From NCBI GenBank assembly GCA_041649295.1, contig JBAZNI010000001.1, positions 76,720-140,719 of the forward strand: a DNA stretch of 64,000 nucleotides, in the 5' to 3' direction. Below, piece after piece: positions 1 to 64,000 of this stretch. The stretch comes from Candidatus Pacearchaeota archaeon. GTDB taxonomy: Archaea > Nanobdellota > Nanobdellia > Pacearchaeales > GW2011-AR1. The notes below the pieces were generated by a model, which was given only the letters and a program-made list of their open reading frames with translations, was not told where the DNA came from and ran no database searches. The position numbers and the translations under genes are program-made. How positions within the stretch are numbered: the stretch's first letter is position 1; the number at the start of each line of letters is the position of its first letter.

Positions 1-713
1 AGGATAATTAAAAGTATACAGAATAGGGCAAATCCATATATCGCATACTCTTTTATTTTCTGGTTATTTGACTTAAACAATACTTCACTCTCATCGCCGG
101 TTTTTATACTTTTTGGCACTAGGTAGATTATATTCGACTGGTTATTTTTTTCTTCAGCATTAGTATAAGTGGTGTTTTCATAGATTATTTCGTTGCCATC
201 TTTTTTAATATTCCCCTCTTCTCTGTCTTCGTCTTCTGTCGTTGTTTTGTTGATTTTATCTTTTTCATTATTTTCTGAAAAATCTTCTGGCAGGCATTTA
301 TTTTCTGCATCTTTTGTGCCTTCAACAAAAACCCACTCACTACTGCAAAAGTTCCAGGTTTTTCCACTGTCAAAAATATCTTTTAATATAATCGTTTCGC
401 TGATTAAATCATTTCCCCTATATAAGGAAACTTTTTCACCTTCATTATCCAGCCACTGGTTTTTGAATGTCCATGTTAAGTATCCTTCGAGTATTCCAGA
501 CAAAATAACTTCTTCTCCATCGCCATTTACTAATTTATACTCTGCTAAATCCACTTGTTCTTTGCTGTATAACTCAACCCATTCATTTTTTATGTCTGTG
601 CCAGCAGGATTTAATTCCACCTCGCTGATAATCACAGATAAAACAAATTGAGTATAAAGTAAAAAAATAATAGCTATCCCCAAACACCTGAGATTTCCTT
701 TCCACATGAGCAT
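1..713 (-). CDS. Partial secreted or membrane-anchored protein with a lamin-tail-domain-like motif; extends past the window start
   Basis: Manual minus-strand translation from ATG at 713 (second Met at 707): signal/TM segment CLGIAIIFLLYTQFVLSVIIS, then VELNPAGTDIKNEWVELYS (LTD-like), acidic spacer, C-terminal hydrophobic YAIYGFALFCILLII. No stop before position 1. Overlaps the stop of the next gene by about 40 nt. The ORF track missed it because it is open-ended. Confidence 0.45.
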   Translation of the reverse strand, partial: MLMWKGNLRCLGIAIIFLLYTQFVLSVIISEVELNPAGTDIKNEWVELYSKEQVDLAEYKLVNGDGEEVILSGILEGYLTWTFKNQWLDNEGEKVSLYRGNDLISETIILKDIFDSGKTWNFCSSEWVFVEGTKDAENKCLPEDFSENNEKDKINKTTTEDEDREEGNIKKDGNEIIYENTTYTNAEEKNNQSNIIYLVPKSIKTGDESEVLFKSNNQKIKEYAIYGFALFCILLII

Positions 714-1669
714 TTTCCTTCACTTAAAAAATTATGAACCCCTTCTTTATCCCTTACTATTGCAGGTTTTTTGCAATTGGGGCAAAAAGTCGTATTTTCT
801 TCTATAAGTGAAGTGTTGCTGATATAAACATAATCTAATCCTGCGTCAAGTGCAATTTTTCTTGCTTTTTTTAATAATTCTGGGGAAGTTGGTTCTCTGA
901 ATCCGTCTTTTGGAAAATAAGCAAGAAGATGGAGGGGGACACTATTTGAAAGATTGCTTAACATCCATGAAATTAATCTTCTTACCCCATAAAGCGAATC
1001 ATTAACATCAGGTATTAGCATCATTTTTATTTCAACCCAAACTCCTGCATCATAAAAAGTTTTAATAGTATCAAGAACCAAATCCAAATCTCCGTTCCAT
1101 AATTCTTTGTAATGTTCTGCATTCATTGTTCTTATTGTAATACTTACTCCGTGAATTTTTTCTGAAAGCGCCTTTGCAGCAGGCTTGTTAATATACCCGC
1201 TTGTTTCTACTACGTGCTTTTCTTTTTTACCTGTAACTGCAACATCTTCAAGATATTCATAAAAGATAATTGGTTCTCCTTTGTAAATTATAATTTTTGT
1301 TCCTGTTTTTTTTATCTGCTTTATAATCTGGGATGGGGTACGAATCATTGAAGGGATATTTTCAAGTTCTTCATTGTCAAATGGCTTTTCAAAAAAATCA
1401 GATTTTAATAAAGTTCCTGGAAGAGAAAGGCTTAAACTATCGCTGTTGGGAAGAAAATGAAACATACCAGCATCTTCAATTTTTTCATAAATAGATGTAT
1501 GCACTTTTCCGTAATTCATTGATTTTAAGTTTCCATTTATATTCTGTCTTACTTTACATATCCCTGCCTCTCCGTTTCCGATAATACATGAGTGCGGGCA
1601 TAAAAGGCAGTGTATTTTTTTATCAGCTATTTTTTTATAATAGCTTCCCTCTTTAAATCTAAAACCCAT
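674..1669 (-). CDS. AmmeMemoRadiSam/PflA-like protein lacking the CX3CX2C radical-SAM cluster motif (probable pseudoenzyme)
   Basis: N-terminal CLLCPHSCIIGNGEAGICKVR zinc-ribbon typical of AmmeMemoRadiSam enzymes. The region expected to hold GCNLRC..C reads LPGTLLKSDFF with no cysteines. C-terminal CPNC...CSCG ribbon retained. Confidence 0.6.
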   Translation of the reverse strand: MGFRFKEGSYYKKIADKKIHCLLCPHSCIIGNGEAGICKVRQNINGNLKSMNYGKVHTSIYEKIEDAGMFHFLPNSDSLSLSLPGTLLKSDFFEKPFDNEELENIPSMIRTPSQIIKQIKKTGTKIIIYKGEPIIFYEYLEDVAVTGKKEKHVVETSGYINKPAAKALSEKIHGVSITIRTMNAEHYKELWNGDLDLVLDTIKTFYDAGVWVEIKMMLIPDVNDSLYGVRRLISWMLSNLSNSVPLHLLAYFPKDGFREPTSPELLKKARKIALDAGLDYVYISNTSLIEENTTFCPNCKKPAIVRDKEGVHNFLSEGKCSCGKEISGVWG

Positions 1670-1801
1670 ATCTTTCCAAGGAAAAATATGTTTATTAATT
1701 TTTATGTTCTAGGATTAAATCTTATAAGATTAATATCCTCTTTAATATGAGAGAAAAAGATATGTTTTAAAGTATTATTGCTATTTAATATGGATTGATA
1801 A

Positions 1802-2188
1802 TCATTCAATTAACTGCCCTAATCTCTTGCCAATTGCATTTGCATCTTCTAACTTAATAACCCAGTTTTTTTCAGTAGGGTTCATTTTATCAGGATTAAG
1901 AAAAACCCACCCATTTCTAATAAACTTTACAGCAATAACTGGCGTTAATCCCATCATTTCTGAAAAAATCATAAAATCATTCATCTGTTCTTTGCTTATA
2001 TATAGTGTGCTTTTTCTTGTTGATTTGCATTCTATTGCAAGTTTTCTTTGTTTTGTTCCTGCAATTAAATCACACGGAGAATCGTCATTTACTCCGCTTC
2101 CAGCAACTCGTGCTGCTCTCCACCCATTTTCACTAAACATCTTTAGCAGTTCTCTTTCATTATTACTTCCTTTGTGTTTGTTTGCCAT
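1802..2188 (-). CDS. hjc: Holliday junction resolvase Hjc
   Basis: KGSNNERELLKMFSENGWRAARVAGSG...ECKSTRKSTLYISKEQ matches archaeal Hjc. Likely start at internal Met (MANKHKG) with a TATA-like element about 25 nt upstream. Confidence 0.8.
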   Translation of the reverse strand: MANKHKGSNNERELLKMFSENGWRAARVAGSGVNDDSPCDLIAGTKQRKLAIECKSTRKSTLYISKEQMNDFMIFSEMMGLTPVIAVKFIRNGWVFLNPDKMNPTEKNWVIKLEDANAIGKRLGQLIE

Positions 2189-2359
2189 GACACAGATATA
2201 ATTATTAATATATATAAATCTAAGTTTAAACTCTAAGAGCATAACACTAATAGCCCTTTTGAATAGGTAGTAATAGAGGTTATGTCGAATTTTAAAATCA
2301 GGTAAAAAGAAAAATGCCCCTTAGAAAAGTTTAAATAAATGTCTTAGTAATATAGAAGT

Positions 2360-2674
2360 ATGACAATATTAGATAACCAAGTTTTTGTCTTTATTCTATT
2401 GATAGTCATCGCACTTCCATCAATAATATGGGGGGTTTATATATTTAAAACAACAAAAAAAATTGTAGATTTATTGAATAAGAAATATAAATACAATTTG
2501 AGCTATTCTAATATTTACTTCATACATGCTAAGTTGTTTTGGAATATTTCATCATATCCAAAAGAAGTGCAAAAAATTTATAAACCAGTTAGAAAAATGG
2601 CAATAATCCTTTATTCAATAGGTATACTTGTAATTATATCATTAATTACTTATTTGCTCATTATTTCTAACTGA
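2360..2674 (+). CDS. Small membrane protein, hypothetical
   Basis: Two predicted TM helices; no recognisable family. Confidence 0.3.
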   Translation: MTILDNQVFVFILLIVIALPSIIWGVYIFKTTKKIVDLLNKKYKYNLSYSNIYFIHAKLFWNISSYPKEVQKIYKPVRKMAIILYSIGILVIISLITYLLIISN

Positions 2675-2699
2675 AGATGTAACGGCATTTTCAAAAACT

Positions 2700-3080
2700 T
2701 TGATTTTTTGCCTTCGGCATCGTTGCGCTTTCGGAAAGTTATTTAAACATAAAGATTTTATTTTCTATAATATGAAATATTGGTTAAAAGGAGGATTTAT
2801 TCTTTCTGGAATTTTTTGGGCTATAATATTCATCAATTACATAATTATGTCTTTTAATATGGGTTGTTCTACATCTCCCTTTGAAATGTTAAATATTGGT
2901 GGACCCAATTGTTCATGGGGATTTCAGAATTCATCTGTTTTAATCAATTCCTTTGAAATTTTTATTCAAATCCTTCTTTTTCTGTTTTTATTAGCTATTT
3001 TAAGCATCCCTTTTTTCTTAATCGGAGCTTTAATAGGCCGGATAATTAGTAAAATTAAATCTTCTAAAAGGCGATCATAA
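2700..3080 (+). CDS. Membrane protein, hypothetical
   Basis: Hydrophobic TM segments; no family recognised. Confidence 0.3.
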   Translation: MIFCLRHRCAFGKLFKHKDFIFYNMKYWLKGGFILSGIFWAIIFINYIIMSFNMGCSTSPFEMLNIGGPNCSWGFQNSSVLINSFEIFIQILLFLFLLAILSIPFFLIGALIGRIISKIKSSKRRS

Positions 3081-3082
3081 AT

Positions 3083-3724
3083 TTAATTTTCTTCCCTTTT
3101 TCTTCTCACATGAATTATGAAAATAGCAACAATTGCTCCGAGTGTGTTAAAAACTAAATCAAGTGCTGTATTAAAGTAACCTCCAACACCTGTTTCAGGA
3201 ACAGCAACAACTGCGCTAAACTCTACAATTTCATTCAAAGCTCCTAACCCCATTGCAGTTAAGATTATAATAGCATAAACAACTTTGTAATTTGTTTTAT
3301 TGTTTAAATACGGTTTTAACAAGTGCCATGTAATTAAAGCTGTTACCCCAAAACCAATAAAATGAACTAGCTGATCAAATTTGAATATTTTAATTGCCTC
3401 AATGCAATTTCCTGCCCCAGTAATCACTACTTTTTGCGTGTCGACTAAATTAACTATATTTAGGGTATAAAGAACACTGCCATTTGGAAGTTTTAACCCC
3501 CCTCCGCATAAGTGCATAATTGCCCATAAAGTCAGTCCCCCCAAAATCCAGTAGTCAAATTTTGTTTTATTCCAAGTAGCGAGTATTAAAACAAAAAATA
3601 AAACAATTACCCCGATATAAATAATAAACTCATAATTTGCAATATTCCAGTAGTATATTGTAAAACCAATTATAAATAGTAAATTTACAATAAACAAAAA
3701 CCACTCACCTTTTTTTAAGTGCAT
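3083..3724 (-). CDS. Polytopic membrane protein, unknown function
   Basis: About 6 TM helices; GLGALNEIVEF motif; no confident family. Confidence 0.4.
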   Translation of the reverse strand: MHLKKGEWFLFIVNLLFIIGFTIYYWNIANYEFIIYIGVIVLFFVLILATWNKTKFDYWILGGLTLWAIMHLCGGGLKLPNGSVLYTLNIVNLVDTQKVVITGAGNCIEAIKIFKFDQLVHFIGFGVTALITWHLLKPYLNNKTNYKVVYAIIILTAMGLGALNEIVEFSAVVAVPETGVGGYFNTALDLVFNTLGAIVAIFIIHVRRKREEN

Positions 3725-3774
3725 GTTCTAAAAAGGTAAGAAATATTTATAAATGTATAGTTGCAGAGAAACTA

Positions 3775-4203
3775 ATGATAACTCGAGTTTGTGCATTAGA
3801 TATTTATGGAACTGTTTTGGACAGTGAAGATGTGGATAATGCAATGCCTGTCAGAGATGGTTTTCAAGTTTTTGTAAGAAACTGCCAGAAGAGCAAAATT
3901 CTCCTTGTCAGTATTTCAGACCAACCTGAAATAAATGTTAAGCTTGATTTAGACAAGCCATTTAGAAAAGCAAAGTTATCAATAGATATTTTTAATAGAT
4001 ATTATCAATTAACAACTATTCCAAAAGACGTTAGACAAATTTTACAAGATTATAGATTAACTCCAGAATAATTATTTGTTATCGGAGATAGTTATAAAAA
4101 AGATATTGAAGGTGCAAAAAATTTGGGATGTTCTACTTTACATGTTCCAGAATATGGCAGGTTAAGATTTCCTTTTGATTTTTCACAAGTAGAAATTCCT
4201 TAA
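3775..4203 (+). pseudogene. Small HAD-superfamily hydrolase interrupted by an in-frame TAA (4069-4071)
   Basis: Motif I DIYGTV at N-terminus. After the TAA the same frame continues LFVIGDSYKKDIEGAKNLGC (HAD motif IV) to a stop at 4201-4203. Confidence 0.5.
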
Positions 4204-4243
4204 TCACATAAATATTTAAAAAGGGCATGTATCAGATATTCAG

Positions 4244-4705
4244 ATGGCAATATCAGCAAGAGAACCTTCTGCACATTACGAAGAACCATCTTTTTATCTA
4301 CATGAAGGGAAAACTATTGGAGATGTTGAGGGGACTTTAGAGGATTATTTTAGCAAATTCCATGGAGGTTTCACAAAAACTAGGGAAGGGTATTCATTTA
4401 GACTTCGTAAACATTGGTATAATTCCAAAGTTACCTTAACTGGAGAAGAAAGGGATACAGGGGGGCTTCCAAGAAAAGCAGTATTGGTAAAGTTGTCTCT
4501 CGATATAACTCCTAAAGGCAATTTGCGTGAAAAATCAGTCAGAAGAATACATAATAAAATTTCGAGAGAGTTACCATCATACTTAGCCAGATTAAAGATG
4601 CAAATAGATACTTCTGAATCTACACTTCCAGTGTCTGTTGGTTTTTTGTCTTGTCGTCCTAGTTATAGGAGGGTTCAATCGTTTTTATCTGAACTTTTTA
4701 CTTAA
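4244..4705 (+). CDS. Hypothetical protein (GC-richer than neighbours)
   Basis: 153-aa ORF with coherent composition; no family recognised. Confidence 0.4.
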   Translation: MAISAREPSAHYEEPSFYLHEGKTIGDVEGTLEDYFSKFHGGFTKTREGYSFRLRKHWYNSKVTLTGEERDTGGLPRKAVLVKLSLDITPKGNLREKSVRRIHNKISRELPSYLARLKMQIDTSESTLPVSVGFLSCRPSYRRVQSFLSELFT

Positions 4706-4735
4706 TCAATAAATTTATATCTTATAATTTTAATT

Positions 4736-4924
4736 TCACAAATCTCTTCCAAGCAAAGTTCTCCTGTTGTTTGCTTTAGCTCTTTTAATTGATTTATCAA
4801 GTATATCAAGAACAACTCTTTCTAACTCATTTCCTACATCTGCAGCAACACTTGTTATAGTTTTTTCTTTATCAAGTTCGCCTATAATTGCTTTTATATT
4901 ATTTTTCTTGATTAACGTTGGCAT
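4736..4924 (-). CDS. Archaeal histone-fold protein
   Basis: 62 aa; IKAIIGEL...VAADVGNELERVVLDILDKSIKRAKANNRRTLLGRDL resembles archaeal histone HMf-type fold (RKTI..D C-terminal motif). Confidence 0.55.
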   Translation of the reverse strand: MPTLIKKNNIKAIIGELDKEKTITSVAADVGNELERVVLDILDKSIKRAKANNRRTLLGRDL

Positions 4925-5107
4925 TTTATCTGTCCGGTTTTATTGTTATTGAAATTGTATTAATTAGTATTAAAGCAACTAACCCAATAAGGGATAAGTT
5001 CATCTGCATTATACTAAAACATTGAGTATTAATAACACTTATGGATATATAAGCAAAGATTAGAAAATTTATAAATGTTCCCCACCAGTAACAAATCTAT
5101 ATTCATC

Positions 5108-5209
5108 TTAAATTAATTCTCTAATTATCCCATATATAAGGACAATCGCTGCAAAGATTCCAATAGCCCATGCAATATAGTACAAAACATTCATTTTTTT
5201 CTTGCTCAT
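5108..5209 (-). CDS. 33-aa single-TM micro-protein, ATGA-overlapped with lysS stop
   Basis: MSKKKMNVLYYIAWAIGIFAAIVLIYGIIRELI. Its start codon overlaps the lysS TGA by 4 nt (ATGA). Confidence 0.25.
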   Translation of the reverse strand: MSKKKMNVLYYIAWAIGIFAAIVLIYGIIRELI

Positions 5210-6702
5210 TTTTCCTCCTTATTTTCTTTTTCAGGTTTCATAAATGGAAACAAAATAACATCTCTTATTGATTCTTGTCCTGTTAAAAGAATAATCATCC
5301 TGTCAATTCCTAATCCTAAACCCCCTGTTGGAGGCATGCCAATTTCAAGGGCATTTACAAAATCTTCATCATATGGATTTGCTTCTTTATTTCCCTTTGA
5401 AAGTTTTTTCTCCTGCTCTTCTAAAAGTTTTCTTTGTTTTTCAGGGTCATTTAATTCAGAATACGCATTTCCTAGTTCTGTTCCAAGGCAAAAAGGTTCA
5501 AACCTTTCTATTAATCTGCAGTTAGCATCATTTCTATGCCCCTTGCATAACGGAGTTGATTCGCAGGGATGGTCAATTATAAATGTTGGCTGGATTATTT
5601 TATCTTCGCAAAAATGCTCAAATATTGCACAGACATAATTTCCCCAAGAATCTTCTTTTACTTCAATTTTTTCTTTATTAACAAATTTTTTAAGTTCTTC
5701 CTTAGACATTTTATCAACATCAATTTTTGCAAATTTTTTAATTGCTTCAGCCATTGTCATTCTTTTCCACGGAGCTTTAAAATCAATATCTTTTCCCTGA
5801 ACAGTTATTTTAGTAGTTCCATTAACTTTTTTGCACGCATATTCATAAATTTCTTCGAATAAATTCATCATATCATTATAATCTGCATATGCCTGGTATA
5901 TTTCCATCATTGTGAATTCAGGATTATGCCATTTGTCAATTCCTTCATTCCTGAAATTTCTTGCAATTGTGAACACTTTTTCATAACCTCCAACAATTAA
6001 TCTTTTTAAATAAAGTTCAGGGGAAATTGCCAAGAATAGATTCAAGTTAAGAGCATTTAAGTGAGTTTCAAAAGGGCGCGCTTCTGCACCTCCATAAATT
6101 GTTTGCAAATAAGGGGTATCAACTTCTGAGAAATGTTTATTCTTTAAAAATTCTCTTATAGAATCAATAATCTTTTCTCTTTTCAAAAAAACTTCTTTTA
6201 CTTCAGGATTCATAACTAAATCTAAATATCTCTTTCTGTACCTTTCTTCTTTATCTTGTAGTCCGTGCCATTTTTCAGGAAGGGGTTTAATTGATTTGCT
6301 TAGAATTTCTGCTTTGTTAACTAATACTGATAGCTCCCCTGTTTTTGTTTTTACTATTATTCCTTGTATTCCTATAAAATCCCCACTGTCAAGATATTTT
6401 CTAAAGAACTCCCTTGTTTTTTCAGGAGTTTCTCCTTCCTGAACAATAACTTGTATCTTTCCATTAAAATCCTGCAGTGTTGCAAAAATAATTTTTCCCA
6501 AATCTCTTTTATTCATTAGTCTTCCAGCTATCTTAACAGAATCTTTTGTTTTTGAATCTTTTTTTAATCCAGAGTATTTTTCCTGCAATTCCTTGGTTGA
6601 ATTTTTTTTATCGAATTTATACGGGTAAGGGTTTATTCCATGATTTCTTAACTCTTCAATTTTCTTTTTTCTATTTTCAATAATCTGCTCTTCTCTCCCC
6701 AT
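5206..6702 (-). CDS. lysS: Lysyl-tRNA synthetase, class II
   Basis: OB anticodon-binding domain plus class II core motifs (FRNEG, GLGIDRMIILL, C-terminal ILFPFMKP). Confidence 0.9.
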   Translation of the reverse strand: MGREEQIIENRKKKIEELRNHGINPYPYKFDKKNSTKELQEKYSGLKKDSKTKDSVKIAGRLMNKRDLGKIIFATLQDFNGKIQVIVQEGETPEKTREFFRKYLDSGDFIGIQGIIVKTKTGELSVLVNKAEILSKSIKPLPEKWHGLQDKEERYRKRYLDLVMNPEVKEVFLKREKIIDSIREFLKNKHFSEVDTPYLQTIYGGAEARPFETHLNALNLNLFLAISPELYLKRLIVGGYEKVFTIARNFRNEGIDKWHNPEFTMMEIYQAYADYNDMMNLFEEIYEYACKKVNGTTKITVQGKDIDFKAPWKRMTMAEAIKKFAKIDVDKMSKEELKKFVNKEKIEVKEDSWGNYVCAIFEHFCEDKIIQPTFIIDHPCESTPLCKGHRNDANCRLIERFEPFCLGTELGNAYSELNDPEKQRKLLEEQEKKLSKGNKEANPYDEDFVNALEIGMPPTGGLGLGIDRMIILLTGQESIRDVILFPFMKPEKENKEEK

Positions 6703-6968
6703 AATCTATTAAGAAAGATTTAGTTTAAATAACTTATCTAATGCTGGAAACATAAATTGATATGTATTTTAATAAATGTATTATATGTGGTATTTTTATA
6801 TCCGCATATATTCTTTAACTAAAAATTCAATAAACTTTTTTTGAGTATTAAATATAATTTTTATAGCATAATACCCTCTTTAGATGTTTTAAAATATTTA
6901 TCGCCAGTTACTGCACTTAGTTGTATAAAATATAACCTTAATTCATATTGAATCCTTCATATGGCAAA

Positions 6969-7244
6969 TTAAAGGTGTAATATCTTGAAATCTTTAAAGT
7001 CCTGAAATGTGGATTCGCTTATTTCAACACTTTTAATTTTCGCGTGCTTTGGCCCTTCTTTGCATATCTCGCACATTTTATCGACTGATTCTATATCCCC
7101 TTCAAGGAATACTTCAACTGCACCATTATCAAGATTTCTTACATAGCCCCCTAAACGAAGTTTGTCAGCATTCCCTTTAATAAAATCCCTGAAAAATATT
7201 CCCTGCACAGTCCCCTTTATAATTGTTTTTACTGCTTTTTTCAT
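6969..7244 (-). CDS. acyP: Acylphosphatase
   Basis: VQGIFFRDF...GYVRNLDNGAVEV canonical acylphosphatase signatures, 91 aa. Confidence 0.85.
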   Translation of the reverse strand: MKKAVKTIIKGTVQGIFFRDFIKGNADKLRLGGYVRNLDNGAVEVFLEGDIESVDKMCEICKEGPKHAKIKSVEISESTFQDFKDFKILHL

Positions 7245-7361
7245 ATATTAACCTAACTAAATGACTATTTATTAAATCTATTGTTTTATAGATGTGCTGT
7301 TTGCTTAGAGGTATTTATAAATCACAACAAACCTTATTAATTCTCAAGCATTAAAAAAGTA

Positions 7362-8102
7362 ATGGAAATAAAAGAGGGAAGGATATTTACAGGAAGTTTT
7401 GATTTGGATAAATGGTTAAATGGGGGTTATGAAACCGATATAATAACAACCATTTATGGTCCAGCAGGAAGCGGAAAAACAAACTTCTGCATTTCTGCGG
7501 CAGTTTCTGCCTGCAAGGAAAAGAAAGTGATATTTATTGATACAGAAGGGGGTTTTTCTATTGAAAGATTTAAACAAATCGCAGGGGAGAGCTACAAATC
7601 TTTTTTATCAAATTTACTTATATTAAAACCAACTTCTTTTAGCGAGCAAAAAAAAGATTTCAGCCTTTTATTAAAAAATATAAATGAAGGGAATATTGGA
7701 TTAATAATTGTCGACGGAATGACTATGCTTTATCGTTTGGAGCTTGCAGATGCATGCAACAGTTCAGATGAATTTAGAATAAGATTAACTAATAAGGAGT
7801 TGGCAAAGCAGTTAAGGATATTGTCAGAGATTGCAAGGAAAAAAAATATCCCTATACTGATTACAAACCAGATTTATTATGATTTTCTTTCAAAAGAAGA
7901 TTTTCAAAATGGAAAAGAAAAAAAAGCAAATATGGTTGGGGGAGATTTGCTGAAATACTGGAGCAAGTGCCTGATCGAACTTCAGAATAATAACGGAAAA
8001 AGAAAAGCACTCTTAGTAAAGCACCGAAATATTCCTGAGGGGGAATTTGCTTTTTCAATCGGGAATTCAGGAATTAAAAGAAGAGGAATATTTGAGTTCT
8101 AA
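7362..8102 (+). CDS. radB: RecA-superfamily recombinase paralog RadB
   Basis: Walker A GPAGSGKTNFC, RecA-fold core, no N-terminal HhH domain, 246 aa. Confidence 0.75.
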   Translation: MEIKEGRIFTGSFDLDKWLNGGYETDIITTIYGPAGSGKTNFCISAAVSACKEKKVIFIDTEGGFSIERFKQIAGESYKSFLSNLLILKPTSFSEQKKDFSLLLKNINEGNIGLIIVDGMTMLYRLELADACNSSDEFRIRLTNKELAKQLRILSEIARKKNIPILITNQIYYDFLSKEDFQNGKEKKANMVGGDLLKYWSKCLIELQNNNGKRKALLVKHRNIPEGEFAFSIGNSGIKRRGIFEF

Positions 8103-8247
8103 CAGATGTTATATATAAGGTTAATCTTTAGAAGTGCATAAAAAATTGTATATCTAAAAGGGCATATTTAGATTAAAATCTTATTAATCCGAATATATAA
8201 CTCCGCTTTCCATAATATTTAAATACCCCAATAAATTAATTAATTTA

Positions 8248-10644
8248 ATGAATAAAAAAAAGAGGGTGGCTGGCAACAGCAATAAAACAATTGCAGGGCT
8301 TTGCATTGTTGCTTTTACATTAATACTTACTTTTATTTTATTAATTGGATTGACAATCGAGAATAATAACGCCTCAACCGAAGTATTAGAATCACCTATG
8401 GATGATTCCCTTGAACTATTCCTCCCATTTAACGGGAATGTAACAGATATCTCTGGAAATAATTATGCAGGAACACCCTTAAATGTAAACTATGATGTAA
8501 ATGGAAAAACAGGGCTTGCAATTTCTACTCCAGGCAATAAAAATGGAAGCATTGCTTTTGGGGATATTTTAGATATGGGAAGAGAAGATTTTACAATAAG
8601 TTTTTGGATTAAAAATTTTAATGGAGAGGTAAATCATTTTGTTCTTTCAAAAGGTGAAGCAAATAATAATGGAAAAGTTGGCTATGATATAAGGGGAAAC
8701 GGCAATGGGGGATTAGTTATGTATTTGCAAGATGGCGAAGTTAAAAAATCAGTTGCTATCAAAAATATAGGAAATAATAAAAAAGATTATTGGACTCATA
8801 TTACATTTGTTGTAGATAGAAGCAACGGGGTTATGAGTTCTTATGTTGATGGAACCCTAAATTCTTCAGTAAATATAGACTCAATTACAAGAGCAATAGA
8901 TAATAATTTTGGATTTATGGTTGGCTGTGCTGATTGGAATGCTAATCATATGTCATGTGATAATCCTACGAACACTTCAATGGCATTAGACAATTTAAGA
9001 ATTTATTCAGTTGCTCTTACACCTACTCAAGTTAAAGAAATTCAAAATCAAACTAATACTGTTCTTTACTATAGTCTTAATGGGGGAACTGGTTGTGGAA
9101 CAGGGATAACTTGCGATAGGTCTGGCAATAATCATCATGGGGAGCTTAACGGACCATCTCTTGTTACTACCAGTTCTGGGAAAGGCTATAAATTTGATGG
9201 GGTTAATGATTATATAAAAATAAACGATAATAATGATGGAGATTTAAGAGACATATTTACTATTCTTATTAAAATGAATGTCTCTGCAGATGATAGAACA
9301 GAAGAAGGAAGTACTATTTATAGTGATACTAATGATATTAAAACAGGAACTTCTTTAATTTATTACAATCATACAAAGAATGTTTCATTTTATCATAATA
9401 ACGGAACAGCTTTTTTTAAGACTTCAATCATATCAGAAACTTATCCTAAAAATGTTGCAGCTGTATTTAGAAGAGGGAATATTTCACTTTATGTTGATGG
9501 AAAATGGAGTTCTTCAACTGCTAAAGGAATTAATGTTTTAAAAAATCCTACAATCAGGAGAATTAGTAAGGGAGACCTTGGACCAAATAATTGGTTTAAA
9601 GGAATTATAGACGAATTTATTATCTACTCTTCTGTATTCCCTGTTAAATCCTATTTTAGTGGAACAACATGTGCACCTTTATGTCCTGCAGGTTATTGTG
9701 GAAGCGATGGTTGTGGGGGCATATGTACTTGTGCTTCTGGCACTTGTGAAGATGAACAATGTGTAGATGTTACTTGTGTAGACAGCGATGATGGAGAATC
9801 TCCTCATGGATACTATTTAGCAGGCGAGGTGGATTATAAGCATAAAGGAACTGCATATAATTATGAAGATAAATGTATAAACAGCACCAACTTGTTTGAA
9901 TGGAGTTGTTCTGGAAATGATGGAACAAACGCAACATATCAATGTCCAGAAGGATGTTCTGCTAATGCTTGCCAAGGCAGTCCTGTAGAATCGTGTGACG
10001 ATGATGAAACTGGAAAGAGTGCTTCTATTTTTGGGACAGTTGTTTATGCTCTTGATGATGAAGAAGAGGAATTCGAAGATACCTGCATTAATGCAAATTC
10101 TGTAAAAGAATGGTTCTGTGACGGAGATAGCGTTGACAGCACTACTTTAACATGCGCAAGTGGAACAAAGTGCAGTAGTGGAGCATGCAGGGGAAGTGCA
10201 AATCTTGAATGTGAAACAGATGATGATTGCGATAGCGGAGAAGAATGCAGTTCTTCAGGAGTTTGTGTGGACGCATCAGGAGAATGCACATCAGGAGAGG
10301 ATAAGTGTGAAGGTGTTGTTTTCTTTGAATGTGTAAATGAACAATGGATAGAAATAGGAGAAGATACAGATGAATGTGGGGTGCCTGTTGCTTGTGAAAC
10401 AGATGAAGACTGCACTGATAAAGATAACGGAGAATGTAAAGATGGCGCTTGTGTTTATCCTGATGGAGGAAATGGCTGGGTTTTTGTTGTCCTTATAATA
10501 TTGGGTATATTAATACTTGCAATAATTGGATTTATAATTTATTTTGTTATTAAAAATCAAAATGAGCAGAGGAATAAGCACAATCCTGCATCAAGTGCAA
10601 CCCCGCAATTTTTGAGGCCTGCAACACCAAGAAGTTTTTCTTAA
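8248..10644 (+). CDS. Large surface protein: N-terminal TM, LamG/concanavalin-like domain, acidic Cys-rich repeats, C-terminal TM anchor
   Basis: FTISFWIKNF...HFVLSKG LamG-like block; repeated CxxDDDC...GxC modules; C-terminal hydrophobic anchor VFVVLIILGILILAIIGFIIYFVI. Confidence 0.55.
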   Translation: MNKKKRVAGNSNKTIAGLCIVAFTLILTFILLIGLTIENNNASTEVLESPMDDSLELFLPFNGNVTDISGNNYAGTPLNVNYDVNGKTGLAISTPGNKNGSIAFGDILDMGREDFTISFWIKNFNGEVNHFVLSKGEANNNGKVGYDIRGNGNGGLVMYLQDGEVKKSVAIKNIGNNKKDYWTHITFVVDRSNGVMSSYVDGTLNSSVNIDSITRAIDNNFGFMVGCADWNANHMSCDNPTNTSMALDNLRIYSVALTPTQVKEIQNQTNTVLYYSLNGGTGCGTGITCDRSGNNHHGELNGPSLVTTSSGKGYKFDGVNDYIKINDNNDGDLRDIFTILIKMNVSADDRTEEGSTIYSDTNDIKTGTSLIYYNHTKNVSFYHNNGTAFFKTSIISETYPKNVAAVFRRGNISLYVDGKWSSSTAKGINVLKNPTIRRISKGDLGPNNWFKGIIDEFIIYSSVFPVKSYFSGTTCAPLCPAGYCGSDGCGGICTCASGTCEDEQCVDVTCVDSDDGESPHGYYLAGEVDYKHKGTAYNYEDKCINSTNLFEWSCSGNDGTNATYQCPEGCSANACQGSPVESCDDDETGKSASIFGTVVYALDDEEEEFEDTCINANSVKEWFCDGDSVDSTTLTCASGTKCSSGACRGSANLECETDDDCDSGEECSSSGVCVDASGECTSGEDKCEGVVFFECVNEQWIEIGEDTDECGVPVACETDEDCTDKDNGECKDGACVYPDGGNGWVFVVLIILGILILAIIGFIIYFVIKNQNEQRNKHNPASSATPQFLRPATPRSFS

Positions 10645-12935
10645 TTTTCCTTGTTTTTTCCAGAACACTCATTATTAAAGCAAAATATCCACGGCTTCTT
10701 TCCACTTTTTATTGACATCAACATTGGCCAGCTACAATATTCACAAACTTTATCTGTTTTTTTAATTAATGAGTTAGGAGGAAGGGAATATGTTGTTTTG
10801 CATTCTGGATAAGAATCACAGGCTATAAAATACCTTCTTGAAGCTCTGTTATATTTTATTATTAACTTCCCCTTATTGCAAACAGGACATATCATTATTT
10901 CATTTTCTTTTTTTTGCTCTTCCCAAAGTTCTGTTGTTGCTTTGATTAAGTCTTTTCCAATATCTAATTTGTTTTTTTCAAAATGCTCTCCAATTTTTAC
11001 AACAACTTTTTTTGTTTCTTCAAGTATTTGCTTTTCTTTTTCTTCTGGTTTTTTTGAGCTTCTTATACTGTCCAAATCTCTTTCCATGTTGGTGGTAAGT
11101 GATTCATCAATTATTATAGGGCAGTTTTTTTCAAGAGTTTCAATTAGTGAGATTCCAAGGCTTGTTGCTTTTAAGCTTTTATCTTTTATATATCCCCTGT
11201 TATAAAGTGTTTCAAGAATAGATGCTCTTGTTGCTTTTGTCCCAAGATTTTTTCTTTCAAGTTCTGAGATTATTGATGCAGGAGAATATCTTTTAGGAGG
11301 CTGTGTTTCTTTTTCTTCAATTTTAACTTTAAGTATTTCTGCTTCCCCATTAATATCTGGGATTATGTGCTCTTCATAAGAAGAAGGGTATACATCCAAC
11401 CACCCTTTTTTGATTATTTCTGAACCTTTCGCATCAAACTTTAATCCTTCTGTTTGAAAGTCAATTTTTTTATTACTTAACACTGCATCTTCACAAAAAC
11501 AACCTATAAATCTTTTTACTATTAACTCATATATTTTTCTATCTTCATCTTCTAATTCATGGAATTCTCCTGTAGGATATATTGATGGATGTGCAGGATC
11601 TGTTTTTCTTCCTTCTATAGGAATTGTTCTTTTTGCGAACTTTGCAAAATTAAATCTTTCTTCTAACCTTTTTAATAATTTAGGATACCCTATTTCTTTT
11701 GGAATTTTCTGGCTGTTTGTTCTGGGGTAGGAGATAATTCCTGCAAGATATAATTTTTGTGCTATCTCAAGTGTTTTAGCCGGAGTGATTTTAAACCATC
11801 TGTAAGCTTCTGTTTGCAGTGCAGTTAAGTCAAAAGGGGGTTGAGGTTGTATTTTTCTTTCTGAAGTTGTAGTTTTTGCAATTCCTGTTTTTCCATTTAA
11901 TTCTTTAAATTTTTCAAGCTCTTTTTCTTTTTTTATATCTTTAACATACTTTACTTCTGCTTTTTCTTTTTTATTAGTTATATCCAGTAAAACCTGCCAG
12001 TACTTTTCAGGTTTGAATTTTCCTATTTCATGCTCTTTTTTTACTATAAGGTTTAATGCCGGACCTTGCACTCTGCCTATTGACATAAGCCTGAAATTTC
12101 CAGCTGATTTAATTGCATCCATTAATGCCCTTGATAAATTTATTCCATAAATCCAATCAATATAATGCCTTGTTTCTCCTGCAATTCCCTGATTCCAGTC
12201 AAGAGTTTTGCTTCTTTCATTAAATGCTTTTTGTATATCCTCTGCAGTTAGTGTTGAGAATTTCATTCTTTCAGCATCTTTCTGGTTGCAGATATATTTT
12301 ACAATATTCATTCCTATTACTTCTCCTTCTGTATCATAATCAGTTGCAACAACAATTTCAGAGGTATTTTTGCATAACTTTGCAATTGTATCATAATATT
12401 TTTTTGTAAAATCTTTTTTTCTTACAAGATAATTTGGAGCCCATGTAATCTCAAATGTAGGCCATTTATTTCTTGGATGAATCTGTGCAAGTGTAAATAA
12501 ATGCCCGACAGCACACACAACATTAATTTCTCTTTCATCACGATAAATGGTATAGTAGCTTACGCCCCCAACTGTATTTTTTTTAATTCCATTAATTGCA
12601 AGTGCATTTGCAAGCTTTAGCGCTGCTTGCGGTTTTTCAGTAATTATCATCATATGCCCGCTTTTTTTTAGAACTTTTGGCCCTGGAATCTTAAATTCTT
12701 CAGTCCAATATTTGTTTTTTCCATTTGATTCTTTCGTTGTCAGTTTTTTTGTTTTTTTGTTTTTTTGTTTTACATTTTCCATTTTTTCAATGGTAAATTC
12801 TTTTTTTTCTTTAACCGGGACATCCAAAGCTCTTGCTATGTCTCTTTCATCAATGGGAACAAAATTCTCCTTTATGTCTTTTTCACCCTGAAATTTAACA
12901 GGGTCATCTACTAGTTTTTTCTTTGTGACTGCCAT
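10641..12935 (-). CDS. topA: DNA topoisomerase I (type IA) with C-terminal zinc ribbons and Lys-rich N-terminal extension
   Basis: TOPRIM region, catalytic-Tyr region (GIISYPRTNS), C-terminal CPVCNKG...CDSYPECK zinc ribbons. Confidence 0.85.
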   Translation of the reverse strand: MAVTKKKLVDDPVKFQGEKDIKENFVPIDERDIARALDVPVKEKKEFTIEKMENVKQKNKKTKKLTTKESNGKNKYWTEEFKIPGPKVLKKSGHMMIITEKPQAALKLANALAINGIKKNTVGGVSYYTIYRDEREINVVCAVGHLFTLAQIHPRNKWPTFEITWAPNYLVRKKDFTKKYYDTIAKLCKNTSEIVVATDYDTEGEVIGMNIVKYICNQKDAERMKFSTLTAEDIQKAFNERSKTLDWNQGIAGETRHYIDWIYGINLSRALMDAIKSAGNFRLMSIGRVQGPALNLIVKKEHEIGKFKPEKYWQVLLDITNKKEKAEVKYVKDIKKEKELEKFKELNGKTGIAKTTTSERKIQPQPPFDLTALQTEAYRWFKITPAKTLEIAQKLYLAGIISYPRTNSQKIPKEIGYPKLLKRLEERFNFAKFAKRTIPIEGRKTDPAHPSIYPTGEFHELEDEDRKIYELIVKRFIGCFCEDAVLSNKKIDFQTEGLKFDAKGSEIIKKGWLDVYPSSYEEHIIPDINGEAEILKVKIEEKETQPPKRYSPASIISELERKNLGTKATRASILETLYNRGYIKDKSLKATSLGISLIETLEKNCPIIIDESLTTNMERDLDSIRSSKKPEEKEKQILEETKKVVVKIGEHFEKNKLDIGKDLIKATTELWEEQKKENEIMICPVCNKGKLIIKYNRASRRYFIACDSYPECKTTYSLPPNSLIKKTDKVCEYCSWPMLMSIKSGKKPWIFCFNNECSGKNKEN

Positions 12936-13084
12936 AACTTAACTTTAACTCTATTAACCTCTATTTATTAAGCTTATTATTTATTATATGCTTCTACAAC
13001 CTCGTTGCTTTAAGTTATTTATATAATTTGCTGTTAGTAGCAAATTGGCCTATTAAATGTTTCAAGAAATTTTATCTTTTCAAT

Positions 13085-13399
13085 TTATCTATCATCTGAA
13101 AGATATTTTCTGTTCACTGATTTAAATCTTTCAACTGCAATTACTACAGAATTAACTAATTCCTGAGGATATTTCAACCCAGAATAATCTCTTTTTAGTT
13201 GTTCTTCAAGTTCTCCCCGGCGTTTTTCGTAGTCAAGTAAATTCTTTTCTACTAAATCTCTTTTCATTTGTTCATTCATAGAATCAAAAAGGATCGCAGT
13301 AGTCCAATCTAGAGAACTTAATAAGTTAGCTACTTCGTTTCCAAAGTGCATTGCAACTTCCAATGGATTACAATTTGATCTAAGGGTTTTAAAGTCCAT
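13085..13399 (-). CDS. Hypothetical protein
   Basis: 104-aa ORF, helical/charged; no family. Confidence 0.35.
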   Translation of the reverse strand: MDFKTLRSNCNPLEVAMHFGNEVANLLSSLDWTTAILFDSMNEQMKRDLVEKNLLDYEKRRGELEEQLKRDYSGLKYPQELVNSVVIAVERFKSVNRKYLSDDR

Positions 13400-13491
13400 A
13401 CAATACTTATTAAATATAATATTTTTAAGCTTATCGGTAATTTTATGTATATATTGGTATAGGAGCTTAGAAGTCGGCTAATTTTTAAGAT

Positions 13492-14142
13492 CTAAACTTC
13501 AATAATCTTCCCCTGCCTGCCAACACTGATTACTCTTGTGCTACCTAATTTTTCTTCAATACCTGCAGCTTCGTGAACATGCGAGCATAAAGCAATGTCT
13601 GGCTTAAATGCCCTGATTGCTTTTTCAACTCCAGAGCTTCCCTTGAAAAATCTTGTGAACTTTTCAATTAAAGTATTTGATGGGTGAACATGAGTTACCA
13701 TTACTTTTATCTCAGAGTCTTTTACTTTTTCAAAGCCTTTTTTCAGCAGTTCATATAACTCAGATTCCTTCATTCTTGAAAAAGGCCCAATATTTGCTCC
13801 GCCTGCGCCAAAAATTCCCACATTATTAAGTTTGAAAGAATATCCGTGAATATTTTTTGTATTGCTGTATAGCTCACTTAAAAAATCAGCAGTTGCAAGT
13901 GTTTCGTGATTTCCAGGCACAAGCAAAACTTTCTTCCCTGCTTTTTCAAAAGGATTTATAAGATTTTTTTCAGAATTTTCAAAAAAAGTTAAATCTCCTG
14001 TTAGTATTACTAAATCCACCTTTTCTTTTTTTGCTTTTTCTGCAAGCCTTTTTGTTAGTTCTGCATCTCCATGTATATCCCCCACAGCTAAAATTTTTAG
14101 TTTTTTTCCTGAAGGTTTTTGTTTTTTTGACATATTTTTCAT
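13492..14142 (-). CDS. Calcineurin-like metallophosphoesterase
   Basis: GDIHGD, GDL, GNHE motifs in order. Confidence 0.8.
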   Translation of the reverse strand: MKNMSKKQKPSGKKLKILAVGDIHGDAELTKRLAEKAKKEKVDLVILTGDLTFFENSEKNLINPFEKAGKKVLLVPGNHETLATADFLSELYSNTKNIHGYSFKLNNVGIFGAGGANIGPFSRMKESELYELLKKGFEKVKDSEIKVMVTHVHPSNTLIEKFTRFFKGSSGVEKAIRAFKPDIALCSHVHEAAGIEEKLGSTRVISVGRQGKIIEV

Positions 14143-14270
14143 ACTTTTTTGACATATTTAAACTCTTTGTTAGTAGTAAATTTTAATTTAGAGTTTTTTT
14201 TTAAATTCCCGAAACATTTAAAAGCCACAGTTATATCCCGATATATAGATTAAATTATATACATTGTAAA

Positions 14271-14537
14271 ATGAAAGATAACTTTGATGTGTTTTTTAGA
14301 AGAAAGCCGGCAATGATGATGATTGCTCTTAGAAAGCTTTCAAGAGTCAGATACGGCTCTTTGCTCGCTAAAGAGGTTGATTGTACATATAGCCATGCAG
14401 TTAAGATTCTCCAGACATTGGAAAATCTTGGGCTCGTGACTTTTGAAAAAAAAGGCAGAATAAAGCTGATAAAACTTACAAAAAAAGGGCAGGAAGTTGC
14501 CGAAAATATTGCAGGAATTCAGCAGACTGTCGGTTAA
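14271..14537 (+). CDS. Winged-helix transcriptional regulator
   Basis: 88 aa, wHTH pattern (LAKEVDCTYSHAVKILQTLENLGLV). Confidence 0.5.
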   Translation: MKDNFDVFFRRKPAMMMIALRKLSRVRYGSLLAKEVDCTYSHAVKILQTLENLGLVTFEKKGRIKLIKLTKKGQEVAENIAGIQQTVG

Positions 14538-14608
14538 TTCTTTTTTATTTTTATTTGATTTTTATTATTTCATTAAGTTTATAAGTTATTTATTTCTATT
14601 AGGATAAT

Positions 14609-14798
14609 GGATCCGTAGCTCAGTCTGGTCAGAGCACTGGACTCTTAAATGTAAGGACCTAGAGAACATACTTGTTCTCTGGTTCAGAGAATCTTTGATT
14701 CTCTTGAAACCCAGGTTCCTTAGCACTCAACCTCCTAAGATAATAACTTAAGGGCAAGAGAAATCCAGGTGTCGAGGGTTCAAATCCCTTCGGGTCCA
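14609..14798 (+). tRNA. tRNA-Lys(CUU) with a 115-nt intron at canonical position 37/38
   Basis: Hand-folded: acceptor GGATCCG/CGGGTCC, D-arm GCTC..GAGC, anticodon stem CTGGA/TCCAG with loop CTCTTAA, T-arm GAGGG-TTCAAAT-CCCTT, discriminator A. Intron 14648-14762 contains two perfect hairpins. Confidence 0.7.
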
Positions 14799-14975
14799 TT
14801 TTTAATCTGGGATTTGAACAGGTTCAAATCAGTTTTATTTGCAAAAATAAAACTTACCAAGAAGTTTCTTCTTGAGTACCTTCGGGTCCATTTTTAATCT
14901 GGGATTTGAACAGGTTCAAATCAGTTTTATTTGCAAAAATAAAACTTACCAAGAAGTTTCTTCTTGAGTACCTTC
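14787..14975. repeat. Tandem 92-bp direct repeat (2 copies plus 5 nt), each starting with the last 12 nt of tRNA-Lys and containing three perfect hairpins
   Basis: Copies at 14787-14878 and 14879-14970 are identical. Hairpins: CTGgGATTTGAAC-AG-GTTCAAATCAG; TTTTATTT-GCAA-AAATAAAA; CAAGAAG-TTT-CTTCTTG. Confidence 0.85.
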
Positions 14976-15075
14976 AACCTTCAGGTTCATATTATATTCC
15001 TGCCAAGCATTCATAGAGTATATTTACATAAATCAAATTAGAAAGTCTTTTAAATAGACCACTACAAGATTTAAA

Positions 15076-15270
15076 ATGGAAAAAAGAAAAATAGCTATGG
15101 CAAAGTATGATGGTAATGGTAATCCTGTAAATGCCTGTTATGGAGTTTACAAAATCGCAGATATTGAAATTTTTAGACATTCGGGTTTTGTTGATGTTGA
15201 TGAAAATTTAGCAAGAAAAATTAGTGAAGATTTAGCTGAAAGAATAAAAAATGGCGCATTAAAATATTAA
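15076..15270 (+). CDS. Small hypothetical protein
   Basis: 64-aa ORF with plausible composition; no family. Confidence 0.25.
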   Translation: MEKRKIAMAKYDGNGNPVNACYGVYKIADIEIFRHSGFVDVDENLARKISEDLAERIKNGALKY

Positions 15271-15295
15271 GAATTGCATATATGCTCGCCTATTT

Positions 15296-15604
15296 TTATT
15301 TATACTCTCTCCAAGTATACTTGCATTTTGTGCATTTAAAGAAGCGAGTTTCAGCTTCATCTCCTGAACGTGTTTGAGATGTCCAGAAATAAGTCTCTTT
15401 ATTCTTGCATTTTGGGCAGTTGTTAATAATTATCGGAAAAATATCAGTTTCTTTTTCAGTTACAACCCCTATTTCCTTGCCTTCTTTTATTTTCTCATTT
15501 GATTCTATCTTAACTTTTGACTTAGAGATATATCCGCACCTGATACATCCAAAATTTTTCCTTTTCTCTTCCAATACACAACCACATTTTGGGCAAAAGT
15601 CCAT
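15296..15604 (-). CDS. tfs: Transcription factor S (TFS / RpoM-like)
   Basis: N-terminal CPKCGC...CIRCGY zinc ribbon and C-terminal CPKC...RSGDE...CTKC TFIIS-type ribbon with the acidic hairpin motif. Confidence 0.8.
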   Translation of the reverse strand: MDFCPKCGCVLEEKRKNFGCIRCGYISKSKVKIESNEKIKEGKEIGVVTEKETDIFPIIINNCPKCKNKETYFWTSQTRSGDEAETRFFKCTKCKYTWREYK

Positions 15605-15668
15605 TTTTACCTTTTTTTATTTTTTAATTTAGTATAAGCCCCTTTTAAACCTTTCTTTAGTGTTAAAC

Positions 15669-16280
15669 TTATTTACAAAATCCCCTTTCATTTTGGCTTC
15701 TGAAAGGTTCAAAAAATATAAGTTTTGCCCAGCCAATGTATGGAATTCTTACAACAGTTGCCTTTCCAATAATGCTGTTAGGATTAATATTTTTTTCAAA
15801 AGCAAATTGTTCATTCCCATTGATATTATTGTTGTCCCCTTTTGTCTGAATGGGATTAAAATCTATTATCCTGTGAATAACAGGTTTTGCTGTGCCATTG
15901 GCAACAAATATTATTGTATCCCCTAACTTTAACTTTTCTTCTTTAACACCCCTTATAAAAAATATGTCTCCTTTATTAAACCCATTTTTTAAATTAAACT
16001 CTTCAAAATTTTCTTTTTCAATTCCTTTTTCTTCATACCACTCCCTGTTTTTTTCCCACCAGTTTTCAAAATTGCCATCATGATACATACTGCACGATTC
16101 AACAATAACAATGGGAAGCGAGCTTCCTGTTGCAAAAGACAGCGCCGGAAAAATTATAAATTTAATCAGTACAAATACAATTATAAGAAATACTATCCAG
16201 CTTAACCAACTGTCATTATGCCATAAAAAATTCCAGAACTTTTTCCCTTTAGATAAAATATCTTTAACCTCTTTATTCAT
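15669..16280 (-). CDS. Signal peptidase I (archaeal Sec11/S26B type)
   Basis: N-terminal TM anchor, SCSMYH (SM box), KLGDTIIF box. Confidence 0.7.
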   Translation of the reverse strand: MNKEVKDILSKGKKFWNFLWHNDSWLSWIVFLIIVFVLIKFIIFPALSFATGSSLPIVIVESCSMYHDGNFENWWEKNREWYEEKGIEKENFEEFNLKNGFNKGDIFFIRGVKEEKLKLGDTIIFVANGTAKPVIHRIIDFNPIQTKGDNNNINGNEQFAFEKNINPNSIIGKATVVRIPYIGWAKLIFFEPFRSQNERGFCK

Positions 16281-16509
16281 CAGTTTTTTAAATAAACAGG
16301 ATATTTAAATGTTTTTTATTCTCTTAGGTGACTAAGACGCAACAATGTGTCATAATCGAAATATTTAAATAGTGTATATTTCTTGTGTATACATAGATAA
16401 TACACATAATGTGTATTTATCATAACCTCAACCCCCAATCCACGTCGGTTACGGCGTGGTATGCTAACAAAAAACAAAAAGAGTAAATAAAAATACAAAA
16501 TAAACAAAA

Positions 16510-16872
16510 ATGGATTTATTCGAAAACACAATTTTATGCAAGAACTGCAATGTAAAAATGCAGAAAATAAAATTTGAAAAAAATGGATTTTGCTTTAGGG
16601 CTGTTGAATGCTCAAAATGCCACAATAAAATCATTCACCCCGAAGACCAGCAGGAATATGAACACTTCCTAAGATTAAGGCACAAAAGATTTAATGTTAA
16701 ATTAAGAATTGTAGGAAATAGCTATACTGTTTCAATACCAAAAGAAATAGTCCATTTTATAAATGAACAAAATAAAGTAATGGATGAAATGGTAAGATTA
16801 AGTTTTGAAAGAATGGGAAAATTATCTTTAATGTTTAATGAGGAGGAAGAACAAGTAGAAAAAAATGACTAA
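16510..16872 (+). CDS. Zinc-ribbon plus AbrB/SpoVT-like swapped-hairpin protein
   Basis: CKNCN...CSKCHN ribbon followed by RIVGNSYTVSIPKEIV (AbrB-like); overlaps cdc48 start by 8 nt. Confidence 0.45.
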   Translation: MDLFENTILCKNCNVKMQKIKFEKNGFCFRAVECSKCHNKIIHPEDQQEYEHFLRLRHKRFNVKLRIVGNSYTVSIPKEIVHFINEQNKVMDEMVRLSFERMGKLSLMFNEEEEQVEKND

Positions 16873-19159
16873 TTCAATTGTAAGATTAAGAGTTGTAGAA
16901 GCTTCGCAAGATGATGCATATAAAGGCATTGCGAGAATTGATTATGATACCATAAAAAATTTGGGATTAAAAAGAGGAGATGTTGTTTTAATTAAAGGGG
17001 GCAGGGAAACAGTTGCAATTGTTGACCGTTCATATCCTGCAGATGTTGGAGAAGGCATAATAAGAATTGATGGGATAATAAGAAAAAATGCAAAAACCGG
17101 AGTTGGAGAAATAGTTGAGCTTTCAAAAGCAGAAGTAAAAGAAGCTAAAAAAATTACAATAGCCCCTGTCCAGGAGAATATTGTTGTTCAAGGAGACCCG
17201 GAAGTTTTTAGAAGAGGGTTATTGGGGAGGTCTGTTATTAAAGGAGATATACTGTCATTAGGAGGAGCGCAAAGAAGAAGAGATTTAATGTCCGAAGACT
17301 TTGGAGAATTTGGAGATGTGTTTGGGGATATCCTCGGGAACATGGGTTTTGGAAACATGGGTTTCAGCGGACTGCACCAAATAAAATTTGTGGTTGTGAA
17401 TACCTCGCCTGGAAAACCAGTAGTTATTACAGAGAATACAGATATTGCAGTTAATTCAAAAGCTGTTGAAATTGCAGAGGAAAAATTTATTGATGTAACT
17501 TATGAAGATGTAGGGGGTTTGACAGAAGAAGTGAAAAAAGTAAGAGAGATGATTGAGCTCCCTTTAAAACACCCAGAGATATTTGAAAGATTAGGAGTAG
17601 AACCGCCAAAAGGGGTTTTACTTCATGGTCCTCCAGGAACAGGAAAAACTTTACTGGCAAAAGCAGTTGCAAATGAATCAGAAGCTAATTTTATTTTACT
17701 TAATGGCCCAGAGGTAATGTCTAAATTTTACGGAGAAAGTGAGAAAAAAATAAGAGATATATTTAATGAAGCTGAAAAAACAGCTCCCACAATTATTTTT
17801 ATTGATGAAATCGATGCAATTGCCCCAAAAAGAGAAGATGTTCAGGGAGAGGTTGAGAGAAGAGTTGTTTCTCAATTATTAACAATGATGGATGGACTAA
17901 AAACAAGAGGCAGAGTTGTGGTTATTGGTGCAACAAACCGCCCAAATTCAATTGACCCTGCTCTTAGGAGACCTGGAAGATTTGACAGAGAAGTTTCAAT
18001 TAATGTTCCTGATAAAAAAGGGAGATTGTCAATATTAAAAATTCACACAAGAAATATGCCCCTAACTAAGGATGTAAATTTAGAAAGTTTAGCGTCAATA
18101 ACCCATGGATTTGTTGGTGCAGATATTGCATCTCTTGCAAAAGAGGCTGCTATGAATGTATTGAGAAGAGTTCTTCCTAAGATGGATTTAAAAGAAGATG
18201 AAGAAATACCTGCTGAAGTACTTAACCAGTTAGTAATCAGCGAAAAAGATTTTCAGGAGTCTCTGAAAGTTGTACGCCCAAGTGCTATGAGAGAAGTTTT
18301 AGTTGAAACTCCCAATGTTAGGTGGGAGGATGTTGGTGGTTTAGATAAAGTCAAACAAGAACTTAAAGAAGCTGTTGAGTGGCCAATGCAATATCCAGAA
18401 TCTTTTATAAGGTTAGGAATTCGTCCGCCAAGGGGGATTTTGCTTTACGGCCCACCAGGAACAGGAAAAACCTTACTGGCAAAAGCAGTTGCAAAAGAAT
18501 CTGAAGCAAATTTTATTCAAGTTAAAGGCCCAAGTTTATTATCGATGTGGGTGGGGAAAAGTGAAGAAGGCGTAAGAAAAATATTCGAGCGTGCTCGTCA
18601 AGTTTCTCCATGTGTAATTTTCTTTGATGAAATAGATTCACTTGCCCCAAGAAGAGGAATGGATTTGGGTGCTAAAGTTACTGAAAGAGTTTTAAATCAG
18701 CTGCTTGCTGAAATGGATGGGTTGGAAGATTTAAAAGAAGTCATTGTTATTGCTGCAACAAATCGTCCAGACATGCTAGATACCGCATTATTAAGGCCGG
18801 GAAGATTTGATAGAATATTATTAGTGCCAGGACCTACAGAAGAAGGAAGATTAGAGATATTAAAGGTTCATACTAAGAAAACTCCTCTTGCAAAAGATGT
18901 AAGTCTTCAGGAATTAGCTAAAAAAACAGAAGGATGCGTGGGAGCTGATTTAGAGAATTTAGTAAGAGAAGCAGCAATGTTAGCATTAAGGGAAAATAAA
19001 GATGCTAAACAGATTTCAAAATCGCACTTCCAAGAAGCTTTAAAAAAAGTGCGCCCGTCTGTAACTCAAAGGGATATGGAAACATATAACAAAATTGAAG
19101 AGAATTATCTGAAATCTGCAAAGTCAGCAATAGCAGGAAAGATGGAATATCTGGGTTAA
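16865..19159 (+). CDS. cdc48: Cdc48/VCP-like AAA+ ATPase (N-domain plus two AAA modules)
   Basis: Two Walker A GPPGTGKT, two Walker B, SRH regions, 764 aa. Confidence 0.9.
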
Positions 19160-19409
19160 TTTAGTTAATAATATCCCCTGCTTAATTTTACGCTATGAGT
19201 ACTGATACTAATTTTTAATATAATAAAATAATAATTTAAATAAAAATAAGTAACCACTAACAAAACATAAATTTAGGGAAAGATATATTACTAAAAATAA
19301 ACATTTTCCTATTAAGTTCCCCTCTGCTTACTTTTACATTTGATAGAGCGGGAATCTTTAGTTATTAATTAAAATAAAAATAGTATAACATCTGTCTTAC
19401 CAACCAACC

Positions 19410-19973
19410 CTAACAAAGAATACTTCTGATAACTCCCTGCCTTGATATCTTAAAATCTAAATCCATTGGAGAAACTAAATCTCCATTTTTGTATGCTTCA
19501 ATTTCCAATCTTATGCTTCCTTCAGGAGCATCATCAGGAATTTCCAGTGTAATTGCTTTTATTGGTTCCCTACTGCTTGGGCTTACTTCTCTTGGGCCCC
19601 ATGAATCTCTTTGACTTGGAACCCAGTCATTTAAATCAATATTATTCGGCATATTTGTAGAACTTATTTTAATCATTTTTATTTCATACCTGCCTCCCTG
19701 CGGAGAATTAATTGAGCAATAAATATAATTTGTACCTGGGGGCATTGTTTTTGCTTCCTGACTTCCGATACAAACAACCTCTCCTCTAGAAGTTTCAAAA
19801 AGAGAATTTATCTCATTTTCAATTTTTTTATTAAGGTCTTGCGTGAACCCAATTGCCCCGCACATAATTGACCTTAAAAAAACAAATCCTAAAATTAATA
19901 TCACCACAGATAAAACAACTACAACAATCGTTGTCATTCCTAATTCAATTGCTGCCTTTTTATGTTTCAGCAT
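19410..19973 (-). CDS. Secreted or pilin-like protein with a possible class III signal peptide
   Basis: MLKHKKAAIELGMTTIVVVVLSVVILILGFVFL N-terminus, then soluble domain. Confidence 0.35.
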   Translation of the reverse strand: MLKHKKAAIELGMTTIVVVVLSVVILILGFVFLRSIMCGAIGFTQDLNKKIENEINSLFETSRGEVVCIGSQEAKTMPPGTNYIYCSINSPQGGRYEIKMIKISSTNMPNNIDLNDWVPSQRDSWGPREVSPSSREPIKAITLEIPDDAPEGSIRLEIEAYKNGDLVSPMDLDFKISRQGVIRSILC

Positions 19974-19974
19974 T

Positions 19975-20247
19975 TTATATCTTTATCAATTTTCTTACTA
20001 ATTTAATAACAAGGAAGATTAACGCAGATGCTAAAATTAATCCAATGCCATCTATAGTTCTTGTAAAGTCTGTAAGTAGTAAATAAACCCCATAGATAAA
20101 CACTATAAGCAAAACAAGATAAACAAACCAAAATGTTCCGGTTTTAATTTTGCTTGGTTTATATCCTACATAATTTTTCTTTCTCATCTCTTTTTTAGAA
20201 CTTTTTGTTTTTCTTCTTGCTATCTTTTTAGAAATTTTCTTTGCCAT
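19975..20247 (-). CDS. Small basic membrane protein
   Basis: Lys-rich N-terminus plus two TM helices. Confidence 0.3.
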   Translation of the reverse strand: MAKKISKKIARRKTKSSKKEMRKKNYVGYKPSKIKTGTFWFVYLVLLIVFIYGVYLLLTDFTRTIDGIGLILASALIFLVIKLVRKLIKI

Positions 20248-20302
20248 TTATCACCTTTTTATATTTTAATTAGTTAAAAGCCATTTATAAAAGTTTCTTT
20301 TA

Positions 20303-20374
20303 TGGGGCCCCCGTGAATCGAACACGGTACACCTACGTCTTCAGCGTAGTGCTCTCCCAATGAGCTAGGACCCC
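20303..20374 (-). tRNA. tRNA-Phe(GAA)
   Basis: Hand-folded cloverleaf: acceptor GGGGTCC/GGGCCCC, anticodon loop CTGAAGA, T-loop TTCGATT, discriminator A. Confidence 0.85.
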
Positions 20375-20465
20375 TTAACAAAATAAGTAATAGTGGTTTT
20401 TTAAAGGTTGTGAGAATCTAGATTTGTAGGCAAATCAATTTTTTGATATTATCTTTTTAATAATT

Positions 20466-20750
20466 ATCAACGAGCGAGTTAGAGATAGGCCACATTCTGT
20501 TGTTTGTCCTTTAAGGAATCAAACATGCTAACATCTGACTATGCGGTTTTAAACCTTGCACCAACCAGGATGCTCGTTCCAGCCCAAAAGGGTATCGTTT
20601 CTATCTCATTGCCCTGCCTCACGACAGTATTCTTTCGAATATGGTTATAAGTGGTGTGCGGACCTTCCTCAGACACAGAGAATTCATTTTTAATTCTTGT
20701 TGATTTAACAACACTGCACCGAAGTTAGCTGTCTAACTCGCTCTGAAAAA
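20466..20750 (-). ncRNA. Candidate structured RNA (SRP 7S RNA or minimal RNase P RNA) closed by a 12-17 bp terminal helix
   Basis: GC-enriched about 285-nt island between tRNA-Phe and the next gene. Ends CGAGCGAGTTAGAgAtAG ... cTgTCTAACTCGCTC are inverted repeats. Minus-sense has GAGGAAGGUCCGCAC (CR-I-like), ACAGAAUGUGGCCUA (CR-V-like) and GGAACGAGCA (SRP helix-8-like). Identity and strand are uncertain. Confidence 0.3.
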
Positions 20751-20795
20751 TACCAGAATACAAATGTTTAAAAACCTTTTCTTTATTGAAAATCT

Positions 20796-21620
20796 ATGTT
20801 AGACGAAGTTTTAAACACAGCAGAGGACTTAGTAATAATCGGCAAGTCAGGAACAAAAGGCAAATATGTTTTTGCTTTTCCACTAAAAGGAGAAGTTGCA
20901 AAACACTATTTTTATAAAACTCTTGCAGATGGAGAAGAAAGAAACGTAGCTGGTTTTAAAGAGTACTGGCAATTTGATGATAAAACAGGATTAATAACTG
21001 GCTCAAGCACTTTTTTAGCTTTAAGACTTGATGAAGCAGTTAGAGCAGATGGTTTTTGGATACCAGATATAGAAGAAGCATTATTTTTAGATAAAGAAAG
21101 AAGATTAACAAATGGAGTTTACAGAGATTATGGATTAGCTGTTTTTAATGATAGAGAACCTAATCAAGAAGTGGCAAATGAAATTATTAGTAAATCTGGG
21201 AATAGAGAACTGCCATTAATTATCCCTTTTAAAGATGTGGCTCATAGACTAGATGGAAATTTCCCTTATGGTGTTGCAATTTCTTTAGTTGATAATCCTT
21301 CTGGATTAAAATCAGGAGAACAAGCGCAGAAAATTTTAAGCAGGTTTAATTATGTTGGAGATTCTGGGGCGTGCAGGGTTTATCGCTACAGGTACAGCGG
21401 TTGGTTTGCTGGCTTGGACGGGTTGGGCGGCTCTGGCTCCGGTGGTCGGGGGGATTTTTTGTGTGGCGAAGCCACACGCGCTGATTTGTTAAGTGCCCAT
21501 GATGGTTTACTTAAAAGAAGATATGATGCTAAACTTTTTGAATTAGCAAAAGAAGAAAAAAGATTGTTAGCACAGCAGGATAAAGAACAAATGTCTTTCT
21601 TAGAACAAATTGGCATGTAA
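20796..21620 (+). CDS. DGR target (variable) protein, cytoplasmic, unknown fold
   Basis: 274 aa, no signal peptide. C-terminal segment encoded by 21366-21450 (ACRVYRYRYSGWFAGLDGLGGSGSGGR) is the variable repeat. Confidence 0.6.
   Translation: MLDEVLNTAEDLVIIGKSGTKGKYVFAFPLKGEVAKHYFYKTLADGEERNVAGFKEYWQFDDKTGLITGSSTFLALRLDEAVRADGFWIPDIEEALFLDKERRLTNGVYRDYGLAVFNDREPNQEVANEIISKSGNRELPLIIPFKDVAHRLDGNFPYGVAISLVDNPSGLKSGEQAQKILSRFNYVGDSGACRVYRYRYSGWFAGLDGLGGSGSGGRGDFLCGEATRADLLSAHDGLLKRRYDAKLFELAKEEKRLLAQQDKEQMSFLEQIGM
21366..21450 (+). repeat. DGR variable repeat (VR)
   Basis: 85-bp match to 21840-21924 with about 18 mismatches, all at positions where the other copy has A; non-A positions 100% identical. 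Confidence 0.75.
21461..21477 (+). other. GC hairpin (GTGTGGC-GAA-GCCACAC) immediately 3-prime of VR
   Basis: Perfect 7-bp stem with GAA loop, 10 nt after the VR; resembles the hairpin found after IMH in DGR targets. Confidence 0.5.
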
Positions 21621-21839
21621 ATTATATAAACCAATGTTTCTTTTTAAGATTCCTAGCCATTAAATGGCTGGGCCACACGCCAATTAATTAGCACATCATT
21701 TAGATTTATTTTAAGTCATGAAATTCAACTACGACAATTAGTAGTTATGATATGAATGCGAAACTTGAAGTAGTGGTGCTCTGTCGTTAAGACACTAGGA
21801 GGCTCCTTTTTAGGAGAGATTAATTGGCTACAAAGTTGG

Positions 21840-21924
21840 AGGGCGTGCAGGGTTTATCGCAACAGGAACAGCGATTGGAATGCTAACTTGAACAAGTTAG
21901 GCGACTCTGACTCCAATGGTCAAA
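21840..21924 (+). repeat. DGR template repeat (TR), non-coding, adenine-rich
   Basis: Intergenic. In the VR reading frame it is rich in AAC/AAT/GAC codons (N R N S D W N A N L N K L G D S D S N G Q). Confidence 0.75.
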
Positions 21925-22014
21925 TGGCTCAAATATGGCTAGGATATTATTTCAGATAAAACAGACTAAAAGATTTTTAAAAATCTTTTTATATGGTGAT
22001 ATCTTTAATTTTTT

Positions 22015-24678
22015 ATGGATTATTACACCTTGAAAAAAGAAGATGTTTTGAAAGAATTAAAAACCGGCTTTAACGGGCTTTCAAACACAGAAGCAAAAAA
22101 AAGAATAGTTCAATATGGCTCTAATGTAATTTTAAAACAAAAAACAATAAACCCATTTTTTTTATTTATCCAGCAGTTTAACAGCGCTTTAATCTATATA
22201 TTAATAATTGCTGCAGTTATTTCTTATATTTTTGGGCATATCGTTGATGTTTATATTATTGCAATAGTTATTTTAATTAATTCTCTTATTGGATTTTTAC
22301 AAAGCTATAGGGCGGAAAAATCAATTGATGCATTAAGAAAATTAATTGTGAGTTATGCAAAAGTTTACAGAGACGGAAAATTAACTAAACTGAAAGCAGA
22401 AGAATTAATTCCTGGAGATGTAATACTTTTAGAGCAGGGAGATAAAGTCCCTGCTGACTGCAGATTGCTGGAGCTAAAAAATCTTCAGACTGTCGAATCT
22501 TCTTTAACAGGAGAGAGTTTTCCTATAGATAAAAAAGACATAGTCCTCTCTCAGAAAACCCCTATTTCAGATATGGTTAATATGGTTTTTATGGGAACAT
22601 TTATTTCTAATGGCAGCTGCAAAGCAGTTGTTGTTGCAACAGATAATGAGACAGTTATAGGAAAATTAGCAAAAGAACTTCAAAGTGTTCAACATCCAAA
22701 ATCCCACTTTTCAAAAAAAACAAATATCTTAGCAAAACAGATGGCAGCTATTGCAGTTATAGGGGCATTAATCACTTTTTTGATAGGTTATTTTATTAGA
22801 GGTTTTGAATTTGCAGAGATTTTATTATTTACTATTGCCTCGCTAGTTTCTAGCATTCCAGAAGGATTGCCTGCAGTTCTTGCAATTGTTCTTGCAATTG
22901 GCGCATTTAGAATGTCAAAGAGAAACGCACTAATAAGGAAACTTCCTGCAACAGAAACTTTAGGAGTTGTTACAACAATTATAACTGATAAAACCGGAAC
23001 AATAACTGAAAATGTAATGTCTGTTGAAAAGATAATTATGCCCGGATATCCAGAGATTTCTATAACTGGCACTGCATGGATTCCAAAAGGGGAATTTATT
23101 CAGATAGGCAAGAGAATAAATCCGTCAGATAATCTTCAGCTAACAAAACTTTTAGCTATTTCAAAAATCTGCAATAATTCAAGGTTGCTAAAAGAAAGTG
23201 ATAATTATAGTATAATCGGGGACCCTACAGAAGCAGCACTTTTAGTATTAGGTGAAAAATCAAAAATGTCCTTAGATGAGGAAAAGATTGATGATATACC
23301 ATTTAACTCTGAATTAAAATACCGCGCTTCTTTAGTTGCATTAGTTAAAGAGGATAATATAAAGCAGATATATGTTGTTGGAGCTCCTGAAGAAATTATT
23401 AATTACTCCTCTCATTTTTTAAATAAAAATGCAAAAAAAATTCTTTCAAAAAAAGATATTTCAGAGATAATGGGGGGAATAGATAAATTGACTAAAGGGG
23501 GGATGAGAGTTCTTGCACTTGCTTATAAAAATACTTCTGCAGACATTAAATCAATTTCAAAAGAAAATATTAATGGATTAACTATCGTGGGAATAGTTGG
23601 AATAATGGACCCTCCGCGCCCAGAAGTTAAAGAAGCAATTGAGAGAGCTAAAAAAGCAGGGATAAGAGTGATAATGGCAACAGGAGACCATAAAGGAACT
23701 GCATTATCTGTTTCAAAAGAAATAGGCTTAGTAGATAATAATTATACTCAGGTTTTCACAGAATCAGAATTGAAATCTCTTTCAGAAAAAGAATTTTCAA
23801 AGGTTGTCATGACATATAATATTTTCGCGCGCCTTACTCCAGACATGAAATTAAGAATCGCTTCAGAATTACAGGCTCAGGGAGAAACAATTGCTATGAC
23901 TGGGGATGGTGTTAATGATGCTCTTGCTATTAAACGCGCAGATATAGGTATTGCAATGGGAGTAATAGGAACAGATGTAGCTCGTGAAAGCGCAGAGCTC
24001 GTTTTAGTAGATGATAATTTTGCGTCAATAATAAATGCAATTGAAGAAGGCAGGATTGTTTTTACAAATACAAGACAGGCAAGTTTTTTTCTTATAACTA
24101 CAAATTTCGCTGAAAACGCTACAATAATTCTTTCATTACTTGTAGGTATGCCTCTTCCACTTTTACCTACTCAAATATTATGGTTAAATCTAGTAACTGA
24201 TACTGGTTCTGGAGTTTCTCTTGCAGTTGAGCCCTCTTATAAAGATGTTTTGCACGAGAAACCAAGAAACCCTAAAGAAAACATTCTCTCAAAAGAAATA
24301 ATTCCATTTTTAGCAATTATGGTCGCTACAATGGTTGCTCTTACATATTTTATATTTAATTATTTCCTTGCATTTAGTGTTGAATCAGCAAGAACAGCTG
24401 CTTTTTCAGTTATGGCATTTACCCAGCTTTTTAATTTATTTAATATGCGTTCTCTGAAGAAATCCATTTTTAAAATAGGGTTTTTATCAAATAAATATAG
24501 TATATTTGCATTTGTTTTATCTGTACTTGCTGTTTTAGCTGTAATTTATATCCCTTTAATTCAAAAAGCATTCAACTTTGTTCCAATTGCATTTACAAGC
24601 ATGATTTTAATATTTATCCTTTCTTCATTGGTTCTTGTTTTTGGAGAAATCTACAAATTTGCGAAGAAGAAATTTTAA
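22015..24678 (+). CDS. P-type cation-transporting ATPase (P2-type)
   Basis: DKTGTITEN phosphorylation site, TGDGVNDALAIKRADIGIAMG hinge, 10 TM topology, 887 aa. Confidence 0.9.
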   Translation: MDYYTLKKEDVLKELKTGFNGLSNTEAKKRIVQYGSNVILKQKTINPFFLFIQQFNSALIYILIIAAVISYIFGHIVDVYIIAIVILINSLIGFLQSYRAEKSIDALRKLIVSYAKVYRDGKLTKLKAEELIPGDVILLEQGDKVPADCRLLELKNLQTVESSLTGESFPIDKKDIVLSQKTPISDMVNMVFMGTFISNGSCKAVVVATDNETVIGKLAKELQSVQHPKSHFSKKTNILAKQMAAIAVIGALITFLIGYFIRGFEFAEILLFTIASLVSSIPEGLPAVLAIVLAIGAFRMSKRNALIRKLPATETLGVVTTIITDKTGTITENVMSVEKIIMPGYPEISITGTAWIPKGEFIQIGKRINPSDNLQLTKLLAISKICNNSRLLKESDNYSIIGDPTEAALLVLGEKSKMSLDEEKIDDIPFNSELKYRASLVALVKEDNIKQIYVVGAPEEIINYSSHFLNKNAKKILSKKDISEIMGGIDKLTKGGMRVLALAYKNTSADIKSISKENINGLTIVGIVGIMDPPRPEVKEAIERAKKAGIRVIMATGDHKGTALSVSKEIGLVDNNYTQVFTESELKSLSEKEFSKVVMTYNIFARLTPDMKLRIASELQAQGETIAMTGDGVNDALAIKRADIGIAMGVIGTDVARESAELVLVDDNFASIINAIEEGRIVFTNTRQASFFLITTNFAENATIILSLLVGMPLPLLPTQILWLNLVTDTGSGVSLAVEPSYKDVLHEKPRNPKENILSKEIIPFLAIMVATMVALTYFIFNYFLAFSVESARTAAFSVMAFTQLFNLFNMRSLKKSIFKIGFLSNKYSIFAFVLSVLAVLAVIYIPLIQKAFNFVPIAFTSMILIFILSSLVLVFGEIYKFAKKKF

Positions 24679-24914
24679 CTTGTTAGTATTTGTTTACGAT
24701 TGCCATCATTCAAAACAGCTTCTATTTTTAGTTCAGAAGCCACCTTTCTAGCAATATCCATAGCATCTAATAAATTAAATCTTGATTCATATTCTTCACC
24801 GGAAGCATTCTCTGCCATATTACATAGAGCTCTATCTTCAAGAATTAACCTTACATTATATTGTATCCCTGAAAAATGGCTAACTTCTACATAAGGGCCC
24901 TGTTTTTCTACCAT
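24675..24914 (-). CDS. Hypothetical small protein
   Basis: 79-aa ORF overlapping ATPase stop by 4 nt. Confidence 0.3.
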   Translation of the reverse strand: MVEKQGPYVEVSHFSGIQYNVRLILEDRALCNMAENASGEEYESRFNLLDAMDIARKVASELKIEAVLNDGNRKQILTS

Positions 24915-25320
24915 AATTTTCCATAAATTGTGTGTTATTAAATATTTCGCTTATTAATTTATTCATAAATTGATTTTTACTCCGCGAAAATTACATAGTA
25001 CTACCTTTTAGTTAAATAGTATATAAATAAAAGTATATATTAAAGTATATATTTTATCAGGGTTTTGCTTATAAAACTTGATTGTTTTTTAGTGTTAAGG
25101 AGGTAGTGATTATGAGAATAAAAGTTACTTTTGACAACAAAAGAGGCGCTAGCTTATTCCCAGAAAAACACTTTGGACTTATTCAGGACTTAATAGAAAA
25201 ATATCCTAATGCCCTTTGGAGAAAAATCAGCAACAAAAACGGACAACAGGGATACGAGTTAGAAGTGTAGTTTATTTCTTTTCCTTTTCCTTTTTATGTT
25301 TTTATTCCTCTTTTGCAGTT

Positions 25321-25773
25321 TTACCTTTTAGATGGTTCAATGAAAAACCCTTCTCTTGCAATAAATGCACGATTTGATTCAAATAAATTTATTACTTTGT
25401 CAGGAATAAAAGGCATGGCAACTTCCTCGCATAATTTTGCTAAGCCAAACCAGTGAGTTGACTCTAAAACAATAATATTATTTCCTGCTCCGGCATTAAC
25501 AACCCCAATTCTTTGACAGCAGTTGCCAGTGTCTAATTCATTAGCATAACAATTCTCTTTCCAAAATGCAGCATAAGCTCGATATAAACTTCTATACCCT
25601 CTTTGATTTACTTTAGTTCTTACATCTGAAACCCCCTTACATAATCTATCCTCATGTAACCCAACTAGAGAATAAGCTGGGAAAATACCTATATCCAAAA
25701 GTGCACCAGCTTTCTGGGAATCTTCAGGAAATTTGCAATAAACTAGTCTAAATCCTAAATTAGTATTTGTCAT
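25321..25773 (-). CDS. Hypothetical protein (GC-richer)
   Basis: 150 aa; own TATA element 25789-25812 upstream. Confidence 0.4.
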   Translation of the reverse strand: MTNTNLGFRLVYCKFPEDSQKAGALLDIGIFPAYSLVGLHEDRLCKGVSDVRTKVNQRGYRSLYRAYAAFWKENCYANELDTGNCCQRIGVVNAGAGNNIIVLESTHWFGLAKLCEEVAMPFIPDKVINLFESNRAFIAREGFFIEPSKR

Positions 25774-25840
25774 ATTTTTGCATATCCTTCGAGTTTTTAA
25801 ATTTTTATATAATCTAAAATGTTCTCCAAACCAACTTATC

Positions 25841-26167
25841 TTATTTGATATTTAACTCAATAGAATTTATTAAAAAATCTGAATCAAGAGAATCTTTAAG
25901 TATCTTTGAAACTCTTGTGATTGCACCAGTTTGAACACTATCGCGATTATCATTTTGGGCGACATCTATCTTATAATAGGCCCCGGGTTTTGCTTCTAAA
26001 ACAATTCCTCTCTTTAAGTCACCTACACAAATTTCGCTTTTGTCATTTAATCTATAAGCTTTTATTAACATTTTACTCAATGATAAGCTATAAACTCTTA
26101 TTTTTAAATTTTTATATAGTCTAAATCTGCTTTTTTGTGTTTTATCATCGAGCAGATACAGACTCAT
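25841..26167 (-). CDS. Hypothetical small protein (true start probably internal Met near 26071)
   Basis: The first 32 codons overlap a promoter-like element; the shorter 76-aa version fits the promoter spacing. Confidence 0.35.
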   Translation of the reverse strand: MSLYLLDDKTQKSRFRLYKNLKIRVYSLSLSKMLIKAYRLNDKSEICVGDLKRGIVLEAKPGAYYKIDVAQNDNRDSVQTGAITRVSKILKDSLDSDFLINSIELNIK

Positions 26168-26426
26168 TAATTTTTTGAACTAATCTACCTATTCTATCTT
26201 CTAATTGGGCATATGCTGATGCAATTAAAATTCCCGTTTTATCTCTTCTATTAGCTCCAATAAATCTACCATCTCTATCAGTAACATAAGGTTTTAAATT
26301 TTCAATATGTTGTTTTGCATTAAGAAGGTCCTGAATTAAACCTCCTAGACATAGATCAGATGAGGGAGTATAATCATAAAGATATTTTCTTGCTTCTTCC
26401 AATACCTTTCTTTTATGAAATAACAT
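26145..26426 (-). CDS. Hypothetical small protein
   Basis: 93-aa ORF. Confidence 0.35.
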   Translation of the reverse strand: MLFHKRKVLEEARKYLYDYTPSSDLCLGGLIQDLLNAKQHIENLKPYVTDRDGRFIGANRRDKTGILIASAYAQLEDRIGRLVQKINESVSAR

Positions 26427-26451
26427 AAAGAATTTAGCTTTAGGACCTTTT

Positions 26452-26467
26452 TAAAAATTTATATAAT
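26452..26467 (+). promoter_or_regulatory. Archaeal BRE/TATA box (AAATTTATATA) about 21 nt upstream of ATG at 26487; leaderless transcript likely
   Basis: The same AAATTTTTATATA(A/G)TCTAAA element recurs at 25789-25812 and 26101-26127 in front of the minus-strand small genes. Confidence 0.5.
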
Positions 26468-26486
26468 CTTATTATTAACTAGATTT

Positions 26487-27524
26487 ATGGTTCATAAACA
26501 AAAGATATTCATAAAGACATATGGCTGCCAGGCTAACATAAATGACTCAGAGATTATGGCAGCCTTATTTAGCAGAAAGTATCAGATTGCTGACAGCGAA
26601 AACAGCGCAGATATAATCTTTATTAATTCCTGCGCTGTCAAAAACAAAACACAGTCAAAAATACTAGATTATATTAAAAAACACAAAGACAAAAAAATAA
26701 TTGTTGGAGGGTGTTTAGTAAAAACATTGGATATTAAAAAACAATTTCCAAAAGTAAAAACAATTGATACAATAAATCTCCAAAGATTAGGAAAAGAGTT
26801 AATACGAAATAAGAAAAACATAGCAATTATCCAGATTTCTCAAGGATGCATGAATAACTGCACTTATTGTGCAACAAGATTAGCAAAAGGAAAACTAAAA
26901 TCTTATCCTATTAAAAAAATAAAACTTGAATTAAAAAAAGCAGTTGATGAAGAAATAAAAACAATTTACATTACTAGCCAAGATAACGGGTGTTATGGAA
27001 AAGACACAGAAACAAATTTAGTTGAATTATTAAGAGAATTGATAAAAGTAGAAAGAGACTATAAAATTAGAATAGGCATGTCTAACCCTCAATATGTTGT
27101 GAAATATTTAGATGAATTATTATCAGTTATGGAAAATAAAAAAATAATAAAATTCCTGCATATTCCTGTTCAGTCAGGAAGCAATAAAGTTTTAAAAGAT
27201 ATGAAAAGAGGGCATAGCTCAGAAGATTTTGTAATAATAGTAAATAAATTTAGGAAAAAATTTCCAAGGCAAAAATTCCCGGACTCAACAATAGCAACAG
27301 ATATTATTGTAGGATATCCAACTGAAACAGAAGATGATTTTCAAAAAACATTAAATTTAATAAAAAACACTAAACCTGAAGTATTAAATATCTCTGCATT
27401 TTCCAGCAGAGCAGGAACTCCTGCCTCAAGGTTAAAACAACTCTCAAGTGAAATAATAAAACAAAGAACTAAAAAGTTAAATGATATTTATAGGGAATAT
27501 AGAAAGGAGTTAAAGGGTAGTTAA
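26487..27524 (+). CDS. MiaB/MtaB-family tRNA methylthiotransferase (MTTase N-domain plus radical SAM, no TRAM domain)
   Basis: YGCQAN...NSC N-terminal cluster cysteines; GCMNNCTYC radical-SAM motif. Confidence 0.8.
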   Translation: MVHKQKIFIKTYGCQANINDSEIMAALFSRKYQIADSENSADIIFINSCAVKNKTQSKILDYIKKHKDKKIIVGGCLVKTLDIKKQFPKVKTIDTINLQRLGKELIRNKKNIAIIQISQGCMNNCTYCATRLAKGKLKSYPIKKIKLELKKAVDEEIKTIYITSQDNGCYGKDTETNLVELLRELIKVERDYKIRIGMSNPQYVVKYLDELLSVMENKKIIKFLHIPVQSGSNKVLKDMKRGHSSEDFVIIVNKFRKKFPRQKFPDSTIATDIIVGYPTETEDDFQKTLNLIKNTKPEVLNISAFSSRAGTPASRLKQLSSEIIKQRTKKLNDIYREYRKELKGS

Positions 27525-27770
27525 AAATATCTCTAATTCCGGAGGAGTTAGACCTGTTCTAATATTTAGAGGAACTACTTTTTTATAATGTTCTGCAGTT
27601 AATCTTAAACTTTCTTTAGCTTCTTCTATAAGAATATCCACCCCCGCATGTTCTTCTTCTGTATGGACAAATGTTTTTCTTTTTTGCATTTCTTGGAATA
27701 ATGTAAATTCTTTTATAAGATCTCCATAAGCCATTGCAATAATTATTGTGCTATCACGATTATATTCCAT
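27510..27770 (-). CDS. MTH1187/YkoF-like small protein
   Basis: 86 aa; weak resemblance to the thiamin-binding MTH1187 fold family. Confidence 0.35.
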   Translation of the reverse strand: MEYNRDSTIIIAMAYGDLIKEFTLFQEMQKRKTFVHTEEEHAGVDILIEEAKESLRLTAEHYKKVVPLNIRTGLTPPELEIFLTTL

Positions 27771-27830
27771 AAATCTTCTTAACCGAGTATATTTTTAAAT
27801 ATTTATATACTAATTCTTATAACAAAATAT

Positions 27831-29090
27831 ATGGAAATTAGAATGATAAAAAAACCAAACTTAATGTCACCAGTCGGTAATTTTGAAAGCTTAGCAGCTG
27901 CTATAAAAGCAGGTGCTGACAGTGTTTATTTTGGCGTCGGAAAACTAAACATGCGTTCGCGCTCATCGATTAATTTTACATTAAAAGATTTGGAAAAAAT
28001 TGTTAAAACATGCAAAAAAGCAGGTGTCAAAACATACCTTACTTTAAACACAGTTATGTATGACGAAGATTTAAGTGAAATAAAAAAAATATGCGATGCT
28101 GCGAAAAAATCTGGAATTGATGCTGTAATTGCAACAGACATAGCAGTAATTGAATATTGCAATAAAATTAAATTAAGTGTTCACATGTCAACTCAGACAA
28201 ATATATCAAATATCGACGCTGTTAAGTTTTATTCTAAATATGCTGATGTAATTGTTTTAGCGCGAGAATTAAATTTAGAACAAATTGCTAAAATAATAAA
28301 TCAAATTAAAAAAGAAAAAATAAAAGGCAAAAATGGCGAGCTCATAAAAATAGAAATCTTTATCCATGGCGCAATGTGCGTTTCTATATCTGGAAAATGC
28401 TCTATGTCTTTAGCTTTGTATAATAAAAGTGCTAATAGAGGTGAGTGCCTGCAGACATGCCGTCGTAAATTTTTAGTAAAAGACAAAGAAACAGGAGATG
28501 AATTAGAAATTGACAACGAATATATTATGTCTCCTAAAGATTTGTGCACTATAAGATTTTTAGACAAATTAATTGAAGCAGGAGTTGATGTTTTTAAAAT
28601 AGAAGGCAGAGGAAGAAGTGCAGATTATGTTTACAAAGTTGTTTCTGCTTATAGAAAAGCAATTGATGAATATTTTAATAAAACTTTGACTAAAGAAAAA
28701 ATAAAAGATTATGAAAAAGAATTATCGACTGTATTTAACAGAGGTTTCTGGCACGGAGGATATTATTTAGGAAATAAACTGGGTGAGTGGAGTGGCAGTT
28801 ATGGAAGCAAAGCAGAAATTGAAAAGCATTTTATAGGTATTGTAAAACATTATTTTCCAAAAGCAAAAATAGCAGAGTTAGAAATGCAAAAAGAATCTTT
28901 GAAAATTGGAGATGAAATTTTAATAACCGGAGATGTAACTGGAGTTATTAACTGCAAAATAACCAGTATTTACAAAAATGAAAAGCCGGTAAATTCTGTA
29001 AAAAAATCTGATGAAGATGTTACAATTAAAGTTCCTGAAAAAGTCAGAAAAAATGATAAGATTTATGTTTTGAAGAGGAGAAAAGAATAA
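27831..29090 (+). CDS. Peptidase U32 family protein
   Basis: GADSVYFG, conserved E...C...C core of U32 collagenase-like proteins, 419 aa. Confidence 0.8.
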   Translation: MEIRMIKKPNLMSPVGNFESLAAAIKAGADSVYFGVGKLNMRSRSSINFTLKDLEKIVKTCKKAGVKTYLTLNTVMYDEDLSEIKKICDAAKKSGIDAVIATDIAVIEYCNKIKLSVHMSTQTNISNIDAVKFYSKYADVIVLARELNLEQIAKIINQIKKEKIKGKNGELIKIEIFIHGAMCVSISGKCSMSLALYNKSANRGECLQTCRRKFLVKDKETGDELEIDNEYIMSPKDLCTIRFLDKLIEAGVDVFKIEGRGRSADYVYKVVSAYRKAIDEYFNKTLTKEKIKDYEKELSTVFNRGFWHGGYYLGNKLGEWSGSYGSKAEIEKHFIGIVKHYFPKAKIAELEMQKESLKIGDEILITGDVTGVINCKITSIYKNEKPVNSVKKSDEDVTIKVPEKVRKNDKIYVLKRRKE

Positions 29091-29175
29091 GATTAATGTG
29101 AATAAAAATTTGTTGTTCTTTAAGCATGTGAGCTAGTTGATAGTAGAATAAAATTATATTAAATGTATCAAAACA

Positions 29176-29195
29176 AAACGAGTAGACATGGTTTC
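29176..29195. other. 3-prime arm of the pre-23S processing stem (complementary to 33667-33686)
   Basis: AACGAGTAGACATGGTTTCC is the exact reverse complement of GGAAACCATGTCTACTCGTT at 33667-33686; the two flank the 23S gene. Confidence 0.6.
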
Positions 29196-29490
29196 CTTAT
29201 AGATTTAAATTGTAGCTTTTAGTAACTGCAGACTGAACACGTCGCCGAAGCTTCGTGCTTACATCTCAGTTCTATCAACGTCCTCTTCTTGGACGGCCTA
29301 AATTGTCTCGTTTTGCGGATGGCTTCGTGCTTAGATGCTTTCAGCACTTATCCATACAATGCGTAGCTGCTCGGCATGCTCATAACAACCGATACACCAG
29401 AGGCATCCAAGTACCGTTCCTCTCGTACTAGATACTCGTTCCACTCAGACAATAACACACCTAGTAGATATCATACAAACTGTCTCACGT

Positions 29491-30254
29491 ATATTTTTCC
29501 ACTTTTTCAAGTTGGTATGGACTATACCTTCATCCTTACTTTTTGTAAGGAGATCGACGTCTTAGCCATCTTTTGCAAGATGACTCTTGAGCTAAACTCT
29601 CAGTCTCTACGGGGATAAAGATTTATTTACCACTTCATAAGTTAATTTTCTTTTCTTAGAATAGTTAAGTTCTTTGAACTTATCTACAAGCTTACAAATA
29701 TCTAGAAAATCTTCATCAGATTTTTTATTATCTAATTTATTTAAGATTTCTAAACCAAGTTTTACTTGTCTTTTCTTTAACTTTATATATGGTTGCAGAA
29801 GTATCAAAATTTTATGAACTTCTTTTGGTTCAACAATAGTATAATCGCTAATTCCTGTTTTACGATGACGAATACATCCATTCTCAAATATATTTTTAAG
29901 CCATTCTAAAATCTCTTTATATTCTGTTTTTTGATAAAATGCTACTGAGCTTCTTATCTGAAACTTTTGTTTATAATCTGGCCTTGAAACTATCTGAAAG
30001 AAAATGCTTCCATCTCCATCTAAGAATCCTGCGATATATGCAAGTGTTGTTTCATCTGCAAATCTCATCTTCCCTCGGTATTACCATGCTTTATCTGTTT
30101 TTAATCTTTTATTTTAATCCTAAAAGGACAAATAAGTTTAGGTTTCACCGATATGAGTCGATTTTATTTTTCATAACATTACTGCTATGCAACGCCGTGT
30201 TTTGTGTTAACTCCATATTTCTATATTCACATGGGTCTGCTGGTTTTGTGTTGA
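29491..30254 (-). other. 23S intron 1 (about 764 nt) in the AACGUC-GUGAGACAG region, E. coli about 2593; likely archaeal BHB-type
   Basis: Exon sequence GGGTTAAGAACGTC (30255 and up) resumes as GTGAGACAGTTTG at 29489 and down. Intron does not end in G and the 5-prime exon junction is ambiguous, arguing against group I. Confidence 0.7.
29607..30068 (-). CDS. LAGLIDADG homing endonuclease (intron 1 encoded)
   Basis: LAYIAGFLDGDGSIFFQ motif, 153 aa, fully inside the intron. Confidence 0.85.
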   Translation of the reverse strand: MRFADETTLAYIAGFLDGDGSIFFQIVSRPDYKQKFQIRSSVAFYQKTEYKEILEWLKNIFENGCIRHRKTGISDYTIVEPKEVHKILILLQPYIKLKKRQVKLGLEILNKLDNKKSDEDFLDICKLVDKFKELNYSKKRKLTYEVVNKSLSP

Positions 30255-30907
30255 CGTTCTTAACCCAGCTAACGATCCCTTTTAATATGTGAACTCCAGC
30301 ACCCTTGGTAGCTTATGCACTACCAGGTTAGGAAGAGCCGACAGCGATGTACCAAACCGCCCCGTCAATACGGACTATCGGGGGCGACAAGCCTGTTATC
30401 CTTGGGGTACCTTTTCTGTCACATTCGGAATCTATTAAGAATTCTCGAAGGTTCGCTAGAACCAGCTTTCGCTTCTGCATTTCTTGCTTTTCGAAATACA
30501 GTTAGATGAGCTTTTGCTCTTACACTCGACTCCAGATTTCCACCCTGGATGAGCTCATCTTTGTGCCCTGTAGATAGATTTTCTACAGGGTGCCGCCCCA
30601 GCCAAACTGCCCACAAGCTGCTGTTCTCTCAAGAGAGTAAGTGGTTCCTTAATTGGTAAGTAGTATTACACTGTTGCTCCACATCTACCGAAGTAAATGT
30701 CTCGACGCTCCTACCTATTCTATGTATCAATCAAAAAATCACAACAACATGCTGCAGTAAAGGTCCACAAGGTCTTAGCTTCCCACTAGGCATCACCGGC
30801 CTTTTCACCGGTTAATGATTTCAGAAGGTTCTGGTTAGGGACAGCGACCACCTCGTTAAACCATTCATGCAAGTCGCCATTCAGACGACAAGGTATTACG
30901 CTACCTT

Positions 30908-31742
30908 AAGCAAACTGTTACTTTTATAACCTTGAATTATTCAAGGCGGGTTTGCGCGAGCAAACCTCTATATGTCTCCATATAGATCGGACTATATCAT
31001 CACAAATTGCAATTTAGTTTTGTGTTTGGCGTATAGTCTCTGAGGATTCTAGAATTAAAATTATTTTGTTTTTTTAGTTTCATCTAAAAAACATTTTGAA
31101 AGCAATCTATCTAATGAATCATCAATTGCTATTTGTATGAATTCCTCTGGAGGAACTGCATAAAAATCCATCTTAGATTTACTCGATGTAAAAATAGGTA
31201 TTCCAGATTCAAACACTTTTGCTATTGGAATCCACAACCAAGTTTTATAATCAAATTCTTCATTTGATAAAACATACCAAATACTCAAACTAAATTTTCT
31301 TTGAATTGAAGAATAATTTTTTGTTTCTTCACTATCTATTGGATATGTTTTATATTCAGAACTTAATTTTTTGTATTTTACATCAACAAAAATAAATCCT
31401 AAATTTGGAATTAAAATTAAAAAATCAGGACGTTTTCCACTGAAATATTTTTTAAAAGCAAAAGATAATGTTTGAGTATCTTGTTGCAAATATAGATATG
31501 GTATATTATGTCTGTCTAGCCATTCTCTAAATTTTATTTCAGCTTCATTTCCTTTTTTCTTATTTTCTTCCTCTATCTGATTCATTTTAGATTAAGGTTG
31601 GCTTTACTTATAATTTTTTCTATTCTAGTCTTTCCTGCGGATTGTCCTTATCTTTTAAATTTTTACTATTGATAAACAATTAGTACCAAAAGCTTAACAG
31701 GATTTTCCCGCATACAGCCAAATTTAAACGCCCCCTAAATTG
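30908..31742 (-). other. 23S intron 2 (about 835 nt) between GUAACUAUGACCCU and AAGGUAGCG (domain IV, E. coli about 1923-1931)
   Basis: Exon landmarks are contiguous in E. coli but separated here by about 835 nt containing an ORF. Confidence 0.65.
31061..31585 (-). CDS. PD-(D/E)xK-fold nuclease, putative intron-encoded homing endonuclease (intron 2)
   Basis: RPDFLILIPN...FIFVDVKYKK gives the D...(D/E)xK motif arrangement; 174 aa, fully within the intron. Confidence 0.55.
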   Translation of the reverse strand: MNQIEEENKKKGNEAEIKFREWLDRHNIPYLYLQQDTQTLSFAFKKYFSGKRPDFLILIPNLGFIFVDVKYKKLSSEYKTYPIDSEETKNYSSIQRKFSLSIWYVLSNEEFDYKTWLWIPIAKVFESGIPIFTSSKSKMDFYAVPPEEFIQIAIDDSLDRLLSKCFLDETKKTK

Positions 31743-33666
31743 AGGGTCATAGTTACCCCCGCCGTTTGATGGGCATTAGCCCCCTTGAAAAGAGGTTTCA
31801 GACACCACCACTGGACAGGTCTCACCGATTATACAAGTCCTTTCGGATTAGCAATCGGCTACGTTTTTGATAAACAGTCGGGCAGTCCTTGTTACTTAGA
31901 TCTACATATGCCTTCTAATATCAAAGACAAATATAGACACCCTTTATACCGAAGATACAGGGCCAATGTGCCGAATTCCCTTAACCAGTTTATCCCTTAC
32001 AGGTCTTAGCCTTCTCAGCTAGGGCACCAGTGCTAGATCTAGGTACAGCTATGCACTTTCTATTTATAGAACTTTTCACTGGCTCCGGGAATCAGGGGTT
32101 TTAGTTAAGATATTCATTTGCATCTTAGCATTATGCTCAACAAATTTCTATCTTAAATTCGCTTTCGCGACTCCACTTATCCAGAAGCAATTCCATAACA
32201 TAACAAAAGCACAAAGTTCAGGAATATTAACCTGATTTCCATCGAAGTGCTCAATTAAGACACTCCTTAGGTACTGACTAACCCTTGGCTAACGTATATT
32301 GCCAAGGAAACCGTGCCCTTACGACCTTTTCCATTCTCAGGAAAATTTGATCCTACTCCAGCCAGGATTTTCATTGCTTTTTGTTCCACACACTCTTTCG
32401 AGAATGCTTCTGCACAAAAAGCACGCCAGTTTACCAGAACACTCATCTGAGTGCCTCTATGGTATCGGTAGTATGCTTAGCCCCGTCCATTTTCAGGGCC
32501 AAAAACCTCGATAGGTGAGCTGTTACGCTTTCTTTAAAGGGTGGCTGCTTCTGTGCCTACCTCCCCACTGTCTCAGGTTTAAGACACCTTTTGATACACT
32601 TAGCATACATTAGGGACCTTAACCATAGTCTCCCTTGTTCGGGTCTCGGAACAGGACCTTACGCCCTGCCCCCGTTTCTTATTTTAAGCAGTATACAAAT
32701 TCTGAGTTGGAAAGAGTTCCGTAGCATAATGCTCTGCAAACTCAATCCGTACTTTACCTCGTATACAAACAAAATAAGGCTATACTAAGGCATATTTCAA
32801 CTGGAACCAGCCATCGCCAGATTAGATAGGCTTTTCACCCCTAATCACAAGTCATCCAAGTACATGCACATAACACCGGTTCAGGCCTCCATCCTTATTT
32901 CTAAGAACTTCGCCTTGCTCATGATTAGATCATCTGGCTTCGGGTCAATCCTCTGTGACTAAACGCCCTTTCAGACTCGCTTTCGCTTTGGCTACCAAAT
33001 GTTAACCTCGCCACAAAAAATAACTCCCTGGCCCATTTTTCGAAACGTACGTTACAACACCTTAATGCCGTAACAAACCGTGACTGTTAGATTTCAAGTC
33101 TTTTAACTCTCTGCCAAGAGTACTTTTCAGCTTTCCCTCGCGGTACTAGTACGCTATCGGACTTAAGTTAATATTTAGGGTTCGGAATTAATCTTCCGGT
33201 ATTCAGACCTCCAATTCGGGAAGCCCTACTCTTTTAAGAAACACCATATATTTTTATCTACGGGACTATCACCCTGTATTGTGCAACTTTCCAGAAACTT
33301 CAATAAAAATACTTAGGCATTGATTCTCACCACATCTCTATCTCTCTTTCGAAAGAAGATTCAGTTTGCCCTCTACCCTTTTCACTCGCTGTTACTAAGG
33401 GTATCGCTTTTGCTTTCTTTTCCTGCAGGTACTAAGATGTTTCAATTCCCTGCGTATGCCTGCTTCTCAGCATTCTCCGAAGAGAATGTAGAATCACATT
33501 AGGAGATCCCAAGATCAAAGTTCGCATGCAACTCCCTTGGGCTTTTCGCAGCTTGCCACGTCCTTCATCGCAACTTAAGCCAAGCTATCTGTCTAACAGC
33601 CTGTAAAATCAAATCTAAAGATATCATTAATAGATTTCTCTATCAAGATACCTATGGGAAACCATG

Positions 33667-33686
33667 TCTACTCGTTTCATTGACTA
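33667..33686. other. 5-prime arm of the pre-23S processing stem
   Basis: See 29176-29195. Confidence 0.6.
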
Positions 33687-34034
33687 TGAAAACTACTAGT
33701 TTTAATTAACTAATAATTTTTTAATTTATGTCTCAACTCCCCCCTCTAAATTTTTAAAGAGGTTCATATATTTCGACTAATTTACCGTCGATAAATAGCA
33801 ACCAGAATTAATCCATAGAGCTCTCTAAATTTAGAAAACTCTTATATGAATATCTGCTGATTACCATTTGATAAGATAGTTAGAAAAAAGAGGTTTAAAA
33901 AGGTTGCTGTCGTGTTTCTCTGGTGCATTAAGTGGTCTTAAAATTAGAAGAAGGAGAAAGTTTTTTAAATAACAATATGGTATAATTTTATGAGGTGGTA
34001 GTGCCTCAGACACTAATTCTGAGAGAGTGAAAAA

Positions 34035-34406
34035 ATGAAAAGAAGAATAGAATTAACTGAAGTATTATCAAACAGCAATTACAACAATTGTACGATTCGT
34101 ATTTATAAAGAAGGAGAGGATTATCCTTGTTCTGCATCAGATGAATTTTGCTTATGGAAAATAGATAATCATTATGTATTACAAATGCACTTAAAGTTAA
34201 GTCGTAATGTTCAAGGTTATTTTGAATGTTTGCCCGAAGTTTTTGGAGTATCTGATACGCTTGATGAAGCTCAAAAAAGGTTGCATGAAAAATCTAAATT
34301 AACTGCAGAAAAATTAGCTGAATATCTTCGTTTATATGGAGATATAATAGAATTAGTTGATAATACAAAATTTGCACCTGAAAGATTGCCAAGAGGGGGA
34401 AAGTAG
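34035..34406 (+). CDS. Hypothetical protein inside the 16S-23S spacer
   Basis: 123-aa ORF preceded by a purine-rich RBS-like GAGAGAGTGA. Confidence 0.3.
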   Translation: MKRRIELTEVLSNSNYNNCTIRIYKEGEDYPCSASDEFCLWKIDNHYVLQMHLKLSRNVQGYFECLPEVFGVSDTLDEAQKRLHEKSKLTAEKLAEYLRLYGDIIELVDNTKFAPERLPRGGK

Positions 34407-34647
34407 AAATTCAATTAAAACTTTTATTAATCAATTCTAACCACCCATTCTCACTTTCAAATAAAATTATAATATATTTCATAACCCTTCATTAAATTCT
34501 ATTAAATAATTCTTTACATTATCACTTGAAGAAAATATCTTCTTTGCAGTATCCAAATCTATACTATTTAAAATATTCATAAAAGAGTTAAGGAATTACG
34601 ACTTTTAACCCTTTCTACCAACCGACAACGCACTAGAGAACTGTCGG

Positions 34648-34905
34648 TTAAAACATTTCAGTTGTTTTATCACAATTCATTTCACATCCAACGTAATACA
34701 TTAATGGTGCTATGAGAATTTTATCTGAAGATATAATTGCTCTGCTTATATCATAGTATCCTGCTTTTTCAGCAATTATATAACCCACCTTTCCTAAAGT
34801 AAAAGCTATTGTCACCCCATCTTTTTTTTCAGTAATTCTTTTTCTTGAAACTTCTATTAAATGTTTTCTTTTATTGCCGTCATCGTCGTGATTTGTATCT
34901 TTCAT
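34648..34905 (-). CDS. Small hypothetical protein (module A cargo)
   Basis: 85 aa; N-terminus MKDTNHDDDGN resembles that of 35140..35343. Confidence 0.3.
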   Translation of the reverse strand: MKDTNHDDDGNKRKHLIEVSRKRITEKKDGVTIAFTLGKVGYIIAEKAGYYDISRAIISSDKILIAPLMYYVGCEMNCDKTTEMF

Positions 34906-34944
34906 ATTATTTTAGAAATATTTGTGTTTAAAAAGGTTTATTTA

Positions 34945-35039
34945 TATGGACCTGCCGGCGGAAAAATTAGGAAAATTTTAGTGCCGTCAGTTCCTATCAA
35001 CTTCGCTTCGCTCAGTTGATTAAATGGACCTGCCGGGAA
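34945..35039. repeat. 95-bp repeat A bounded by the tRNA-Ala 3-prime-end mimic (GGACCTGCCGG at both ends)
   Basis: Identical to 35384-35478. Minus-sense reads TTCCCGGCAGGTCCA...hairpin CAACT-GAGCGAAGCGA-AGTTG...CCGGCAGGTCCATA. Confidence 0.8.
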
Positions 35040-35076
35040 TTGAACCCCGAGCTCCTCGTTGCAAACAAATATATCC
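35025..35076 (-). pseudogene. Degenerate tRNA-Ala 3-prime half (acceptor, T-arm and anticodon loop TTGCAA)
   Basis: GGACCTGCCGGGAATTGAACCCCGAGCTCCTCGTTGCAAAC is about 75% identical to the 3-prime half of the intact tRNA-Ala at 35572-35642. Confidence 0.45.
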
Positions 35077-35139
35077 TAAAGGTAACTTTTTTGTGATGAG
35101 ATAATGTTTCATTAAAGCCTTTTTAATTTACATCAATAA

Positions 35140-35343
35140 TTACCTGAATAATCCTCTCATTCTTCTATCATGCCTTCTTTTTTCATTTGGAGTTTCATAA
35201 TATACTCCTCCATCACCATGAAATTTCCTAGTACAATATGGACGAATATAAGGGGGAATTGGCACGCCTAATCTATCCCTAAATCTCAAATTATTATCAC
35301 TATCATCATCACTTTGCTCTCTGTTAGTATCAGTTTTTTCCAT
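35140..35343 (-). CDS. Small hypothetical protein (module B cargo)
   Basis: 67 aa, acidic N-terminus DDDSDNN. Confidence 0.3.
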   Translation of the reverse strand: MEKTDTNREQSDDDSDNNLRFRDRLGVPIPPYIRPYCTRKFHGDGGVYYETPNEKRRHDRRMRGLFR

Positions 35344-35383
35344 ATTGTTTATTCCAAATATCTTATTTATAAATCCTTTGTTT

Positions 35384-35478
35384 TATGGACCTGCCGGCGG
35401 AAAAATTAGGAAAATTTTAGTGCCGTCAGTTCCTATCAACTTCGCTTCGCTCAGTTGATTAAATGGACCTGCCGGGAA
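35384..35478. repeat. 95-bp repeat B (copy of 34945-35039)
   Basis: 100% identical over 95 bp. Confidence 0.8.
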
Positions 35479-35571
35479 CCAGAAACTCATAGAGTTTTGG
35501 CACAAAGAAATATTTTTTCTTTGATGTCTTCGATTTCCAGGCAGTATATTGAATTATAGAAATAATATATA

Positions 35572-35642
35572 TGGACCTGCCGGGAATCGAACCCAGACCC
35601 GTTCGTTGCAAACGAACAATTCTACCATTAGACTACAGGCCC
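35572..35642 (-). tRNA. tRNA-Ala(UGC) in the rRNA spacer
   Basis: Hand-folded: acceptor GGGCCTG/CAGGTCC with G3-U70, anticodon loop TTTGCAA, T-loop TTCGATT. Confidence 0.85.
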
Positions 35643-35678
35643 TTATTCTAAGAATAAATTTATTACTTTTAAATCTTT

Positions 35679-35924
35679 TTAATTCTTTTTAATTCTTTTA
35701 TGATACACTGAATAACCAATTGTCCCTGCCTTTAATAATTCCCCGCTTCCTGTCCAAAGGATTCCTTTTCCAACTAATTCTGTCTCTGGAAAATTATGTC
35801 CAATTGCATAAAACGCTAATCCCACGCATGATAAACTTGTTGCGCCATAAATAAAACTTTTTCCAGCATCACTGACTAAATCCCTTAACCCCGAAACATT
35901 TCTTAAATGATTCATTAAAAACAT
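35679..35924 (-). CDS. Small hypothetical protein
   Basis: 81-aa ORF between the MazG-like gene and tRNA-Ala. Confidence 0.3.
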   Translation of the reverse strand: MFLMNHLRNVSGLRDLVSDAGKSFIYGATSLSCVGLAFYAIGHNFPETELVGKGILWTGSGELLKAGTIGYSVYHKRIKKN

Positions 35925-36020
35925 AGTATATGTTTATTTATAAATATAGTGGACATAAAGTTCCACTATATTTTTTAGTGATTTGAAAAGTGTCTGTATA
36001 AGAGAATATGTTGGAAATTA

Positions 36021-36350
36021 TTAACGAGAGTCTCCATCTCCATGAAGAACACCTCTTTCTTTTCTAGATTTTAACTTTTCTATATTCTCTTCTGCAATTT
36101 CCTGAAGTGAAAAACCCAGTTCTGTAGATAATTGCGATAGATACCAAAGGATATCTCCTAATTCTTTTTTTAAATCGTTTATTCTTTTTTCTTTATCTTG
36201 ATTATTAGAATCCCTTAATATTTTTTTTAACTTTTCCATAACTTCTCCAGTTTCTCCACTCAATCCCAAAGAAGGATAAATCCAAGAAGGGTTTAATCTG
36301 GGATAAATCGCAGTTTCTTTTGATTTTTCTTGATATTCTTTAAAGTCCAT
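36021..36350 (-). CDS. MazG-like all-alpha nucleotide pyrophosphohydrolase
   Basis: LGLSGETGEV...ELGDILWYLSQL typical MazG/HisE-like EExxE/D motifs, 109 aa. Sits between 16S and tRNA-Ala. Confidence 0.55.
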   Translation of the reverse strand: MDFKEYQEKSKETAIYPRLNPSWIYPSLGLSGETGEVMEKLKKILRDSNNQDKEKRINDLKKELGDILWYLSQLSTELGFSLQEIAEENIEKLKSRKERGVLHGDGDSR

Positions 36351-36563
36351 AATAATTCATTGATTTTTAGAGTTATAAAACTTATCACACTTTGTGTAAG
36401 AAGATTTATGATAAAAAATGTAGCACAATTTATAAAAATTGTTGTATAGAAAATTATTCAAAATAATTTTTAGTGTTCTTAAATTAACACCTTAGCTATT
36501 TTGTTTAACTTACAGAATTAAAATGAAAAATGCAAATAGTTTCCAAGTGAATAATATAATTTA

Positions 36564-38001
36564 GGAGGTGATCCATCTGCAGGTTCCCCTACAGATACCT
36601 TGTGACGACTTAACCTACCTTGTCTTACAAAATTTCGAATCAAACGAGCCTCAACAATGCAAAACTCGGTTGGTTTGACGGGCAGTGTGTGCAAGGGGCA
36701 GGGACTTATTCACCGTTCACTGATAATGAACGATTACTACGGATTCCGGCGTCATGAAGCTGGGTTGCAAGCTTCAATCTGAACTAAGCTGGATATTTAA
36801 GATTGGCTCCTCTTTTCAGAGTTGCATCTCATTGAATGCAGCATTGACGCGCGCGTGTAGCCCAGGGGATTCGGGCAGTACTCACCTAACGTAGCCCGCA
36901 CCTTCCTCCCGGTTACCCGGGCAGTCTGTATACTGTTCTTCTTTGAAGTAAGTATACACACGGGTCTCGCCTGTTACCTGATTTAACAGGTCATCTCACG
37001 ACACAGGCTGACGTCGGCCATGCAACTCCTCTCAGCGTGTCAGGTAAGCCCTTCAGACTGACCTTCATTCTGCTGTCGCTCCTGGTGAGGTTCACGGTGT
37101 AGAATCTAATTGAACCGCACGCGTCACCCGTTGTAGTGCCCCCCCGCCAATTCCTTTAAGTTTCGGCCTTGCGACTATACTTCCCAGGTAGCACACTCTC
37201 CGGCTTCCCTACAGCACCGATGCCTCTCGAAGAGATACCGATGTTTAGTGTGCAGTGTTTACTGCTAGGACTACAAGGGTATCTAATCCTTTTCGCGACC
37301 CTAGCCTTCATCTCTCACTGTCAGATCTGTACTCGTAAGGTGCCTTCGCTATTGTTAGTCCATATAGGATCAACCCATTTTACCGGTACCCAATATGTAC
37401 TCCTTACGTCTTCCAGTCCCTAGCCATGCAGTATCTTTTGCGCGCCCTATATTTAAGATATAGGATTTTACAAAAGACTTACATAGCAAGCTACAGATGT
37501 TTTAGACCCAATAAATGTGGCTGCGACTTGAACCGCTGGTATTACCGCGGCGGCTGGCACCAGTCTTTCCCGGTCCTTATTCGCCAAACTTTTTACATTT
37601 AGCAAAAGTTTTTTCTTTTCGAAAAAACACTCTGGTTCACTTTGTCACGCTTTCGCGCATTGCAAAATATTCTTAACTGCTGCACCCCGTAGGGCTAGGA
37701 ATAGTGTCTCAGATTCCTTCTCAGGGCCTCTCCGCTAAGAGCCCTTACTGATCATCGGCTTGGTGGGCCATTGCCCCGCCAACAACCTAATCAGCCGCAG
37801 CCCCATCTTAAGGCTCGAATTTCAAAGATTATACATTCCAGTAATAATCTTCTATTGAGTATTGTTCTCAGTTTCCCGAGGGTATCCTCAACCTTAAGTA
37901 AGGTTAGCTACGTGTTACTGAGCAGTTCGCCCTCTTTCGAGAGACTTGCATGTCTAAACACAAACCAGATAGCCGCAGCCGCCAGCAGGATAAACTGGAA
38001 T
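36564..38001 (-). rRNA. 16S rRNA (archaeal, about 1438 nt, no intron)
   Basis: Reverse complement gives 5-prime ATTCCAGTTTATCCTGCTGGC, GTGCCAGCCGCCGCGGTAATAC, and 3-prime AAGTCGTCACAAGGTATCTGTAGGGGAACCTGCAGATGGATCACCTCCT. Confidence 0.9.
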
Positions 38002-38250
38002 TAACCAATTACTTGCTTGGTGCAATATAAACATAGTTTATAGTTAATATTAAGGAAAACATATTAACGACCTAATCCTCCGACGGTCTTAACATTACAA
38101 CTTGGTAACTATTTGCATACCTCATCCCATATTAAAAATATGGAACTCATTTTAGCGAAGATAAACTTCGCTCATTACGTAATGAGAGTAAACTCTCAAT
38201 ATGATAAAATTAAATTGATGAAATAGGTTTATAAAGCTTTGGGAAAATTT

Positions 38251-38955
38251 TCAAAAATCAATAAGGGTAAGTACACCATAAAAGAGCAACAATAAAGATG
38301 TAAGAATAATTGGAGTCCAAATTAAAAGGATTTTTTTCTTTTTTGATTCACTAACTTGTTTTTTATTCAAATATAAATTTATTCCTATTAAAATTATGAG
38401 GGATATGTGTGAAAACAATATTAAAAACGAAAGAGTTGTATTAATTATTGTAGCTTCAATAAGAGAATTAAGATTATAATATGTAAAATATTCTACAACA
38501 TACCTTATTTTTTCAACAATTATATCTAAGATTAGATACATTAAAAAGAAGATTAAAACTCCCCCAAAAGCATATTTGGTAGTTTCAATTTTTTTGGAAA
38601 AGTGAGCAATCAAAACCGGGGGTAAAATAGTGATTATCATAATAAATATTAGGGTTAATATAGGAGACAAAGGATAAAAAAAAATAAAGAATTCAGAACA
38701 TAAAATAACCCAGAAAATTATTATTGAGGTTACTAGAGCAATTACCCCAATAATCATTAAAATCATCTTTCTTTTTTTAGGGTATTCAAGAGAAATAAAA
38801 TAAACTGTTAAAAATAACGATAGTATTCCAAAAACAGTGAGAAAGATAATACTGTCTTGATACCTATCAAAATTTGGAATACCTACTATATAGATAATTA
38901 ATGAAATTAATATAAAACACACAAAAGAAATTATTGCTTTTGTTTTATATTCCAT
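38251..38955 (-). CDS. Polytopic membrane protein
   Basis: About 7 TM helices, 234 aa. Confidence 0.4.
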   Translation of the reverse strand: MEYKTKAIISFVCFILISLIIYIVGIPNFDRYQDSIIFLTVFGILSLFLTVYFISLEYPKKRKMILMIIGVIALVTSIIIFWVILCSEFFIFFYPLSPILTLIFIMIITILPPVLIAHFSKKIETTKYAFGGVLIFFLMYLILDIIVEKIRYVVEYFTYYNLNSLIEATIINTTLSFLILFSHISLIILIGINLYLNKKQVSESKKKKILLIWTPIILTSLLLLFYGVLTLIDF

Positions 38956-39122
38956 AACTAATTTAAGGTTTTAAGCATTATAAATCTTTTGAAAATTAAT
39001 ACCTCATTCTACTTAAGATAAACACCTTTAATCATCGATAGAATAGTTTGCTTTAACATTAATCTGAATATATTTAGTTAAACTACACTTTAATTAATTT
39101 TTTAATTTTAGTAATAAAGAAA

Positions 39123-39407
39123 TTAATAGTATCCTCTTAATCTAATTGTATGGGTGTCGGTATGTTTTGGAGACATTTCATAACCATCATACATTGCCTC
39201 TTCATTCTCTAATCTTGCTCTTCGAATATTCGGGTCTTTTCTTGCTATGTCTTCTGGAACTTCTTTTTTGCCAAAGAACCAACCATAATATACATCAGTG
39301 AATACATGTTGAAGTTCACAATCAAGAGTAGAACAATAGCTAACAACCCTTATATTTTTTAGTTCTCTTTTATATTTTAATGTTATCCTATATTCTTTTC
39401 TTCCCAT
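39123..39407 (-). CDS. Hypothetical protein
   Basis: 94-aa ORF. Confidence 0.3.
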   Translation of the reverse strand: MGRKEYRITLKYKRELKNIRVVSYCSTLDCELQHVFTDVYYGWFFGKKEVPEDIARKDPNIRRARLENEEAMYDGYEMSPKHTDTHTIRLRGYY

Positions 39408-39463
39408 TTTATTCCCTATTCTTATTTTATTTATCCATGAGTTTTATTTAATTCAGATTAGAT

Positions 39464-39889
39464 TTAATCTGCTTTTTCAGCTTCTTCTCTTGTTAAATAT
39501 GCATTTCTTCCGGTATTTCCAAGTTCATAAGGCCTGCCTACTTGAGGAATACGAACAATTTCTCCAGGGTAAATTCTGTTATTTGTGGGACCATAAGCCC
39601 TTATGTCTTTTTCTGCCCACCCTTCTTTAGAATACAAACTTTCCATAGAATCTCCAGGTTTTACAACTACATAAGAAATTGGCGCACTTCCTATCGGATT
39701 TTTTTTTGTATCAGCACATATTGCAATACCTGCGAGTATGCCCCAAATAGAACATATCACTGCTATTGCTCCAATACCATTTGCTATTTTTCTTATCATT
39801 GGTTTTTTATGAATCTCCCTGTTTATAAATCTTTCTGTTTTGTAACTTCTACCTAGTAAATACAAAAAGATTATAACTGCCAAAAACAA
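39464..39889 (-). CDS. Membrane-anchored protein with LysM-like C-terminal region
   Basis: N-terminal TM; YVVVKPGDSMESL...IYPGEIVRIP. Confidence 0.35.
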   Translation of the reverse strand: MFLAVIIFLYLLGRSYKTERFINREIHKKPMIRKIANGIGAIAVICSIWGILAGIAICADTKKNPIGSAPISYVVVKPGDSMESLYSKEGWAEKDIRAYGPTNNRIYPGEIVRIPQVGRPYELGNTGRNAYLTREEAEKAD

Positions 39890-39897
39890 ATAATTTT

Positions 39898-40263
39898 ATG
39901 CCGATATTTGTAATTCAGGAACACAACGCGACGAAAAAACATTGGGATTTAAGATTAGAATTAAACAATGTACTGAAATCATGGGCAGTTACAAAAATTC
40001 CCCCAAAAATAAAATCTATTAAACGCCTTGCAATCCAGGTTCCTGATCATCCATTGGATTATGCAAATTTTGAAGGAGAGATTAAAGAAGGATATGGAAA
40101 AGGCACAGTAAAATTATGGGACAGAGGAACATACGAATTAGAAGACAAATCAGACAAGAAATTTGTTTTTAATCTTAATGGTAAAAATCTCAAAGGAAGA
40201 TACGCACTGATAAAAACCAGCTATGGCAAGGATAAAAACAGCTGGTTGTTTTTTAAGATTTAA
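39898..40263 (+). CDS. Stand-alone LigD 3-prime-phosphoesterase (PE) domain protein
   Basis: FVIQEHNATKKHWDLRLEL..VLKSWAVTK...HPLDYANFEGEI...GKGTVKLWDRGTY matches LigD PE domain signatures. Confidence 0.6.
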   Translation: MPIFVIQEHNATKKHWDLRLELNNVLKSWAVTKIPPKIKSIKRLAIQVPDHPLDYANFEGEIKEGYGKGTVKLWDRGTYELEDKSDKKFVFNLNGKNLKGRYALIKTSYGKDKNSWLFFKI

Positions 40264-40293
40264 ATCGGGTTAATAATATATTTTTCCCTGACT

Positions 40294-40695
40294 TTACGCG
40301 AGTTTTGTTAAATCCCCATTAAGGATAACCGGTTTCATTGCTTCAATTTCATCAGAATAGTTCATTTTAGGAATAGGATTAAACAAAAATATTCGTTTAT
40401 TCAGAACATGAGCAAAAGCAATTTCAATTAAGCTATTTCCTCCAATATAATTATTAATATTATTTTTATCTTTGTTGATTACAAGAATTGCATCCGTCTT
40501 TTTGATTTTTTCAAAATAAGTACGAATAACATCAAGTTCTATTTTCTCCCATTTGTCTTCGATATTAATTATACCGTTAGCATATTTATCTGTATTTGCA
40601 GGGATAATTACCTCATGGTGTTGTTCTTTCAACTCTTCCTTAACTTTAAGCATTTCTTTGGCGAAAGTCATACTCCCACAAATTGCGATTTTCAT
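40294..40695 (-). CDS. Nucleoside 2-deoxyribosyltransferase-like Rossmann protein
   Basis: MKIAICGS...GNSLIEIAFA pattern; family assignment tentative. Confidence 0.4.
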   Translation of the reverse strand: MKIAICGSMTFAKEMLKVKEELKEQHHEVIIPANTDKYANGIINIEDKWEKIELDVIRTYFEKIKKTDAILVINKDKNNINNYIGGNSLIEIAFAHVLNKRIFLFNPIPKMNYSDEIEAMKPVILNGDLTKLA

Positions 40696-40802
40696 AATAT
40701 CTAAATTAAATGATTATATATAAACTTTCAGTACTAAAATATTTTTGTAGAAAAGTCTTCTTTACATTAACCCAAAATGTTTTTTATATTAACCTATTAA
40801 CC

Positions 40803-41648
40803 CTAAGCTTCCTGCCCGTCATCGCCTACAAAATCTTCCATTGAAGGGGCTGCTTTTTCTAATTTATTTTTTTCAATATACCCGTTTGCAAGAAGATAAA
40901 AAATTAATCCCAGAGATTTTGAACTTTTATTATTGCATGGAATTCTTACATTTGCCCCTTTTGTAAAATTATTTGTATCGCAGAGCATTATAACTTTTTT
41001 ATTTGTTAAAATCGCTTCTGCAAGAGCGTTTCTGTCAACCCACGGATCACAGATAATCACTAATTCCGGTTCATAAAATGTTGAAAGTTCTGTATTTGTC
41101 ATCATTCCTGCAGGATATTTTTTTGTAAATGATTTTATTCCTGTAACTTTGGAAAATTTTTCAGCAGGTTCCCATCCTGCTTCTCTTTTGCATATAAGAA
41201 CAATTTCTTCAGGAGAGTATTTTGAAATCAGGCTTATTGCTTTCTTTATATGTTCGTCAATTAAAGTAGTATTTAAAACCCCGATACTATCTGCCCTTCT
41301 TCTGTAAACAAATTCTTTCATATCCGGGGTTATAACTTTTGTTCCCAAGTGAATCCCGGTTTTAACATAATCTTCCAAGGGGATTAATAGCTCACGTTTT
41401 TTCTCAAGCTCTTCTTTAATATCTTCTGTTTTTACTGTTTCAATACTTTCAGCGAACTTTTTTGCTTTTTCCTTTATCTCCCTCAAAAGAACGCTTCTGT
41501 CAGATGTTTTTTCTTTTTTTGCTGGACTTTTTTCTTCATCAGTATCTTTCTTTTTTCTTCCCTTCTTTTTCTTCTCTTCTGGTACAGTTATTTCTCCAGC
41601 TGTTTCATTGTTTTTTTCATTTATTATTTCAGATTTTTTTCTTGCCAT
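40803..41648 (-). CDS. rps2: Ribosomal protein uS2 with Lys/Glu-rich N-terminal extension
   Basis: LLIPLEDYVKTGIHLGTK...VLICKREAG...ELVIICDPWVDRNALAEA...IMLCDTN...NNKSSKSLGLIFYLLA. Confidence 0.85.
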   Translation of the reverse strand: MARKKSEIINEKNNETAGEITVPEEKKKKGRKKKDTDEEKSPAKKEKTSDRSVLLREIKEKAKKFAESIETVKTEDIKEELEKKRELLIPLEDYVKTGIHLGTKVITPDMKEFVYRRRADSIGVLNTTLIDEHIKKAISLISKYSPEEIVLICKREAGWEPAEKFSKVTGIKSFTKKYPAGMMTNTELSTFYEPELVIICDPWVDRNALAEAILTNKKVIMLCDTNNFTKGANVRIPCNNKSSKSLGLIFYLLANGYIEKNKLEKAAPSMEDFVGDDGQEA

Positions 41649-41734
41649 TTTAATTCTATTAAATTTAACAGAAAATTAGATTTTTAAATGCTTCTGTTAG
41701 TATAAATAATAATTAATAGATATAATTTATAAGT

Positions 41735-42979
41735 TTAATCACTAATTGTAACCTGGTCGGTATAAACCCCAAATTCTTTGAATACACAATTAACCTCTCT
41801 CCATTGCGCCTGATATAAAGTTTCTGTATCTTTTCCAACAACCTTTTTTGTAATTTTTGTATATTTATTTATTGGGCATAGTTGCTTTGATTCTTCTTCA
41901 CAATCAGTATAAGTCTCAAACATCGGAACAAATCGAATGTCGTCAGCATTTATTATCTTAAATACAAAAGGGCATGAAGCCAATGCTGATACTCCTGAAC
42001 CAGTGGCTGAAATTCCTGCTAGCCCGCCCACAACTAAATTTTGAGGGGTTGGCGTTAACATTAAAGACATTCCACTTAAACCTGCCAATCTAATTCCCGC
42101 ACTTCCGAGGCATGTTGCTAAAACAGCAGGTCTTGTCTCAGGGGTAATTACATCTCTGAAGTTGCTTACTCCTACACCTGCCAGCCTTATTTTTTTCTTG
42201 CAGTTTTCTCCCTCAGAATAATCACTAACTCTTAATTCAATCTTTCCCTCATCATTAAGCCTTACTTCATATTGGAACATATCTTTCTTTTTTGCTCCAG
42301 CAAAATCATCAAAATGATAAACTTCTTTTTTATTTACAAGTCCGTCATACCAGAATAATCTCCTTTTATAACTGTCAGAGTCAGAAAAAACCGGTTTCCA
42401 ATCACCATCTAAAACCACATAATTTTTTTGGGCAGTGTTTAAATCCCCTCCCTTATAGCAAAGAGCTTCATAAATAACCTCATTACTAACTTCAACACCC
42501 CCTGTTTCAACAGAATTTTTATATACGGCATATTTTTCTTCACATGTGGTTATTTCATCTCCAATAATTTTATTTAAGGCATTGTTTGAAGATAGCTTAT
42601 CTCTAAGATCTTCCAATACTTCAAGTCCAAACTTTCCTGTATCAACACCCCCTGCATAAACCATGGAATTTAAGTCTTTTATTTCATCTTCATTGCCTTC
42701 TGCAACTGCTTTTGGAAAATTAAGAGAGAAAACTTTTCCTTCCCAGTTAATTCCACCTCCTCCAAGAAGTCCATTATCAATAGCAGTCTGCAAATTATAA
42801 TCTTTTCCTTCTATATTGACTTTTATTGCATCCCCGCTATGCCATACAGCAGGGTTTGGGTTTTGCCATATAGGAATCTCAGCATTTTCCGCAATTACAA
42901 AAATTCCAACAGCCAATATTAAGAATAATGAAGATAATAAAATCAGATGTGTCTTTGTTACATTAATGCTAAATTTCAT
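41735..42979 (-). CDS. Secreted hypothetical protein
   Basis: N-terminal signal/TM, 414 aa; no family. Confidence 0.4.
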   Translation of the reverse strand: MKFSINVTKTHLILLSSLFLILAVGIFVIAENAEIPIWQNPNPAVWHSGDAIKVNIEGKDYNLQTAIDNGLLGGGGINWEGKVFSLNFPKAVAEGNEDEIKDLNSMVYAGGVDTGKFGLEVLEDLRDKLSSNNALNKIIGDEITTCEEKYAVYKNSVETGGVEVSNEVIYEALCYKGGDLNTAQKNYVVLDGDWKPVFSDSDSYKRRLFWYDGLVNKKEVYHFDDFAGAKKKDMFQYEVRLNDEGKIELRVSDYSEGENCKKKIRLAGVGVSNFRDVITPETRPAVLATCLGSAGIRLAGLSGMSLMLTPTPQNLVVGGLAGISATGSGVSALASCPFVFKIINADDIRFVPMFETYTDCEEESKQLCPINKYTKITKKVVGKDTETLYQAQWREVNCVFKEFGVYTDQVTISD

Positions 42980-43312
42980 TTGGCCTCTTTATTAATGATT
43001 ATTTAAGGTTGGACCCCTTTATAAAGTTTTTTACATTTTGCAAATTTGTTAATAAAAATATTTTTTATTGTATAATCTTAATTAATATGCCAAGAATTGT
43101 TTTTTTATAAACTCTCGAATTTATTCTATGAGATAGGAAAACAATTATTTAGCATGTTCAGAAACCAGACAACAAACATGCTGTATATTTTAGTGTATAG
43201 TTTTTGGTAAATTAATATAAAGAAATTATACAAGTCTGCGTAGATGATAAATAATAAATATATAAGCAAGTAGTGATGTACGTTTTGACATTAGCAAAAT
43301 GTCCTTTTGACA

Positions 43313-44485
43313 TTAACAAAAACTTTTTTTTATTTTAACTAATCTTCTTAGTTTTTCTTTTCTTCCCCTGCCCAAAATTCCGGTTTTAATGTAATCTGCT
43401 TGAAAGCCAAAAGCCAAATCACTTAGGATATTTTCAGATGTTTCGCCGCTCCTGTGAGAAATTATTGTTTTAATTTTATTCAATTTACAGTATTCAATAA
43501 TTTCCTTTACTTCGATAAGCGAGCCATTCTGGTTTGGCTTTATTATCACTGCACTTATTGATTTTTCTTTTTGCGCTTTTTTTATTCTAGTTAGATTAGT
43601 GACTGTTAAATCATCTCCGATTATTAAACAATCTGAATTTTTTTTCAACACTGAAAAACTCGCAAAATCATTTTCTTGGAAAGGGTCTTCAATAATATAA
43701 ATTCTTTCAGTTATTCTTTTTATAAAATTAATTTGTTCATTTGTGTTTAATACTTTCTTTTTATTCTGATAATTATATTTTCCATTTTTGTAAAACTCAG
43801 ACGCAGCGCAGTCAACTCCAATTTTTACACAGCATTTAAATTTTTTTTCCAATTTCTCTTTTACACTTATCATTATATGAATTATTGTATCATTATCAAG
43901 AGATGTCTGCCATGCATTTTCATCATTTAATCTTCTTGCGAAATTTTTATCATTTTTATTCAGTTCTTTTTTGCATAATCTCCATGCACATTTGTTAACT
44001 TTAACTGATTTTCTAATTTCACATTCAGGTATAAACCAAAACTCCTGAAAATCGGGCTTTTTCCCTTCTGAATGCCTTCCCCCGCCAATTGCATTCCCAA
44101 TTAGTTTTGGAAACCTGCAGGCATTTGGATTTATTAGCTGCCAAACTTGTTTTTTCTTTTGTTTTGCTATTGCCTTAAGAAATGCGTACTCAACAGCAAC
44201 CATTGTATTTGCACCTATTTTATTCCTTAACATTTTTTCAACATTAATCAAATCGCCAAATTTATCAAATTTAATTTCAAATGGCTTTATGCTGTTGATA
44301 AATTTTATATCTCTCTCTAAAGATGTTTTCCAAGGATTGGCCTCGTATTTTCCCCTTGACTTTCCATTTGGCGCACTTGCACGAAACTTCCCAAAATCAG
44401 TGATTAATAAAATTTTAATGGTTTTATCTCCACGGGTATCACTAATAACGCGGGCTCTTACCTCTTTAATAATCATAAATAACAA
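43313..44485 (-). CDS. eno: Enolase (divergent, short)
   Basis: IKEVRARVISDTRGDKT N-terminus, SHRSGETSEN...IKTG C-terminal block; 390 aa versus typical about 425. Confidence 0.7.
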   Translation of the reverse strand: MLFMIIKEVRARVISDTRGDKTIKILLITDFGKFRASAPNGKSRGKYEANPWKTSLERDIKFINSIKPFEIKFDKFGDLINVEKMLRNKIGANTMVAVEYAFLKAIAKQKKKQVWQLINPNACRFPKLIGNAIGGGRHSEGKKPDFQEFWFIPECEIRKSVKVNKCAWRLCKKELNKNDKNFARRLNDENAWQTSLDNDTIIHIMISVKEKLEKKFKCCVKIGVDCAASEFYKNGKYNYQNKKKVLNTNEQINFIKRITERIYIIEDPFQENDFASFSVLKKNSDCLIIGDDLTVTNLTRIKKAQKEKSISAVIIKPNQNGSLIEVKEIIEYCKLNKIKTIISHRSGETSENILSDLAFGFQADYIKTGILGRGRKEKLRRLVKIKKSFC

Positions 44486-44519
44486 AAGAAAATCAGGTTT
44501 ATTAAATTGTTGCTTGATA

Positions 44520-44551
44520 AAAAAAGAACAATAATGTTATACTTGTTTGCA
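44520..44551. repeat. 32-bp direct repeat, copy 1 (AAAAAAGAACAATAATGTTATACTTGTTTGCA)
   Basis: Identical copy at 45296-45327, 776 bp away; homology ends inside a TTTGCA(A) anticodon-loop-like sequence. Confidence 0.75.
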
Positions 44552-44585
44552 ACGACGGAAGAGAGGTTCGATCCCGCGTGAGTCC
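44546..44585 (+). pseudogene. Orphan tRNA 3-prime fragment (anticodon loop TTTGCAA to discriminator; tRNA-Ala-like)
   Basis: TTTGCAACGACGGAAGAGAGGTTCGATCCCGCGTGAGTCCA has loop, T-loop TTCGATC and acceptor 3-prime strand, but no 5-prime half anywhere nearby. Confidence 0.45.
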
Positions 44586-44591
44586 ATATAA

Positions 44592-45142
44592 CTAATTCTT
44601 AAAGAACTTTTCAACTTCTTCTTTTTTAAACATTCTAAACCTGTCGCATTCTCTTTTTAAATGATAAGAAAATTTAGTTTCAAAACCAATGTTTTCTATA
44701 TTTTTTCCTATCTCTTTAACCGCTCTGATTGCAGGATTAAAATCTCCATCACTGCTAATTAGGATTGCAGTATCATAAGCGTTATTAAATGCCAATCTAA
44801 CCATATCAACTGCTAAATGAATGTCATCTTCTTTAACTTGATATATTTCTTTTCCATCTATCTTAATTTTTGCATCCTGCATAAAACTAAATTAAAATTA
44901 GGGATTCTTTTCAATGCATCAAAAAATTTCTGTTGCTTAATATAAGTCTCTTCATCTTTTTTTCTGTCTAACGGGGCAGAATAATAATATACTCTTATTA
45001 ATTCTCTATCACCAACAATATGACTAACAAATTTCTCAAAATCAAAATTCATAGACTTCTTTTTATTATGAAACATATCTTTAATAATATGATAATGATT
45101 GCTTCCATCTATAAATATCATTATCCTCTTTTTAGCTACCAT
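44592..45142 (-). pseudogene. NYN/LabA-like domain protein split by a frameshift (ORFs 44858..45142 and 44592..44882)
   Basis: N-terminal ORF has IMIFIDGSNHYH; C-terminal ORF has ILISSDGDF; they overlap by 25 nt in different frames. Confidence 0.55.
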
Positions 45143-45153
45143 AAAGATAAATA

Positions 45154-45179
45154 CCTAGGGTTGCAGTGCAAACCTAGGG
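45154..45179. promoter_or_regulatory. Near-perfect 12-bp-arm palindrome CCTAGGGTTGCA-G-TGCAAACCTAGG
   Basis: One mismatch; lies between the NYN gene start and the radical SAM gene stop. Confidence 0.35.
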
Positions 45180-45295
45180 GGTATATGATTATCATAGAAC
45201 TCCTAAGTTTTTAAGGTTTTCGTAACGATTCTTTTTTGGCCCATACCTGTATTAAACAAAGGGGTTCCATATTGGGCGATCTAAAATGTTTAATT

Positions 45296-45327
45296 AAAAA
45301 AGAACAATAATGTTATACTTGTTTGCA
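45296..45327. repeat. 32-bp direct repeat, copy 2
   Basis: See 44520-44551. Confidence 0.75.
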
Positions 45328-45367
45328 CAAAGTATATCAAAAAGGATATACTTTCTTAATATTAATT

Positions 45368-47038
45368 TTAGTAATCCTCGCAAAGATGTACTGATTTATT
45401 ATCAGGAAATATAACCCCAGAATTTTTATAAAACTCTCTTTCAATCTTTCCAATTTCTTTAGCTTTTTCTTCAAAAGTTAGATTGCTCTTTTCTAACTCC
45501 CTAATTTTATTTTTTAGTAAGAGATAATATCTTTTAACCTCATTAATTTTTCCAAGAATATCTTTATCTGCAATTATATTTAAACTGTTAGGATTATCAT
45601 TGCAATTTTCTATTAAAGGCTCTTCATATGTATGAATTATAATTTTCTTTTTGTCGCCAAACTCTATTTTTGGGATAAAGTAGATTACTCTCCTATTTTC
45701 TTTATCTATTTCTTTAACTGCAGAAAAATGAGGATAGGAAGCTAAATATAAATTACCCTGTTCATGAAGAATGTTATAAGCCTGCCATCTTTCCATATCA
45801 GAATTTTCAGTATGGCTATCTAAGAAACTTATGGCCTTTGTAACCATTTCTATTGGTACTGTTAAATCAGGGTGTGAAGACGAGTGCATATCTATAATCA
45901 ATTTGTAAGGAATTACTCCTACCACATAAGCTTGTTTAGAAATTTTTCTGAGTTTTTCTACGGACCAAGCCAAGTTACTCCTTTTAAAATTTATTCCTTC
46001 CTGAAGAGGCATTTGAAGATGTATAGTGATTCCATTTGTATTTAATTTGTCTATAGCAATTTTTGCTTCTGGTGCAGACAGTTGATATTCATCCGTGACA
46101 TGGGCATTGATATAAAATTGTTTTCCTGTTTCTTTTTCAAAATCTGCAAAAATTTTTACAAGTTTGTCATCAATTCTATACCAAAGACCTTGGAAAATTG
46201 CAGAGGTGCACATTCGCACCACTTTGACATATTTTGCTTTTTTAAGCTCATCTAATATTTTTTTAATGGCATCATTATCAAAAAGAGTTGGTTCACCTCC
46301 ACTAAAAACTATAGTATCCACTTCTTGGTTTTGATTTAGCCATTTCGTTAATAATCTAATCTGTTGAACTGCTCTTTTTTGTTCAAGAGTTAGCTGTTTC
46401 TTAATTTCTGCATATTCCGGGTAAACATTAGCTAAAGCCACTAATGATGTTCTAACCATAGACCCCTTATAACACCCATCACAACCTATAGGACAAGATT
46501 CAGTTATATTAACTAAAACAGCATAAGGAAATTTTCTAGTCGCTAAGTAAATTTCCTTTCTTTCTTTATCTTTCGCAAGAATTCTTCCTTCAATCTCGAA
46601 AACCCCATATGGATCCATACTATGCCTCCAATTTCCAGAAAATTTTTCCGAACGAGAAGGTATAAACTTTCTAATTGTTGTTTCACTCATTATTGAGTTG
46701 TATGGGAGCAAACTCATAGCTCTTCCACTATCAACAGATTTTTTTGATTCTTCAACAGATTTTTTATCTATTCCTAAAATTTCTAAATCTTCAGGTTTTG
46801 TAGCTCTAAACAACAGTTGGAATGTTTGAGAACCCCACAATTCTTCTGGTTTAATTTTTAGAACAGAACCAATCTCTTCTAAAACTTTTTCAAATAAATT
46901 ATTTTTGTTTAATGAACCTGCAAGTTTACGTTTTGATAAGTATTTGCTTCTACAATATTTGAAAAATTCTAGGGTCTCACCCTTATTTAATTTTTGTTTT
47001 AAATACATTAAGTTAAGCTCTGGTTTCATTTTGTTCAA
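45368..47038 (-). CDS. KamA-family (lysine 2,3-aminomutase-like) radical SAM protein with long N-terminal extension
   Basis: CPIGCDGC CX3CX2C motif, VFSGGEPTL; 556 aa. Confidence 0.5.
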   Translation of the reverse strand: MNKMKPELNLMYLKQKLNKGETLEFFKYCRSKYLSKRKLAGSLNKNNLFEKVLEEIGSVLKIKPEELWGSQTFQLLFRATKPEDLEILGIDKKSVEESKKSVDSGRAMSLLPYNSIMSETTIRKFIPSRSEKFSGNWRHSMDPYGVFEIEGRILAKDKERKEIYLATRKFPYAVLVNITESCPIGCDGCYKGSMVRTSLVALANVYPEYAEIKKQLTLEQKRAVQQIRLLTKWLNQNQEVDTIVFSGGEPTLFDNDAIKKILDELKKAKYVKVVRMCTSAIFQGLWYRIDDKLVKIFADFEKETGKQFYINAHVTDEYQLSAPEAKIAIDKLNTNGITIHLQMPLQEGINFKRSNLAWSVEKLRKISKQAYVVGVIPYKLIIDMHSSSHPDLTVPIEMVTKAISFLDSHTENSDMERWQAYNILHEQGNLYLASYPHFSAVKEIDKENRRVIYFIPKIEFGDKKKIIIHTYEEPLIENCNDNPNSLNIIADKDILGKINEVKRYYLLLKNKIRELEKSNLTFEEKAKEIGKIEREFYKNSGVIFPDNKSVHLCEDY

Positions 47039-47091
47039 GTTGTTATTTATTACTTTTCTTTAAAAGAAAATCAGGTTTATTAATGTTATTC

Positions 47092-47403
47092 TCAATCGTC
47101 TAACCAGCGAACTACATCCCAATAGTTTGGGTGATAAGTTGCCATCCTAAATCTTTGCACACTTCCTCCAGAAACTTGAGATACTCTTTTATCATTTAAC
47201 AAACCAGCGTTTTTTGGGAGAGTAAATGTATCTACTCCAAGATTATCAGCTCCATCTCTTTTTTCAATTAAATATTTAACCCTATCTGCAAACATAACCT
47301 TGCCCGCTAATTCTGTTGGGATATATCTTAATAAAATTGGTTTTCCATCGCCATTAATATCTACTTCATAATCTTCTCCTTCACTTAACCCTTCCAATCC
47401 CAT
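47092..47403 (-). CDS. Hypothetical protein (GC-richer)
   Basis: 103-aa ORF. Confidence 0.3.
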   Translation of the reverse strand: MGLEGLSEGEDYEVDINGDGKPILLRYIPTELAGKVMFADRVKYLIEKRDGADNLGVDTFTLPKNAGLLNDKRVSQVSGGSVQRFRMATYHPNYWDVVRWLDD

Positions 47404-47537
47404 CTATTTGCTTAAGATTAATTGTTTATAAATATTTATATAACAAGAATATTTTGTTAATGATTTTATCTGTTTGCACGGAGCATATAAATGCACATCA
47501 AAGCAGTTGTCAAGTTTTCTTATTACTAACCCCGAAA

Positions 47538-47924
47538 TTACTGCAACTCTTCACTTGCTTCTCTTCCTTCACTTTCTTCTTCAATATATTCTTCGTCTTC
47601 TGGATTTGCAAGCTCCATTATTTCGCCTTTTTCTGCAATTTCTTTTTCCTCTACATTTTCACTTTCAACAGCTTCTTCTTTCTTGACTTCTTCAACTTTT
47701 TTTGTAACCTTAACAGCTTTTTTCTTTGGCATCGGCTGTTTCACTGCAATAGGAAGAACCCCTTTTTCAAATTCTATTTTTGCAATTTCCATAGGATTAT
47801 AATGGATTTTTTCCAGTTCTTCTTCACTAAGCTCTACTAAAAGCGGGGCATTCATTGCTATTTGAAGAGATCTTGCTCCAAGAATTCTTGCTGTCTCATA
47901 CTTTGTAAATTCTTGCTTGTTCAT
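47538..47924 (-). CDS. rpoK: RNA polymerase subunit K (Rpb6 homolog) with acidic K/E-rich C-terminal tail
   Basis: FTKYETARILGARSLQIAMNAPLLVE core; about 65-aa extension. Confidence 0.7.
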   Translation of the reverse strand: MNKQEFTKYETARILGARSLQIAMNAPLLVELSEEELEKIHYNPMEIAKIEFEKGVLPIAVKQPMPKKKAVKVTKKVEEVKKEEAVESENVEEKEIAEKGEIMELANPEDEEYIEEESEGREASEELQ

Positions 47925-47954
47925 GTAATTACCCTCAGATTTGCCTATTTAAAT

Positions 47955-48782
47955 TTAACTATTTTGGATTGCCTCATCAATTAATTTTTCTACTTTTGGA
48001 AATATGTCTTTGTATTTTGATTCAACTAAATCCAGCATTTTTGAAAAACCCTCTTCATTTATCACATTTTCCTCTCCCTTTTGCATACTGCATATTTTTA
48101 TAGGATTTCCAGGAATAACTGCAAGCACAAGCCTTCCATCACTTGCCTCTTCTTCTTCAGTATTTGGGTCAAGTATTAGGCTATTTTTTATCTTATATAC
48201 ACTAAAATTAAACGGAATGTTTTTTGTTAGCGGAATAGCCCCTACATGTGGCTTGTCATAGTCAATTTTTTCTGTTTCTTCGTCGTAAAAAGGAATTTTT
48301 GCACTTTTTAGTGCAGCAAGAGTTGCTATAAATGCGGCATCTAATAAATTCCCATTATCATTTACAGAATATATGTCGATGAAAACTGTCCAGACTTTTT
48401 CCCCCTCTTTAATGCATAATTTTTTAAAATCAATATATTTTGATTCTCTTATACCTCTGTCTACCAGCCTTCCTAGTTCAATTGAATTAAATTTTGGAGG
48501 TCCATAATCGTATTTTTCGCTGCTTAATGGAGTTAATTCACATGTCACCATCATATTCCCCTCTTCCTGCGAATCAGGGTAGGGTTCTCCTATCCCAAGT
48601 TTAACTCCAACCCAGACTTCTGTTTTTCCTAATTTAACCTTAGCACTTCCCTCTGCTTTTTTTGATATGCCACATTCAATATGTATGTCTCTAAACTCAT
48701 CATTTTTTCTTTTATCAAATCTTTTTCCAGTTGCCAGGTATTCTGCTATTCTCTTGCTTGTATTATTGGATGTTGGAATCAT
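47955..48782 (-). CDS. rrp42: Exosome subunit Rrp42
   Basis: RNase PH-like fold, position after rrp41 in the conserved operon. Confidence 0.75.
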   Translation of the reverse strand: MIPTSNNTSKRIAEYLATGKRFDKRKNDEFRDIHIECGISKKAEGSAKVKLGKTEVWVGVKLGIGEPYPDSQEEGNMMVTCELTPLSSEKYDYGPPKFNSIELGRLVDRGIRESKYIDFKKLCIKEGEKVWTVFIDIYSVNDNGNLLDAAFIATLAALKSAKIPFYDEETEKIDYDKPHVGAIPLTKNIPFNFSVYKIKNSLILDPNTEEEEASDGRLVLAVIPGNPIKICSMQKGEENVINEEGFSKMLDLVESKYKDIFPKVEKLIDEAIQNS

Positions 48783-49486
48783 TTTTCATCCACCTTTATA
48801 TTTTTTAGAGCTTCTTTTTGAATTTCATAAATTTCTTTGGAAATTTTTTTGCCAAGACTAATTGCTTCTTTTAATTCTTTGCAGGAAATATGCCCGTCAA
48901 GCTGAATATGAACCAAATCTTGCTTTCTTGCTAAAAATGACATCGCTATATCTGTAGCACCTTCTCCTTCTTCATAGTCTTCTTCAGATTTATTTACATC
49001 AACAACCAGTTGTTTGTTAAGTTTTCCAATTGACACACTTGTTATCAAATCTTTCATAGGGATTCCTGCATGTGCTAATGCTAGAGAAGCAGCGTTAATC
49101 CCTGCACATCTTGTCGAAGCATCTGCCTGCGGGATTAAAATGTGCACATCTACAGCAGTATTTGGAAAATCATTTATTAAAACAGCAGAACTTAAAGCCC
49201 ACTCGCTTATTTTTGAAATTTCTGTGCTTCTTTTTGAAGGTCCTGGGCGTATCCTGTCTGTTACTGAAAAACTCATCATATTGTAATTACATCTTAAAAT
49301 TCCTTTTTCAGGATTTTGCATATGCTGAGGATGCAGTTTTCTAGGCCCGTAAACAGCTGCAATTGCAACAGTATCTCCAAATGAAAACATTGCACTTCCA
49401 TCTGCATTTGGCACAACGCCGACTTCTGCTTTTATTTTCCTTGTTTCATCTGCCCTTCTTCCGTCGCTTCGTTTATATTCTGTCAT
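48779..49486 (-). CDS. rrp41: Exosome catalytic subunit Rrp41
   Basis: RSDGRRADETRKI phosphate-binding motif, RNase PH fold. Confidence 0.85.
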   Translation of the reverse strand: MTEYKRSDGRRADETRKIKAEVGVVPNADGSAMFSFGDTVAIAAVYGPRKLHPQHMQNPEKGILRCNYNMMSFSVTDRIRPGPSKRSTEISKISEWALSSAVLINDFPNTAVDVHILIPQADASTRCAGINAASLALAHAGIPMKDLITSVSIGKLNKQLVVDVNKSEEDYEEGEGATDIAMSFLARKQDLVHIQLDGHISCKELKEAISLGKKISKEIYEIQKEALKNIKVDEK

Positions 49487-50169
49487 TATTCAGCTTCTCC
49501 TTTTTCATTATTTAAAAATTCTTGTACTTTGTCTGTAAGTCCGTGAACAAAAGATTTTTCTGTTACAAATAAAATTGCTTTTTTTGCAAGCAATTCAGCT
49601 TCAACATTTTCTCCTCTAATCCATACTATACCATTTTGCCCTACAACTATTTTTGAATCTGTTGCATCTTTAATTATTTTAATCATGCTTCCTTCTTTGC
49701 CAATAACTCTTGGAACTTTATTTGGATTTATAAAATAAATTATTCCCCCTTCAAGTTTTCCCAAACCTCTTCCATCCATAGTCAGGTCTATTGACTTTGC
49801 ACTTACTGATTTTATTTTTGCACAAAAAAAATCTCCAATACCTAAAAATTCTGACAGGTTATTTTTGTCAAGATATCGGGGTATTTCTGAAACGGGCAAA
49901 AATGACTGCAAAGGAGAATCAATGTCTGTAATCCACCCATTAAATGTTATGTCTTCAACTTTTCCAATTATTACATTTCCCCGCCGTGGGATAAACACAC
50001 CTGAAAGCGGGATTACTTTGATAAGATTCTCGCTTCTTTCTACAATCCCAAATCTTTGTGCAACTATTTCATTGTTTTCGCTTCTTGTTCCATCACCTGG
50101 AATAAATCCGCTCTGGGATTCAATTACCTCGCCAGGAACTACAATTTCCCTTTCATTTTCCTCACTCAT
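49486..50169 (-). CDS. rrp4: Exosome RNA-binding subunit Rrp4 (S1 plus KH)
   Basis: S1 domain GDIVIGKV-like block and KH GxxG. Confidence 0.8.
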   Translation of the reverse strand: MSEENEREIVVPGEVIESQSGFIPGDGTRSENNEIVAQRFGIVERSENLIKVIPLSGVFIPRRGNVIIGKVEDITFNGWITDIDSPLQSFLPVSEIPRYLDKNNLSEFLGIGDFFCAKIKSVSAKSIDLTMDGRGLGKLEGGIIYFINPNKVPRVIGKEGSMIKIIKDATDSKIVVGQNGIVWIRGENVEAELLAKKAILFVTEKSFVHGLTDKVQEFLNNEKGEAE

Positions 50170-50843
50170 TTTTCCTTAATCTCCTCGCTTAAAACACTCC
50201 CATGTGTTGCAGAGTTTAATTTATCATAAAATTCCATTTGCAATCCTGATGGAATATTTAATATTGCTTTTAAATCTCCGTTTGATTTCCATTCTTCAGA
50301 TTCTTTATATGGCTGGATTATTCCATAAGCATATCCTGTATATTGTGCAGGAATTGTTACTAAAATTTTTTTAACAGAAACTTTTATTGGCATAATTAAG
50401 GATAATTTTTCAACAACTTCAGACATCTGGTTTTCAATAGGTTTATTACTTATATTAACCCCAGATTCATCAAGTGCAGTTTCAATTCTTTCTGGGGTAT
50501 ATGGCCTGTTGCTTCTTGGGTCAATAGCATTTCTAACTAAAAAATCAACAACCTGCTTGAATTTTCCTTCTCTTTGCTTTTCTCTGTATTCTGTTGAAAT
50601 TTGTATCTCTCCGTCTTTAATTATTTTTTGAGCAATAATATTTACATCTGTTGTTCCAAATGCCTCTTTAAGTTCTTTTTCACCAGCTCTTTCTCCTTTT
50701 TTTGAATCTGTAAACACTTCATCAAATTCCAAAACTCCGGATATATCCCCTTTTCCGGTTTTTTTAAATGTAAGAGCTTTATCAACATCAACTAGAATTT
50801 CATAATGTTTTCCTTTTGCTTTAATCCTTGCTATATTGCTCAT
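50166..50843 (-). CDS. sdo1: SBDS/Sdo1 family ribosome maturation protein
   Basis: N-terminal FYSH domain pattern KGKHYEILVD; operon position. Confidence 0.8.
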   Translation of the reverse strand: MSNIARIKAKGKHYEILVDVDKALTFKKTGKGDISGVLEFDEVFTDSKKGERAGEKELKEAFGTTDVNIIAQKIIKDGEIQISTEYREKQREGKFKQVVDFLVRNAIDPRSNRPYTPERIETALDESGVNISNKPIENQMSEVVEKLSLIMPIKVSVKKILVTIPAQYTGYAYGIIQPYKESEEWKSNGDLKAILNIPSGLQMEFYDKLNSATHGSVLSEEIKEK

Positions 50844-50851
50844 TTTCGAGA

Positions 50852-51574
50852 CTAAGCATATTGTTTCAAAGAATTGCCTGTAAGTTTCTTAAGCTTTGCT
50901 TCTTTGTTCTCAATATAAGCCACATCAAATCTGCTTAATTCAAAATTCTTTCCTAGGATTTCCTTGAAGATATCTAATGCTAATTTAATCCCTCCATCTA
51001 TATTTAAGTTGTTATTATATTTTAATCTAAGAATTTCTTTTATCCTTTCATCATTTTCTCCTATTGCAATTGCATTATATGAAAAATAATTTCCAGTTAT
51101 GTCTGAAGAAAATACTTTGCCAACTTCATTGTCAATTCCAGCAAAAATTATTGAAACTCCAAAAGGGCGAGCTCCGCCATACTGGGTGTATAACTGCTTC
51201 GTATTTGCAATTTCTCTTGTTATACTTTCAACTTCAATTGGAGAATTATATGTAACTCTGTTTTGCTGTGCAGCAATTCTTGCTTTGTCAATTAATACTC
51301 TTGCATCACTTAATATTCCTGCAGCACTTGCAACAATATGCTCATCAATTTCATAAACTTTGCTTGCAGATTCAGGGGATATAAGCTTGTCATTTACTCT
51401 TCTATCAGAAACTATAACTACTCCATTTTTACATGCAATTCCTATGCTTGAACTTCCTAATCTTACTGTTTTTTCTGCATATTCCACCTGCAATAGATGT
51501 CCATCTGGAGAAAACATAGTCGCAGTTCTGTCATATCCCATTGCCTGGTGCTGAACTTCGCTTGGCATATCCAT
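50852..51574 (-). CDS. psmA: Proteasome alpha subunit
   Basis: GYDRTATMFSPDGHLLQVEYA N-terminus; 240 aa. Confidence 0.9.
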   Translation of the reverse strand: MDMPSEVQHQAMGYDRTATMFSPDGHLLQVEYAEKTVRLGSSSIGIACKNGVVIVSDRRVNDKLISPESASKVYEIDEHIVASAAGILSDARVLIDKARIAAQQNRVTYNSPIEVESITREIANTKQLYTQYGGARPFGVSIIFAGIDNEVGKVFSSDITGNYFSYNAIAIGENDERIKEILRLKYNNNLNIDGGIKLALDIFKEILGKNFELSRFDVAYIENKEAKLKKLTGNSLKQYA

Positions 51575-51838
51575 TTTAAAAGATACCTATGGTTTCGTTT
51601 AGAAACTTCCTTTATAAAAAAGTTCTTTTATATTTAGATTTTCTTTCATTATAATCTCCATTTATGAGAAGTTGTATAATAATAGTATTTTTCTCTCTTC
51701 TCTACCCACAAATTATAATTAATTATGGTTTAAAAAGTTTACTATGTTTCGTTCTGTCGTAAACTCGGGACTTTATAATGAAAAATAAAAAGATGTCACA
51801 AGAGGGACTTAATTATTTGGCATATTACTTAATAGGTT

Positions 51839-52072
51839 TTATGTCGGGCATTGGAATAATGTTGGGCATATTTGGCATAGCCATTCTTGTATTATTACTT
51901 GAATTATTAGGAGTATAACTAATACACATAGAATAAAAATAAGAGCACAAACGAGAGATACAATTATCCCCCAATCTTCCTCTAAAAAGATTTTAACAGC
52001 TAAACCAAATAAGAAACCAACAAAAGAGCCAATTAAAATAAATAAGAAAATTATTTCAATAATCATATTCAA
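51839..52072 (-). CDS. Small membrane protein
   Basis: Three hydrophobic helices, 77 aa. Confidence 0.3.
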   Translation of the reverse strand: MNMIIEIIFLFILIGSFVGFLFGLAVKIFLEEDWGIIVSLVCALIFILCVLVILLIIQVIIQEWLCQICPTLFQCPT

Positions 52073-52096
52073 TTCCCGCAGAATTGATAATGGCTG

Positions 52097-53338
52097 GTAA
52101 GTTAAATACTTATCGGCTATTTTTTTATACTATTTAATAAAAGTGTATTCCATCTATTCCCCTTAACTTCTATTCCACATCTTTCAGCAGGAGTAAGTTT
52201 ATCCTTTTCAGCTTTCTTTATAAAATTATGGAATACCTTAAATCCGTCTGCATAAGTTTGAGTTTCTGTAACTCCTCTTCTAACTTTTAACATTTCTTTT
52301 TGATGAGTGTGCAAGTTTTCTATTGCATTATTATTTGTTTCGTGTCTATGTCCTTTAATTGATGTAAATTTAATTTTCCTTTCTCTTCCAAAATTTCTAA
52401 ATGTATTCCTGCAACCATCTTCATAACCTTTGTAGCCATCTACAATAATCTGATTAGGCATTTTACCATTCTGTTTATATGCTTCTGTAAAAACCTTTTG
52501 TGCGTCTTTACTCTTTCTACTTCTACCAGAATTAACAGAAGCAAGTAAAAACTTAGTTTGATTATCCATACAATTCCAAACATAATCAAATTCAGAATTT
52601 TGTATTTTAGTCTTTCCTCTTTTAGTTAATACAAGTGTTTCATCAGCGTTCCAAACCCCAGAAGTTTTAGGAGTTAGAGTTTTAGAGTATTTTTCCATAA
52701 CTTCTGTAAATCTTAAAACCCATCTTCTTATTGTTTCGTGGTGTAATTTTAATCCATAAAATTGGTTAAATGTATCTGTAATATCTCTGTAAGATAAGCC
52801 CTTGTAATAACAATCCATAGCAAGACAAACTAATTTAGCATTTCCTTTAATGTATTTAATTGGTTCTAAAACAAATCTTTTTTTACAATCCTTACAGCCA
52901 AATCTTTGCTTATCTCCTGTTTTATCGTGCCTTACCCCTCTCTTGATTAGTTTTGTAGATTTGCAGTAAGGACAGCACTTTTCAGTTGAATTTTCTAAAA
53001 TTAACTCCATCTCTTGTTTTAGAGGTGTTTCTTCTATTTCATAAGCGTTCTTTAACTTTTCAAATAAAAGTATAGCTTTGATATGTTTGCAGTATAAACC
53101 TTTCCCCTTACATCTTAATTCAAAATCTTTGCAGTTACAAGAATAACTATCAAAATGCGTAACTTCATATTTTTTACTGCTATCAAATTGAGATGGAACT
53201 AAGTAAGTATTTTCATCTAAACATTCTGGTTTAGAATGTTCTAAGATTTGTTTTGCTCTTTGCTCTCTATTGTCTGCAAATTGTTTAATATCTTGTGTTG
53301 TTTCCATAGTATTATATAATACTTGTAGTATTTAAACA
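52097..53338. mobile_element. IS6-family insertion sequence (about 1.24 kb) with weak TIRs GTT(T)AAATACT
   Basis: Single DDE transposase ORF; imperfect inverted repeats at 52097-52110 and 53323-53338. Confidence 0.5.
52117..53307 (-). CDS. IS6-family DDE transposase with N-terminal SWIM and zinc-ribbon fingers
   Basis: CNCKDF..C...CKH SWIM; CPYCKS...CKDCKK ribbon; WNADETLV...YVWNCMD...QIIVDGYKGY (D, D, E block typical of IS6). Confidence 0.7.
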   Translation of the reverse strand: METTQDIKQFADNREQRAKQILEHSKPECLDENTYLVPSQFDSSKKYEVTHFDSYSCNCKDFELRCKGKGLYCKHIKAILLFEKLKNAYEIEETPLKQEMELILENSTEKCCPYCKSTKLIKRGVRHDKTGDKQRFGCKDCKKRFVLEPIKYIKGNAKLVCLAMDCYYKGLSYRDITDTFNQFYGLKLHHETIRRWVLRFTEVMEKYSKTLTPKTSGVWNADETLVLTKRGKTKIQNSEFDYVWNCMDNQTKFLLASVNSGRSRKSKDAQKVFTEAYKQNGKMPNQIIVDGYKGYEDGCRNTFRNFGRERKIKFTSIKGHRHETNNNAIENLHTHQKEMLKVRRGVTETQTYADGFKVFHNFIKKAEKDKLTPAERCGIEVKGNRWNTLLLNSIKK

Positions 53339-53406
53339 TTATGGTAATTAGGTAGTATATACTACTTTATACAAATGTTTATAAAGCAATAATACTATAA
53401 TTCTAT

Positions 53407-53577
53407 ATGGAAAAAAAGACTACATCTATTAAAATTAATCCTGAATTATGGCAAGATGTTAAGATACATTGTATTAAGGAAAAAACTGATATTTCTGATT
53501 GGTTAGAGAAGATTATTAAAGAAAATTTGAAAAATAATAAAGATAATAAGAGTAAATCTTATACAAAAATGTTTTGA
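53407..53577 (+). CDS. Ribbon-helix-helix (CopG-like) small protein
   Basis: 56 aa; TSIKINPELWQDVKIHCIKEKTDISDWLEKIIKE strand-helix-helix pattern; below the ORF-track cutoff. Confidence 0.4.
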   Translation: MEKKTTSIKINPELWQDVKIHCIKEKTDISDWLEKIIKENLKNNKDNKSKSYTKMF

Positions 53578-53654
53578 TTACCATTTTTAGATTAATATTA
53601 TATTATATAATATAAAACAAAAGATTTAAATAATATGATTTATATGTTTTATTT

Positions 53655-53915
53655 ATGACAGAGATTATGGATTTAAAAAAATTGAAAAAGAAAAAGAAAA
53701 CCGCAATAAGCATAACTATTAATTCTGAAAATTTAGATTTTTTAAAAGAAGATATGAAGAGAGAAGGTGTTGCGGATATGCCACTATCTTTAGTATTTGA
53801 TAATCTACTTGCAGACTTTGTTAATTATAGAAAATTGCAATTTAAAATAGAAGAGCAAAAAAACCTTAAGGGGAAATCAGGTGAAGATGAACATACAAAT
53901 AAAAAAGAGCAATAA
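53655..53915 (+). CDS. Ribbon-helix-helix (CopG-like) protein
   Basis: TAISITINSENLDFLKEDMKREGVADMPLSLVFDNLLADF. Confidence 0.4.
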   Translation: MTEIMDLKKLKKKKKTAISITINSENLDFLKEDMKREGVADMPLSLVFDNLLADFVNYRKLQFKIEEQKNLKGKSGEDEHTNKKEQ

Positions 53916-53980
53916 AATAATCAGCATTTCTAAAAATAGAAATTATTTAGTTGGAACTTAATAATTAGAATGCTGACAAT

Positions 53981-54068
53981 GAGGGCGTAGCTTAGCCAGT
54001 TAGAGCATTCGGCTGTTATCTGCAGGATAGACACCGAAATGTCGTGGGTTAAAATCCCACCGCCCTCA
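53981..54068 (+). tRNA. tRNA-Asn(GUU) with a 14-nt intron at 37/38
   Basis: Acceptor GAGGGCG/CGCCCTC, anticodon stem TTCGG/CCGAA, loop CTGTTA-[TCTGCAGGATAGAC]-A, T-arm GTGGG-TTAAAAT-CCCAC. Confidence 0.75.
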
Positions 54069-54239
54069 TTATCACTCACCATCGCGATGGATTGGTGAAT
54101 ATAAGTAGTTAGACTTAATAGAAATATTATTTAAACCTTTTGATTTTAGAGAATTATTACAGCCATTAAAGTAACCCAATAGTTTTTTCATTTCAACCTC
54201 TTATTACTATTAATATTATGATAACAATACTTATAAATG

Positions 54240-54419
54240 TTACTTTTTGTTTCCATTTTGTTTTTTAATTCTTATTGCCTCTTTTATTTTTGGTAGATTA
54301 ATACACGCTTTTATCATTTTTTTGAGTGCAATCTTTTTGTTCTTTTCATCTTCAAGAAACATAAATGCGGATAGTATTTCATTTTCTTCGTCGTCGAGTT
54401 CTATTTGTATATGTTTCAT
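54240..54419 (-). CDS. Ribbon-helix-helix-like small protein
   Basis: MKHIQIELDDEENEILSAFMFLEDEKNKKIALKKMIKAC; 59 aa; antisense ORF 54247..54429 is spurious. Confidence 0.35.
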   Translation of the reverse strand: MKHIQIELDDEENEILSAFMFLEDEKNKKIALKKMIKACINLPKIKEAIRIKKQNGNKK

Positions 54420-54544
54420 AAGGAGATAACTCTTTCTCCTTTTAAATATCTATCGGATATTATTATATCTATTAGATATAATTGCTATAAATACTTTTCG
54501 GTTTTAAAACACAAAGATTAAAACTACCAATAATCTATATTTTT

Positions 54545-54889
54545 ATGGGAATTTTCAAAAAGTTAGAGGATTTTTTTACATTACCCAATACTTATGAAGA
54601 ATTACAACAAACAGGAAAGATAGTTACACAGAAAGTAAGTAGGGCTTTATTAATTCACGATTTAGCTTGGAATTATTTGATTTTTAATCATAAAAATAAG
54701 TTCTCTTATTATCCCAATTCATATAGTGTAAATGAATATAATAATGAAATTATATTCAATGGAGAGTTTAATATTAAGTCAAAAAAAGAAGATATATATG
54801 TAAAACTTGAAATTAATGGAGAGAAAAAAGACTTTAAAATTATTCTTATTAAAGAACCAAGAAGTAAAGAAGCTCAAAAATTAAACTAA
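54545..54889 (+). CDS. Hypothetical protein
   Basis: 114-aa ORF. Confidence 0.3.
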   Translation: MGIFKKLEDFFTLPNTYEELQQTGKIVTQKVSRALLIHDLAWNYLIFNHKNKFSYYPNSYSVNEYNNEIIFNGEFNIKSKKEDIYVKLEINGEKKDFKIILIKEPRSKEAQKLN

Positions 54890-54896
54890 GTCCCTA

Positions 54897-55409
54897 ATGC
54901 GACACTCAAATTCAAGTCCCCAATCTGCGACAGAACCACTATGTTTGGTTTTGTGTGAAATTACAATAATATTTAAATACCCACTTATAATTTTTGTGTT
55001 TAAGATGGCAACAATCCCAGAACCGTGTGAAACAAGAAAAAAGGCTTTAGTAGGACTTCATTATGCCCCTATAAAACCATTTATAGGGCGAGCATTAAAA
55101 AGGTTCGGGTATGAAGTTGATATTGTTTCATCTCCAGATGATATGATTGATAAAACCACAGGAACGGAGTATGATTTTTATTTAATGGAGGCAAATCTTG
55201 GAACTCCTGGAGGAACAGATATAACCCCCTCCCTAACTATATATAAATTAGTAGAGGAGCGGGTTAAATCTAGAAAGGCAAAGTTTTTAGCAGTTTCAGG
55301 GAATTATCAAACTGTCGATATTGCCAAAAGAAACGGAATTCCTGCAAGACCTAGCGGAGATGTTTTTATGAATCTGTTTGATTCACTAAGTAAAATTTTA
55401 AGCGATTAA
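54897..55409 (+). CDS. Hypothetical protein, possible receiver-like fold (start probably at internal MATIPEP)
   Basis: KKALVGLHYAP...GYEVDIVSSPDDMIDK...EYDFYLMEANLGTPGG pattern. Confidence 0.35.
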   Translation: MRHSNSSPQSATEPLCLVLCEITIIFKYPLIIFVFKMATIPEPCETRKKALVGLHYAPIKPFIGRALKRFGYEVDIVSSPDDMIDKTTGTEYDFYLMEANLGTPGGTDITPSLTIYKLVEERVKSRKAKFLAVSGNYQTVDIAKRNGIPARPSGDVFMNLFDSLSKILSD

Positions 55410-55430
55410 GTTCTTTATTAAATTTAAGCT

Positions 55431-55691
55431 TCATTTTTTTAATCCCTTTAAAGTTCCGCTTACTTTTTTTACCTTTATACTGGTGTTTAGAACAAAACTT
55501 CCCCGCACTTTGTTGATTTCACTTCTATTTATAGATAAAATCTTGTTTGAAATCCATGCAGGTGATGCCTTTGAATATCCTAAAATTCCAATGTATCTCA
55601 TAATTGCCTCTTCAACTTGCTTTTTTGTGAAATTTCCTTCTAATAGTAAATATCTTTTTTTCTCCCGAAAAGAAGGATTTAATGGTTTCAT
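55431..55691 (-). CDS. rnp2: RNase P protein component Pop5 (short form)
   Basis: MKPLNPSFREKKRYLLLE N-terminus and C-terminal VSGT motif typical of archaeal Pop5. Confidence 0.55.
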   Translation of the reverse strand: MKPLNPSFREKKRYLLLEGNFTKKQVEEAIMRYIGILGYSKASPAWISNKILSINRSEINKVRGSFVLNTSIKVKKVSGTLKGLKK

Positions 55692-55909
55692 AATATCTTC
55701 AATAAAATAGGATAATTAAATGTTTTGATGTAATTATTATTCATATTCTCTTTTTTTATTTATAAATAATTAAGATAAACAAAAGTAGCTACTAGACTAC
55801 CAAATACATCAATAAAATATTGTCTCCAACATTAACAACCTTTCCTTATTACATTAACCCTGCCTTTTTATATCGAAATGTTTAAATCGCTTTACTATTT
55901 TAATAACAG

Positions 55910-56551
55910 ATGCCAAAACCAATTATTGCAACAACTCTTTCAGGATTATTTGTAAAAAATTCTCCATGGGATAAAGCTCATGTTGTCTGGTTTCATGATG
56001 CTTCTGCAAAATTAAAAGATGATGAAGTATTAAATTGGATAGACAAACCAAATTATTTTGATGGAGTAGATGAAGTTATGAATAAACTTTATCCACATCT
56101 TACAAATTCTGATAAAACAATAAAAGCAAGGGAAACATTTTTTGATTCTGTGTGCAAATATATCTTGCAAAATCCATCTGTAAAAAATTCAGATGTAATC
56201 ACATATTTTGAATCTATAAGAAGAAAATATAGAATTGCACTTATAACAACAAATACAAAAGATGCAACTGATAAAATTCTTAAAACACTTAATATGCAGA
56301 GATTTTTTGATATAATCGAGTGTTCAAAACCAGAAGAAAAAGACAACAAGCGTTCTGTATTTGACAGGTTTATTGAAAAATACGGAAAGCCGGAAATTTA
56401 CATAGGCGGAGGAAGAAGAGACAGTTATGATTATTGCAAGGAAAAAGGAATAAAAAGAGTTTTTGCAAATTTTGAGTCAGGAGAAGAAATCGAGGACGTA
56501 AAAACAATCCATACTTTAGCATCATTAAGGGAAATTCTTGAAGGGATTTAA
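55910..56551 (+). CDS. HAD-like hypothetical protein
   Basis: 213 aa; IALITTN..., GGGRRD blocks weakly HAD-like. Confidence 0.35.
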   Translation: MPKPIIATTLSGLFVKNSPWDKAHVVWFHDASAKLKDDEVLNWIDKPNYFDGVDEVMNKLYPHLTNSDKTIKARETFFDSVCKYILQNPSVKNSDVITYFESIRRKYRIALITTNTKDATDKILKTLNMQRFFDIIECSKPEEKDNKRSVFDRFIEKYGKPEIYIGGGRRDSYDYCKEKGIKRVFANFESGEEIEDVKTIHTLASLREILEGI

Positions 56552-56597
56552 TCTGTTACTTCTAAAAAGATACTACATAGACAAAAGATTTAAAAAT
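56545..56597. repeat. 53-bp duplicated promoter module, copy 1 (GATTTAATNTGTTACTTCTAAAAAGATACTACATAGACAAAAGATTTAAAAAT)
   Basis: Second copy 57407-57459, one mismatch. Each ends 20 nt before the ATG of a paralog and carries a TATA-like TTTAAAAAT. Confidence 0.7.
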
Positions 56598-56617
56598 GAC
56601 TTTATCATACAAAGAAC

Positions 56618-57403
56618 ATGGCAGAACCAGAATATGGAGTAATTGAACCAGGAACAATTGAACCAGGAACAATAATTAAAGTTCCGCATAAACAAAAACC
56701 AATAGTAGTAAGTGTTTTTGGACCAAATGGATACTTGGAAAATGTTAAAGAAATGCGAAGACATTTTTCTTGCCTACCATATTATACTGATATAACTTTT
56801 AGGCCAGCTACAACATCTGAATCTATTTCAGCATCAGTTTATGATTTTAAGAATTTAGCAAGACCGCGAATTTTTGATTCAGAAGGGCTTCAGATAGGAA
56901 GAATCACAAGAACTTCAGAGGGTGTTTTTGCAAATGCTTTAGATGAAAACAGCAACCCAATAGTAGATGAATCTGTTTTGAAAAATTTATTAAATGAATG
57001 TAAAAATATTAATGGAATTTGGCTTTATCAAGGTGACAATCCTAATTTAAGAGATTTTGGTTTTGCGCCTTATGATACTTTTAAACAAAGTGAGCTAGAT
57101 GCTGGGCAAGATGCTGGAGATTTTGTAGAAGAGGGGTTAGCAAGAGTATTAGAACATACTGAAGGGTGTGCTGTTAGTCTCCAACAAATAGCATCTAGAA
57201 AAAATTATTCTATGGGAGTTGGTGTTGATAGATTTGATAGTGTTAAAGAACCAGTTCAAAGGGTTGCCTCTTTGTCTTCCGGCTGGGGTAATATGGATAT
57301 CGATTGGTTGGCTGTTGGTGGCGACAACAGGGACATGTATGACGATGGTTATGCTTTTGGGGTATTGGAAAAAGACGCCGAAGGCGTTGCAAAAAATTTT
57401 TAA
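56618..57403 (+). CDS. Hypothetical protein, paralog A (GC-richer)
   Basis: Shares ...W(L/F)..G.D...D.G.AFGV.E... block with 57480..58307. Confidence 0.45.
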   Translation: MAEPEYGVIEPGTIEPGTIIKVPHKQKPIVVSVFGPNGYLENVKEMRRHFSCLPYYTDITFRPATTSESISASVYDFKNLARPRIFDSEGLQIGRITRTSEGVFANALDENSNPIVDESVLKNLLNECKNINGIWLYQGDNPNLRDFGFAPYDTFKQSELDAGQDAGDFVEEGLARVLEHTEGCAVSLQQIASRKNYSMGVGVDRFDSVKEPVQRVASLSSGWGNMDIDWLAVGGDNRDMYDDGYAFGVLEKDAEGVAKNF

Positions 57404-57406
57404 TAA

Positions 57407-57459
57407 GATTTAATATGTTACTTCTAAAAAGATACTACATAGACAAAAGATTTAAAAAT
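57407..57459. repeat. 53-bp duplicated promoter module, copy 2
   Basis: See 56545-56597. Confidence 0.7.
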
Positions 57460-57479
57460 ATCTCTTTTTTAATAGAACT

Positions 57480-58307
57480 ATGGCACAAATAATAGAAGAA
57501 TGCACACTGCCAGATGGAAGAAGAGTTTATCGAGCAGAAGCTCCGCTTGATGAACAATTAAAATTATTCAAGGAAAAAGGAATTAGATACCCTATTAGCA
57601 TTAGAGATATGGCTTATGGAAGAAGTAATGGAAAGTTAATGAAAGGAACAAGAACATGCCACGCGCCTATTTATGCTCCAAACTCTGAAGTTGTTGTTGC
57701 AATGGTTTCTCCATTAGTGAAAAATCAAGAATTAGCTGAACAGGCAGTTCAAGCTCATAAAGAGAATAGATGGTTTGTTCGATCAGTAAAACTTTATGAA
57801 ACATTCAGAGAACAAGCTGAAATAGACAAAGACAAATCTCCTGAAAAAAGAAGAGCAGTTATTCTTCCTTCAAGACAAACATTTTATTTAGGAGGAGATT
57901 CGTATGTATCAGAAACATTATTTCGAGATATGAGAGAAAGATATTTTAATGATTTTGCTAAGAGAGAAAAATTAAAGTTTTTCCTTATTCCTAAAGGAGA
58001 TGTGGATTCTTTGCCTGAAGATAAATGCATATTAAACTATCTGTGGTTTGGTAGTGCTGACTATGACTCCGGCGTTGACGGCGACAGGGGCCTTAATTGC
58101 AGTAGTAGGGCTTTTGGGGTGTCTGAAAGTGCGCCGAAGGCGCACGCGCGAAAAAAATTACTACCAAGAGTAACCTCGCCATATTCTCCAAAACAATTAG
58201 CTGGCAGTTTAAAAATTGTTCAAGGAGTTAGATCTGGAAATTTACCTGCATTAAAACTTGAAAAAGTTGTAGAATTTCTTGCTGGATTAGAAAATAATAA
58301 AAGCTAG
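57480..58307 (+). CDS. Hypothetical protein, paralog B (GC-richer)
   Basis: Distant paralog of 56618..57403. Confidence 0.45.
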   Translation: MAQIIEECTLPDGRRVYRAEAPLDEQLKLFKEKGIRYPISIRDMAYGRSNGKLMKGTRTCHAPIYAPNSEVVVAMVSPLVKNQELAEQAVQAHKENRWFVRSVKLYETFREQAEIDKDKSPEKRRAVILPSRQTFYLGGDSYVSETLFRDMRERYFNDFAKREKLKFFLIPKGDVDSLPEDKCILNYLWFGSADYDSGVDGDRGLNCSSRAFGVSESAPKAHARKKLLPRVTSPYSPKQLAGSLKIVQGVRSGNLPALKLEKVVEFLAGLENNKS

Positions 58308-58495
58308 GTTTTGTATTTATCTTTGCCTCGATTAAAGAGGCCACATGCTATTTTGTTAGCATATTATATAGTTTTCAAGGCTGGAAAGCTTATGTAACTT
58401 AGTCAGATAGCAGAGGTTTAATTGACAAATTTGAAAGTAAAAATTTCCTCTGCAAACATATTTAAACTTATTTCAGGTTTTAATCTTGATTTAAG

Positions 58496-59833
58496 ATGTT
58501 TAAAGTTTATACAATCGGAGGTTACAGTGAAGTTGGAAAAAATATGACTGCTATTGAATTAGGAGAGGATATTATCGTTTTTGACTGCGGGTTGTATATG
58601 CCTGCAGTTGTAGACTTGCAGGAAACAACAAAACAGCCGACAGCTCATTTGCTTAACAGTGTTGGAGCTTTTCCAGACGATTCTTTTCTTGAAAAAAACA
58701 AGCACAGGGTAAGAGCTTTTTTAATTTCGCACGCTCACCTTGACCATGTAGGTGCTGTTCAGTATATTGCAAAAAAATACCCTGAAGCAGAAATATTCGG
58801 GACACCATTTACAATCGAGGTTCTTAAAACACTTTTAGAAGATACAAAAACAACATTAAAAAATAAGATAACTGTGATTAATCAAGATGCATCTTGTTTT
58901 ATAAAAGGAAGAAATAGAAAATATAGGGCAGAATTTATTTCAATGACTCACTCAACACTTCAGACTTCTATTGTGGCATTGCATACTGACAGCGGAATTA
59001 TTGCCTATGCAGAAGATTTTAAATTAGATAACACTCCGATACTTGGAAACCCCCCAAATTACAAGCGTTTAAAAGAAATTGCAAAACAAGGAATTAAACT
59101 TTTGATAGTTGATTCATTATATTCTTCAGATGACTATAAAACTCCAAGTGAAAAAATTGCAAGAGCATTAGTAGAGGAAGTTTTGCTTACTGTAGATAAT
59201 GAAAACCGCGGGATTTTTGTAACAACATTCTCCTCGCATATTGCAAGATTGAAAAGCATTGTTGAATTTTCTAGGAAACTAAACAGGAAAGTTATTTTTG
59301 TAGGAAGAAGCCTTTCAAAATATGTGAATGCTGCAAAAAAAATTAAAATGTGCCCTTTTGAAAAAGACATTGAGCTGGTAAGCTACACAAAACAAATTGA
59401 ATCTGCTTTGAAAAAAGTTGAAAAAGACAGGGCAAAATATGTTGTTGTCTGCACAGGGCATCAAGGAGAGCCTGGAAGTGTGCTGGACAGAATAGCATCA
59501 GGTAAACTGCAATTTAATTTTAAAAAAGGAGACAGTGTAATATTCTCCTCAAAAGTGATACCAATTCCAATTAACATGTCTAATAGAGCAAATATGGAAA
59601 AAAAACTTAAGAAGTATGATGTAAGGATATTTGACCATGTCCATGTTTCAGGGCACGGAGGAAGAGAGGATATAAGAGATTTAATTAATCTGTTAAAGCC
59701 AAAATATATTATTCCTGCTCACGGAAGTCTTGACCAAATTTCACCAGCAATAGAACTTGCAAGGGAAATGGGCTATGAATTGAACAAGACAGCTTTCTTA
59801 TGCCAGGATGGAAGCAAAGTTGTAATAAACTAA
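58496..59833 (+). CDS. rnj: Ribonuclease J (beta-CASP metallo-beta-lactamase)
   Basis: HAHLDHVGA motif II, beta-CASP motifs, 445 aa archaeal size. Confidence 0.8.
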   Translation: MFKVYTIGGYSEVGKNMTAIELGEDIIVFDCGLYMPAVVDLQETTKQPTAHLLNSVGAFPDDSFLEKNKHRVRAFLISHAHLDHVGAVQYIAKKYPEAEIFGTPFTIEVLKTLLEDTKTTLKNKITVINQDASCFIKGRNRKYRAEFISMTHSTLQTSIVALHTDSGIIAYAEDFKLDNTPILGNPPNYKRLKEIAKQGIKLLIVDSLYSSDDYKTPSEKIARALVEEVLLTVDNENRGIFVTTFSSHIARLKSIVEFSRKLNRKVIFVGRSLSKYVNAAKKIKMCPFEKDIELVSYTKQIESALKKVEKDRAKYVVVCTGHQGEPGSVLDRIASGKLQFNFKKGDSVIFSSKVIPIPINMSNRANMEKKLKKYDVRIFDHVHVSGHGGREDIRDLINLLKPKYIIPAHGSLDQISPAIELAREMGYELNKTAFLCQDGSKVVIN

Positions 59834-59852
59834 ACTTTATGATTTTTGCATA

Positions 59853-62516
59853 TTGCATAAAAAGACTTTTATATTGAAGTTTCTTGTATTGTTTATGAAT
59901 AAAAAGAAGAGGAGAGCATTAATTTATTTAGTTTGTTCTGTAATTATTATTTTAACTTTGGCATATATGGTTCTTTCTGGAGGATTTCATAAAAAATCAG
60001 GTGTGCAGTTTAGTGAAGGGGATTTAATTACAATTGAAAATGAAAATATTTCACTGACTATTGATATGGATAAGATGGGGGCAATTGTAAGCATTAAAGA
60101 TAAGGTTAGCAGAAGGGAATTTATTTCTTCAGGTTCAGATTCTTATCTTTACATGATAACTCAAAAAACTGCGATTACTGGAAAAGGGATATTCAAATTT
60201 ATTTCAAGCCAAAATTCCTCTTGTTTTGATTATTATACTGAAGAGGACAGCAAAAAAATAACTTTAACAATAAATACCTGCCACCCAGATGAGGGGCTTG
60301 ATGTTACTTCAATAATTTCTATCAATAAAAAAGACAGCAGTTTAAACTTTCATATTGAAGTTGCAAACTCTGGAGAACAAATAATTCAGTCAGTTGAATA
60401 TCCGATTATTGATTTAACTCCAAAATTAGGTGATGATTCTTCAGACGATTATTTTATCTACCCTTATAAAGATGGAGCAATCATAAACGATATTTATAAT
60501 CTTCCCAATAAAAAGTATGTCCAGTCCCACCCCGGACAGTTGTCAATGCAGTTTCTTGCATTTTATGATAAATCAAATCAGCCAGGACTATATATTCAGA
60601 GTGAAGATATCAATGGCAATTACAAGAGAGTCAGTTTTATGAGGGAGAATAAAGACAGCGAAGATTTTTTAAGAGTTTCATATAAAAATTTTATATCTGA
60701 AAATTATGGAAATGATTTCGCTTTGGATTATAATATTAAATTAAAAACCTTTTATGGAGACTGGTATGATGCTGCGGATATTTATAAAAAATGGGCATTA
60801 AAACAATGGTGGGCTGAAAAAACAATATGGGAAAGGGACGATATTCCTCAATGGTTATTCGACGCAACTATCGCCCATAATGGAAATCGCCCATTTGCAA
60901 CAGAAAACTTTTTTGATATAAATAATGAAATTTTAAAAACATGGTATCTTGATGATTCAATTCCTTTTGATGTTGATTTTAAAGGGGCGTTATTTAGTGT
61001 TGGCGGGCTTTGGGGAAGGCCAAACACCTTATGGTCTGGAGGAAATTATTTTTATCCGTTTAAAGGGGATATACCTATTGAACCTGTTGAAGAAGACAAA
61101 TTATATGCCCAAATTAATTTATTAAACAGCATAAATGTGCATACTTCTCTTTGGCTAAGTGCTACCAGATTTGATTTATGGGAAACTGAATCAGAGATAA
61201 ATCCAGGAGGAGTATGTGATTGGGACACTTCAACTTTAGTATTTAATGATACAGAGGATTTTAATGCAATTAATGGAGATGATTATGTTATAATAAAAGA
61301 ATCAGGGGAAAAAGATTTTAAACAAATTCCGTTTATGCTGGATAAATGCCGTAAAGGCGACTCTGCGATAATTGGTGTTGGCTCAAAAAAAGACAATTTA
61401 ATTGATTTTATGCTTGATGACAACATTTTAAGAGGAATAAAAAGAGGAGCTTCGCTTATGTCTCTTGACCAGATTATAGGGGGGTGGATAGATGCAGATT
61501 TTAATGAAAAGTATATTAATAATCGGGGTGTAGGATATGGAATTTATATGCATAATAGATTTATTGAAATATTAGACGGACTAAACTCTGTGATAAATGA
61601 TGAAGGAAAAAAAGGAGAATTTGGAATAGGTATGGAAGCCACCAACGAGTATTATATTCCTTATGTTCAGTCAGTTTTATTAAGGCCAGTAAGCACTCTT
61701 GGGGTAATTGGCAATTCTACTGGAATGACACTTTCAAAAATTCCTCTGTTCAGTTATATTTATAATGACAGATTTATTTCCTATGACAGCACTTTAGATA
61801 GTTATAATGTACAGTTTGATTCAATTACTCTTTATGATGCTTCTGTATGTGCTGTTAATGGGGGAATACCCTCTGTAAGAATAGCTGACAATGTTGATAT
61901 GCAATATCCTGTTACAGAGAATGTCATATTTTTAAGAAAACTTATATCAAATATAGGAACAGAATACCGGGGTGCAGAGATCCTTAATCCCCCCGAAATC
62001 TATGGAATTCCCAGAGATATAGAAACAGTCTGGAAAAAATTTGGGGGAAATTATTTTTACAATCCAGTTGTTTTTAGAGTTCTGAAAAAACACGACAATA
62101 CAATAAGTTACATATTCATAAATACAGATGACAGAACAGATTCACTAAGTTTGTCTTTTAATCTTGAAAATTATTATGCAGATTATAACCTTTTTGATGT
62201 TTACAAAAAAACATGCGGAAAAACAGACTGCCAGAAGGAGCAGATTATTGAAAACTCAACTATTGAAAACAAGAAGATAGAATTTGCAATGGAATTCAGT
62301 GATTTGGTTATTTTTGACATTATCCCAAAAGGGGTGGTTAACCCAAATTTTTCAAATTCAACAGGAAATAAAACTGCTAACCCCATTACTCATATAATAG
62401 ATGGAGCTTCATCAAGAGTAGGAGCAATATGGGTTATGCTGATTATTTTAGTTTCTTTTATTGGAATTTGTGTTAGTATCGTATTAATCAGATACTTAAA
62501 AAATAAAAACATTTAA
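59853..62516 (+). CDS. Large surface protein with N- and C-terminal TM anchors
   Basis: 887 aa; N-terminal TM (LIYLVCSVIIILTLAYMVL), C-terminal TM plus basic tail. Confidence 0.45.
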   Translation: MHKKTFILKFLVLFMNKKKRRALIYLVCSVIIILTLAYMVLSGGFHKKSGVQFSEGDLITIENENISLTIDMDKMGAIVSIKDKVSRREFISSGSDSYLYMITQKTAITGKGIFKFISSQNSSCFDYYTEEDSKKITLTINTCHPDEGLDVTSIISINKKDSSLNFHIEVANSGEQIIQSVEYPIIDLTPKLGDDSSDDYFIYPYKDGAIINDIYNLPNKKYVQSHPGQLSMQFLAFYDKSNQPGLYIQSEDINGNYKRVSFMRENKDSEDFLRVSYKNFISENYGNDFALDYNIKLKTFYGDWYDAADIYKKWALKQWWAEKTIWERDDIPQWLFDATIAHNGNRPFATENFFDINNEILKTWYLDDSIPFDVDFKGALFSVGGLWGRPNTLWSGGNYFYPFKGDIPIEPVEEDKLYAQINLLNSINVHTSLWLSATRFDLWETESEINPGGVCDWDTSTLVFNDTEDFNAINGDDYVIIKESGEKDFKQIPFMLDKCRKGDSAIIGVGSKKDNLIDFMLDDNILRGIKRGASLMSLDQIIGGWIDADFNEKYINNRGVGYGIYMHNRFIEILDGLNSVINDEGKKGEFGIGMEATNEYYIPYVQSVLLRPVSTLGVIGNSTGMTLSKIPLFSYIYNDRFISYDSTLDSYNVQFDSITLYDASVCAVNGGIPSVRIADNVDMQYPVTENVIFLRKLISNIGTEYRGAEILNPPEIYGIPRDIETVWKKFGGNYFYNPVVFRVLKKHDNTISYIFINTDDRTDSLSLSFNLENYYADYNLFDVYKKTCGKTDCQKEQIIENSTIENKKIEFAMEFSDLVIFDIIPKGVVNPNFSNSTGNKTANPITHIIDGASSRVGAIWVMLIILVSFIGICVSIVLIRYLKNKNI

Positions 62517-62540
62517 ATCTGTAAGTTTCTATCAATATGT

Positions 62541-63068
62541 ATGGTCAGGCATGACATTGTGTCAGCTTTAAAAAACTCTGTTGAAAGAGGCGAAGATTTG
62601 GAAAGAGCAAAGCAAGTTTTGATTAGTTCTGGGTATAGCGTGCGGGATGTTAATGAAGCAGCAAATTATTTGACAGGAGGATTAGCAGGGGAGATAAAAG
62701 TTCAGCAGAAGCAGGCTACTTATCAACAAATTATTCCGCAAAAAGCACCAAACTTTTCACCACCCAATATATACAAATCAGATTCAGAAACGCAAAATTA
62801 TGAATCTTCTAGACAAGGTCAGCAAATTCCACAGTTAATATCCCAAAAGGCAGCCCCCCAACAACAAAAAATTCAAGCTCTTCCATTTGTAGAATCGCAG
62901 CATCTCCCAAGAATGCCCGAAGTTGAATATAAAGTTAAAAAAGATAATAAGAAGCTGTTTGTTATTGCACTCTTAATTATATTCCTTGTCTTACTTATAA
63001 CTTCTCTTGTTCTCGTTATTCTCTTTAAAGAAGATGTAATTGCATTTATTCAAGGGTTATTGGGATAA
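62541..63068 (+). CDS. C-terminally anchored Gln-rich hypothetical protein
   Basis: 175 aa; C-terminal TM. Confidence 0.35.
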   Translation: MVRHDIVSALKNSVERGEDLERAKQVLISSGYSVRDVNEAANYLTGGLAGEIKVQQKQATYQQIIPQKAPNFSPPNIYKSDSETQNYESSRQGQQIPQLISQKAAPQQQKIQALPFVESQHLPRMPEVEYKVKKDNKKLFVIALLIIFLVLLITSLVLVILFKEDVIAFIQGLLG

Positions 63069-63346
63069 AACAACAGGGCAACTATACTACCGCTCGCCAC
63101 GCTCGCTTTACCTTAATGTATAAAAAATTCATTCTTCTGTATTTATTAATTTAACTGACTAAGATGCCGATAACAGATTTTCTTTATCCTAAAAAAATCC
63201 ACACTATTTATGGCGCGGTTGCTTATGCGAGTCTTTTGGGAATCTAAAATCAAATGCTGAACAAATCACATATTTTAGTGTATCGTGACACATAGATTTT
63301 TGACCATTAACCCAATATTTAAAAAATCTCAAGTATATCAGAATAT

Positions 63347-63880
63347 ATGGAAATATATTCTCCTGCAGAAGATTCTTATTTGCTGGCAGAAGCGCTAAAA
63401 GAATTTTTAAAAAATAAAAAAAAAGCAGAAAAAAATAAAATAAAAATTTTGGATTTGGGAACAGGCTCAGGAATTCAATCAAAAAATTGTATAGAGAATG
63501 GAATAAAAAAAGAAAATATAACTGCAGCAGACATAAATAAAGAAGCTTTAGAAAATGCAAAGAAGTTAAAAATTAAAGTAATATATTCAAACTTATTCTC
63601 TAAAATAAAAGGCAAATTTGATTTAATTATTTTTAATCCTCCTTATCTGCCAGAAGACAAATATGACATCCAGCCAGATACAACTGGAGGAAAATATGGC
63701 AGTGAAATAATAAATGAGTTTCTAAAACAAGCAAGTTTTCATTTAACAAAATCAGGCAAAATCTTCCTTCTTACCTCTTCACTGACAAAAAGAATTAACT
63801 GGTTAAATTACAAAAAGAAAAAGGTTGCTGAAGAGAAATTATTCTTTGAAACCCTTTGGGTTTGGAAGTTGCATATCTAA
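63347..63880 (+). CDS. N5-glutamine methyltransferase (HemK/Mtq2-like)
   Basis: ILDLGTGSGIQS SAM motif and NPPY catalytic motif. Confidence 0.75.
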   Translation: MEIYSPAEDSYLLAEALKEFLKNKKKAEKNKIKILDLGTGSGIQSKNCIENGIKKENITAADINKEALENAKKLKIKVIYSNLFSKIKGKFDLIIFNPPYLPEDKYDIQPDTTGGKYGSEIINEFLKQASFHLTKSGKIFLLTSSLTKRINWLNYKKKKVAEEKLFFETLWVWKLHI

Positions 63881-63921
63881 TAACCAAAACATTTATAAGC
63901 TATAGATAGTTATAGTAATCT

Positions 63922-64000
63922 ATGGCGACAACAATACAAATTGACGAAAAAGTAAAGGACAAATTAGATAAATTAAAAGTTCACCATAGAGAGTCTTATA
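63922..64000 (+). CDS. Partial ORF (MATTIQIDEKVKDKLDKLK...), RHH-like start, runs off the window
   Basis: Open to the window end; beta-strand-then-helix pattern. Confidence 0.2.
   Translation, partial: MATTIQIDEKVKDKLDKLKVHHRESY

Follow-up and report, generated by a model that had tools for sequence, protein, structure and literature searches.

A diversity-generating retroelement cassette without an adjacent reverse transcriptase in a Candidatus Pacearchaeota genome

Does an adenine-specific repeat pair with no reverse transcriptase (RT) beside it belong to a diversity-generating retroelement (DGR), and if so, is anything left to drive it? The question was raised by a locus in a 64-kb stretch of a Candidatus Pacearchaeota contig, the whole of which is called the window here; all features given below for the window lie on its forward strand. 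An earlier note made from the sequence alone had described a variable repeat (VR) and a template repeat (TR) differing only at adenines. The pair was recovered independently by a repeat search and counted base by base. VR1 (21367-21450, codons 191-219 of the target gene) and the TR (21841-21924, starting 474 nt downstream of the VR1 start) differed at 18 of 84 positions. All mismatches fell on adenines of the intergenic copy (A to G, 14; A to T, 4), in the direction the note had given, and the 59 non-A positions were identical. The note's count of about 18 differences over 85 bp stands for the 84-nt frame; the 85-nt frame from 21366 gives 19, again all at adenines, and a shorter frame (21367-21447 versus 21841-21921) gives 15 in 81 nt. 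Homology broke off at 21365/21839 on the 5' side, and the earliest non-A mismatch on the 3' side was T21925 versus G21451; non-adenine mismatches, which the note had said would count against its reading, were absent from the 84 nt. The placement of 18 out of 18 mismatches on the 25 adenines among 84 positions has a hypergeometric P of 5e-13, and the chance expectation of a site agreeing at every non-A position is 2e-36 in the window. As the note's AAC/AAT/GAC template codons implied, 23 of the 25 TR adenines occupied codon positions 1 or 2 of the VR frame (AAC, AAT, GAC, GAT).

The same TR matched a second variable repeat on another contig of the same genome. VR2 (10572-10655 of locus L009) lies in WC533_04805, an 88%-identical paralog of the target gene. 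It differed from the TR at 19 positions, 18 of them TR adenines, and was identical at 58 of the 59 non-A positions. VR1 and VR2 differed from each other at 12 of the 25 A-sites (0.74 expected, P = 2e-12) and at 1 of the 59 other sites, the dS of the paralog duplication being approximately 0.04. Since these differences sit at TR-adenine sites, the gene duplication was followed by reverse transcription and homing, demonstrating that one TR served as donor to two targets and was active after they had separated. Adenine-mutated copies of the TR have thus replaced the C-terminal variable region of both the target and its paralog. If no homing had occurred since the duplication, the non-adenine mismatches to the TR (0/59 in VR1, 1/59 in VR2) would have probabilities of 0.17 and 0.48, respectively; these counts fit ongoing homing as well as recent loss and have no power for dating the last homing event.

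A plain duplicated segment whose differences fell on adenines by chance, or another A-specific process such as deamination, would be the explanation without a DGR, and the prevalence of A-to-G changes (14 of 18 in VR1) speaks for it. However, A-to-T and A-to-C changes are present too, the adenine restriction is far from chance (P ~ 5e-13), an Rfam RT-associated RNA abuts the TR, and the pattern recurs in VR2 and in 14 intact related cassettes, all of which have an RT alongside. We give this explanation a negligible probability; the comparative data already refute it. The adenine-only mismatches, AAY-type codons, post-VR hairpin, C-type-lectin-fold target and 14 intact relatives together identify the locus as a genuine DGR cassette of an Avd-less family of DPANN archaea. 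The earlier reading of adenine-specific mutagenesis was strengthened above all by the relatives and by the second VR.

The target gene (WC533_00625, 20796-21620) is an intact ORF encoding 274 aa. The earlier note had called its fold unrecognised, which did not hold: an AlphaFold model with a pLDDT of 95 gave structural matches to C-type-lectin folds, among them two DGR variable proteins of solved structure, TaqVP and TvpA, and showed a divergent version of that fold with a long C-terminal helix (residues 228-271, approximately 45 residues). A model built from 8 sequences reached a pLDDT of 44 and was discarded. Foldseek of the target model against the PDB returned no significant match. The VR thus lies at the C-terminal end of a C-type-lectin-fold target with TR adenines at codon positions 1/2, as in other DGRs. 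Pfam assigned no family to the window protein and no relevant family among 44 members of the target family, and a PDB sequence search with the family found no match at E <= 10; no significant Pfam or PDB sequence match therefore placed the target in the FGE-sulfatase/DUF1566 type. The family shares the C-type-lectin fold with TaqVP (5vf4), TvpA (2y3c) and Mtd, yet has no FGE-sulfatase/DUF1566-type sequence similarity or Pfam match and, unlike these proteins, carries a conserved CGEAT motif and the helix of approximately 45 residues after the VR. It was confined to DPANN archaea (44 clusters). A crude hydropathy check, the sole support for the note's assignment of the target to the cytoplasm, agreed with it in detecting no transmembrane segment or signal peptide.

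The perfect GC-rich hairpin reported to follow the VR was confirmed at 21461-21477 (GTGTGGC-GAA-GCCACAC; 7-bp stem, GAA loop), 10 nt past the end of VR/TR homology. The stretch over which VR and TR diverge (21448-21460) forms an IMH-like boundary, so that an IMH-type boundary and a GC-rich hairpin occur downstream of the VR as in other DGRs, on sequence. The hairpin is intact behind both VR1 and VR2 and recurs after most of the nine VRs of the family that were inspected; a perfect form was missing in a tenth, L007. In L001 it has undergone a compensatory change (GTGTTGC-GAA-GCAACAC). A hairpin after the VR has functional precedent in a DGR (Guo et al. 2011, PMC3240598), and the one at 21461-21477 is probably the counterpart of the DGR target-recognition hairpin/cruciform.

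The segment that the earlier note called intergenic does lie between genes, but the space before the TR is not empty: it holds the Rfam RNA RT-16 with a putative promoter of its own. The resulting RNA unit (21652-21943, approximately 290 nt), which a conserved archaeal TATA box precedes, comprises RT-16, the 84-nt TR and a short 3' element. The TATA-like box (AATTATATAAA, 21620-21630) lies approximately 22-32 nt upstream of the 5' end of RT-16 and overlaps the target stop codon. Of 16 cassette copies, almost all carry such a motif with its first base at -30 to -28 (consensus AATTATAAAAA), which suggests that the box is the promoter of the DGR RNA. A scan for bacterial-type promoters and terminators near the RNA, using bacterial models on an archaeal host, was uninformative, its terminator part being negative. 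RT-16 itself (RF03019, 21652-21836) matched over its full length (model positions 1-158) with 106.4 bits against a gathering score of 50, ended 4 nt before the TR, and was placed identically relative to the TR in the 14 intact related cassettes. RT-16 is the structured 5' scaffold of the DGR RNA and runs straight into the TR. The paper describing RT-16 gave it no function and tied only RT-10 to DGRs (Weinberg et al. 2017, PMC5737381). As the motif name implies, RF03019 directly precedes an RT gene in each of the 14 intact relatives, whereas the window copy has no RT gene alongside; nor does copy L003a.

The two ends of the RNA unit pair with each other. The 5' arm (CCTAGCCAT, 21652-21660) and the 3' arm (ATGGCTAGG, 21935-21943) form a perfect 9-bp duplex (-15.7 kcal/mol), and homology to complete cassettes stops just past the 3' arm. 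A bracketing helix of 8-10 bp was present in 13 of 15 cassettes (own versus permuted partners, p = 2e-5), with compensatory pairs in L022, L003 and L042, so pairing of the segments upstream and downstream of the TR is accompanied by covariation. Since the 5' end of the RNA pairs with an element 3' of the TR, the template would be held in a closed loop; the Rfam model lacks this extra closing helix. The helix resembles the 'cPRT Stop' duplex of Bordetella avd:Sp, differing in that its upstream strand is approximately 185 nt from the TR and not adjacent to it. The Bordetella duplex is required for cis-primed reverse transcription (Handa et al., bioRxiv 10.1101/2023.10.23.563531), and by this likeness we propose that the bracketing helix may act in priming or termination. 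An alignment of cassette 3' regions revealed a TR-3' motif (GGTCAAATGGCTCAA, 21918-21932; commonest form GGTCGAATGGCTCAG), in which A21922 stands for a G invariant in 14 other cassettes; the change could be a defect. Further downstream, an AT-rich perfect palindrome (AAAAGATTTTT/AAAAATCTTTT) followed by an oligo-T run (21968-21995), recognized by sequence only, may serve the RT-less DGR RNA as an archaeal terminator.

The order of elements in the 14 intact related cassettes was target(s), archaeal TATA box, RT-16, TR, short 3' element and RT, and all their VR/TR pairs differed (almost) only at adenines. The window cassette has every element save the RT. In neither the window nor any relative was an ORF found between the target and the TR/RT, where RT-16 RNA fills the space; judged from this ORF layout, no accessory protein (Avd, HRDC etc.) is encoded at the locus or in the relatives. 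Accessory proteins are not universal, approximately 29% of DGRs having none. The sister cassette L003 has decayed further, with RT-16 but neither TR nor RT at the cassette; L003 carries RT-16 in two copies, which agree at 98% over 126 nt of the RNA and share one RT locus. A viral origin of the RT-16 cassettes or the TR found no support (12 motif matches, all attributable to chance; 0 TR matches).

By analogy with characterised DGRs, an RT would bind the structured RT-16 RNA, cDNA synthesis would be primed at the TR 3' end, the enzyme would misincorporate opposite template adenines, and the cDNA would replace the VR beside the GC hairpin. We infer that the mechanism is the one known from those systems. 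The RT that this requires was sought with Pfam on neighbouring genes, a six-frame YxDD scan, tblastn with the family RT and an RT HMM built from 120 sequences and run on all stop-to-stop ORFs of at least 30 aa (positive control, E = 7e-182). None of the four detected an RT in the 64-kb window, the best HMM match scoring 8.5 bits, and none was found in 19.6 kb around the paralog; no DGR-clade RT is thus adjacent to the TR. Together these negatives cover approximately 84 kb of a genome of at least approximately 0.79 Mb. Among the best 120 of more than 7,500 RT-family matches, none was on a known contig of this genome. Candidate RTs on long NCBI/JGI contigs (P0065, P0108 and P0032) came from other MAGs or samples and were set aside.

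The next gene (22015-24678) encodes a P-type cation ATPase, as the earlier note had proposed and Pfam (E1-E2_ATPase etc.) bore out. It occupies the place of the RT in the relatives and lies outside the element. Homology of the TR region to complete cassettes ends approximately 10 nt short of the position of the relatives' RT start codon, and between the 3' arm and the ATPase (21943-22014) no 5' remnant of an RT was found, the alignment score being at shuffle level.

An RT missing only because the contig was mis-joined at repeats (the VR/TR or the paralogous gene) was considered. Contigs of the ENA assembly stop within the target gene, and one bears nine paralog-specific alleles at 21153-21245, showing that the repeated target gene confuses assemblers. 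However, the confusion affects only the part of the gene body that precedes 21246. VR, hairpin, RT-16, TR, 3' arm and ATPase are contiguous and identical in three assemblies, and the TR-to-ATPase junction lies outside any repeat. This junction, like the deletion scar described below, was identical in the ENA and Logan assemblies, i.e., in three assemblies made with different software; the other assemblies are probably from the same reads, and the consensus VR was identical. An assembly artefact is accordingly very improbable and already largely refuted.

The claim that the window has no RT stood by all four tests, yet a trace of one is present. A second cassette-type target gene (57480-58307, 275 aa) matched L003 5628-6461, a verified DGR target, by blastp with E = 7e-39. 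No A-tolerant match to a TR partner for it was found in the window or among the relatives' TRs, and hhalign detected no relationship of this ORF or the preceding one (56618-57403) to the first target family. Immediately behind it, 58292-58403 reads as the deletion scar of a second cassette: 58292-58348 holds a TATA box, a P1 hairpin (CCTC-GATTAAA-GAGG) and a CCACATGC linker, and 58368-58403 an RT 3'-end fragment encoding SFQGWKAYVT and a stop codon. Approximately 1.25 kb, including the RT-16 core, the TR and RT codons ~1-300, would be gone. The RT fragment showed 23/25 nt identity to the RT genes of L001, L022 and L042/L043 (one sequence) and 21/23 to that of L040; it was the top RT-HMM match of the window (8.5 bits over a match of 25-37 nt; best shuffle, 6.9). 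The motif GGCCACAYGC occurred in the window only at 21671 and 58339 (expected 0.04), and the region was collinear with L003 7216-7290. The RT-16 model found no match in 58150-58650 even at E <= 10, so the scar reading rests on the collinearity with L003, the rarity of the motif and the RT 3' fragment. Lying 36 kb downstream of the first cassette, the putative scar is the only RT trace in the 64 kb.

The earlier note had offered two readings, service in trans or an RT-less remnant. Since no RT follows the TR in cis and the only other RT trace appears to be a deletion scar, the cassette may be a recently orphaned and now frozen donor-target pair in a genome that is shedding its DGR enzymes, barring an RT in the other ~90% of the genome. 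We consider this the likeliest of the readings, with about an even chance of being right. We counted in favor of RT loss A21922 at an otherwise invariant G and the further decayed sister cassette L003, and against orphaning the intact promoter, RT-16, helix, 25 adenines and both VR hairpins. Moreover, the rearrangement spared the RNA unit to within approximately 10 nt, as selection for continued use would produce.

The cassette could instead be alive, a stand-alone transcribed donor module used in trans by an RT that lies on another contig or at a distance of more than 36-42 kb and keeps diversifying both paralogs. We regard this as a serious possibility, though one that falls short of an even chance. 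The retention of a complete RNA unit with precisely preserved boundaries, adenine-type mismatches in two VRs with diversification after duplication, and the intact hairpins all fit it, and VR2 already demonstrates action on a remote target within this genome. L003, with two RT-16 copies sharing one RT locus, offers a parallel. In Bordetella, avd, TR and brt supplied in trans work experimentally (Wu et al. 2018, PMC5758913), and trans service was proposed for incomplete Thiohalocapsa loci (PMC10907252). Against it stand the lack of an RT in any readable sequence of this genome (approximately 84 kb), a sole RT trace that looks like a deletion scar, the absence of this genome's contigs among the best 120 RT homologs, and the unique G-to-A change in the TR-3' motif. 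The RT lay approximately 10-65 nt from the 3' arm in 14 of 14 intact relatives, suggesting that the cis arrangement is the norm. Several DGRs are possible in one DPANN genome, and beyond the approximately 84 kb examined a trans-acting RT may exist.

The consensus might also represent RT-deleted genomes in a mixed population, in which a minority of cells keep an RT, after the TR or in the second cassette, and alone diversify. Long reads found this situation in Thiohalocapsa DGR loci 3 and 7 (PMC10907252), and short-read assembly has fragmented the paralogous target gene and blended its alleles, indicating that the assembly here is consensus-driven. However, three assemblies carry identical RT-less junctions with no alternative contigs recovered, and a metagenome scan yielded no contig joining this target family to an RT from the same organism. 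We judge a mixed population improbable.

Orphaned or not, the cassette shares three features with the prototype DGR of Bordetella phage BPP-1 (mtd-avd-TR-brt). A gene for a C-type-lectin-fold protein ends in a VR with adenine-specific substitutions relative to its TR; an IMH-like boundary closes the VR/TR homology, with a GC-rich hairpin behind it (PMC3240598); and the template sits inside a structured RNA whose segments on either side of the TR base-pair (bioRxiv 10.1101/2023.10.23.563531). Unlike BPP-1, it has no Avd gene and no cis RT gene. Its large structured RNA is upstream of the TR (RT-16, ~185 nt) rather than downstream (Sp), its bracketing helix uses the extreme 5' end of the RNA, its promoter is archaeal, and its target is apparently cytoplasmic and cellular rather than a phage tail fibre. 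The accessory-less TR-RT core of the intact relatives is shared with 'Architecture A' DGRs and the CPR/DPANN set of DGRs (PMC5758913; Paul et al. 2017 as cited there), as are DPANN hosts and one or two tandem targets. Non-adjacent targets occurred in 45 of 372 DGRs surveyed (Wu et al. 2018, PMC5758913). These catalogues are RT-centred, with the TR beside the RT, whereas in the window the TR and its RNA stand alone, and an RT is lacking for 21 kb or more to one side and 42 kb or more to the other. The incomplete loci of Thiohalocapsa PB-PSB1 (Dore et al. 2024, PMC10907252) likewise lack some DGR components, have VRs that agree with a TR elsewhere at all non-adenine sites, are duplicated and rearranged with transposases nearby, and were considered in terms of both trans activity and decay. 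They differ in their bacterial multicellular host, Avd-type DGRs and diversification seen in reads, whereas the window is known from assembled consensus alone, and in the piece retained: targets only there, the donor (TR and RNA) here.

DGR catalogues have been built outward from RT genes, one major pipeline requiring that a repeat and the RT lie no more than 1 kb apart (PMC8144416), so a TR with its RNA scaffold and no RT is invisible to them. The locus provides a concrete RT-less case and a search recipe: an RT-16-type RNA followed by an A-rich repeat. The orphan Rfam family RT-16 gains a function and an extended structure, as a 5' scaffold with a 5'/3' helix around the template, extending to archaea the principle that RNA surrounds the template, seen by cryo-EM in a phage DGR. 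If the trans reading is true, a DGR donor can be a modular gene that consists of RNA alone, and surveys anchored on RTs would systematically overlook such donors and undercount the targets of hypermutation in DPANN archaea. The two loci appear to display DGR decay at two stages in a reduced, symbiont-type genome, one with the RT alone gone and one with the RNA core, TR and RT deleted, and would be a natural experiment on hypervariable proteins once diversification stops. The target family, a new DPANN-only C-type-lectin-fold family without secretion signals, bears on how these archaea use hypermutation.

The largest direct repeat of the region joined 21367-21447, inside the target gene (20796-21620), to the intergenic segment 21841-21921 (81 nt, 81% identity). 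The variable/template pair of the earlier note was thus recovered by a repeat search and a base-by-base count, with 15 mismatches in the 81 nt, rising to 18 in 84 nt when the variable repeat VR1 and the template repeat TR were extended to 21450 and 21924. The intergenic copy had A at all 18 mismatches (14 A to G and four A to T) and the remaining 59 of 59 positions were identical, bearing out the claimed adenine-only pattern; no non-adenine mismatch was present within the 84 nt, and the first on the 3' side was T21925 versus G21451. In the 85-nt frame proposed before, the roughly 18 differences are indeed all at A, but its added position, 21366/21840, contributes an A/G pair that probably lies outside the homologous segment. 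The adenine restriction was highly significant (hypergeometric P = 5e-13), and only 2e-36 chance sites matching every non-A TR position were expected in the window. Template adenines fell at codon positions 1 or 2 of the gene frame in 23 of 25 cases. The GC hairpin said to follow the gene copy, GTGTGGC-GAA-GCCACAC, was present at 21461-21477 and matches the experimentally defined target-recognition hairpin/cruciform of BPP-1 (PMC3240598). It occurred after most of nine family VRs examined, with a compensatory variant, GTGTTGC-GAA-GCAACAC, at L001 in another Pacearchaeota genome; a tenth VR, L007, had no perfect hairpin. The hairpin DNA supplies the codons of a conserved CGEAT motif in the target protein.

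The target family comprised 44 clusters at 90% identity, was confined to DPANN archaea and had no Pfam domain and no PDB sequence match. AlphaFold returned a pLDDT of 44 with 8 sequences, and 95.4 (pTM 0.89) with 44 sequences. The earlier note had called the fold unrecognised; the confident model instead predicts the canonical DGR scaffold, and FGE-type enzymes were listed in connection with it. The VR encodes residues 191-219, which form the last strands and loops of the predicted C-type-lectin-fold domain, followed by the CGEAT motif and a 45-residue C-terminal helix. No hydrophobic segment was found in the protein, in agreement with the reported lack of a signal peptide.

A target homolog with 56% identity was found at L001 in a complete cassette, where two tandem targets, each with a VR, are followed by Rfam RT-16 (RF03019), a TR 4 nt on, a spacer of ~40 nt and an RVT_1 RT. 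When genomes and metagenomes were scanned with the target family and RT-centred look-ups were added, 14 intact cassettes so arranged emerged from Pacearchaeota, Woesearchaeota and other Nanoarchaeota, and VR/TR mismatches were adenine-only or nearly so in 14/14. RT-16 was also present in the window at 21652-21836, with a score of 106.4 bits (gathering score 50), among the top three of the cassette set, and the match stopped 4 nt 5' of TR. There is no doubt that the window locus, already linked to DGRs in the earlier note, is the donor-target cassette of a DGR from an Avd-less DPANN family, and it would work, or have worked, in the manner of characterised DGRs. In the description of RT-1 to RT-19, the RNAs were reported only as located near RT genes and solely RT-10 was linked to a DGR (PMC5737381); no later paper on RT-16 was found in the literature searched.

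A TATA-like box, consensus AATTATAAAAA, begins ~30 nt 5' of the RT-16 start in almost all of 16 cassette copies; in the window it reads AATTATATAAA (21620-21630) and overlaps the target stop codon. This spacing is as expected for an archaeal promoter, and transcription probably begins near the first RT-16 nucleotide. A conserved motif closes the TR, its commonest form being GGTCGAATGGCTCAG, and ~10-15 nt past it lies a 3' element, ATGGCTAGG (21935-21943), complementary to the first nine nt of RT-16, CCTAGCCAT (21652-21660). An arm duplex of 8-10 bp was possible in 13 of 15 cassettes, at -12 to -17 kcal/mol versus about -5 kcal/mol for shuffled arms, and own partners paired better than permuted ones (p=2e-5, nine distinct arm sequences). 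Compensatory arm pairs were CCCTGCCAT/ATGGCAGGG in L022, CCTCGAC/GTCGAGG in L003 and CCTGGTCTT/AAGATCAGG in L042. This bracketing helix is in competition with P1, a local hairpin in the Rfam model. The P2 helix closes immediately 5' of TR, and the bracketing helix and P2 jointly would hold the template in a closed loop. An analogous duplex of segments up- and downstream of TR exists in the Bordetella phage DGR RNA; cis-primed reverse transcription depends on this 'cPRT Stop', and 207 Avd-containing DGRs were predicted to have similar duplexes (bioRxiv 10.1101/2023.10.23.563531). The RNA unit of the window, 21652-21943, is complete. At position 21922 of the TR-3' motif the window has A, while 14/14 other cassettes have G (GGTC-G-AATGG); the matching position is G in VR1 and in the VR of a paralog (VR2), as the second base of an invariant Arg218 codon. 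A21922 could be an inactivating or a recent template mutation. Beyond the 3' arm, the 16-mer AAAACAGACTAAAAGA (21958-21973) recurs at L006 418-433 and L024 301-316. Its exact match is intergenic, in a Woesearchaeota locus with a family target ~660 nt downstream, and is preceded there by GGTCGGATGGCTGA, which resembles the TR-3' motif; the sharing may be chance.

Homology to the intact cassettes ended ~10 nt before the position of their RT start codon, and no 5' RT remnant was found downstream of the window RNA unit. There follow, at 21968-21995, an AT-rich palindrome and an oligo-T run, and after these a P-type ATPase gene, which the earlier note had already named as the next gene. That note's claim that no RT lies in the 64-kb window was upheld by four methods: Pfam analysis of the genes neighbouring the target, a YxDD scan, tblastn with a family RT (no significant match) and a profile HMM of 120 family RTs run against every stop-to-stop ORF (positive control E=7e-182). 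None of the 120 RT family members listed, too few of a large family to be decisive, was on a contig of the lengths known for this genome, which measures at least ~0.79 Mb; about 84 kb of it was covered by the RT searches. Viral contigs held no RT-16 cassette and no copy of the window TR. Independent assemblies of the same organism, ENA ERZ27247363 (with contigs 480,217 and 107,470 bp long) and Logan SRR8542065, matched the window without a difference over 21246-26500 (VR, hairpin, RT-16, TR and ATPase) and 52480-63000 (the scar described below); the identical junction and scar sequences make an assembly artefact very unlikely. The ENA contigs overlap by 141 nt and break within the target gene, and one carries the nine paralog-specific alleles at 21153-21245, so that the assemblers were confused by the duplicated gene body and not by the TR-to-ATPase junction. 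The break also accounts for the absence of the exact target protein from the records. These assemblies are probably the same reads reassembled and are therefore uninformative on VR heterogeneity. That a minority of genomes retains an intact RT, as has a precedent in Thiohalocapsa (PMC10907252), is improbable.

Archaeal 16S rRNA, 23S rRNA and RNase P RNA are encoded in the window alongside intron-containing tRNAs, and its G+C content is ~31%. RNase P RNA (20474-20741) and tRNA-Phe (20303-20374) lie on the minus strand (20303-20741) directly upstream of the target gene. The 23S rRNA (29302-33616, minus strand) is interrupted: its main Rfam match (30200-33616) is 3,417 nt against a 2,987-nt model, which suggests further insertions, and a separate 3'-end fragment (29302-29453) is parted from it by a gap of ~750 nt containing a LAGLIDADG homing-endonuclease ORF (29607-30068, minus strand), indicating an rRNA intron. 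A tRNA match spanning 190 nt (14609-14798) was not called by ARAGORN, presumably owing to a long intron; at 53980-54069 lies an intron-bearing tRNA-Asn of 90 nt.

The target protein, WC533_00625, is encoded on a 565-kb contig of a Candidatus Pacearchaeota MAG, in which a 207-kb contig carries an 88%-identical paralog, WC533_04805 (locus L009). No RT-16, TR or RT was found within 19.6 kb of the paralog. Homology of the two loci was confined to 20755-21558, starting ~40 nt before the target start codon; the genes were 97% identical over 571 nt 5' of the VR (dS 0.042, dN/dS 0.65). Of 19 mismatches between VR2 and the window TR, 18 were at TR adenines, showing that this TR acted on a non-adjacent target. 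VR1 and VR2 differed at 12/25 TR-adenine sites, where background divergence predicted 0.74 (P=2e-12), and at 1/59 other sites; the excess implies at least one round of homing after the duplication from this TR or an identical ancestor. Non-adenine mismatches to TR (VR1 none, VR2 one) were in keeping with homing having ceased around the time the gene duplicated (P=0.17 and 0.48). Outside the VR the paralogs show 17 differences, three of which are A/G changes clustered within 5 nt, 21153-21157 (AGAGA versus GGGGG; Arg-Glu versus Gly-Gly). An ENA contig end (L066) carries the same alleles as L009 there and so reveals allele mixing or gene conversion between the two genes. Service in trans by an RT elsewhere in the genome is a serious rival, although we hold it only tentatively: all RNA and DNA elements needed are intact, the RNA unit was spared by the rearrangement almost to the nucleotide, and action on a remote VR has already been demonstrated in this genome.

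The best window match of both tblastn and the RT HMM, non-significant, fell in intergenic 58308-58495. Directly upstream is an intact 275-aa ORF (57480-58307) homologous (E=7e-39) to L003 5628-6461, which belongs to a different target family and is verified as a DGR target having a VR, TR and RT of its own. The ORF and the putative scar after it make up a second DGR locus (57480-58403), in which an RT-16 5' end would be fused to the 3' end of an RT gene. The segment 58292-58348 was collinear with the start of the intact L003 RNA (TATA box, T-rich tract, P1 hairpin CCTC...GAGG and linker CCACAYGC), and the decamer GGCCACAYGC had just two occurrences in the window, this one and one in RT-16 (0.04 expected). 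A putative RT 3'-end fragment at 58368-58403 encodes SFQGWKAYVT*; nucleotide identity to RT gene 3' ends was 23/25 for L001, L022 and L042/L043, 21/23 for L040 and 28/37 for L003, whose RT reads SFQGWQAYVKWS at this segment. On the simplest reading, a deletion of ~1.25 kb would have removed the RT-16 core, TR and RT codons ~1-300. The 5' part of this putative scar is well supported and the 3' part, the RT fragment, moderately supported, because the Rfam RT-16 model found no match in the remnant and the RT fragment is short. No TR partner of the second target was found in the window or among relatives' TRs. Both cassette types stand side by side in L003 with a single RT, and the first-family copy there is already without TR and RT.

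In that L003 copy (4251-5329), RT-16 is preceded by two window-family targets and followed by a nucleotidyltransferase gene instead of TR and RT; a 126-nt stretch (4314-4439) is 98% identical to the copy 3 kb downstream (7326-7451), and no TR for its two VRs was found in 13 kb. The RT 3' segment AGTTTTCAAGGNTGGAANGCTTATG is ~92% conserved in nucleotides (L001 12872-12896, L022 2161-2185, L042 6952-6976, L040 1595-1617, window 58370-58394) among RTs whose proteins share only about 63-74% identity with the L001 RT, and could have an extra cis role. Just upstream of the second target, a 261-aa ORF (56618-57403) with a C-terminal ...GYAFGV motif had no Pfam match and no homology detected to either target family; its position would suit a tandem second target of the dead cassette. 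The locus is bordered by an RNase J (beta-CASP) gene (58496-59833), as is the unrelated cassette L044-L046 (L044 53-1396; proteins 55% identical), which could reflect conserved neighbourhood or coincidence. A DDE transposase (52117-53307, minus strand) with IS240/IS66-type domains and a SWIM finger lies ~4 kb upstream of the second locus and is a possible agent of the rearrangements.

Recent orphaning of the cassette is the most likely present state, a reading to which we give about even credence, because two cassettes of one window have both lost their RT, the sole RT trace is a scar, A21922 replaces a G of the TR-3' motif that is otherwise invariant, and a sister locus shows further decay. 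The mechanism of the window DGR is conventional, and DGRs in DPANN archaea, remote targets, accessory-less architectures and incomplete loci were already known. New are the functional and structural assignment of RT-16, including a template-bracketing helix and a putative promoter, a target family with a predicted lectin fold, a stand-alone donor module without an RT, and paired snapshots of DGR decay.

Follow-up and report, generated by a model that had tools for sequence, protein, structure and literature searches.

The insert that interrupts the 23S rRNA gene of the Pacearchaeota-type (DPANN) archaeon examined here is very probably a mobile intron of group I (subgroup IA3), located after U2593 in helix 93. 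The analysed window is the whole stretch of 64,000 nucleotides of DNA, and all coordinates refer to it. The element is of an already described kind, the archaeal IA3 introns at LSU/2593 that carry an I-CreI-type gene. From the sequence and by comparison with relatives we could establish its predicted ribozyme architecture, its splice junction and the family of its putative endonuclease. Its last nucleotide, omega, is an A, and this genuine oddity explains why the initial annotation misclassified the insert as a bulge-helix-bulge (BHB) intron.

The rRNA operon lies on the minus strand of the window, with the SSU gene at 36563-38001, a tRNA-Ala gene at 35572-35642 and the LSU gene from 33616 downwards. 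Across the insert region an archaeal LSU rRNA was called by Rfam on the same strand. The minus-strand 5' exon, ...GCUGGGUUAAGAACGU, ends at 30254 and the 3' exon, CGUGAGACAGUUUG..., begins at 29489; the whole intron occupies 29490-30253 (minus strand, 764 nt). Since a C flanks either side of the insert, the equivalent register 29489-30252 is also possible. The initial annotation had given the length as about 764 nt, which was right, and the position as 29491-30254, which was 1-2 nt off and lacked the strand. Its placement of a 23S rRNA intron next to the peptidyl-transferase centre agreed with our analysis: the insert interrupts the tip of helix 93, splitting it after U2593, and this site adjoins A2602 of the peptidyl-transferase centre. 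The insertion point is what we take to be U2593 in the numbering of the E. coli 23S rRNA. The site number agrees with LSU/2593 as given for the homologous intron by Nawrocki et al. (PMC6125680). The same insert was found at the same site in 25 GTDB genomes and 119 metagenome contigs, and its presence is thus not due to chance. The GTDB carriers were Pace-, Woese- and Nanoarchaeota, plus a few Patescibacteria. Among the relatives the intron is optional and its length varies from 264 to 945 nt.

The approximately 300 non-coding nucleotides form a complete subgroup IA3 ribozyme with P1-P10, the P3/P7 pseudoknot, P7.1/P7.2 and P9.0. The IA3 structure was drawn on the window sequence from alignments of relatives, allowing standard pairs only, and all of its elements lie on the minus strand. 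P1 has AACGU (30254-30258) as its 5' exon strand, with U2593 in a U.G wobble pair at the 5' splice site; the five pairs were invariant in 35/35 sequences. The internal guide sequence, 5'-CACGGCGUU-3', is located at 30191-30199. Its GCGUU forms P1 with the 5' exon and its CACG forms P10 with CGUG of the 3' exon. P2 is a hairpin, AUAGCA-GUAA-UGUUAU, at 30173-30188, which was recovered by RNAfold and in which 6/6 pairs were changed on both sides among the relatives. The 5' strand of P3, AUCGAC (30157-30162), pairs with its 3' strand, GUCGAU (29553-29558); this helix was 100% paired and 5/6 pairs were compensatory.

The P4-P5-P5a-P5'-P4' domain together with the 5' strand of P6 was placed at 30072-30151 by the covariation count and RNAfold. 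P4 is UCGG:CCGA, P5 is ACC:GGU, and the GGG of P6 pairs with CCC at 29612-29614. An open reading frame of 153 aa fills the P6 loop (29607-30068). Its AUG immediately follows the P6 5' strand and its stop codon UAG overlaps J6/7-P7. The 5' strand of P7, GAGACU with a bulged A, lies at 29602-29607, was invariant in 35/35 sequences and contributes the G of a G-C pair that, judging from its position, is presumably the guanosine-binding site. Between P7 and P3' two extra hairpins, P7.1 (GAGU-UUA-GCUC) and P7.2 (CAUCUU-GCAA-AAGAUG), are located at 29567-29599; 4/4 and 6/6 pairs, respectively, were compensatory, and both hairpins were found by RNAfold. Such extra hairpins between P7 and P3' are the hallmark of subgroup IA in the Michel-Westhof classification. 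The P8 hairpin, UCCUUAC-AAAAA-GUAAGGA (29533-29551), was identified by an Rfam match, the covariation count and RNAfold. It is followed by J8/7 and the 3' strand of P7, UGAAGGUAU-AGUCC (29519-29532), the conserved group I 'S' element, which was invariant in the relatives and corresponds to GAUGAAGAUAUAGUC in the RF00028 consensus. P9.0 pairs AUA at 29516-29518 with UAU at 29491-29493. The region so enclosed (29491-29518) contains P9, CCA[A]CUU-GAAA-AAGUGG, at 29499-29515. Covariation in the P9.0/P9 region appeared as UA in 19 and CG in 14 sequences and as AU in 12 and GC in 11. The intron ends with omega, A at 29490, where the near-universal base is G, and the 3' exon strand of P10, CGUG (C2594-G2597), occupies 29486-29489, giving a 4-bp P10, CACG:CGUG.

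The loop of P1 (30200-30252, minus strand) was found to hold an insertion of about 55 nt, in which AACACAAAAC occurs as a direct repeat and CCAUGU...AUAUGG forms an internal hairpin. Many relatives lack this insertion, for example the introns L002, L005 and L009 of our collection.

To assess the group I fold we counted covariation on 35 introns that were ORF-less or from which the ORF had been deleted, and used as controls the same helices with the partners slid by 1-3 columns. In the proposed structure 91.4% of the cells were paired, compared with 34-41% in the slid controls, and 38/62 pairs were changed on both sides, compared with 14-22/62. The covariation score was 0.445 (slid controls 0.06-0.10) and was reached by 0/500 shuffles. 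When the ORF was deleted from the window ribozyme, RNAfold gave a free energy of -78.3 kcal/mol with a z of -4.9 and recovered P2, P4-P6, P7.1, P7.2, P8 and P9. The ORF-less relatives, 264-450 nt long, retain the same core. A comparison with Rfam had been proposed by the initial annotation. In a permissive search of 951 nt the general group I model RF00028 matched 29498-29669 with 24.1 bits (E 8.6e-4), and the match spans the P8-J8/7-P7'-P9 region including the hallmark GAUGAAGGUAUAGUCC. Its score lies below the gathering threshold of 50, and a search at gathering thresholds assigned the insert to no intron family. For Nawrocki et al., too, significant archaeal matches were not obtained with the general model, and models of the subtypes were needed (PMC6125680). 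A scan of viral contigs with a loose pattern of the 3' core returned 27 chance matches and zero rRNA introns.

The position of the splice junction was given by the pairings on either side of it. The U.G wobble of P1 was found in 35/35 sequences, which fixes the 5' splice site after U2593. In P10 the third pair, between the third nucleotide of the guide and rRNA position 2596 (the N of the GNRA loop of helix 93), covaries, being A-U in 15 and G-C in 15 sequences; therefore the 3' exon begins at C2594. Directly upstream the 3-bp P9.0 covaries as well (AUG/CAU, ACC/GGU, AUC/GAU, ACA/UGU, ACU/AGU, AUA/UAU), and omega is the lone nucleotide between P9.0 and the exon. That the insert has no omega-G, as the initial annotation had stated, was confirmed: in the register set by P1 and P10 the 3' exon is preceded by A, and in the alternative register by C. 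The latter register, AACGUC|GUGAG with omega as C, was ruled out by the P1 U.G wobble and by the omega-G of 55 relatives. We also considered, and rejected, a splice shifted by 2 nt, which would make G2595 the omega nucleotide. The exon product would then lose C2594-G2595 of the GNRA-capped helix 93; moreover, P10 covaries in the canonical register, and the guide contains no complement to NGAG.

From this architecture a splicing pathway can be proposed. The guide sequence pairs with the last five bases of the 5' exon, AACGU, in P1 and with the CGUG that opens the 3' exon in P10. P3-P8 and the P3/P7 pseudoknot form the catalytic core, in which the presumed guanosine-binding G-C pair of P7 is intact, and the 3' splice site lies between P9.0 and P10. 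Exogenous guanosine would attack after U2593, and the freed 5' exon would in turn attack the bond between A (29490) and C2594 (29489), by which the GNRA-capped helix 93 would be restored. The insert is thus predicted to be capable of guanosine-initiated self-splicing. Since omega is A and not G, we infer that the 3' splice site is chosen mainly via P9.0 and the unusually long P10, and P10 may in this way compensate for omega-A.

The omega nucleotide was compared across 144 related introns. It was A in 89 and G in 55 and never C or U, a pattern that fits selection for a purine rather than decay. Omega-A was seen in ORF-containing and ORF-less introns alike, and about 9 switches between A and G were counted on the tree of intron cores. 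When omega-A introns were compared with omega-G introns, no compensating change was detected in the guanosine-binding site of P7 or in J6/7. The P7 strands GUAGAGACU and UAUAGUCC are identical in the two groups, so the guanosine pocket has not been re-tuned. The two groups differ in the number of contiguous P10 pairs, which was 3-6 (mean 4.0) in 65 unique omega-A introns and 0-4 (mean 1.3) in 45 omega-G introns (Mann-Whitney p 5e-16, uncorrected for relatedness). Omega-G introns that are nested within omega-A clades retain a long P10. With omega-A the definition of the 3' splice site thus appears to lean on P10 and P9.0. We are evenly divided over a wider reading, namely that in DPANN archaea most L2593 group I introns, the window intron among them, have changed omega from G to A with the pocket kept, and that the change is tolerated only where P10 has at least 3 bp (65/65), as a natural alternative way of defining the 3' splice site that has evolved repeatedly. 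The main text of Nawrocki et al. (PMC6125680) mentions neither the terminal nucleotide nor P10. Omega-A group I introns that still yield ligated exons have been documented (PMC6545197, PMC8146996). We concluded that omega-G is near-universal and not strictly defining for group I introns.

The initial annotation had regarded the missing omega-G as incompatible with group I, and had favoured an archaeal BHB intron, whose junctions pair into a BHB motif that is cut by EndA, after which RtcB joins the exons and the intron becomes a circle. The exclusion of group I could not be upheld, as the insert has a full IA3 core with strong covariation and a guide that pairs with both exons. A BHB intron would suit an archaeal host with intron-bearing tRNA genes, such as the tRNA-Lys(CUU) gene at 14609-14798 with an intron of about 117 nt, and the lack of omega-G speaks in its favour; BHB introns of rRNA genes can likewise carry LAGLIDADG genes (PMC6125680). 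However, the central helix of 4 bp reached only 1 bp in both registers compatible with the exons, the flanking runs were 0-1 bp, and in 0/110 relatives did the central helix reach 4/4. Cofolding of the exon-intron junctions, by which the initial annotation had proposed to find the motif, yielded no BHB. Furthermore, approximately 300 nt of non-coding sequence make up a conserved, covarying group I core, for which a BHB intron has no need. As no motif could be built in either register and none was present among the 110 relatives, we rejected the BHB intron, which we consider highly improbable. Even less credence can be given to the idea that the insert is an unspliced expansion segment kept in the mature 23S rRNA: the site in helix 93 lies beside A2602 of the peptidyl-transferase centre, and the insert is optional among relatives, varies from 264 to 945 nt and has a conserved ribozyme core.

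The terminal A itself, without a compensating change in the guanosine-binding pair of P7, was counted against the group I explanation. In model ribozymes the joining of the exons is strongly impaired when omega-G is mutated to A, and maturase activity is found in some LAGLIDADG proteins. The group I intron might be defective in the second step and depend on a protein, which could be a factor of the host or the endonuclease acting as a maturase; or it might be removed without ligation and leave the 23S rRNA split in the loop of helix 93, where a break at the tip of a hairpin could be tolerated. We consider this unlikely. Of the omega-A introns 36/65 are shorter than 600 nt, and ORF-less ones are common, so that a maturase encoded by the intron is not required in general. 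In omega-A introns P9.0 and P10 covary around the junction, as expected if exact ligation of the exons is under selection, and the mitochondrial omega-A introns of corals and anemones give perfectly ligated exons (PMC6545197, PMC8146996).

The complete 153-aa LAGLIDADG ORF noted in the initial annotation, containing LAYIAGFLDGDGSI, was recovered at 29607-30068 (minus strand), and the protein matched Pfam LAGLIDADG_1 with an E value of 3.7e-10. Searches against PDB sequences gave I-CreI (3.8e-27), I-CvuI (1e-24) and I-MsoI (3e-23) as matches. All three are encoded by group I introns that occupy LSU 2593 in the chloroplasts of green algae. Residues 8-149 of the protein align with residues 8-149 of I-CreI, and the equivalents of the Asp, Gln and Lys in the I-CreI motifs are kept, with GFLDGDGS, YQKT and IKLKKRQ opposite GFVDGDGS, TQKT and LKLKQKQ. 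The catalytic positions so matched are presumably D20, Q47 and K98 of I-CreI. An identical protein from a Candidatus Pacearchaeota MAG is listed at NCBI as 'LAGLIDADG family homing endonuclease', and about 1959 homologues were found, many of them approximately 80% identical. Given the single motif, the length of 153 aa and the similarity over the full length, the gene in the P6 loop is predicted to encode a homodimeric LAGLIDADG homing endonuclease of the I-CreI type. By homology and from the insertion site, the enzyme would cut intron-less 23S rDNA at ...AACGUCGUGAGACAG... and spread the intron by homing, the putative target duplex at LSU 2593 being TAAGAACGTCGTGAGACAGTTTGT.

The same 23S rRNA gene was found to contain a second group I intron at 30911-31742 (minus strand, 832 nt), inserted after U1923 (...GACCCU | CUUAAGGUAGC) and ending in a normal omega-G. 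Its Rfam group I matches were sub-threshold, with 34.6 and 21 bits. It holds an ORF at 31061-31585 (minus strand) for a protein of 174 aa that is not LAGLIDADG and for which no Pfam or PDB sequence match was detected. We found 266 homologues in Pace- and Nanoarchaeota, all annotated as 'hypothetical', and in this family E16, D54, D68 and K70 are invariant. An AlphaFold model of the protein (pLDDT 76.8) matched archaeal Hjc resolvases, RecU, DpnI and VRR_NUC, which have the PD-(D/E)xK fold in common. The 174-aa proteins are a candidate uncharacterised PD-(D/E)xK family of homing endonucleases from archaeal rRNA group I introns.

The tRNA-Lys(CUU)-like gene at 14609-14798 (plus strand), found by Rfam and missed by ARAGORN, carries its intron of about 117 nt after position 37, and a tRNA-Asn(GUU) gene of 90 nt at 53980-54069 (plus strand) contains a short intron. 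Both introns are presumably of the BHB type, and together with the group I introns of the 23S rRNA gene they suggest that both types of intron are in use in the host. Elsewhere in the window Rfam gave an RT-16 RNA match at 21652-21836 (plus strand), whose 106 bits clearly exceed the threshold. The archaeal RNase P RNA (20474-20741, minus strand) and a tRNA-Phe gene (20303-20374, minus strand) lie at a distance of about 1 kb. Among the relatives, the L2593 intron with its endonuclease was also present in contigs labelled Patescibacteria or bacterium (L018, L022, L023 and L024). The intron of L018, a contig labelled Patescibacteria, is identical to that of L017, which is labelled Woesearchaeota, and is flanked by archaeal-type exons; this suggests a binning error. 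The exons of L022 and L024 are of bacterial type (GAGACAGUUCGGUC), both introns end in omega-G, and these two seem to be true bacterial copies.

The ribozyme belongs to a class that was not reported from archaea until 2018. Omega-A is widespread among the L2593 introns and linked to a long P10, which makes it a modestly interesting lead. Among the L2593 introns dozens of omega-A and omega-G members form naturally matched pairs, in some of which the cores differ by only 3-6%, and such pairs would suit the study of exon ligation without omega-G and of its compensation by P10 length. For annotation, the BHB nature of archaeal rRNA inserts that bear a homing endonuclease gene should not be assumed.

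Archaeal IA3 group I introns at LSU/2593 have been published by Nawrocki, Jones & Eddy in 2018 (PMC6125680). The closest comparison was with their IA3.4 at LSU/2593, which is our homologue L005 (JWKY01000014.1, archaeon GW2011_AR19); the boundaries that we found for L005 agree with the published ones, as the length of 772 nt matches exactly. IA3.4 shares with the window intron the site, the subgroup, the host clade (DPANN) and a LAGLIDADG gene in P6; its endonuclease is 79% identical to the window protein and it likewise ends in A. The window intron differs from it in species and sequence, in length (764 vs 772 nt), and in having an additional long hairpin in the loop of P1 as well as a shorter P7.1 region.

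The Cr.LSU intron of the Chlamydomonas chloroplast, which encodes I-CreI (relatives I-MsoI and I-CvuI), is likewise a group I intron at LSU 2593 with a homodimeric endonuclease of a single motif. Plastid-type L2593 introns from metagenomes, with the exon CAAAACGU, could be aligned with the core of the window intron. The plastid-type relatives sampled all carry G as the last base, with 0 bp of P10 by our count, and their host is a plastid and not an archaeon. Between the archaeal target UAAGAACGU and the plastid CAAAACGU a few flanking bases differ.

Two further introns share the unusual end. The 23S rRNA intron of Coxiella burnetii reportedly ends in a nucleotide other than G and is spliced nevertheless. 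According to the title of the report by Raghavan et al. 2007, as cited in PMC11270868, it 'lacks the canonical omegaG'; its host and subgroup are presumably unrelated to those of the window intron. The ND5-717 intron of hexacoral mitochondria has A as its last base, and its exons are perfectly ligated in vivo (PMC6545197, PMC8146996). Its host, gene and subgroup are unrelated, and it is obligatory and vertically inherited, whereas the L2593 introns are optional and mobile and have switched repeatedly between A and G. The BHB introns in rRNA of Desulfurococcus, Pyrobaculum and the 16S rRNA of Thermoproteales (PMC4496867) resemble the window intron in their archaeal rRNA host genes and their LAGLIDADG genes. 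They are defined by a BHB at the junction and have no ribozyme core, whereas the window intron has no BHB and a full core.

Follow-up and report, generated by a model that had tools for sequence, protein, structure and literature searches.

A group I intron in the 23S rRNA gene of a Pacearchaeota archaeon carries an ORF for a predicted Hjc/RecU-like PD-(D/E)xK nuclease

An 832-nt insert splits domain IV of the 23S rRNA gene in the 64-kb stretch of Candidatus Pacearchaeota DNA analysed here (the window); in E. coli numbering, it follows U1923 and precedes C1924. It belongs to the group I introns and not to the BHB introns of archaea, and a gene in the loop of its P6 helix encodes a predicted PD-(D/E)xK nuclease whose closest structural matches are the resolvases Hjc and RecU. 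We consider it probable that the two form a mobile unit, in which a self-splicing ribozyme and an Hjc/RecU-like nuclease gene spread by homing.

The insert at LSU 1923 and its ribozyme

The archaeal LSU rRNA was located by Rfam on the minus strand of the window (Table 1). In the RNA sense, the junctions of the insert read ...GGGGGUAACUAUGACCCU / CAAUUUAGGGGG ... CAGUUUG / CUUAAGGUAGCGUAAUACC, while an intron-less relative (L060) has an unbroken GGGGGTAACTATGACCCTCTTAAGGTAGCG across the site; GGGGGTAACTATGACCCTCTTAAGGTAGCGTAATGCC is the uninterrupted 23S sequence of the L060/L054 type, as in intron-less rDNA. An insert at about position 1923 of domain IV had been predicted, and the contiguity of intron-less relatives at this point bears this out. 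The predicted extent, 30908..31742 or about 835 nt, described a real insert but had to be corrected by up to 3 nt. The ends are ambiguous by one C (30910..31741 or 30911..31742), and the relative L055 (GAGGCU/UAGC...) places the boundary at U1923/C1924, so that the insert is 30911..31742. The interrupted 23S gene is the only one within the window, and no second copy of the nuclease ORF was found in the same 64 kb.

Table 1. Coordinates of the 23S rRNA exons, introns, ribozyme elements and nuclease ORF, numbered along the window
Feature	Position	Strand	Basis
23S rRNA exon 1 (5' part through helix 69; end ...GACCCU, U1923 = 31743)	31743..33616	-	Rfam RF02540; junction comparison with intron-less relatives
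Group I intron, 832 nt, at LSU 1923 (E. coli numbering)	30911..31742	-	RF00028, U at -1, terminal G, covariation
23S rRNA exon 2 (start CUUAAGGUAGCG; C1924 = 30910)	30263..30910	-	Rfam and junction comparison
174-aa ORF (stop codon included), Hjc/RecU-like PD-(D/E)xK nuclease (predicted); E16, D54, D68, K70	31061..31585	- (same as rRNA)	
TATA-like box UUAUAAG, ~22-28 nt 5' of ATG; putative archaeal promoter	31607..31613	-	
P1: exon CCCU (31746..31743) and internal guide GGGG(G) (31735..31731), loop CAAUUUA	31731..31746	-	read from sequence
P3 5' strand UUUGGC; partner GCCAAA 31030..31025	31717..31722	-	fixed offsets from anchors
P4-P5 domain: P4 UGCGGG (31712..31707) and UCCGCA (31641..31636), P5 extension inside	31636..31712	-	RF00028 alignment
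P6/P6a with ORF cassette in loop: GG (31635..31634) and CC (31045..31044); CUAGAAU (31628..31622) and AUUCUAG (31055..31049)	31044..31635	-	
P7-P3'-P8-P7' core: P7 GACUAU (31038..31033) and AUAGUC (30995..30990); P3' GCCAAA (31030..31025); P8 31024..31001	30990..31038	-	RF00028 alignment
P9 (30985..30968, GAGA loop), P9.1 (30965..30950), P9.2 (30946..30930), omega-G 30911	30911..30985	-	hairpins read from sequence
Intron at about LSU 2593 with LAGLIDADG ORF; boundaries approximate	29489..30262	-	RF00028, 24 bits, E 8e-4

Two partial matches to RF00028 flank the ORF, at 31712..31594 (21 bits, E 0.0075) and 31163..30968 (34.6 bits, E 6e-7). Both stay below the gathering score of 50 because the 525-nt ORF splits the model; a homologue without an ORF at the same site (L034) reaches 51.8 bits over the full model. 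The splice sites have the form expected of this class. A U precedes the 5' splice site in all L1923 and L1931 homologues, and an intron-terminal G stands before CUUAAGG in all six L1923 homologues, the window reading ...CAGUUUG/CUUAAGG. The L1931 homologues nearly all end in G as well, with one (L073) apparently ending in A. The internal guide covaries with the exon to which it pairs (GAGGCU/GGUCUC in L034, GAGGCU/GGCCUC in L055), and it is complementary to its own exon at three different sites, namely those of the L1923 introns, the L1931 introns and a 16S intron (L062).

The core helices covary too. P3, P4 and P7 are paired in all 26 introns, with compensatory changes: all six P3 pairs are formed in each of the 26, five of the six being changed on both sides, and a G-C pair of P4 is replaced by U-A among the relatives. 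Taken together, these three helices are 97.5% paired over 18 distinct introns, with both sides changed at seven pairs, and their covariation score was reached by none of 500 shuffles. The stem that encloses the ORF has compensatory variants of its own (CUGGAA/UUCCAG in L006, CUAAAAUU/AAUUUUAG in L054), and the P6 span is 560-675 nt (about 580) in ORF-bearing introns versus 25-80 nt in homologues that lack the ORF. In the window intron every core helix is intact and fully paired, and from its sequence we predict that this group I intron is self-splicing.

The classical introns of archaeal rRNA are of the BHB type (PMC6125680). With an archaeal host, an insert removed by the tRNA splicing endonuclease EndA had to be considered, and the original prediction had expected a BHB structure at the junctions. 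However, no register forms this motif, in which a central helix of 4 bp separates two 3-nt bulges and a further helix lies on either side. The two splice registers give three and two of the four central pairs, with poor flanks, and among 81 registers shifted by up to ±4 nt none pairs more than 8 of 12 positions. With all group I hallmarks present, we give this reading next to no credence.

It is also very unlikely that the insert has decayed and is no longer spliced, which would leave a fragmented or non-functional 23S rRNA and a relic ORF. Such decay would fit the two RF00028 matches below the gathering score and the odd 3' junction in the neighbouring LAGLIDADG intron. Yet the splitting of the model by the ORF explains the low scores, the core helices, the U at -1 and the terminal G are all in place, and the ORF is unbroken, retains every catalytic residue and is under purifying selection; moreover, this is the sole 23S gene of the window.

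The neighbouring intron lies downstream in the same gene, at about LSU 2593. Its ORF (29607..30068, minus strand) encodes a 153-aa protein with a single LAGLIDADG motif, so the expectation of two introns with two different endonuclease families in one 23S gene was correct. The 3' junction of this second intron is unusual.

The intron-borne nuclease gene

The intron at LSU 1923 had been predicted to encode a 174-aa protein with the strings PDFLILIP and VDVKYKK, and both are present in the ORF at 31585..31061 of the minus strand. This is not a chance reading frame: it has 266 database homologues at E<=1e-3, and comparison with relatives reveals strong purifying selection (dN/dS 0.06-0.20). In an alignment of 30 sequences, E16, K51-R52-P53-D54, D68 and K70 are invariant. 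The AF2 model of the protein is of moderate confidence (pLDDT 75.7, pTM 0.73). It contains an alpha-beta-beta-beta-alpha-beta core, comprised of a helix at residues 3-25, strands at 31-33, 55-59 and 63-70, a helix at 85-98 and a strand at 102-108; E16 is placed on helix 1, D54 at the start of strand 2, and D68-V-K70 on strand 3. The core is followed by an extra C-terminal region of ~70 residues that is also conserved, with the motifs T115-W116-x-W118 and D156-S157-x-D159-R160-L161.

A Foldseek comparison, which the original prediction had proposed, returned only PD-(D/E)xK proteins as top matches in the PDB. Hjc was the best (2wiz_A, E 3.2e-5, probability 1.0), followed by RecU (1zp7), the SPARDA nuclease, DpnI and HincII. 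Profile searches could have placed the ORF in a non-nuclease family, which was not seen. Pfam gave no match above threshold, and the sub-threshold matches among 30 members of the family, to RmuC (12 of 30), NERD (10 of 30) and PDDEXK_14 (4 of 30), are all to PD-(D/E)xK families. The whole set is recovered by NCBIfam NF038001, 'HYExAFE family protein': the window ORF scores 23.7 bits (E 3.5e-5) against a cut-off of 60 bits, and all 30 aligned members match at E<=0.01 over the N-terminal 100 residues, that is, the nuclease core, every one of them below the cut-off. NF038001 has no assigned function, so this match adds no mechanism. No informative partner domain turned up in a scan of ten longer relatives (330-410 aa).

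According to the model and the invariant residues, the product of the ORF has the PD-(D/E)xK fold with the full E...PD...DxK set, in agreement with the signature first noticed in the sequence, and it is most likely a metal-dependent nuclease. The catalytic order is the same as in Hjc and RecU, with a Glu on helix 1, an Asp at strand 2 and (D/E)xK on strand 3. Still, the resemblance to these proteins is one of fold only. Sequence identity is 10-16% and TM-scores are 0.4-0.6, neither the NCBIfam nor the Pfam models of Hjc and RecU match the ORF, and the C-terminal region is an addition relative to both. The nuclease had further been likened to the I-Ssp6803I type, and this did not hold: a search of all PDB sequences with the family profile was empty at E<=10, a single-sequence search gave no match either, and I-Ssp6803I was outside the Foldseek top 50.

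For some intron-encoded LAGLIDADG proteins, maturase activity is known (PMC11270868), and by analogy the present protein could mainly be a helper of RNA folding rather than a DNA nuclease. We find this highly improbable, as the metal-binding catalytic set is invariant family-wide and most members are found outside introns.

The ORF may also have its own promoter. Of 91 related loci, 44 have a TATA-like hexamer in the bin -30..-26 relative to the ATG, while no other 5-nt bin holds more than 11, and the box in the window lies inside a 37-nt upstream stretch that is still homologous in free-standing copies. This spacing points to a putative promoter of the ORF and to an mRNA that would be near-leaderless.

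Distribution of the family and the case for homing

The nuclease family is comprised of about 500 clusters at 50% identity, mostly from DPANN archaea; a pattern scan picked up only 32 of 185,579 species representatives. We collected 94 unique related loci. Twenty-one of these are in rRNA introns, at L1931, L1923 or one 16S site, and about 47 stand free, in all orientations, no more than 1 kb from the end of a 16S or 23S gene. For the reading of the ORF as a homing endonuclease gene, its seat in an intron stands, and the picture is both enriched and complicated by the fact that most relatives are free-standing beside rRNA genes. In the tree, all 22 intronic ORFs form one clade within the otherwise free-standing family. 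This clade of intron-borne copies is a derived one, whose members moved into the P6 loops of related introns at L1923 and L1931 and at a single site in 16S; the family as a whole is a mobile gene tied to rRNA operons.

The gene has been transferred horizontally between distant hosts: the ORF DNA is 82-85% identical in L039, L042, L046 and L047, while the 16S and 23S rRNAs of the hosts are only 65-72% identical. Changes of insertion position are seen inside one clade. The ORF regions of L055, at L1923, and L050, at L1931, are 88.8% identical, with host 23S rRNAs 92.7% identical; such similar ORFs at sites 8 nt apart fit one cleavage region for both. A 76%-identical ORF is found in an intron at an unrelated 16S site (L062). 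This speaks against homing, as the specificity would need to have changed rapidly, or else to be independent of where the intron sits.

Homologous introns without the ORF were found in L034, L045, L052, L061 and L106. Six loci (L034, L045, L052, L061, L073 and L106) combine an ORF-less intron at L1923 or L1931 with a free-standing copy of the nuclease gene, which lies immediately past the 23S 3' end and occurs on either strand. Within the intronic clade, three of the four free-standing copies with a visible 23S domain IV (L045, L061, L051/L052) adjoin an ORF-less intron at the site, and being next to an occupied site fits a nuclease that targets it.

We infer nuclease activity, a target site and homing for the ORF product, and the unit could work as follows. 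The ribozyme would excise the full insert from the pre-rRNA, and such excision would make the insertion in helix 69/71 harmless. The ORF would be transcribed from its TATA-like promoter, and the nuclease would cleave the DNA of intron-less 23S alleles at or near positions 1923-1931. Recombinational repair off the intron-bearing allele would then copy the intron and the ORF into the cut. The palindrome CTTAAG (C1924-G1929) lies between both insertion sites and could be the core of the target of a dimeric enzyme.

The structural comparison counts against homing: the closest folds belong to resolvases that recognise structure and not sequence, the model is of moderate confidence, and its TM-scores to Hjc reach only 0.4-0.6.

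The main alternative, which we think rather unlikely, is that the protein is a nuclease but not a homing one. The gene would then be resolvase-like, a repair or defence gene, or a selfish one that spreads in another way. It would have settled in P6 loops of rRNA introns and at the edges of rRNA genes, where insertion does no harm and the flanks share much homology, and it would be carried along by the recombination of rRNA operons between lineages. The predominance of free-standing copies near rRNA gene ends over those in introns (about 47 versus 21 of 94 loci) is in line with this, as are the Holliday junction resolvases among the best fold matches and the putative promoter, which would make the ORF independent of the intron. 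Distant relatives reside in ordinary gene neighbourhoods (P0123 and P0164; five were examined, three of them on contigs too short). Copies independent of rRNA genes have no conserved neighbours, as there is no synteny and the adjacent genes are unrelated housekeeping genes or a group II intron. A tblastn search of phage genomes found no relatives, and PHROGs gave only a weak match, to a family of unknown function.

Also in favour of a non-homing nuclease, the 1923-1931 region is uninterrupted beside free-standing copies in L008, L012, L014, L019, L027, L029, L060 and L098. The site of L060 is identical to the spliced exons of L054, and that of L008 to those of L006 and L056. Such intact sites imply that the enzymes of L060 and L008 do not cut them, or that the cell tolerates or blocks the cutting. 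On the other hand, homing endonuclease genes characteristically reside in self-splicing introns at the most conserved positions of rRNA. Equally typical of them are counterparts of the same introns that lack the ORF, and transfer between hosts ~30% apart in rRNA. Homing of the intron together with its nuclease gene remains our preferred explanation.

A bolder proposal, which we put forward tentatively and hold to be somewhat less likely true than false, is that these proteins are a new family of homing endonucleases, Hjc-like PD-(D/E)xK enzymes that would be the first non-LAGLIDADG candidate in archaeal introns, with members spanning every assembly stage of a mobile group I intron. At stage one, a free-standing nuclease gene would lie beside intron-less rRNA genes. 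At stage two, the free-standing gene would lie beside an rRNA gene whose cut site is shielded by an ORF-less intron, and at stage three, it would be inside the P6 loop, travelling with the intron to L1923, L1931 and the 16S site.

Relation to known introns and endonucleases

Archaeal group I introns have been described at LSU/1923 and LSU/1931 (subtype IB4) and at LSU/2593 (IA3) by Nawrocki, Jones & Eddy 2018 (PMC6125680). They share the class, the insertion sites and the host groups (Pacearchaeota, Woesearchaeota, Micrarchaeota) with the introns of the window, and one Pacearchaeota contig, MNVZ01000017.1, has LSU/2593 and LSU/1923 introns together, like the window. A large ORF insertion in P6 was also described, for IA3.1 (PMC6125680). 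In that survey, ORFs were sought with Pfam only and were recognised in 21 of 39 introns; all of them, and with them all archaeal group I intron ORFs identified so far, are LAGLIDADG (PMC6125680). By contrast, the L1923 intron of the window carries a PD-(D/E)xK ORF from a family that has no Pfam model. Thus, the introns at these three positions are already published, while the nuclease family appears to be new: in the literature searched for PD-(D/E)xK or Hjc-like ORFs of rRNA introns in DPANN and CPR, with journals covered in part, we found no description of it.

Six or seven families of homing endonucleases are recognised (PMC3943268, PMC6083498). The PD-(D/E)xK type had been called rare, and indeed the reviews cite one, I-Ssp6803I (PMC3943268, PMC6083498). 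Like the window protein, I-Ssp6803I is small, has the restriction-endonuclease fold and is encoded by a group I intron within the gene of a stable RNA. Both would belong to the compact homing endonucleases, a class whose members usually act as multimers on their targets (PMC3943268). Unlike the window family, which resides in archaeal 23S and 16S rRNA genes and is mostly free-standing, I-Ssp6803I is encoded in a cyanobacterial tRNA-fMet intron. The difference from Hjc and RecU is of another kind, as the window family behaves genomically as a mobile gene and not as a housekeeping resolvase.

The closest parallels to the free-standing copies come from phages. F-CphI and the psbA intron of cyanophage S-PM2 are the case of 'collaborative homing' (PMC6083498), and T4 mobE/I-TevIII that of trans-homing (PMC6083498, PMC2790892). 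In both, a free-standing endonuclease gene is found beside a gene with an ORF-less intron, as in the six loci described above. However, F-CphI has an Endo VII motif and mobE is HNH, and both are phage genes, whereas the window family is PD-(D/E)xK and is found on archaeal chromosomes. In addition, the window family also occurs inside the intron, so that both stages are present in one family; cleavage at the insertion site is only predicted here.

If the homing model is true, this compact 174-aa PD-(D/E)xK enzyme, directed at one of the most conserved stretches of 23S rDNA, would offer a new scaffold for nucleases that cut rarely, and surveys relying on Pfam would have been missing a class of ORFs in the rRNA introns of DPANN archaea and CPR bacteria. 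According to one proposal, mobile introns originate from the invasion of an intron by a free-standing endonuclease gene whose product cuts at the very place where the intron is inserted, and copies that are free-standing, beside ORF-less introns or inside introns provide a natural series for testing this origin. On the practical side, both gene calling of rRNA and assembly of DPANN genomes are disrupted by these inserts and by the unannotated gene next to them; many of the surveyed contigs end there.

The introns of the 23S gene

The large-subunit rRNA gene of the window is archaeal and lies on the minus strand, with a 16S rRNA gene upstream of it (Rfam). In RNA orientation, the 23S gene reads ...GGCGGGGGUAACUAUGACCCU, followed by 832 nt of foreign sequence and then by CUUAAGGUAGCGUAAUACCUUGUCG; L060, an intron-less locus with a relative of the ORF, has an unbroken GGGGGTAACTATGACCCTCTTAAGGTAGCG across the same stretch, so the originally predicted domain IV insert is real. 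Its boundary in the window has two possible registers, differing by a one-base C ambiguity. In the related locus L055 (GAGGCU followed by UAGC...) this ambiguity is absent and the boundary falls between U1923 and C1924 (E. coli numbering), which therefore sets the extent of the insert (Table). The predicted 174-aa ORF and both motifs quoted for it are also present.

Table. Features located in the window and in related loci
Feature	Sequence	Coordinates	Strand	Details
Domain IV insert	window	30911..31742		832 nt
174-aa ORF	window	31585..31061	same as rRNA
P4-P6 part	window	31712..31594		RF00028 partial match, 21 bits, E 0.0075
P7-P3-P8-P9 part	window	31163..30968		RF00028 partial match, 34.6 bits, E 6e-7
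LAGLIDADG intron, ~LSU 2593	window	29489..30262	minus	153-aa single-motif ORF
RT-16 RNA	window	21652..21836	+	Rfam, 106 bits
RNase P RNA	window	20474..20741	minus	close to RT-16 RNA
tRNA match	window	14609..14798	+	190 nt; Rfam
Group II intron	L011	1676..3401		RT and maturase ORF, RF02001
Group I intron in 16S	L062	116..1028		S956-like site
Insertion in 16S	L007	~2966..3135		~170 nt

The insert is almost certainly a group I intron. In a permissive Rfam scan, the group I model RF00028 gave two partial matches flanking the ORF on either side, both under the gathering score of 50, an expected result of the 525-nt ORF splitting the ribozyme. The homologous ORF-less intron at the same site in L034 exceeds the gathering score, with 51.8 bits across the entire model. 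In all six homologues at L1923 (the LSU rRNA site in E. coli numbering), the last exon base is U, and the last intron base is G, before CUUAAGG. The internal guide sequence is complementary to the exon and covaries with it, the exon/guide pairs being CCCU/GGGG in the window and L057, GAGGCU/GGUCUC in L034, GAGGCU/GGCCUC in L055, CUUAAGGU/GCCUUAAG in related L1931 introns, and UGCGGU/GCCGCA in a related 16S intron. P3, located by fixed offsets from sequence anchors without selecting for complementarity, is completely paired in each of the 26 introns, whose P3 sequences comprise at least nine variants. In an alignment of P3, P4 and P7 (19 rows, 18 distinct), 97.5% of cells are paired and seven pairs show double-sided changes; its covariation score was reached by none of 500 shuffles, and with the 3' partners shifted by 1-3 columns, pairing falls to 24-44%. 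The anatomy of the window intron was resolved, with coordinates, for P1, P3-P9, P9.1 and P9.2. The archaeal bulge-helix-bulge intron that had been expected does not agree with the junctions: among both splice registers and 81 shifted registers, none paired into a 4-bp central helix with flanking helices.

The ORF occupies the loop of P6/P6a (GG...CUAGAAU / AUUCUAG...CC), and the P6 span is 560-675 nt with the ORF versus 25-80 nt without it. The domain IV introns of two loci (L049 and L073) have spans of ~270 nt, between these states, and may contain remnants of an ORF in decay, which would fit the gain-decay-loss cycle of homing endonucleases.

The second insert lies downstream in the 23S gene and carries a LAGLIDADG ORF, so that two endonuclease families are present, as predicted. 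It also has a partial match to RF00028, and hence the gene contains two group I introns. The original prediction considered this double occupancy notable, but archaeal group I introns at LSU/1923, LSU/1931 and LSU/2593, as well as Pacearchaeota contigs carrying two of them, were published in 2018 (PMC6125680), and therefore neither the intron nor the pair is new.

The 3' junction of the LAGLIDADG intron is odd in the window and in L052. Intron-less relatives have AGAACGUCGCGAGACAG, and in order to restore this sequence the last intron base has to be A or C (...AAUAUA followed by CGUGAGACAG), whereas a terminal G is expected in group I introns; the junction in L044 is normal (...UUAAGG followed by CGCGAGACAG). 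Either two extra bases of the helix 93 loop are lost in splicing, or the intron is atypical.

The encoded protein and its family

The 174-aa protein has no significant match in Pfam, the best being RmuC (E 0.056). In NCBIfam, there is only a sub-threshold match to an uncharacterised "HYExAFE" family (23.7 bits, cut-off 60), which recurs in all 30 aligned relatives. The weak Pfam matches of these relatives are all to PD-(D/E)xK families (RmuC, NERD, PDDEXK_14). Invariant in the alignment are E16, K51-R52-P53-D54, D68, and K70, and the C-terminal region is conserved at T115-W116-x-W118 and D156-S157-x-D159-R160-L161. The AlphaFold2 model (pLDDT 75.7, pTM 0.73) has the canonical core, where helix 1 bears E16, the start of strand 2 D54, and strand 3 D68-x-K70. 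Since motif, order of secondary structures, and the uniform identity of the matches all agree, and with moderate model confidence and TM-scores, the protein very probably has the predicted PD-(D/E)xK fold.

A Foldseek search against PDB placed archaeal Hjc resolvases at the top (2wiz_A, E 3.2e-5, probability 1.0, TM 0.43-0.59), followed by RecU, the SPARDA nuclease domain, DpnI, and HincII; among viral models, uncharacterised phage proteins and RecU/Hjc-type resolvases were found. The suggested I-Ssp6803I type was not borne out, as I-Ssp6803I is absent among the best 50 PDB matches, and the family profile matched no PDB sequence at E<=10.

The 2018 archaeal survey sought ORFs with Pfam-type models and reported only LAGLIDADG (PMC6125680); a similar search in CPR reported LAGLIDADG plus GIY-YIG (PMC11270868). 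The present family lacks a Pfam model and would have escaped both. In reviews, homing endonucleases are divided into six families, to which F-CphI is added as a seventh; the PD-(D/E)xK example cited is I-Ssp6803I (PMC3943268, PMC6083498). Our literature search, of limited coverage, found no description of an Hjc-like or PD-(D/E)xK ORF from rRNA introns of archaea or CPR. Thus, while intron type and site are known, what appears new is a candidate endonuclease family whose association with rRNA operons is unusual. This breaks no rule; a cleavage assay would interest mobile-intron specialists.

Genomic contexts and history

A word-indexed search yielded 266 homologues at E<=1e-3, all "hypothetical" and nearly all from Pacearchaeota, Woesearchaeota or Nanoarchaeota bins; an exhaustive profile search gave 508 clusters at 50% identity. 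We retrieved 32 loci from genomes of species representatives and another 80 from metagenomes, located rRNA pieces by blastn with the window exons as a query, and counted contexts over the 94 loci whose ORF sequence is unique. The ORF is inside rRNA introns in 21 loci (~14 at L1931, four at L1923, one in 16S at an S956-like site, and two cut by contig ends). It follows closely after the 23S 3' end on the same strand in 22 (two recognised by Rfam alone), and is divergent from the 16S 5' end in 16, convergent with the 23S 3' end in five, downstream of 16S in three, and in the 16S-23S spacer in one. The fetched DNA of the remaining 26 contains no rRNA, most of these contigs ending <1 kb from the ORF. 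A few copies reside amid unrelated housekeeping genes or beside a group II intron, and two distant relatives have ordinary gene neighbourhoods. The group II intron of L011, from a bin labelled Thermoplasmata, is 600 nt from a free-standing copy. In L007, the 16S gene that adjoins a free-standing copy contains the insertion, near position 720 of the window 16S.

The closest relative of the window protein (L001, 87% identical) is free-standing, 459 nt past a 16S gene, and homology between the loci extends only 37 nt upstream and 7 nt downstream of the ORF. Intronic and free-standing copies alike show a sharp peak of a TATA-like hexamer 26-30 nt before the ATG; from these sequence patterns, promoter plus ORF looks like a movable unit. 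The dN/dS ratio is 0.06-0.20 in eleven comparisons, and thus the protein is functional in both settings. In four loci (L039, L042, L046, L047), the host 16S/23S is 65-72% identical to that of the window and the ORF DNA 82-85%; the higher conservation of the ORF indicates recent horizontal transfer.

A neighbour-joining tree of 90 ORFs unites all 22 intronic copies in a single 29-leaf clade, where they are interspersed with seven free-standing ones, and all the remaining 61 leaves are free-standing; judged from this tree, intron residence looks derived. L1923 and L1931 carriers are interleaved in the clade, the sister of the window ORF (L1923) being L036 (L1931). Between L055 (L1923) and L050 (L1931), the host 23S is 92.7% and the ORF regions are 88.8% identical, and the intron 5' parts and P3 helices are unlike. 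Six loci (L034, L045, L052, L061, L073, L106) combine an ORF-less L1923/L1931 intron with a free-standing copy just past the 23S 3' end, on either strand; within the intronic clade, three of the four free-standing members with visible domain IV (L045, L061, L051/L052) are beside an ORF-less intron.

Possible homing and additional RNA features

Drawing on what is known of group I introns and associated endonucleases (PMC3943268, PMC3984707), we favour, on balance, the interpretation of the predicted nuclease as a homing endonuclease. The insert would be removed from pre-rRNA by ribozyme splicing; the nuclease, expressed from its own promoter, would cut intron-less 23S rDNA near 1923-1931, and the element would be copied in when repair uses the intron-bearing allele. 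Two insertion sites 8 nt apart with similar enzymes fit a single cleavage region. The free-standing copies adjoining ORF-less introns resemble two described arrangements, the "collaborative homing" of F-CphI with the psbA intron (PMC6083498) and the trans-homing of T4 mobE (PMC2790892). Intron class, anatomy, fold, selection, transfer and genomic contexts are thus established from the sequences, and nuclease activity, target and homing are inferred.

However, most of the family is outside introns, the nearest folds are structure-specific resolvases, and a 76%-identical ORF resides in the 16S intron of L062, at an unrelated sequence. Moreover, L060, L008, and several other loci have a free-standing copy and yet an uninterrupted 1923-1931 region, identical to the spliced exons of carriers (L060 to L054; L008 to L006 and L056), meaning that this sequence is either no target of those enzymes or one that they are prevented from cutting. 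These observations argue against simple homing and would suit a nuclease with another role, merely lodging at harmless, recombination-prone sites around rRNA genes, which we regard as rather unlikely compared with homing.

The L062 intron, inserted after GCGUGCGGU, is likewise a group I intron with this core and nuclease ORF; its own guide GCCGCA matches the exon, and its terminal base is G. In nine Pacearchaeota-like loci (L005, L012, L014, L019, L034, L048, L068, L098, L106), the helix-69 loop is GGGCCUAAUUCCUGAGGCUC, with one base more than the near-universal GGGGGUAACUAUGACCCUC present in the window; as this loop occurs with and without introns, it looks like a lineage trait. The window also contains an RT-16 RNA, a structured RNA class associated with reverse-transcriptase genes, with RNase P RNA and tRNA-Phe close to it. 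The 190-nt tRNA match, not called by ARAGORN, probably represents a tRNA gene interrupted by a long intron.

Follow-up and report, generated by a model that had tools for sequence, protein, structure and literature searches.

Folded single-strand recombination sites are known from the attC cassettes of integrons and from the attP(+) hairpin of CTX phage, which is used by Xer recombinases. The tRNA-C/D box sRNA dicistrons of Nanoarchaeum equitans, the tRNA-miRNA units of the herpesvirus MHV68 and mascRNA are released by tRNA-processing enzymes. Among archaeal integrated elements, PYG1 of Pyrococcus yayanosii carries the typical footprint, being flanked by 44-bp tRNA direct repeats (PMC9897764). 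The casposase of Aciduliprofundum boonei recognises the T-loop motif TCAAATC and generates a 14-bp duplication at the tRNA 3′ end (PMC6614799, PMC4779613), and tandem casposons share one such repeat (PMC4779613).

We analysed a window of 64,000 nt from a Candidatus Pacearchaeota archaeon MAG (GCA_041649295.1, contig JBAZNI010000001.1, positions 76,720-140,719) that holds an array of tRNA-end mimics beside an intact tRNA-Ala(TGC) gene (35572-35642, minus strand; ARAGORN and Rfam, 57.1 bits). The core of the array is CCGGCAGGTCCA, the last 12 nt of this tRNA (positions 62-73, 35583..35572). This 12-mer, which includes A73, occurs at five sites against about 0.8 (0.77) expected, a count unchanged when two mismatches are allowed, while GGACCTGCCGG is found in five copies (34948, 35026, 35387, 35465 and 35573) against 0.18 expected, a number reached in 0/100 shuffles. 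The initial annotation had described repeats bounded on both sides by the complement of the tRNA-Ala 3′ end, and the five core copies, which bound both 78-nt modules, bear this out.

All units of the array lie on the minus strand. Module X (108 nt, 35464..35571) follows the tRNA and comprises 33 nt, a conserved 63-nt two-hairpin segment (GGAAATCG..CTGGTT, in which CTG-CCTGG can pair with CCCGG-CAG, judging from the sequence) and a 13-nt core. It is followed by copy B of a 78-nt two-hairpin module (35386..35463), composed of HP1 (35463..35434) and HP2 (35433..35386), which ends in the core. Then come a 361-nt cassette (35025..35385) carrying ORF67, and copy A of the 78-nt module (34947..35024; HP1 35024..34995, HP2 34994..34947). 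Copies A and B show 100% identity over about 95-98 nt, a stretch that opens with TTCCCGGCAGGTCCA and closes with the second CCGGCAGGTCCA(TA); copy B scores 65.6 bits with the covariance model R1 and has a fold z of -3.9. Two near-identical modules, each a repeat plus a small ORF with an acidic N-terminus, had been proposed: the repeats are indeed identical, but the ORF parts are not alike, the 120 nt downstream of the two copies, ORF starts included, resembling each other at shuffle level (67/500 score as well). The array is not an assembly artefact, because the source contig was built with k=141, which exceeds the repeat length; in an independent assembly (Logan SRR8542065, unitigs L002 and L004) the same junctions were recovered, with breaks inside the 98-nt repeat only.

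At the end of the ORF67 cassette stands a 45-nt copy of the 3′ half of tRNA-Ala (35069..35025; 84% identity) that begins at the anticodon loop and precedes repeat A on the rRNA strand; a degenerate copy of 40 nt next to repeat A had been noticed from the sequence. It is a classical integrase-type att remnant and, together with about 25 nt conserved upstream, is common to the window and to the related loci L208 and L143. Its length is the usual one for att repeats of archaeal integrases, such as the 44 bp of PMC9897764. Three features are shared with archaeal integrase footprints: an intact tRNA accompanied by a displaced partial copy that spans anticodon loop to 3′ end, intervening DNA that varies among relatives, and insertions piling up at one tRNA. 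Here, however, there is no integrase gene in the window, the interval spans only 0.5 kb, most repeats measure 12-21 nt instead of about 44, and the inserted units are structured modules of 55-250 bp derived from the tRNA. A second candidate for a degenerate tRNA half, at 35540..35479 (61%), was rejected, as it is 92% identical to a sequence of the relative L186 that has no tRNA similarity.

Comparison with relatives, proposed at the outset as a check, covered 16 related loci and revealed polymorphism in the presence and order of modules; the loci differ in module type, order, number and cargo. L203 has one 83-nt module more than L155, with the core exactly at its boundaries; the tRNA and upstream flank of the two loci are homologous. 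L186 reads tRNA, HP1HP2, E2, and L208 reads tRNA, E2′, HP1HP2, cargo, 3′ half; the slot preceding the 3′-half remnant holds ORF67 in the window and a 1.3-kb cargo of three ORFs, one of them a DUF2283 ORF, in L208. We tentatively read the locus as an accretion hot spot where small cassettes recombine site-specifically at tRNA 3′ ends, with a confidence a little short of even. We favour this reading because every module boundary is the same 12-mer, because identity between the window copies begins and ends at cores, and because the order, number and cargo of modules differ among relatives as described. The same 90-nt module lies at the tRNA-Ala(GGC) of L123 and the tRNA-Ala(TGC) of L155 despite different flanks, and the 78-nt unit is identical at the two window sites and at these different tRNA-Ala genes, which argues in the same direction. 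So do the unrelated module types (HP1HP2, X, E2, E3 and ORF-bearing cassettes), each terminated by the tRNA 3′ end, and the direct repeat of L054, which extends 9 nt beyond the tRNA end (21 nt in total). Precedents exist in the 44-bp tRNA repeats (PMC9897764) and the tandem casposons (PMC4779613).

Such an array could also be passive wreckage, left by old tandem tRNA duplications that decayed through internal deletions and are neither mobile nor functional. Tandem tRNA arrays are common and made up most of what a genome scan returned, and module E3 of L203 resembles a decayed 63-nt tRNA-Ala. Decay, however, does not produce the features seen here: every module retains its last 12-13 nt without a change whereas adjacent bases vary, stems covary, the same two A.G mismatches are kept across lineages and copies within the genome are 100% identical. 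This explanation is already disfavoured on these grounds, and we consider it improbable.

A second array lies on the plus strand (14609..14989), where a tRNA-Lys(CTT) gene with a long intron (14609-14798; Rfam tRNA, 50.5 bits) precedes two tandem 92-nt modules (14799-14890 and 14891-14989). Each module ends with CCTTCGGGTCCA, the last 12 nt of that tRNA, and each unit is followed by a T5 run; the distal module is degenerate. The last 58 nt of the module share 77% identity with an Ala-linked module of L208 (61 aligned columns), and in both places the module agrees with the local tRNA in its T-loop-like segment and its terminal 12-mer. That one module family sits at tRNA-Lys and tRNA-Ala with local 12-mers again favours accretion. 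It would also suit miniature cut-and-paste or casposon-like derivatives, in which an enzyme reading the T-loop would make a fixed staggered cut and the tRNA end would be a target-site duplication, much as the A. boonei casposase does (PMC6614799, PMC4779613). Like the casposons of Aciduliprofundum boonei and Methanosarcina, the modules are specific to a tRNA 3′ end, which is duplicated (PMC6614799, PMC4779613), and a single shared repeat separates tandem units (PMC4779613). In contrast to casposons, the window holds neither Cas1 nor PolB, inspection of the module sequences disclosed no terminal inverted repeats, and the repeat lies wholly within the tRNA (62-73) whereas that of casposons straddles its end. 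Moreover, repeat length is not fixed (12, 13, 16, 18, 21 and 45 nt), the site before copy B has no T-loop upstream, and the 12-nt limit of the commonest HP2 type reflects a compensatory flip of pair 53:61 instead of a cut site. We regard such derivatives as very improbable.

The initial annotation had proposed serial integration into the tRNA-Ala 3′ end or a small tRNA-end-targeting element. Module polymorphism and the 45-nt remnant agree with this proposal, but the window lacks an integrase; the small tRNA-end-targeting element fits best, because the same unit occurs at several tRNA-Ala genes and a related module at tRNA-Lys with its own 12-mer. Domains of tyrosine or serine recombinases, Cas1 and reverse transcriptases were absent from all window ORFs of at least 120 aa (64 kb), the sole recombinase in the window being one unrelated DDE transposase. 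No protein family recurs near the arrays across the 16 loci, and no copies of the module were found on IMG/VR contigs or in phage or plasmid records. These results speak against accretion, as does module size, 55-108 bp being too small for double-stranded circles. The history of module X also counts against it, since this history cannot be cleanly reconstructed, no core following the L186 homologue. Module X is 92% identical to L186 414-477, compared with 88% between the two 16S genes.

The HP1+HP2 module is a conserved, covarying two-hairpin element found directly 3′ of tRNA-Ala genes (GGC, TGC and CGC) in Pacearchaeota, Nanoarchaeia and other low-GC archaeal MAGs. HP2 reproduces the acceptor/T-stem helix (12 bp) of its tRNA, whose sequence it tracks. 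It is colinear with tRNA-Ala, with the 5′ acceptor and T-stem 5′ strands GGAACUG+ACGGC compared to GGGCCUG+CUGGG, and its 3′ terminus is the discriminator A73; it departs from the host tRNA by A3-U70 in place of G3.U70 and by the two conserved A.G mismatches. All 12 distinct copies fold alike, 92.6% of cells are paired and five pairs are altered on both sides; this score was reached in 0/500 shuffles, and slid controls were 29-55% paired. At L037, the two HP2 paralogues are only 80% identical with compensatory differences, and both arms match the adjacent tRNA acceptor sequence (C6-G67) while the HP2-specific mismatches are retained. To our reading, a conserved hairpin imitating the top half of tRNA-Ala beside tRNA-Ala in many related archaea has not been described before; the structured and deeply conserved nature of the repeat had escaped the initial annotation.

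Covariation supports the HP2 structure and thereby the accretion reading, yet the conservation of HP2 in deep lineages and the compensatory changes at L037 speak against it; they resemble the outcome of lasting purifying selection on structure more than that of recent mobility. The repeat could equally be a functional RNA. In this, the main rival reading, each module would be a small-RNA gene derived from the upstream tRNA in a "top-half" scaffold, keeping the acceptor and T-stem strands and carrying one or two payload hairpins. Transcribed together with the tRNA, it would be freed by RNase P and tRNase Z, perhaps gaining a CCA tail; its conserved 3′ end would be a processing signal, not a recombination site, and array size would change by unequal crossing-over at the 12-mer. 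Colinearity up to A73, strong covariation, a position directly after tRNA-Ala of all three anticodons and the L037 arms agree with this proposal, as do the stronger conservation of module X than of the 16S genes and an RNase P RNA gene in the window (Rfam). Co-transcription as RNA is plausible, since most loci have no terminator-like T-run between tRNA and HP2, a further point against accretion. On the other hand, identity blocks stop exactly at module boundaries, identical copies sit at unlinked tRNA genes, module order varies, the same ends serve ORF-bearing cassettes and the half-tRNA, and the L054 repeat passes the tRNA end. The T5 run, an archaeal terminator, after each tRNA-Lys unit and the lack of any Rfam family match also count against it, so that we consider small-RNA genes possible and on balance unlikely. 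As in tRNA-linked small-RNA units, a structured hairpin follows a tRNA or tRNA-like fold immediately on its 3′ side and could be cut at its ends by RNase P or tRNase Z, whereas HP2 lacks C/D boxes and copies the acceptor/T stem of its host tRNA.

Under the accretion reading, the short cassettes downstream of tRNA-Ala(TGC), which terminate in copies of the tRNA's 3′ end (mostly 12-13 nt, once 45 nt), would be gained, lost and rearranged as these copies recombine site-specifically with one another, through a recombinase presumably encoded at another place in the genome. The 45-nt copy would be the 3′ half that was displaced when an element inserted at the anticodon loop in the conventional manner of integrases, and the 78-nt HP1+HP2 unit a non-autonomous member of a DPANN-wide family derived from tRNA-Ala itself. 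The folded HP2 mimic may act as a recombination structure comparable to attC or the CTX attP hairpin, and may also render read-through transcripts cleavable by tRNA-processing enzymes. In those systems too, short cassettes form arrays, each ending in an imperfect hairpin with a stem that mimics the double-stranded target and has conserved positions left unpaired. Here, by contrast, there is no GTTRRRY core and the target is a tRNA end; any link to IntI or Xer is hypothetical, and an action as single-stranded DNA is purely what we infer.

The array lies between the 16S and 23S rRNA genes, both on the minus strand. The 16S gene (36563..38001; Rfam RF01959, 1330.8 bits) is flanked by processing-stem halves at about 38118..38100 and 36548..36530 (18/19 positions complementary). 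The 23S gene with its stem covers 29176..33677 (Rfam archaeal LSU match 30200-33616), where 33677..33657 pairs with 29196..29176 as a perfect 21-nt complement; it is interrupted by ORF174 (31585..31061) and by a LAGLIDADG ORF (30068..29607; Pfam LAGLIDADG_1, 3.7e-10), after which comes the terminal LSU segment (29453..29302). Rfam and ARAGORN confirmed the limits of the expanded spacer of about 2.9 kb (33617-36562, 2,946 nt). Besides tRNA-Ala(TGC) and a MazG gene it contains four small ORFs, all of which had been assigned to the rRNA strand: three are (81, 67 and 85 aa), but that of 123 aa is on the opposite strand.

Unlinked rRNA genes were reportedly described in DPANN and Asgard archaea by Brewer et al. 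in 2020. In such genomes, as here, kilobases with protein genes part 16S from 23S and each rRNA has its own processing stem. The order 16S - tRNA-Ala - 23S and the common strand are retained here, in contrast to those genomes, and the locus therefore represents an intermediate state of unlinking. Uncoupling of 16S from 23S by the modules, as had been suggested, is a weak proposal, as the 920 nt separating 16S from tRNA-Ala, with MazG and ORF81, bear no relation to the modules and DPANN genomes commonly have unlinked rRNA genes (PMC8997704); in L186, other genes are already present after the 16S. With unrelated genes between the rRNAs, the wide gap is a separate, ordinary DPANN feature.

The MazG-family NTP pyrophosphohydrolase gene (36021..36350, minus strand, 109 aa) was recognised as such from the start and matches Pfam PF03819 (2.2e-12). 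By eye, a TATA-like TTTTATAA stands about 30 nt upstream of its ATG. Its 346 homologues are widespread across DPANN and CPR, and none of the closest (78-88% identity) adjoins rRNA or tRNA. ORF81 (35679..35924, minus strand) is small and hydrophobic, is a gene in the public annotation and gave no match in a Pfam search. ORF67 (35343..35140) and ORF85 (34648..34905, after copy A), both on the minus strand, are orphans with no relatives among 5.8 billion proteins, ORF85 matching itself only; a hairpin, AACCGACA..TGTCGGTT, comes after ORF85. ORF123 (34035..34406, plus strand, against the rRNA strand) has 15 weak homologues (E 3.7e-10 to 6e-4), 14 of them 79-132 aa long.

Rfam placed an archaeal 16S gene at 36563-38001 and a 23S gene at 30200-33616, both on the minus strand of the window (GC about 31%), along with one archaeal RNase P RNA and four tRNAs; these coordinates bear out the 16S-23S gap read by the initial annotation (33617-36562). 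tRNA-Ala(TGC) was located at 35572-35642 on the same strand by ARAGORN. Five copies of the sequence GGACCTGCCGG are present where 0.18 would be expected, and the 12-mer that includes the discriminator A, CCGGCAGGTCCA, corresponds to tRNA positions 62-73 and is called the core below. Read along the rRNA strand, tRNA-Ala is followed by a core-ended module of 108 nt (X), a core-ended 78-nt module of two hairpins (HP1+HP2, 35386..35463), a 361-nt cassette that carries ORF67 and ends in a 45-nt copy of the tRNA-Ala 3' half, a second HP1+HP2 (34947..35024) and ORF85. The two HP1+HP2 modules show 100% identity, flanking cores included, but no similarity beyond the core: over the 120 nt that follow, 67 of 500 shuffles score as well. 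Independent Logan unitigs reproduced the array junctions and broke only within the repeat. Counts, identity and unitigs together thus uphold the earlier observation of repeats bounded by copies of the tRNA-Ala 3' end, with three corrections. The spacer ORFs do not all lie on the rRNA strand, since ORF123, which has weak relatives only, is antisense to the rRNA genes. The small ORFs following the two repeats are not near-identical: ORF67 and ORF85 are mutually unrelated, a homology through their acidic N-termini was rejected as not significant, and neither has a relative among 5.8 billion proteins. Finally, a segment taken for a decayed tRNA half (35540..35479) is homologous to non-tRNA sequence at the related metagenomic locus L186. 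The MazG gene reported in the spacer is genuine and widespread. The misread segment is a 63-nt two-hairpin sequence, GGAAATCGAAGAC..GAGTTTCTGGTT, which forms the centre of module X (window 35479-35540, minus strand; L186 414-477) and is 92% identical between the two loci, vs 88% for their 16S genes; in L186 it comes after the last core and has no core behind it.

The 95-bp repeat folds into the two hairpins HP1 and HP2. In HP2 (arms GGAACTGACGGC and GCCGGCAGGTCC), GGAACUGACGGC pairs with GCCGGCAGGUCC, the latter being the T-stem and acceptor 3' strand of the tRNA itself. The helix has 12 stacked positions, made of 10 Watson-Crick pairs and two conserved A.G mismatches (4:69 and 49:65), and is followed by A73; HP2 therefore has the layout of a minihelix, in which a 7-bp acceptor stem is stacked on a 5-bp T stem and followed by discriminator base 73. 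Because its 5' arm is colinear with the 5' acceptor strand and the T-stem 5' strand of the tRNA, while its 3' arm is the tRNA's own, HP2 is a copy of the 'top half' of tRNA-Ala. It has no T-loop, and an internal loop with a small covarying hairpin stands in that place. All 12 distinct HP2 copies fold alike. In a model-based alignment 92.6% of the cells were paired and five pairs were changed on both sides; the covariation score was reached by none of 500 shuffles, and slid controls gave 29-55% pairing. A covariance model search recovered a sixteenth copy at L037, behind a second tRNA-Ala with the acceptor GGGCCCG/CGGGUCC. Its 3' arm is the end of that tRNA (CCCGACGGGUCC), C6 of its 5' arm pairs with G67, and the HP2-specific mismatches are retained. 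Since this copy follows the acceptor of its own tRNA in both arms, HP2 tracks the neighbouring tRNA. There is thus a conserved, covarying mimic of the tRNA top half linked to tRNA-Ala across DPANN lineages, a feature that the initial annotation had not seen. The G3.U70 of the tRNA is replaced at position 3:70 by A-U in 12 of 13 copies and by U.U in the remaining one. The G3.U70 pair is the established alanine identity rule for AlaRS, and from this rule HP2, which has no such pair, would not be expected to be charged by AlaRS. Rfam 15 returned only the tRNA and weak chance matches over 33600-36600 at E values up to 5, and no match on the modules of 13 related loci; full-text searches gave no description of a tRNA-end mimic beside DPANN tRNA-Ala. 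A C/D box sRNA was also considered and rejected: CUGA motifs are there, but the C box is missing and the spacing is wrong. In the HP1 loop or the tRNA-HP2 linker (window 35451..35439; L111, L037, L014 and L112), thus between HP2 and the end of the tRNA, there is a conserved purine-rich motif in tandem. It comes in the versions GAGCG-AAGCG-AAG, GAAUG-AAAUG-AAG and GAGCG-GAGCG-AGU and includes a mini-hairpin of two covarying base pairs capped by a GAA or GGA triloop (GCGAAGC, AUGAAAU, ACGAAGU).

Scans of public genomes and metagenomes revealed the HP2 element directly after tRNA-Ala in other archaeal MAGs. The genome scan, which looked for two cores 40-70 nt apart, gave 118 loci, mostly bacterial tandem tRNA arrays, of which 8 archaeal ones were useful; about 77 of the 86 metagenome matches were coincidences in high-GC coding sequence. 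HP2 was present in genomes of Pacearchaeota (L033, L111) and Nanoarchaeia (L037), in three labelled Methanosarcinales (L014, L054, L112; GC 32-41%) and in seven metagenome contigs (L123, L143, L155, L186, L203, L207, L208), the linked tRNA-Ala having the anticodon GGC, TGC or CGC. Modules of quite different sequence (X and the types E2, E2' and E3) all end in the tRNA 3' end, and the comparison of relatives that had been called for revealed that their order and number differ. In L186 the tRNA is followed by HP1HP2 and a 214-nt E2; in L208 by a 252-nt E2', HP1HP2, a 1.3-kb cargo and a 3'-half remnant; in L203 by an 83-nt E3 and HP1HP2; and in L143 a 3'-half remnant precedes HP1HP2. L155 and L203 have in common their upstream flank (90%), the tRNA (94%) and HP1HP2, and differ by exactly E3. 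An identical 90-nt module is found at L123, beside tRNA-Ala GGC, and at L155, beside tRNA-Ala TGC, with different flanks.

The identity to the tRNA end extends over 12, 13, 16, 18, 21 or 45 nt, and the 12-nt limit of the commonest HP2 type arises from the 53:61 pair, which has flipped by compensatory change, so that a target-site duplication of fixed length at 62-73 was rejected. A fixed duplication of the casposon kind is likewise disfavoured. Casposons are characterised by a Cas1 casposase, PolB, terminal inverted repeats and a target duplication fixed at 14-15 bp; the window holds no such domains, the modules lack inverted repeats at their ends, and the repeat ranges from 12 to 45 nt. Integrons are resembled in the cassette-plus-hairpin layout only: the attC palindrome carries RYYYAAC and GTTRRRY boxes and is served by IntI, whereas the HP2 arms have no R boxes and the window has no integrase. 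At L054 (7634-7720, minus strand) the direct repeat around HP2 runs 9 nt past the tRNA end (CCGGCAGGTCCATTGTTCATG, twice) and looks like a fresh insertion-type duplication. Other kinds of module follow an intron-bearing tRNA in L096, a 58%-GC archaeal MAG (7245-7400, minus strand; at least three in tandem), and in L099, a Woesearchaeota MAG (1757-1848, plus strand); their last 18-20 nt are those of the tRNA 3' end and take in part of the T-loop.

The window contains a second array of the same kind, at 14609-14989 on the plus strand. It begins with a tRNA-Lys(CTT) with a long intron (14609-14798), found by Rfam and missed by ARAGORN, followed by two tandem 92-nt units that each end in the last 12 nt of that tRNA (CCTTCGGGTCCA). 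Over its last 58 nt the unit shares 77% identity with the end of E2', the Ala-linked module of L208, and the T-loop-like segment fits the local tRNA, being TTCAAAT at Lys and TTCGATT at Ala. Also within the unit is GGAUUUG, which copies the tRNA's 5' acceptor strand (GGAUCCG) apart from two C-to-U changes. No tRNA-end copies accompany the tRNA-Phe and tRNA-Asn of the window. A small ORF (15076-15270) comes after the tRNA-Lys array.

We favour repeated site-specific recombination at the tRNA-end copies, which would be catalysed by an enzyme encoded elsewhere; HP1+HP2 would be a non-autonomous cassette with a hairpin that mimics its target. This reading is favoured because identity blocks stop exactly at the cores and identical copies occur at unlinked sites, because the order differs in relatives and one family is found at two tRNAs, each time with the local ends, and because the L054 repeat passes the tRNA end and a classical 45-nt remnant is present. 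That remnant (35069..35025) is 84% identical to tRNA-Ala (35642..35572), as in a tRNA-flanked integrated element, and may be compared with the 44-bp repeats of PMC9897764; tandem casposons with a single repeat in common (PMC4779613) offer a further parallel to the favoured reading. Together with about 25 nt upstream it is conserved in the window, L208 and L143, and the content between the repeats differs: ORF67 within 361 nt in the window vs three ORFs, a DUF2283 protein among them, within 1.3 kb in L208. The interpretation offered by the initial annotation is partly right, its serial integrations into the tRNA-Ala end gaining from the polymorphism and the remnant. Against the recombination reading, no Phage_integrase or recombinase domain was found in the spacer ORFs or in window ORFs of at least 120 aa, nor any integrase in the L208 cargo. 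All-against-all BLASTP of the ORFs of 16 loci gave no recurrent neighbour enzyme, and IMG/VR, phage and plasmid records, collections with few DPANN elements, gave no true match to a free attP form (a viral contig, L214, was a chance match within a coding region). The modules are moreover too small for double-stranded circles, and a functional RNA would account equally well for their deep conservation with compensatory change. The main rival takes this last point up and sees the modules as tRNA-scaffolded small RNAs freed by RNase P and tRNase Z; the recombination and small-RNA readings are not mutually exclusive. Passive decay is disfavoured.

Other tRNA-related candidates were rejected. A bulge-helix-bulge intron and a split or permuted tRNA were dismissed, since neither a D arm nor a 5' half comes after the 3' half and there is no sign of BHB geometry. 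A primer-binding site was discarded, no CCA lying between A73 and the module, and with it a tRNA-primed retroelement: the Rfam RT-16 motif of the window (21652-21836, plus strand, 106 bits) lies between an ORF with no Pfam match (20796-21620) and a P-type ATPase gene (22015-24678), and no reverse transcriptase adjoins it. A DDE transposase (52117-53307, minus strand; Pfam DDE_Tnp_IS240 8.6e-11, IS66-like 6.6e-9) has no tRNA-end copy downstream of its neighbour, an intron-bearing tRNA-Asn about 670 nt away (53980-54069, plus strand).

Mobile elements are poorly known in DPANN archaea, whose genomes are tiny. Tentatively, HP2-type modules might form an unrecognised class of miniature archaeal elements that carry the 'top half' of the host tRNA as a folded imitation of their own insertion site, co-evolve with the tRNA and spread or are maintained at tRNA 3' ends across DPANN, serving as a tRNA-targeting hairpin recombination site or as a natural tRNA scaffold for a small RNA; we regard this as possible rather than probable. 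If this is true, the 'genomic tag' idea for tRNA-like 3' ends would have a living analogue here. Mobile cassettes would point to a recombination system aimed at tRNA 3' ends via a folded copy of the target, and RNAs to a new family of tRNA-derived small RNAs freed by tRNA-processing enzymes. Either way, the modules explain partial tRNA matches and assembly breaks near DPANN tRNA and rRNA genes, and are a concrete substrate for RNase P, tRNase Z, the CCA-adding enzyme and archaeal recombinases.

The order and strand of 16S, tRNA-Ala and 23S are those of a linked operon, but in place of a short spacer without protein genes there are 2,946 nt with five ORFs, of which one is antisense. The 16S and 23S genes each have their own processing stem, MazG homologues at 78-88% identity lie among ordinary genes and away from any rRNA or tRNA, in L186 other genes separate 16S from tRNA-Ala, and rRNA genes are commonly unlinked in DPANN (PMC8997704). 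A wide gap is therefore normal in this group, and the modules that were suggested to have uncoupled 16S from 23S are not its main cause. From the antisense ORF123 and a promoter-like TTTAAAAATT upstream of the 23S stem, the two genes are predicted not to share a transcript. The 3' half of the 21-bp 23S stem, at 29196..29176, implies that the true 23S gene (29176-33677 with its stem, minus strand) reaches past a LAGLIDADG ORF (30068..29607) that precedes the terminal LSU segment (29453..29302), and puts its 3' end near 29215, not 30200. The gene is interrupted twice, the other insertion being ORF174 (31585..31061, minus strand, no Pfam match). The DNA of ORF174 is 82.5% identical to an ORF just 3' of the L186 16S gene, and ORF174 is probably a mobile ORF.
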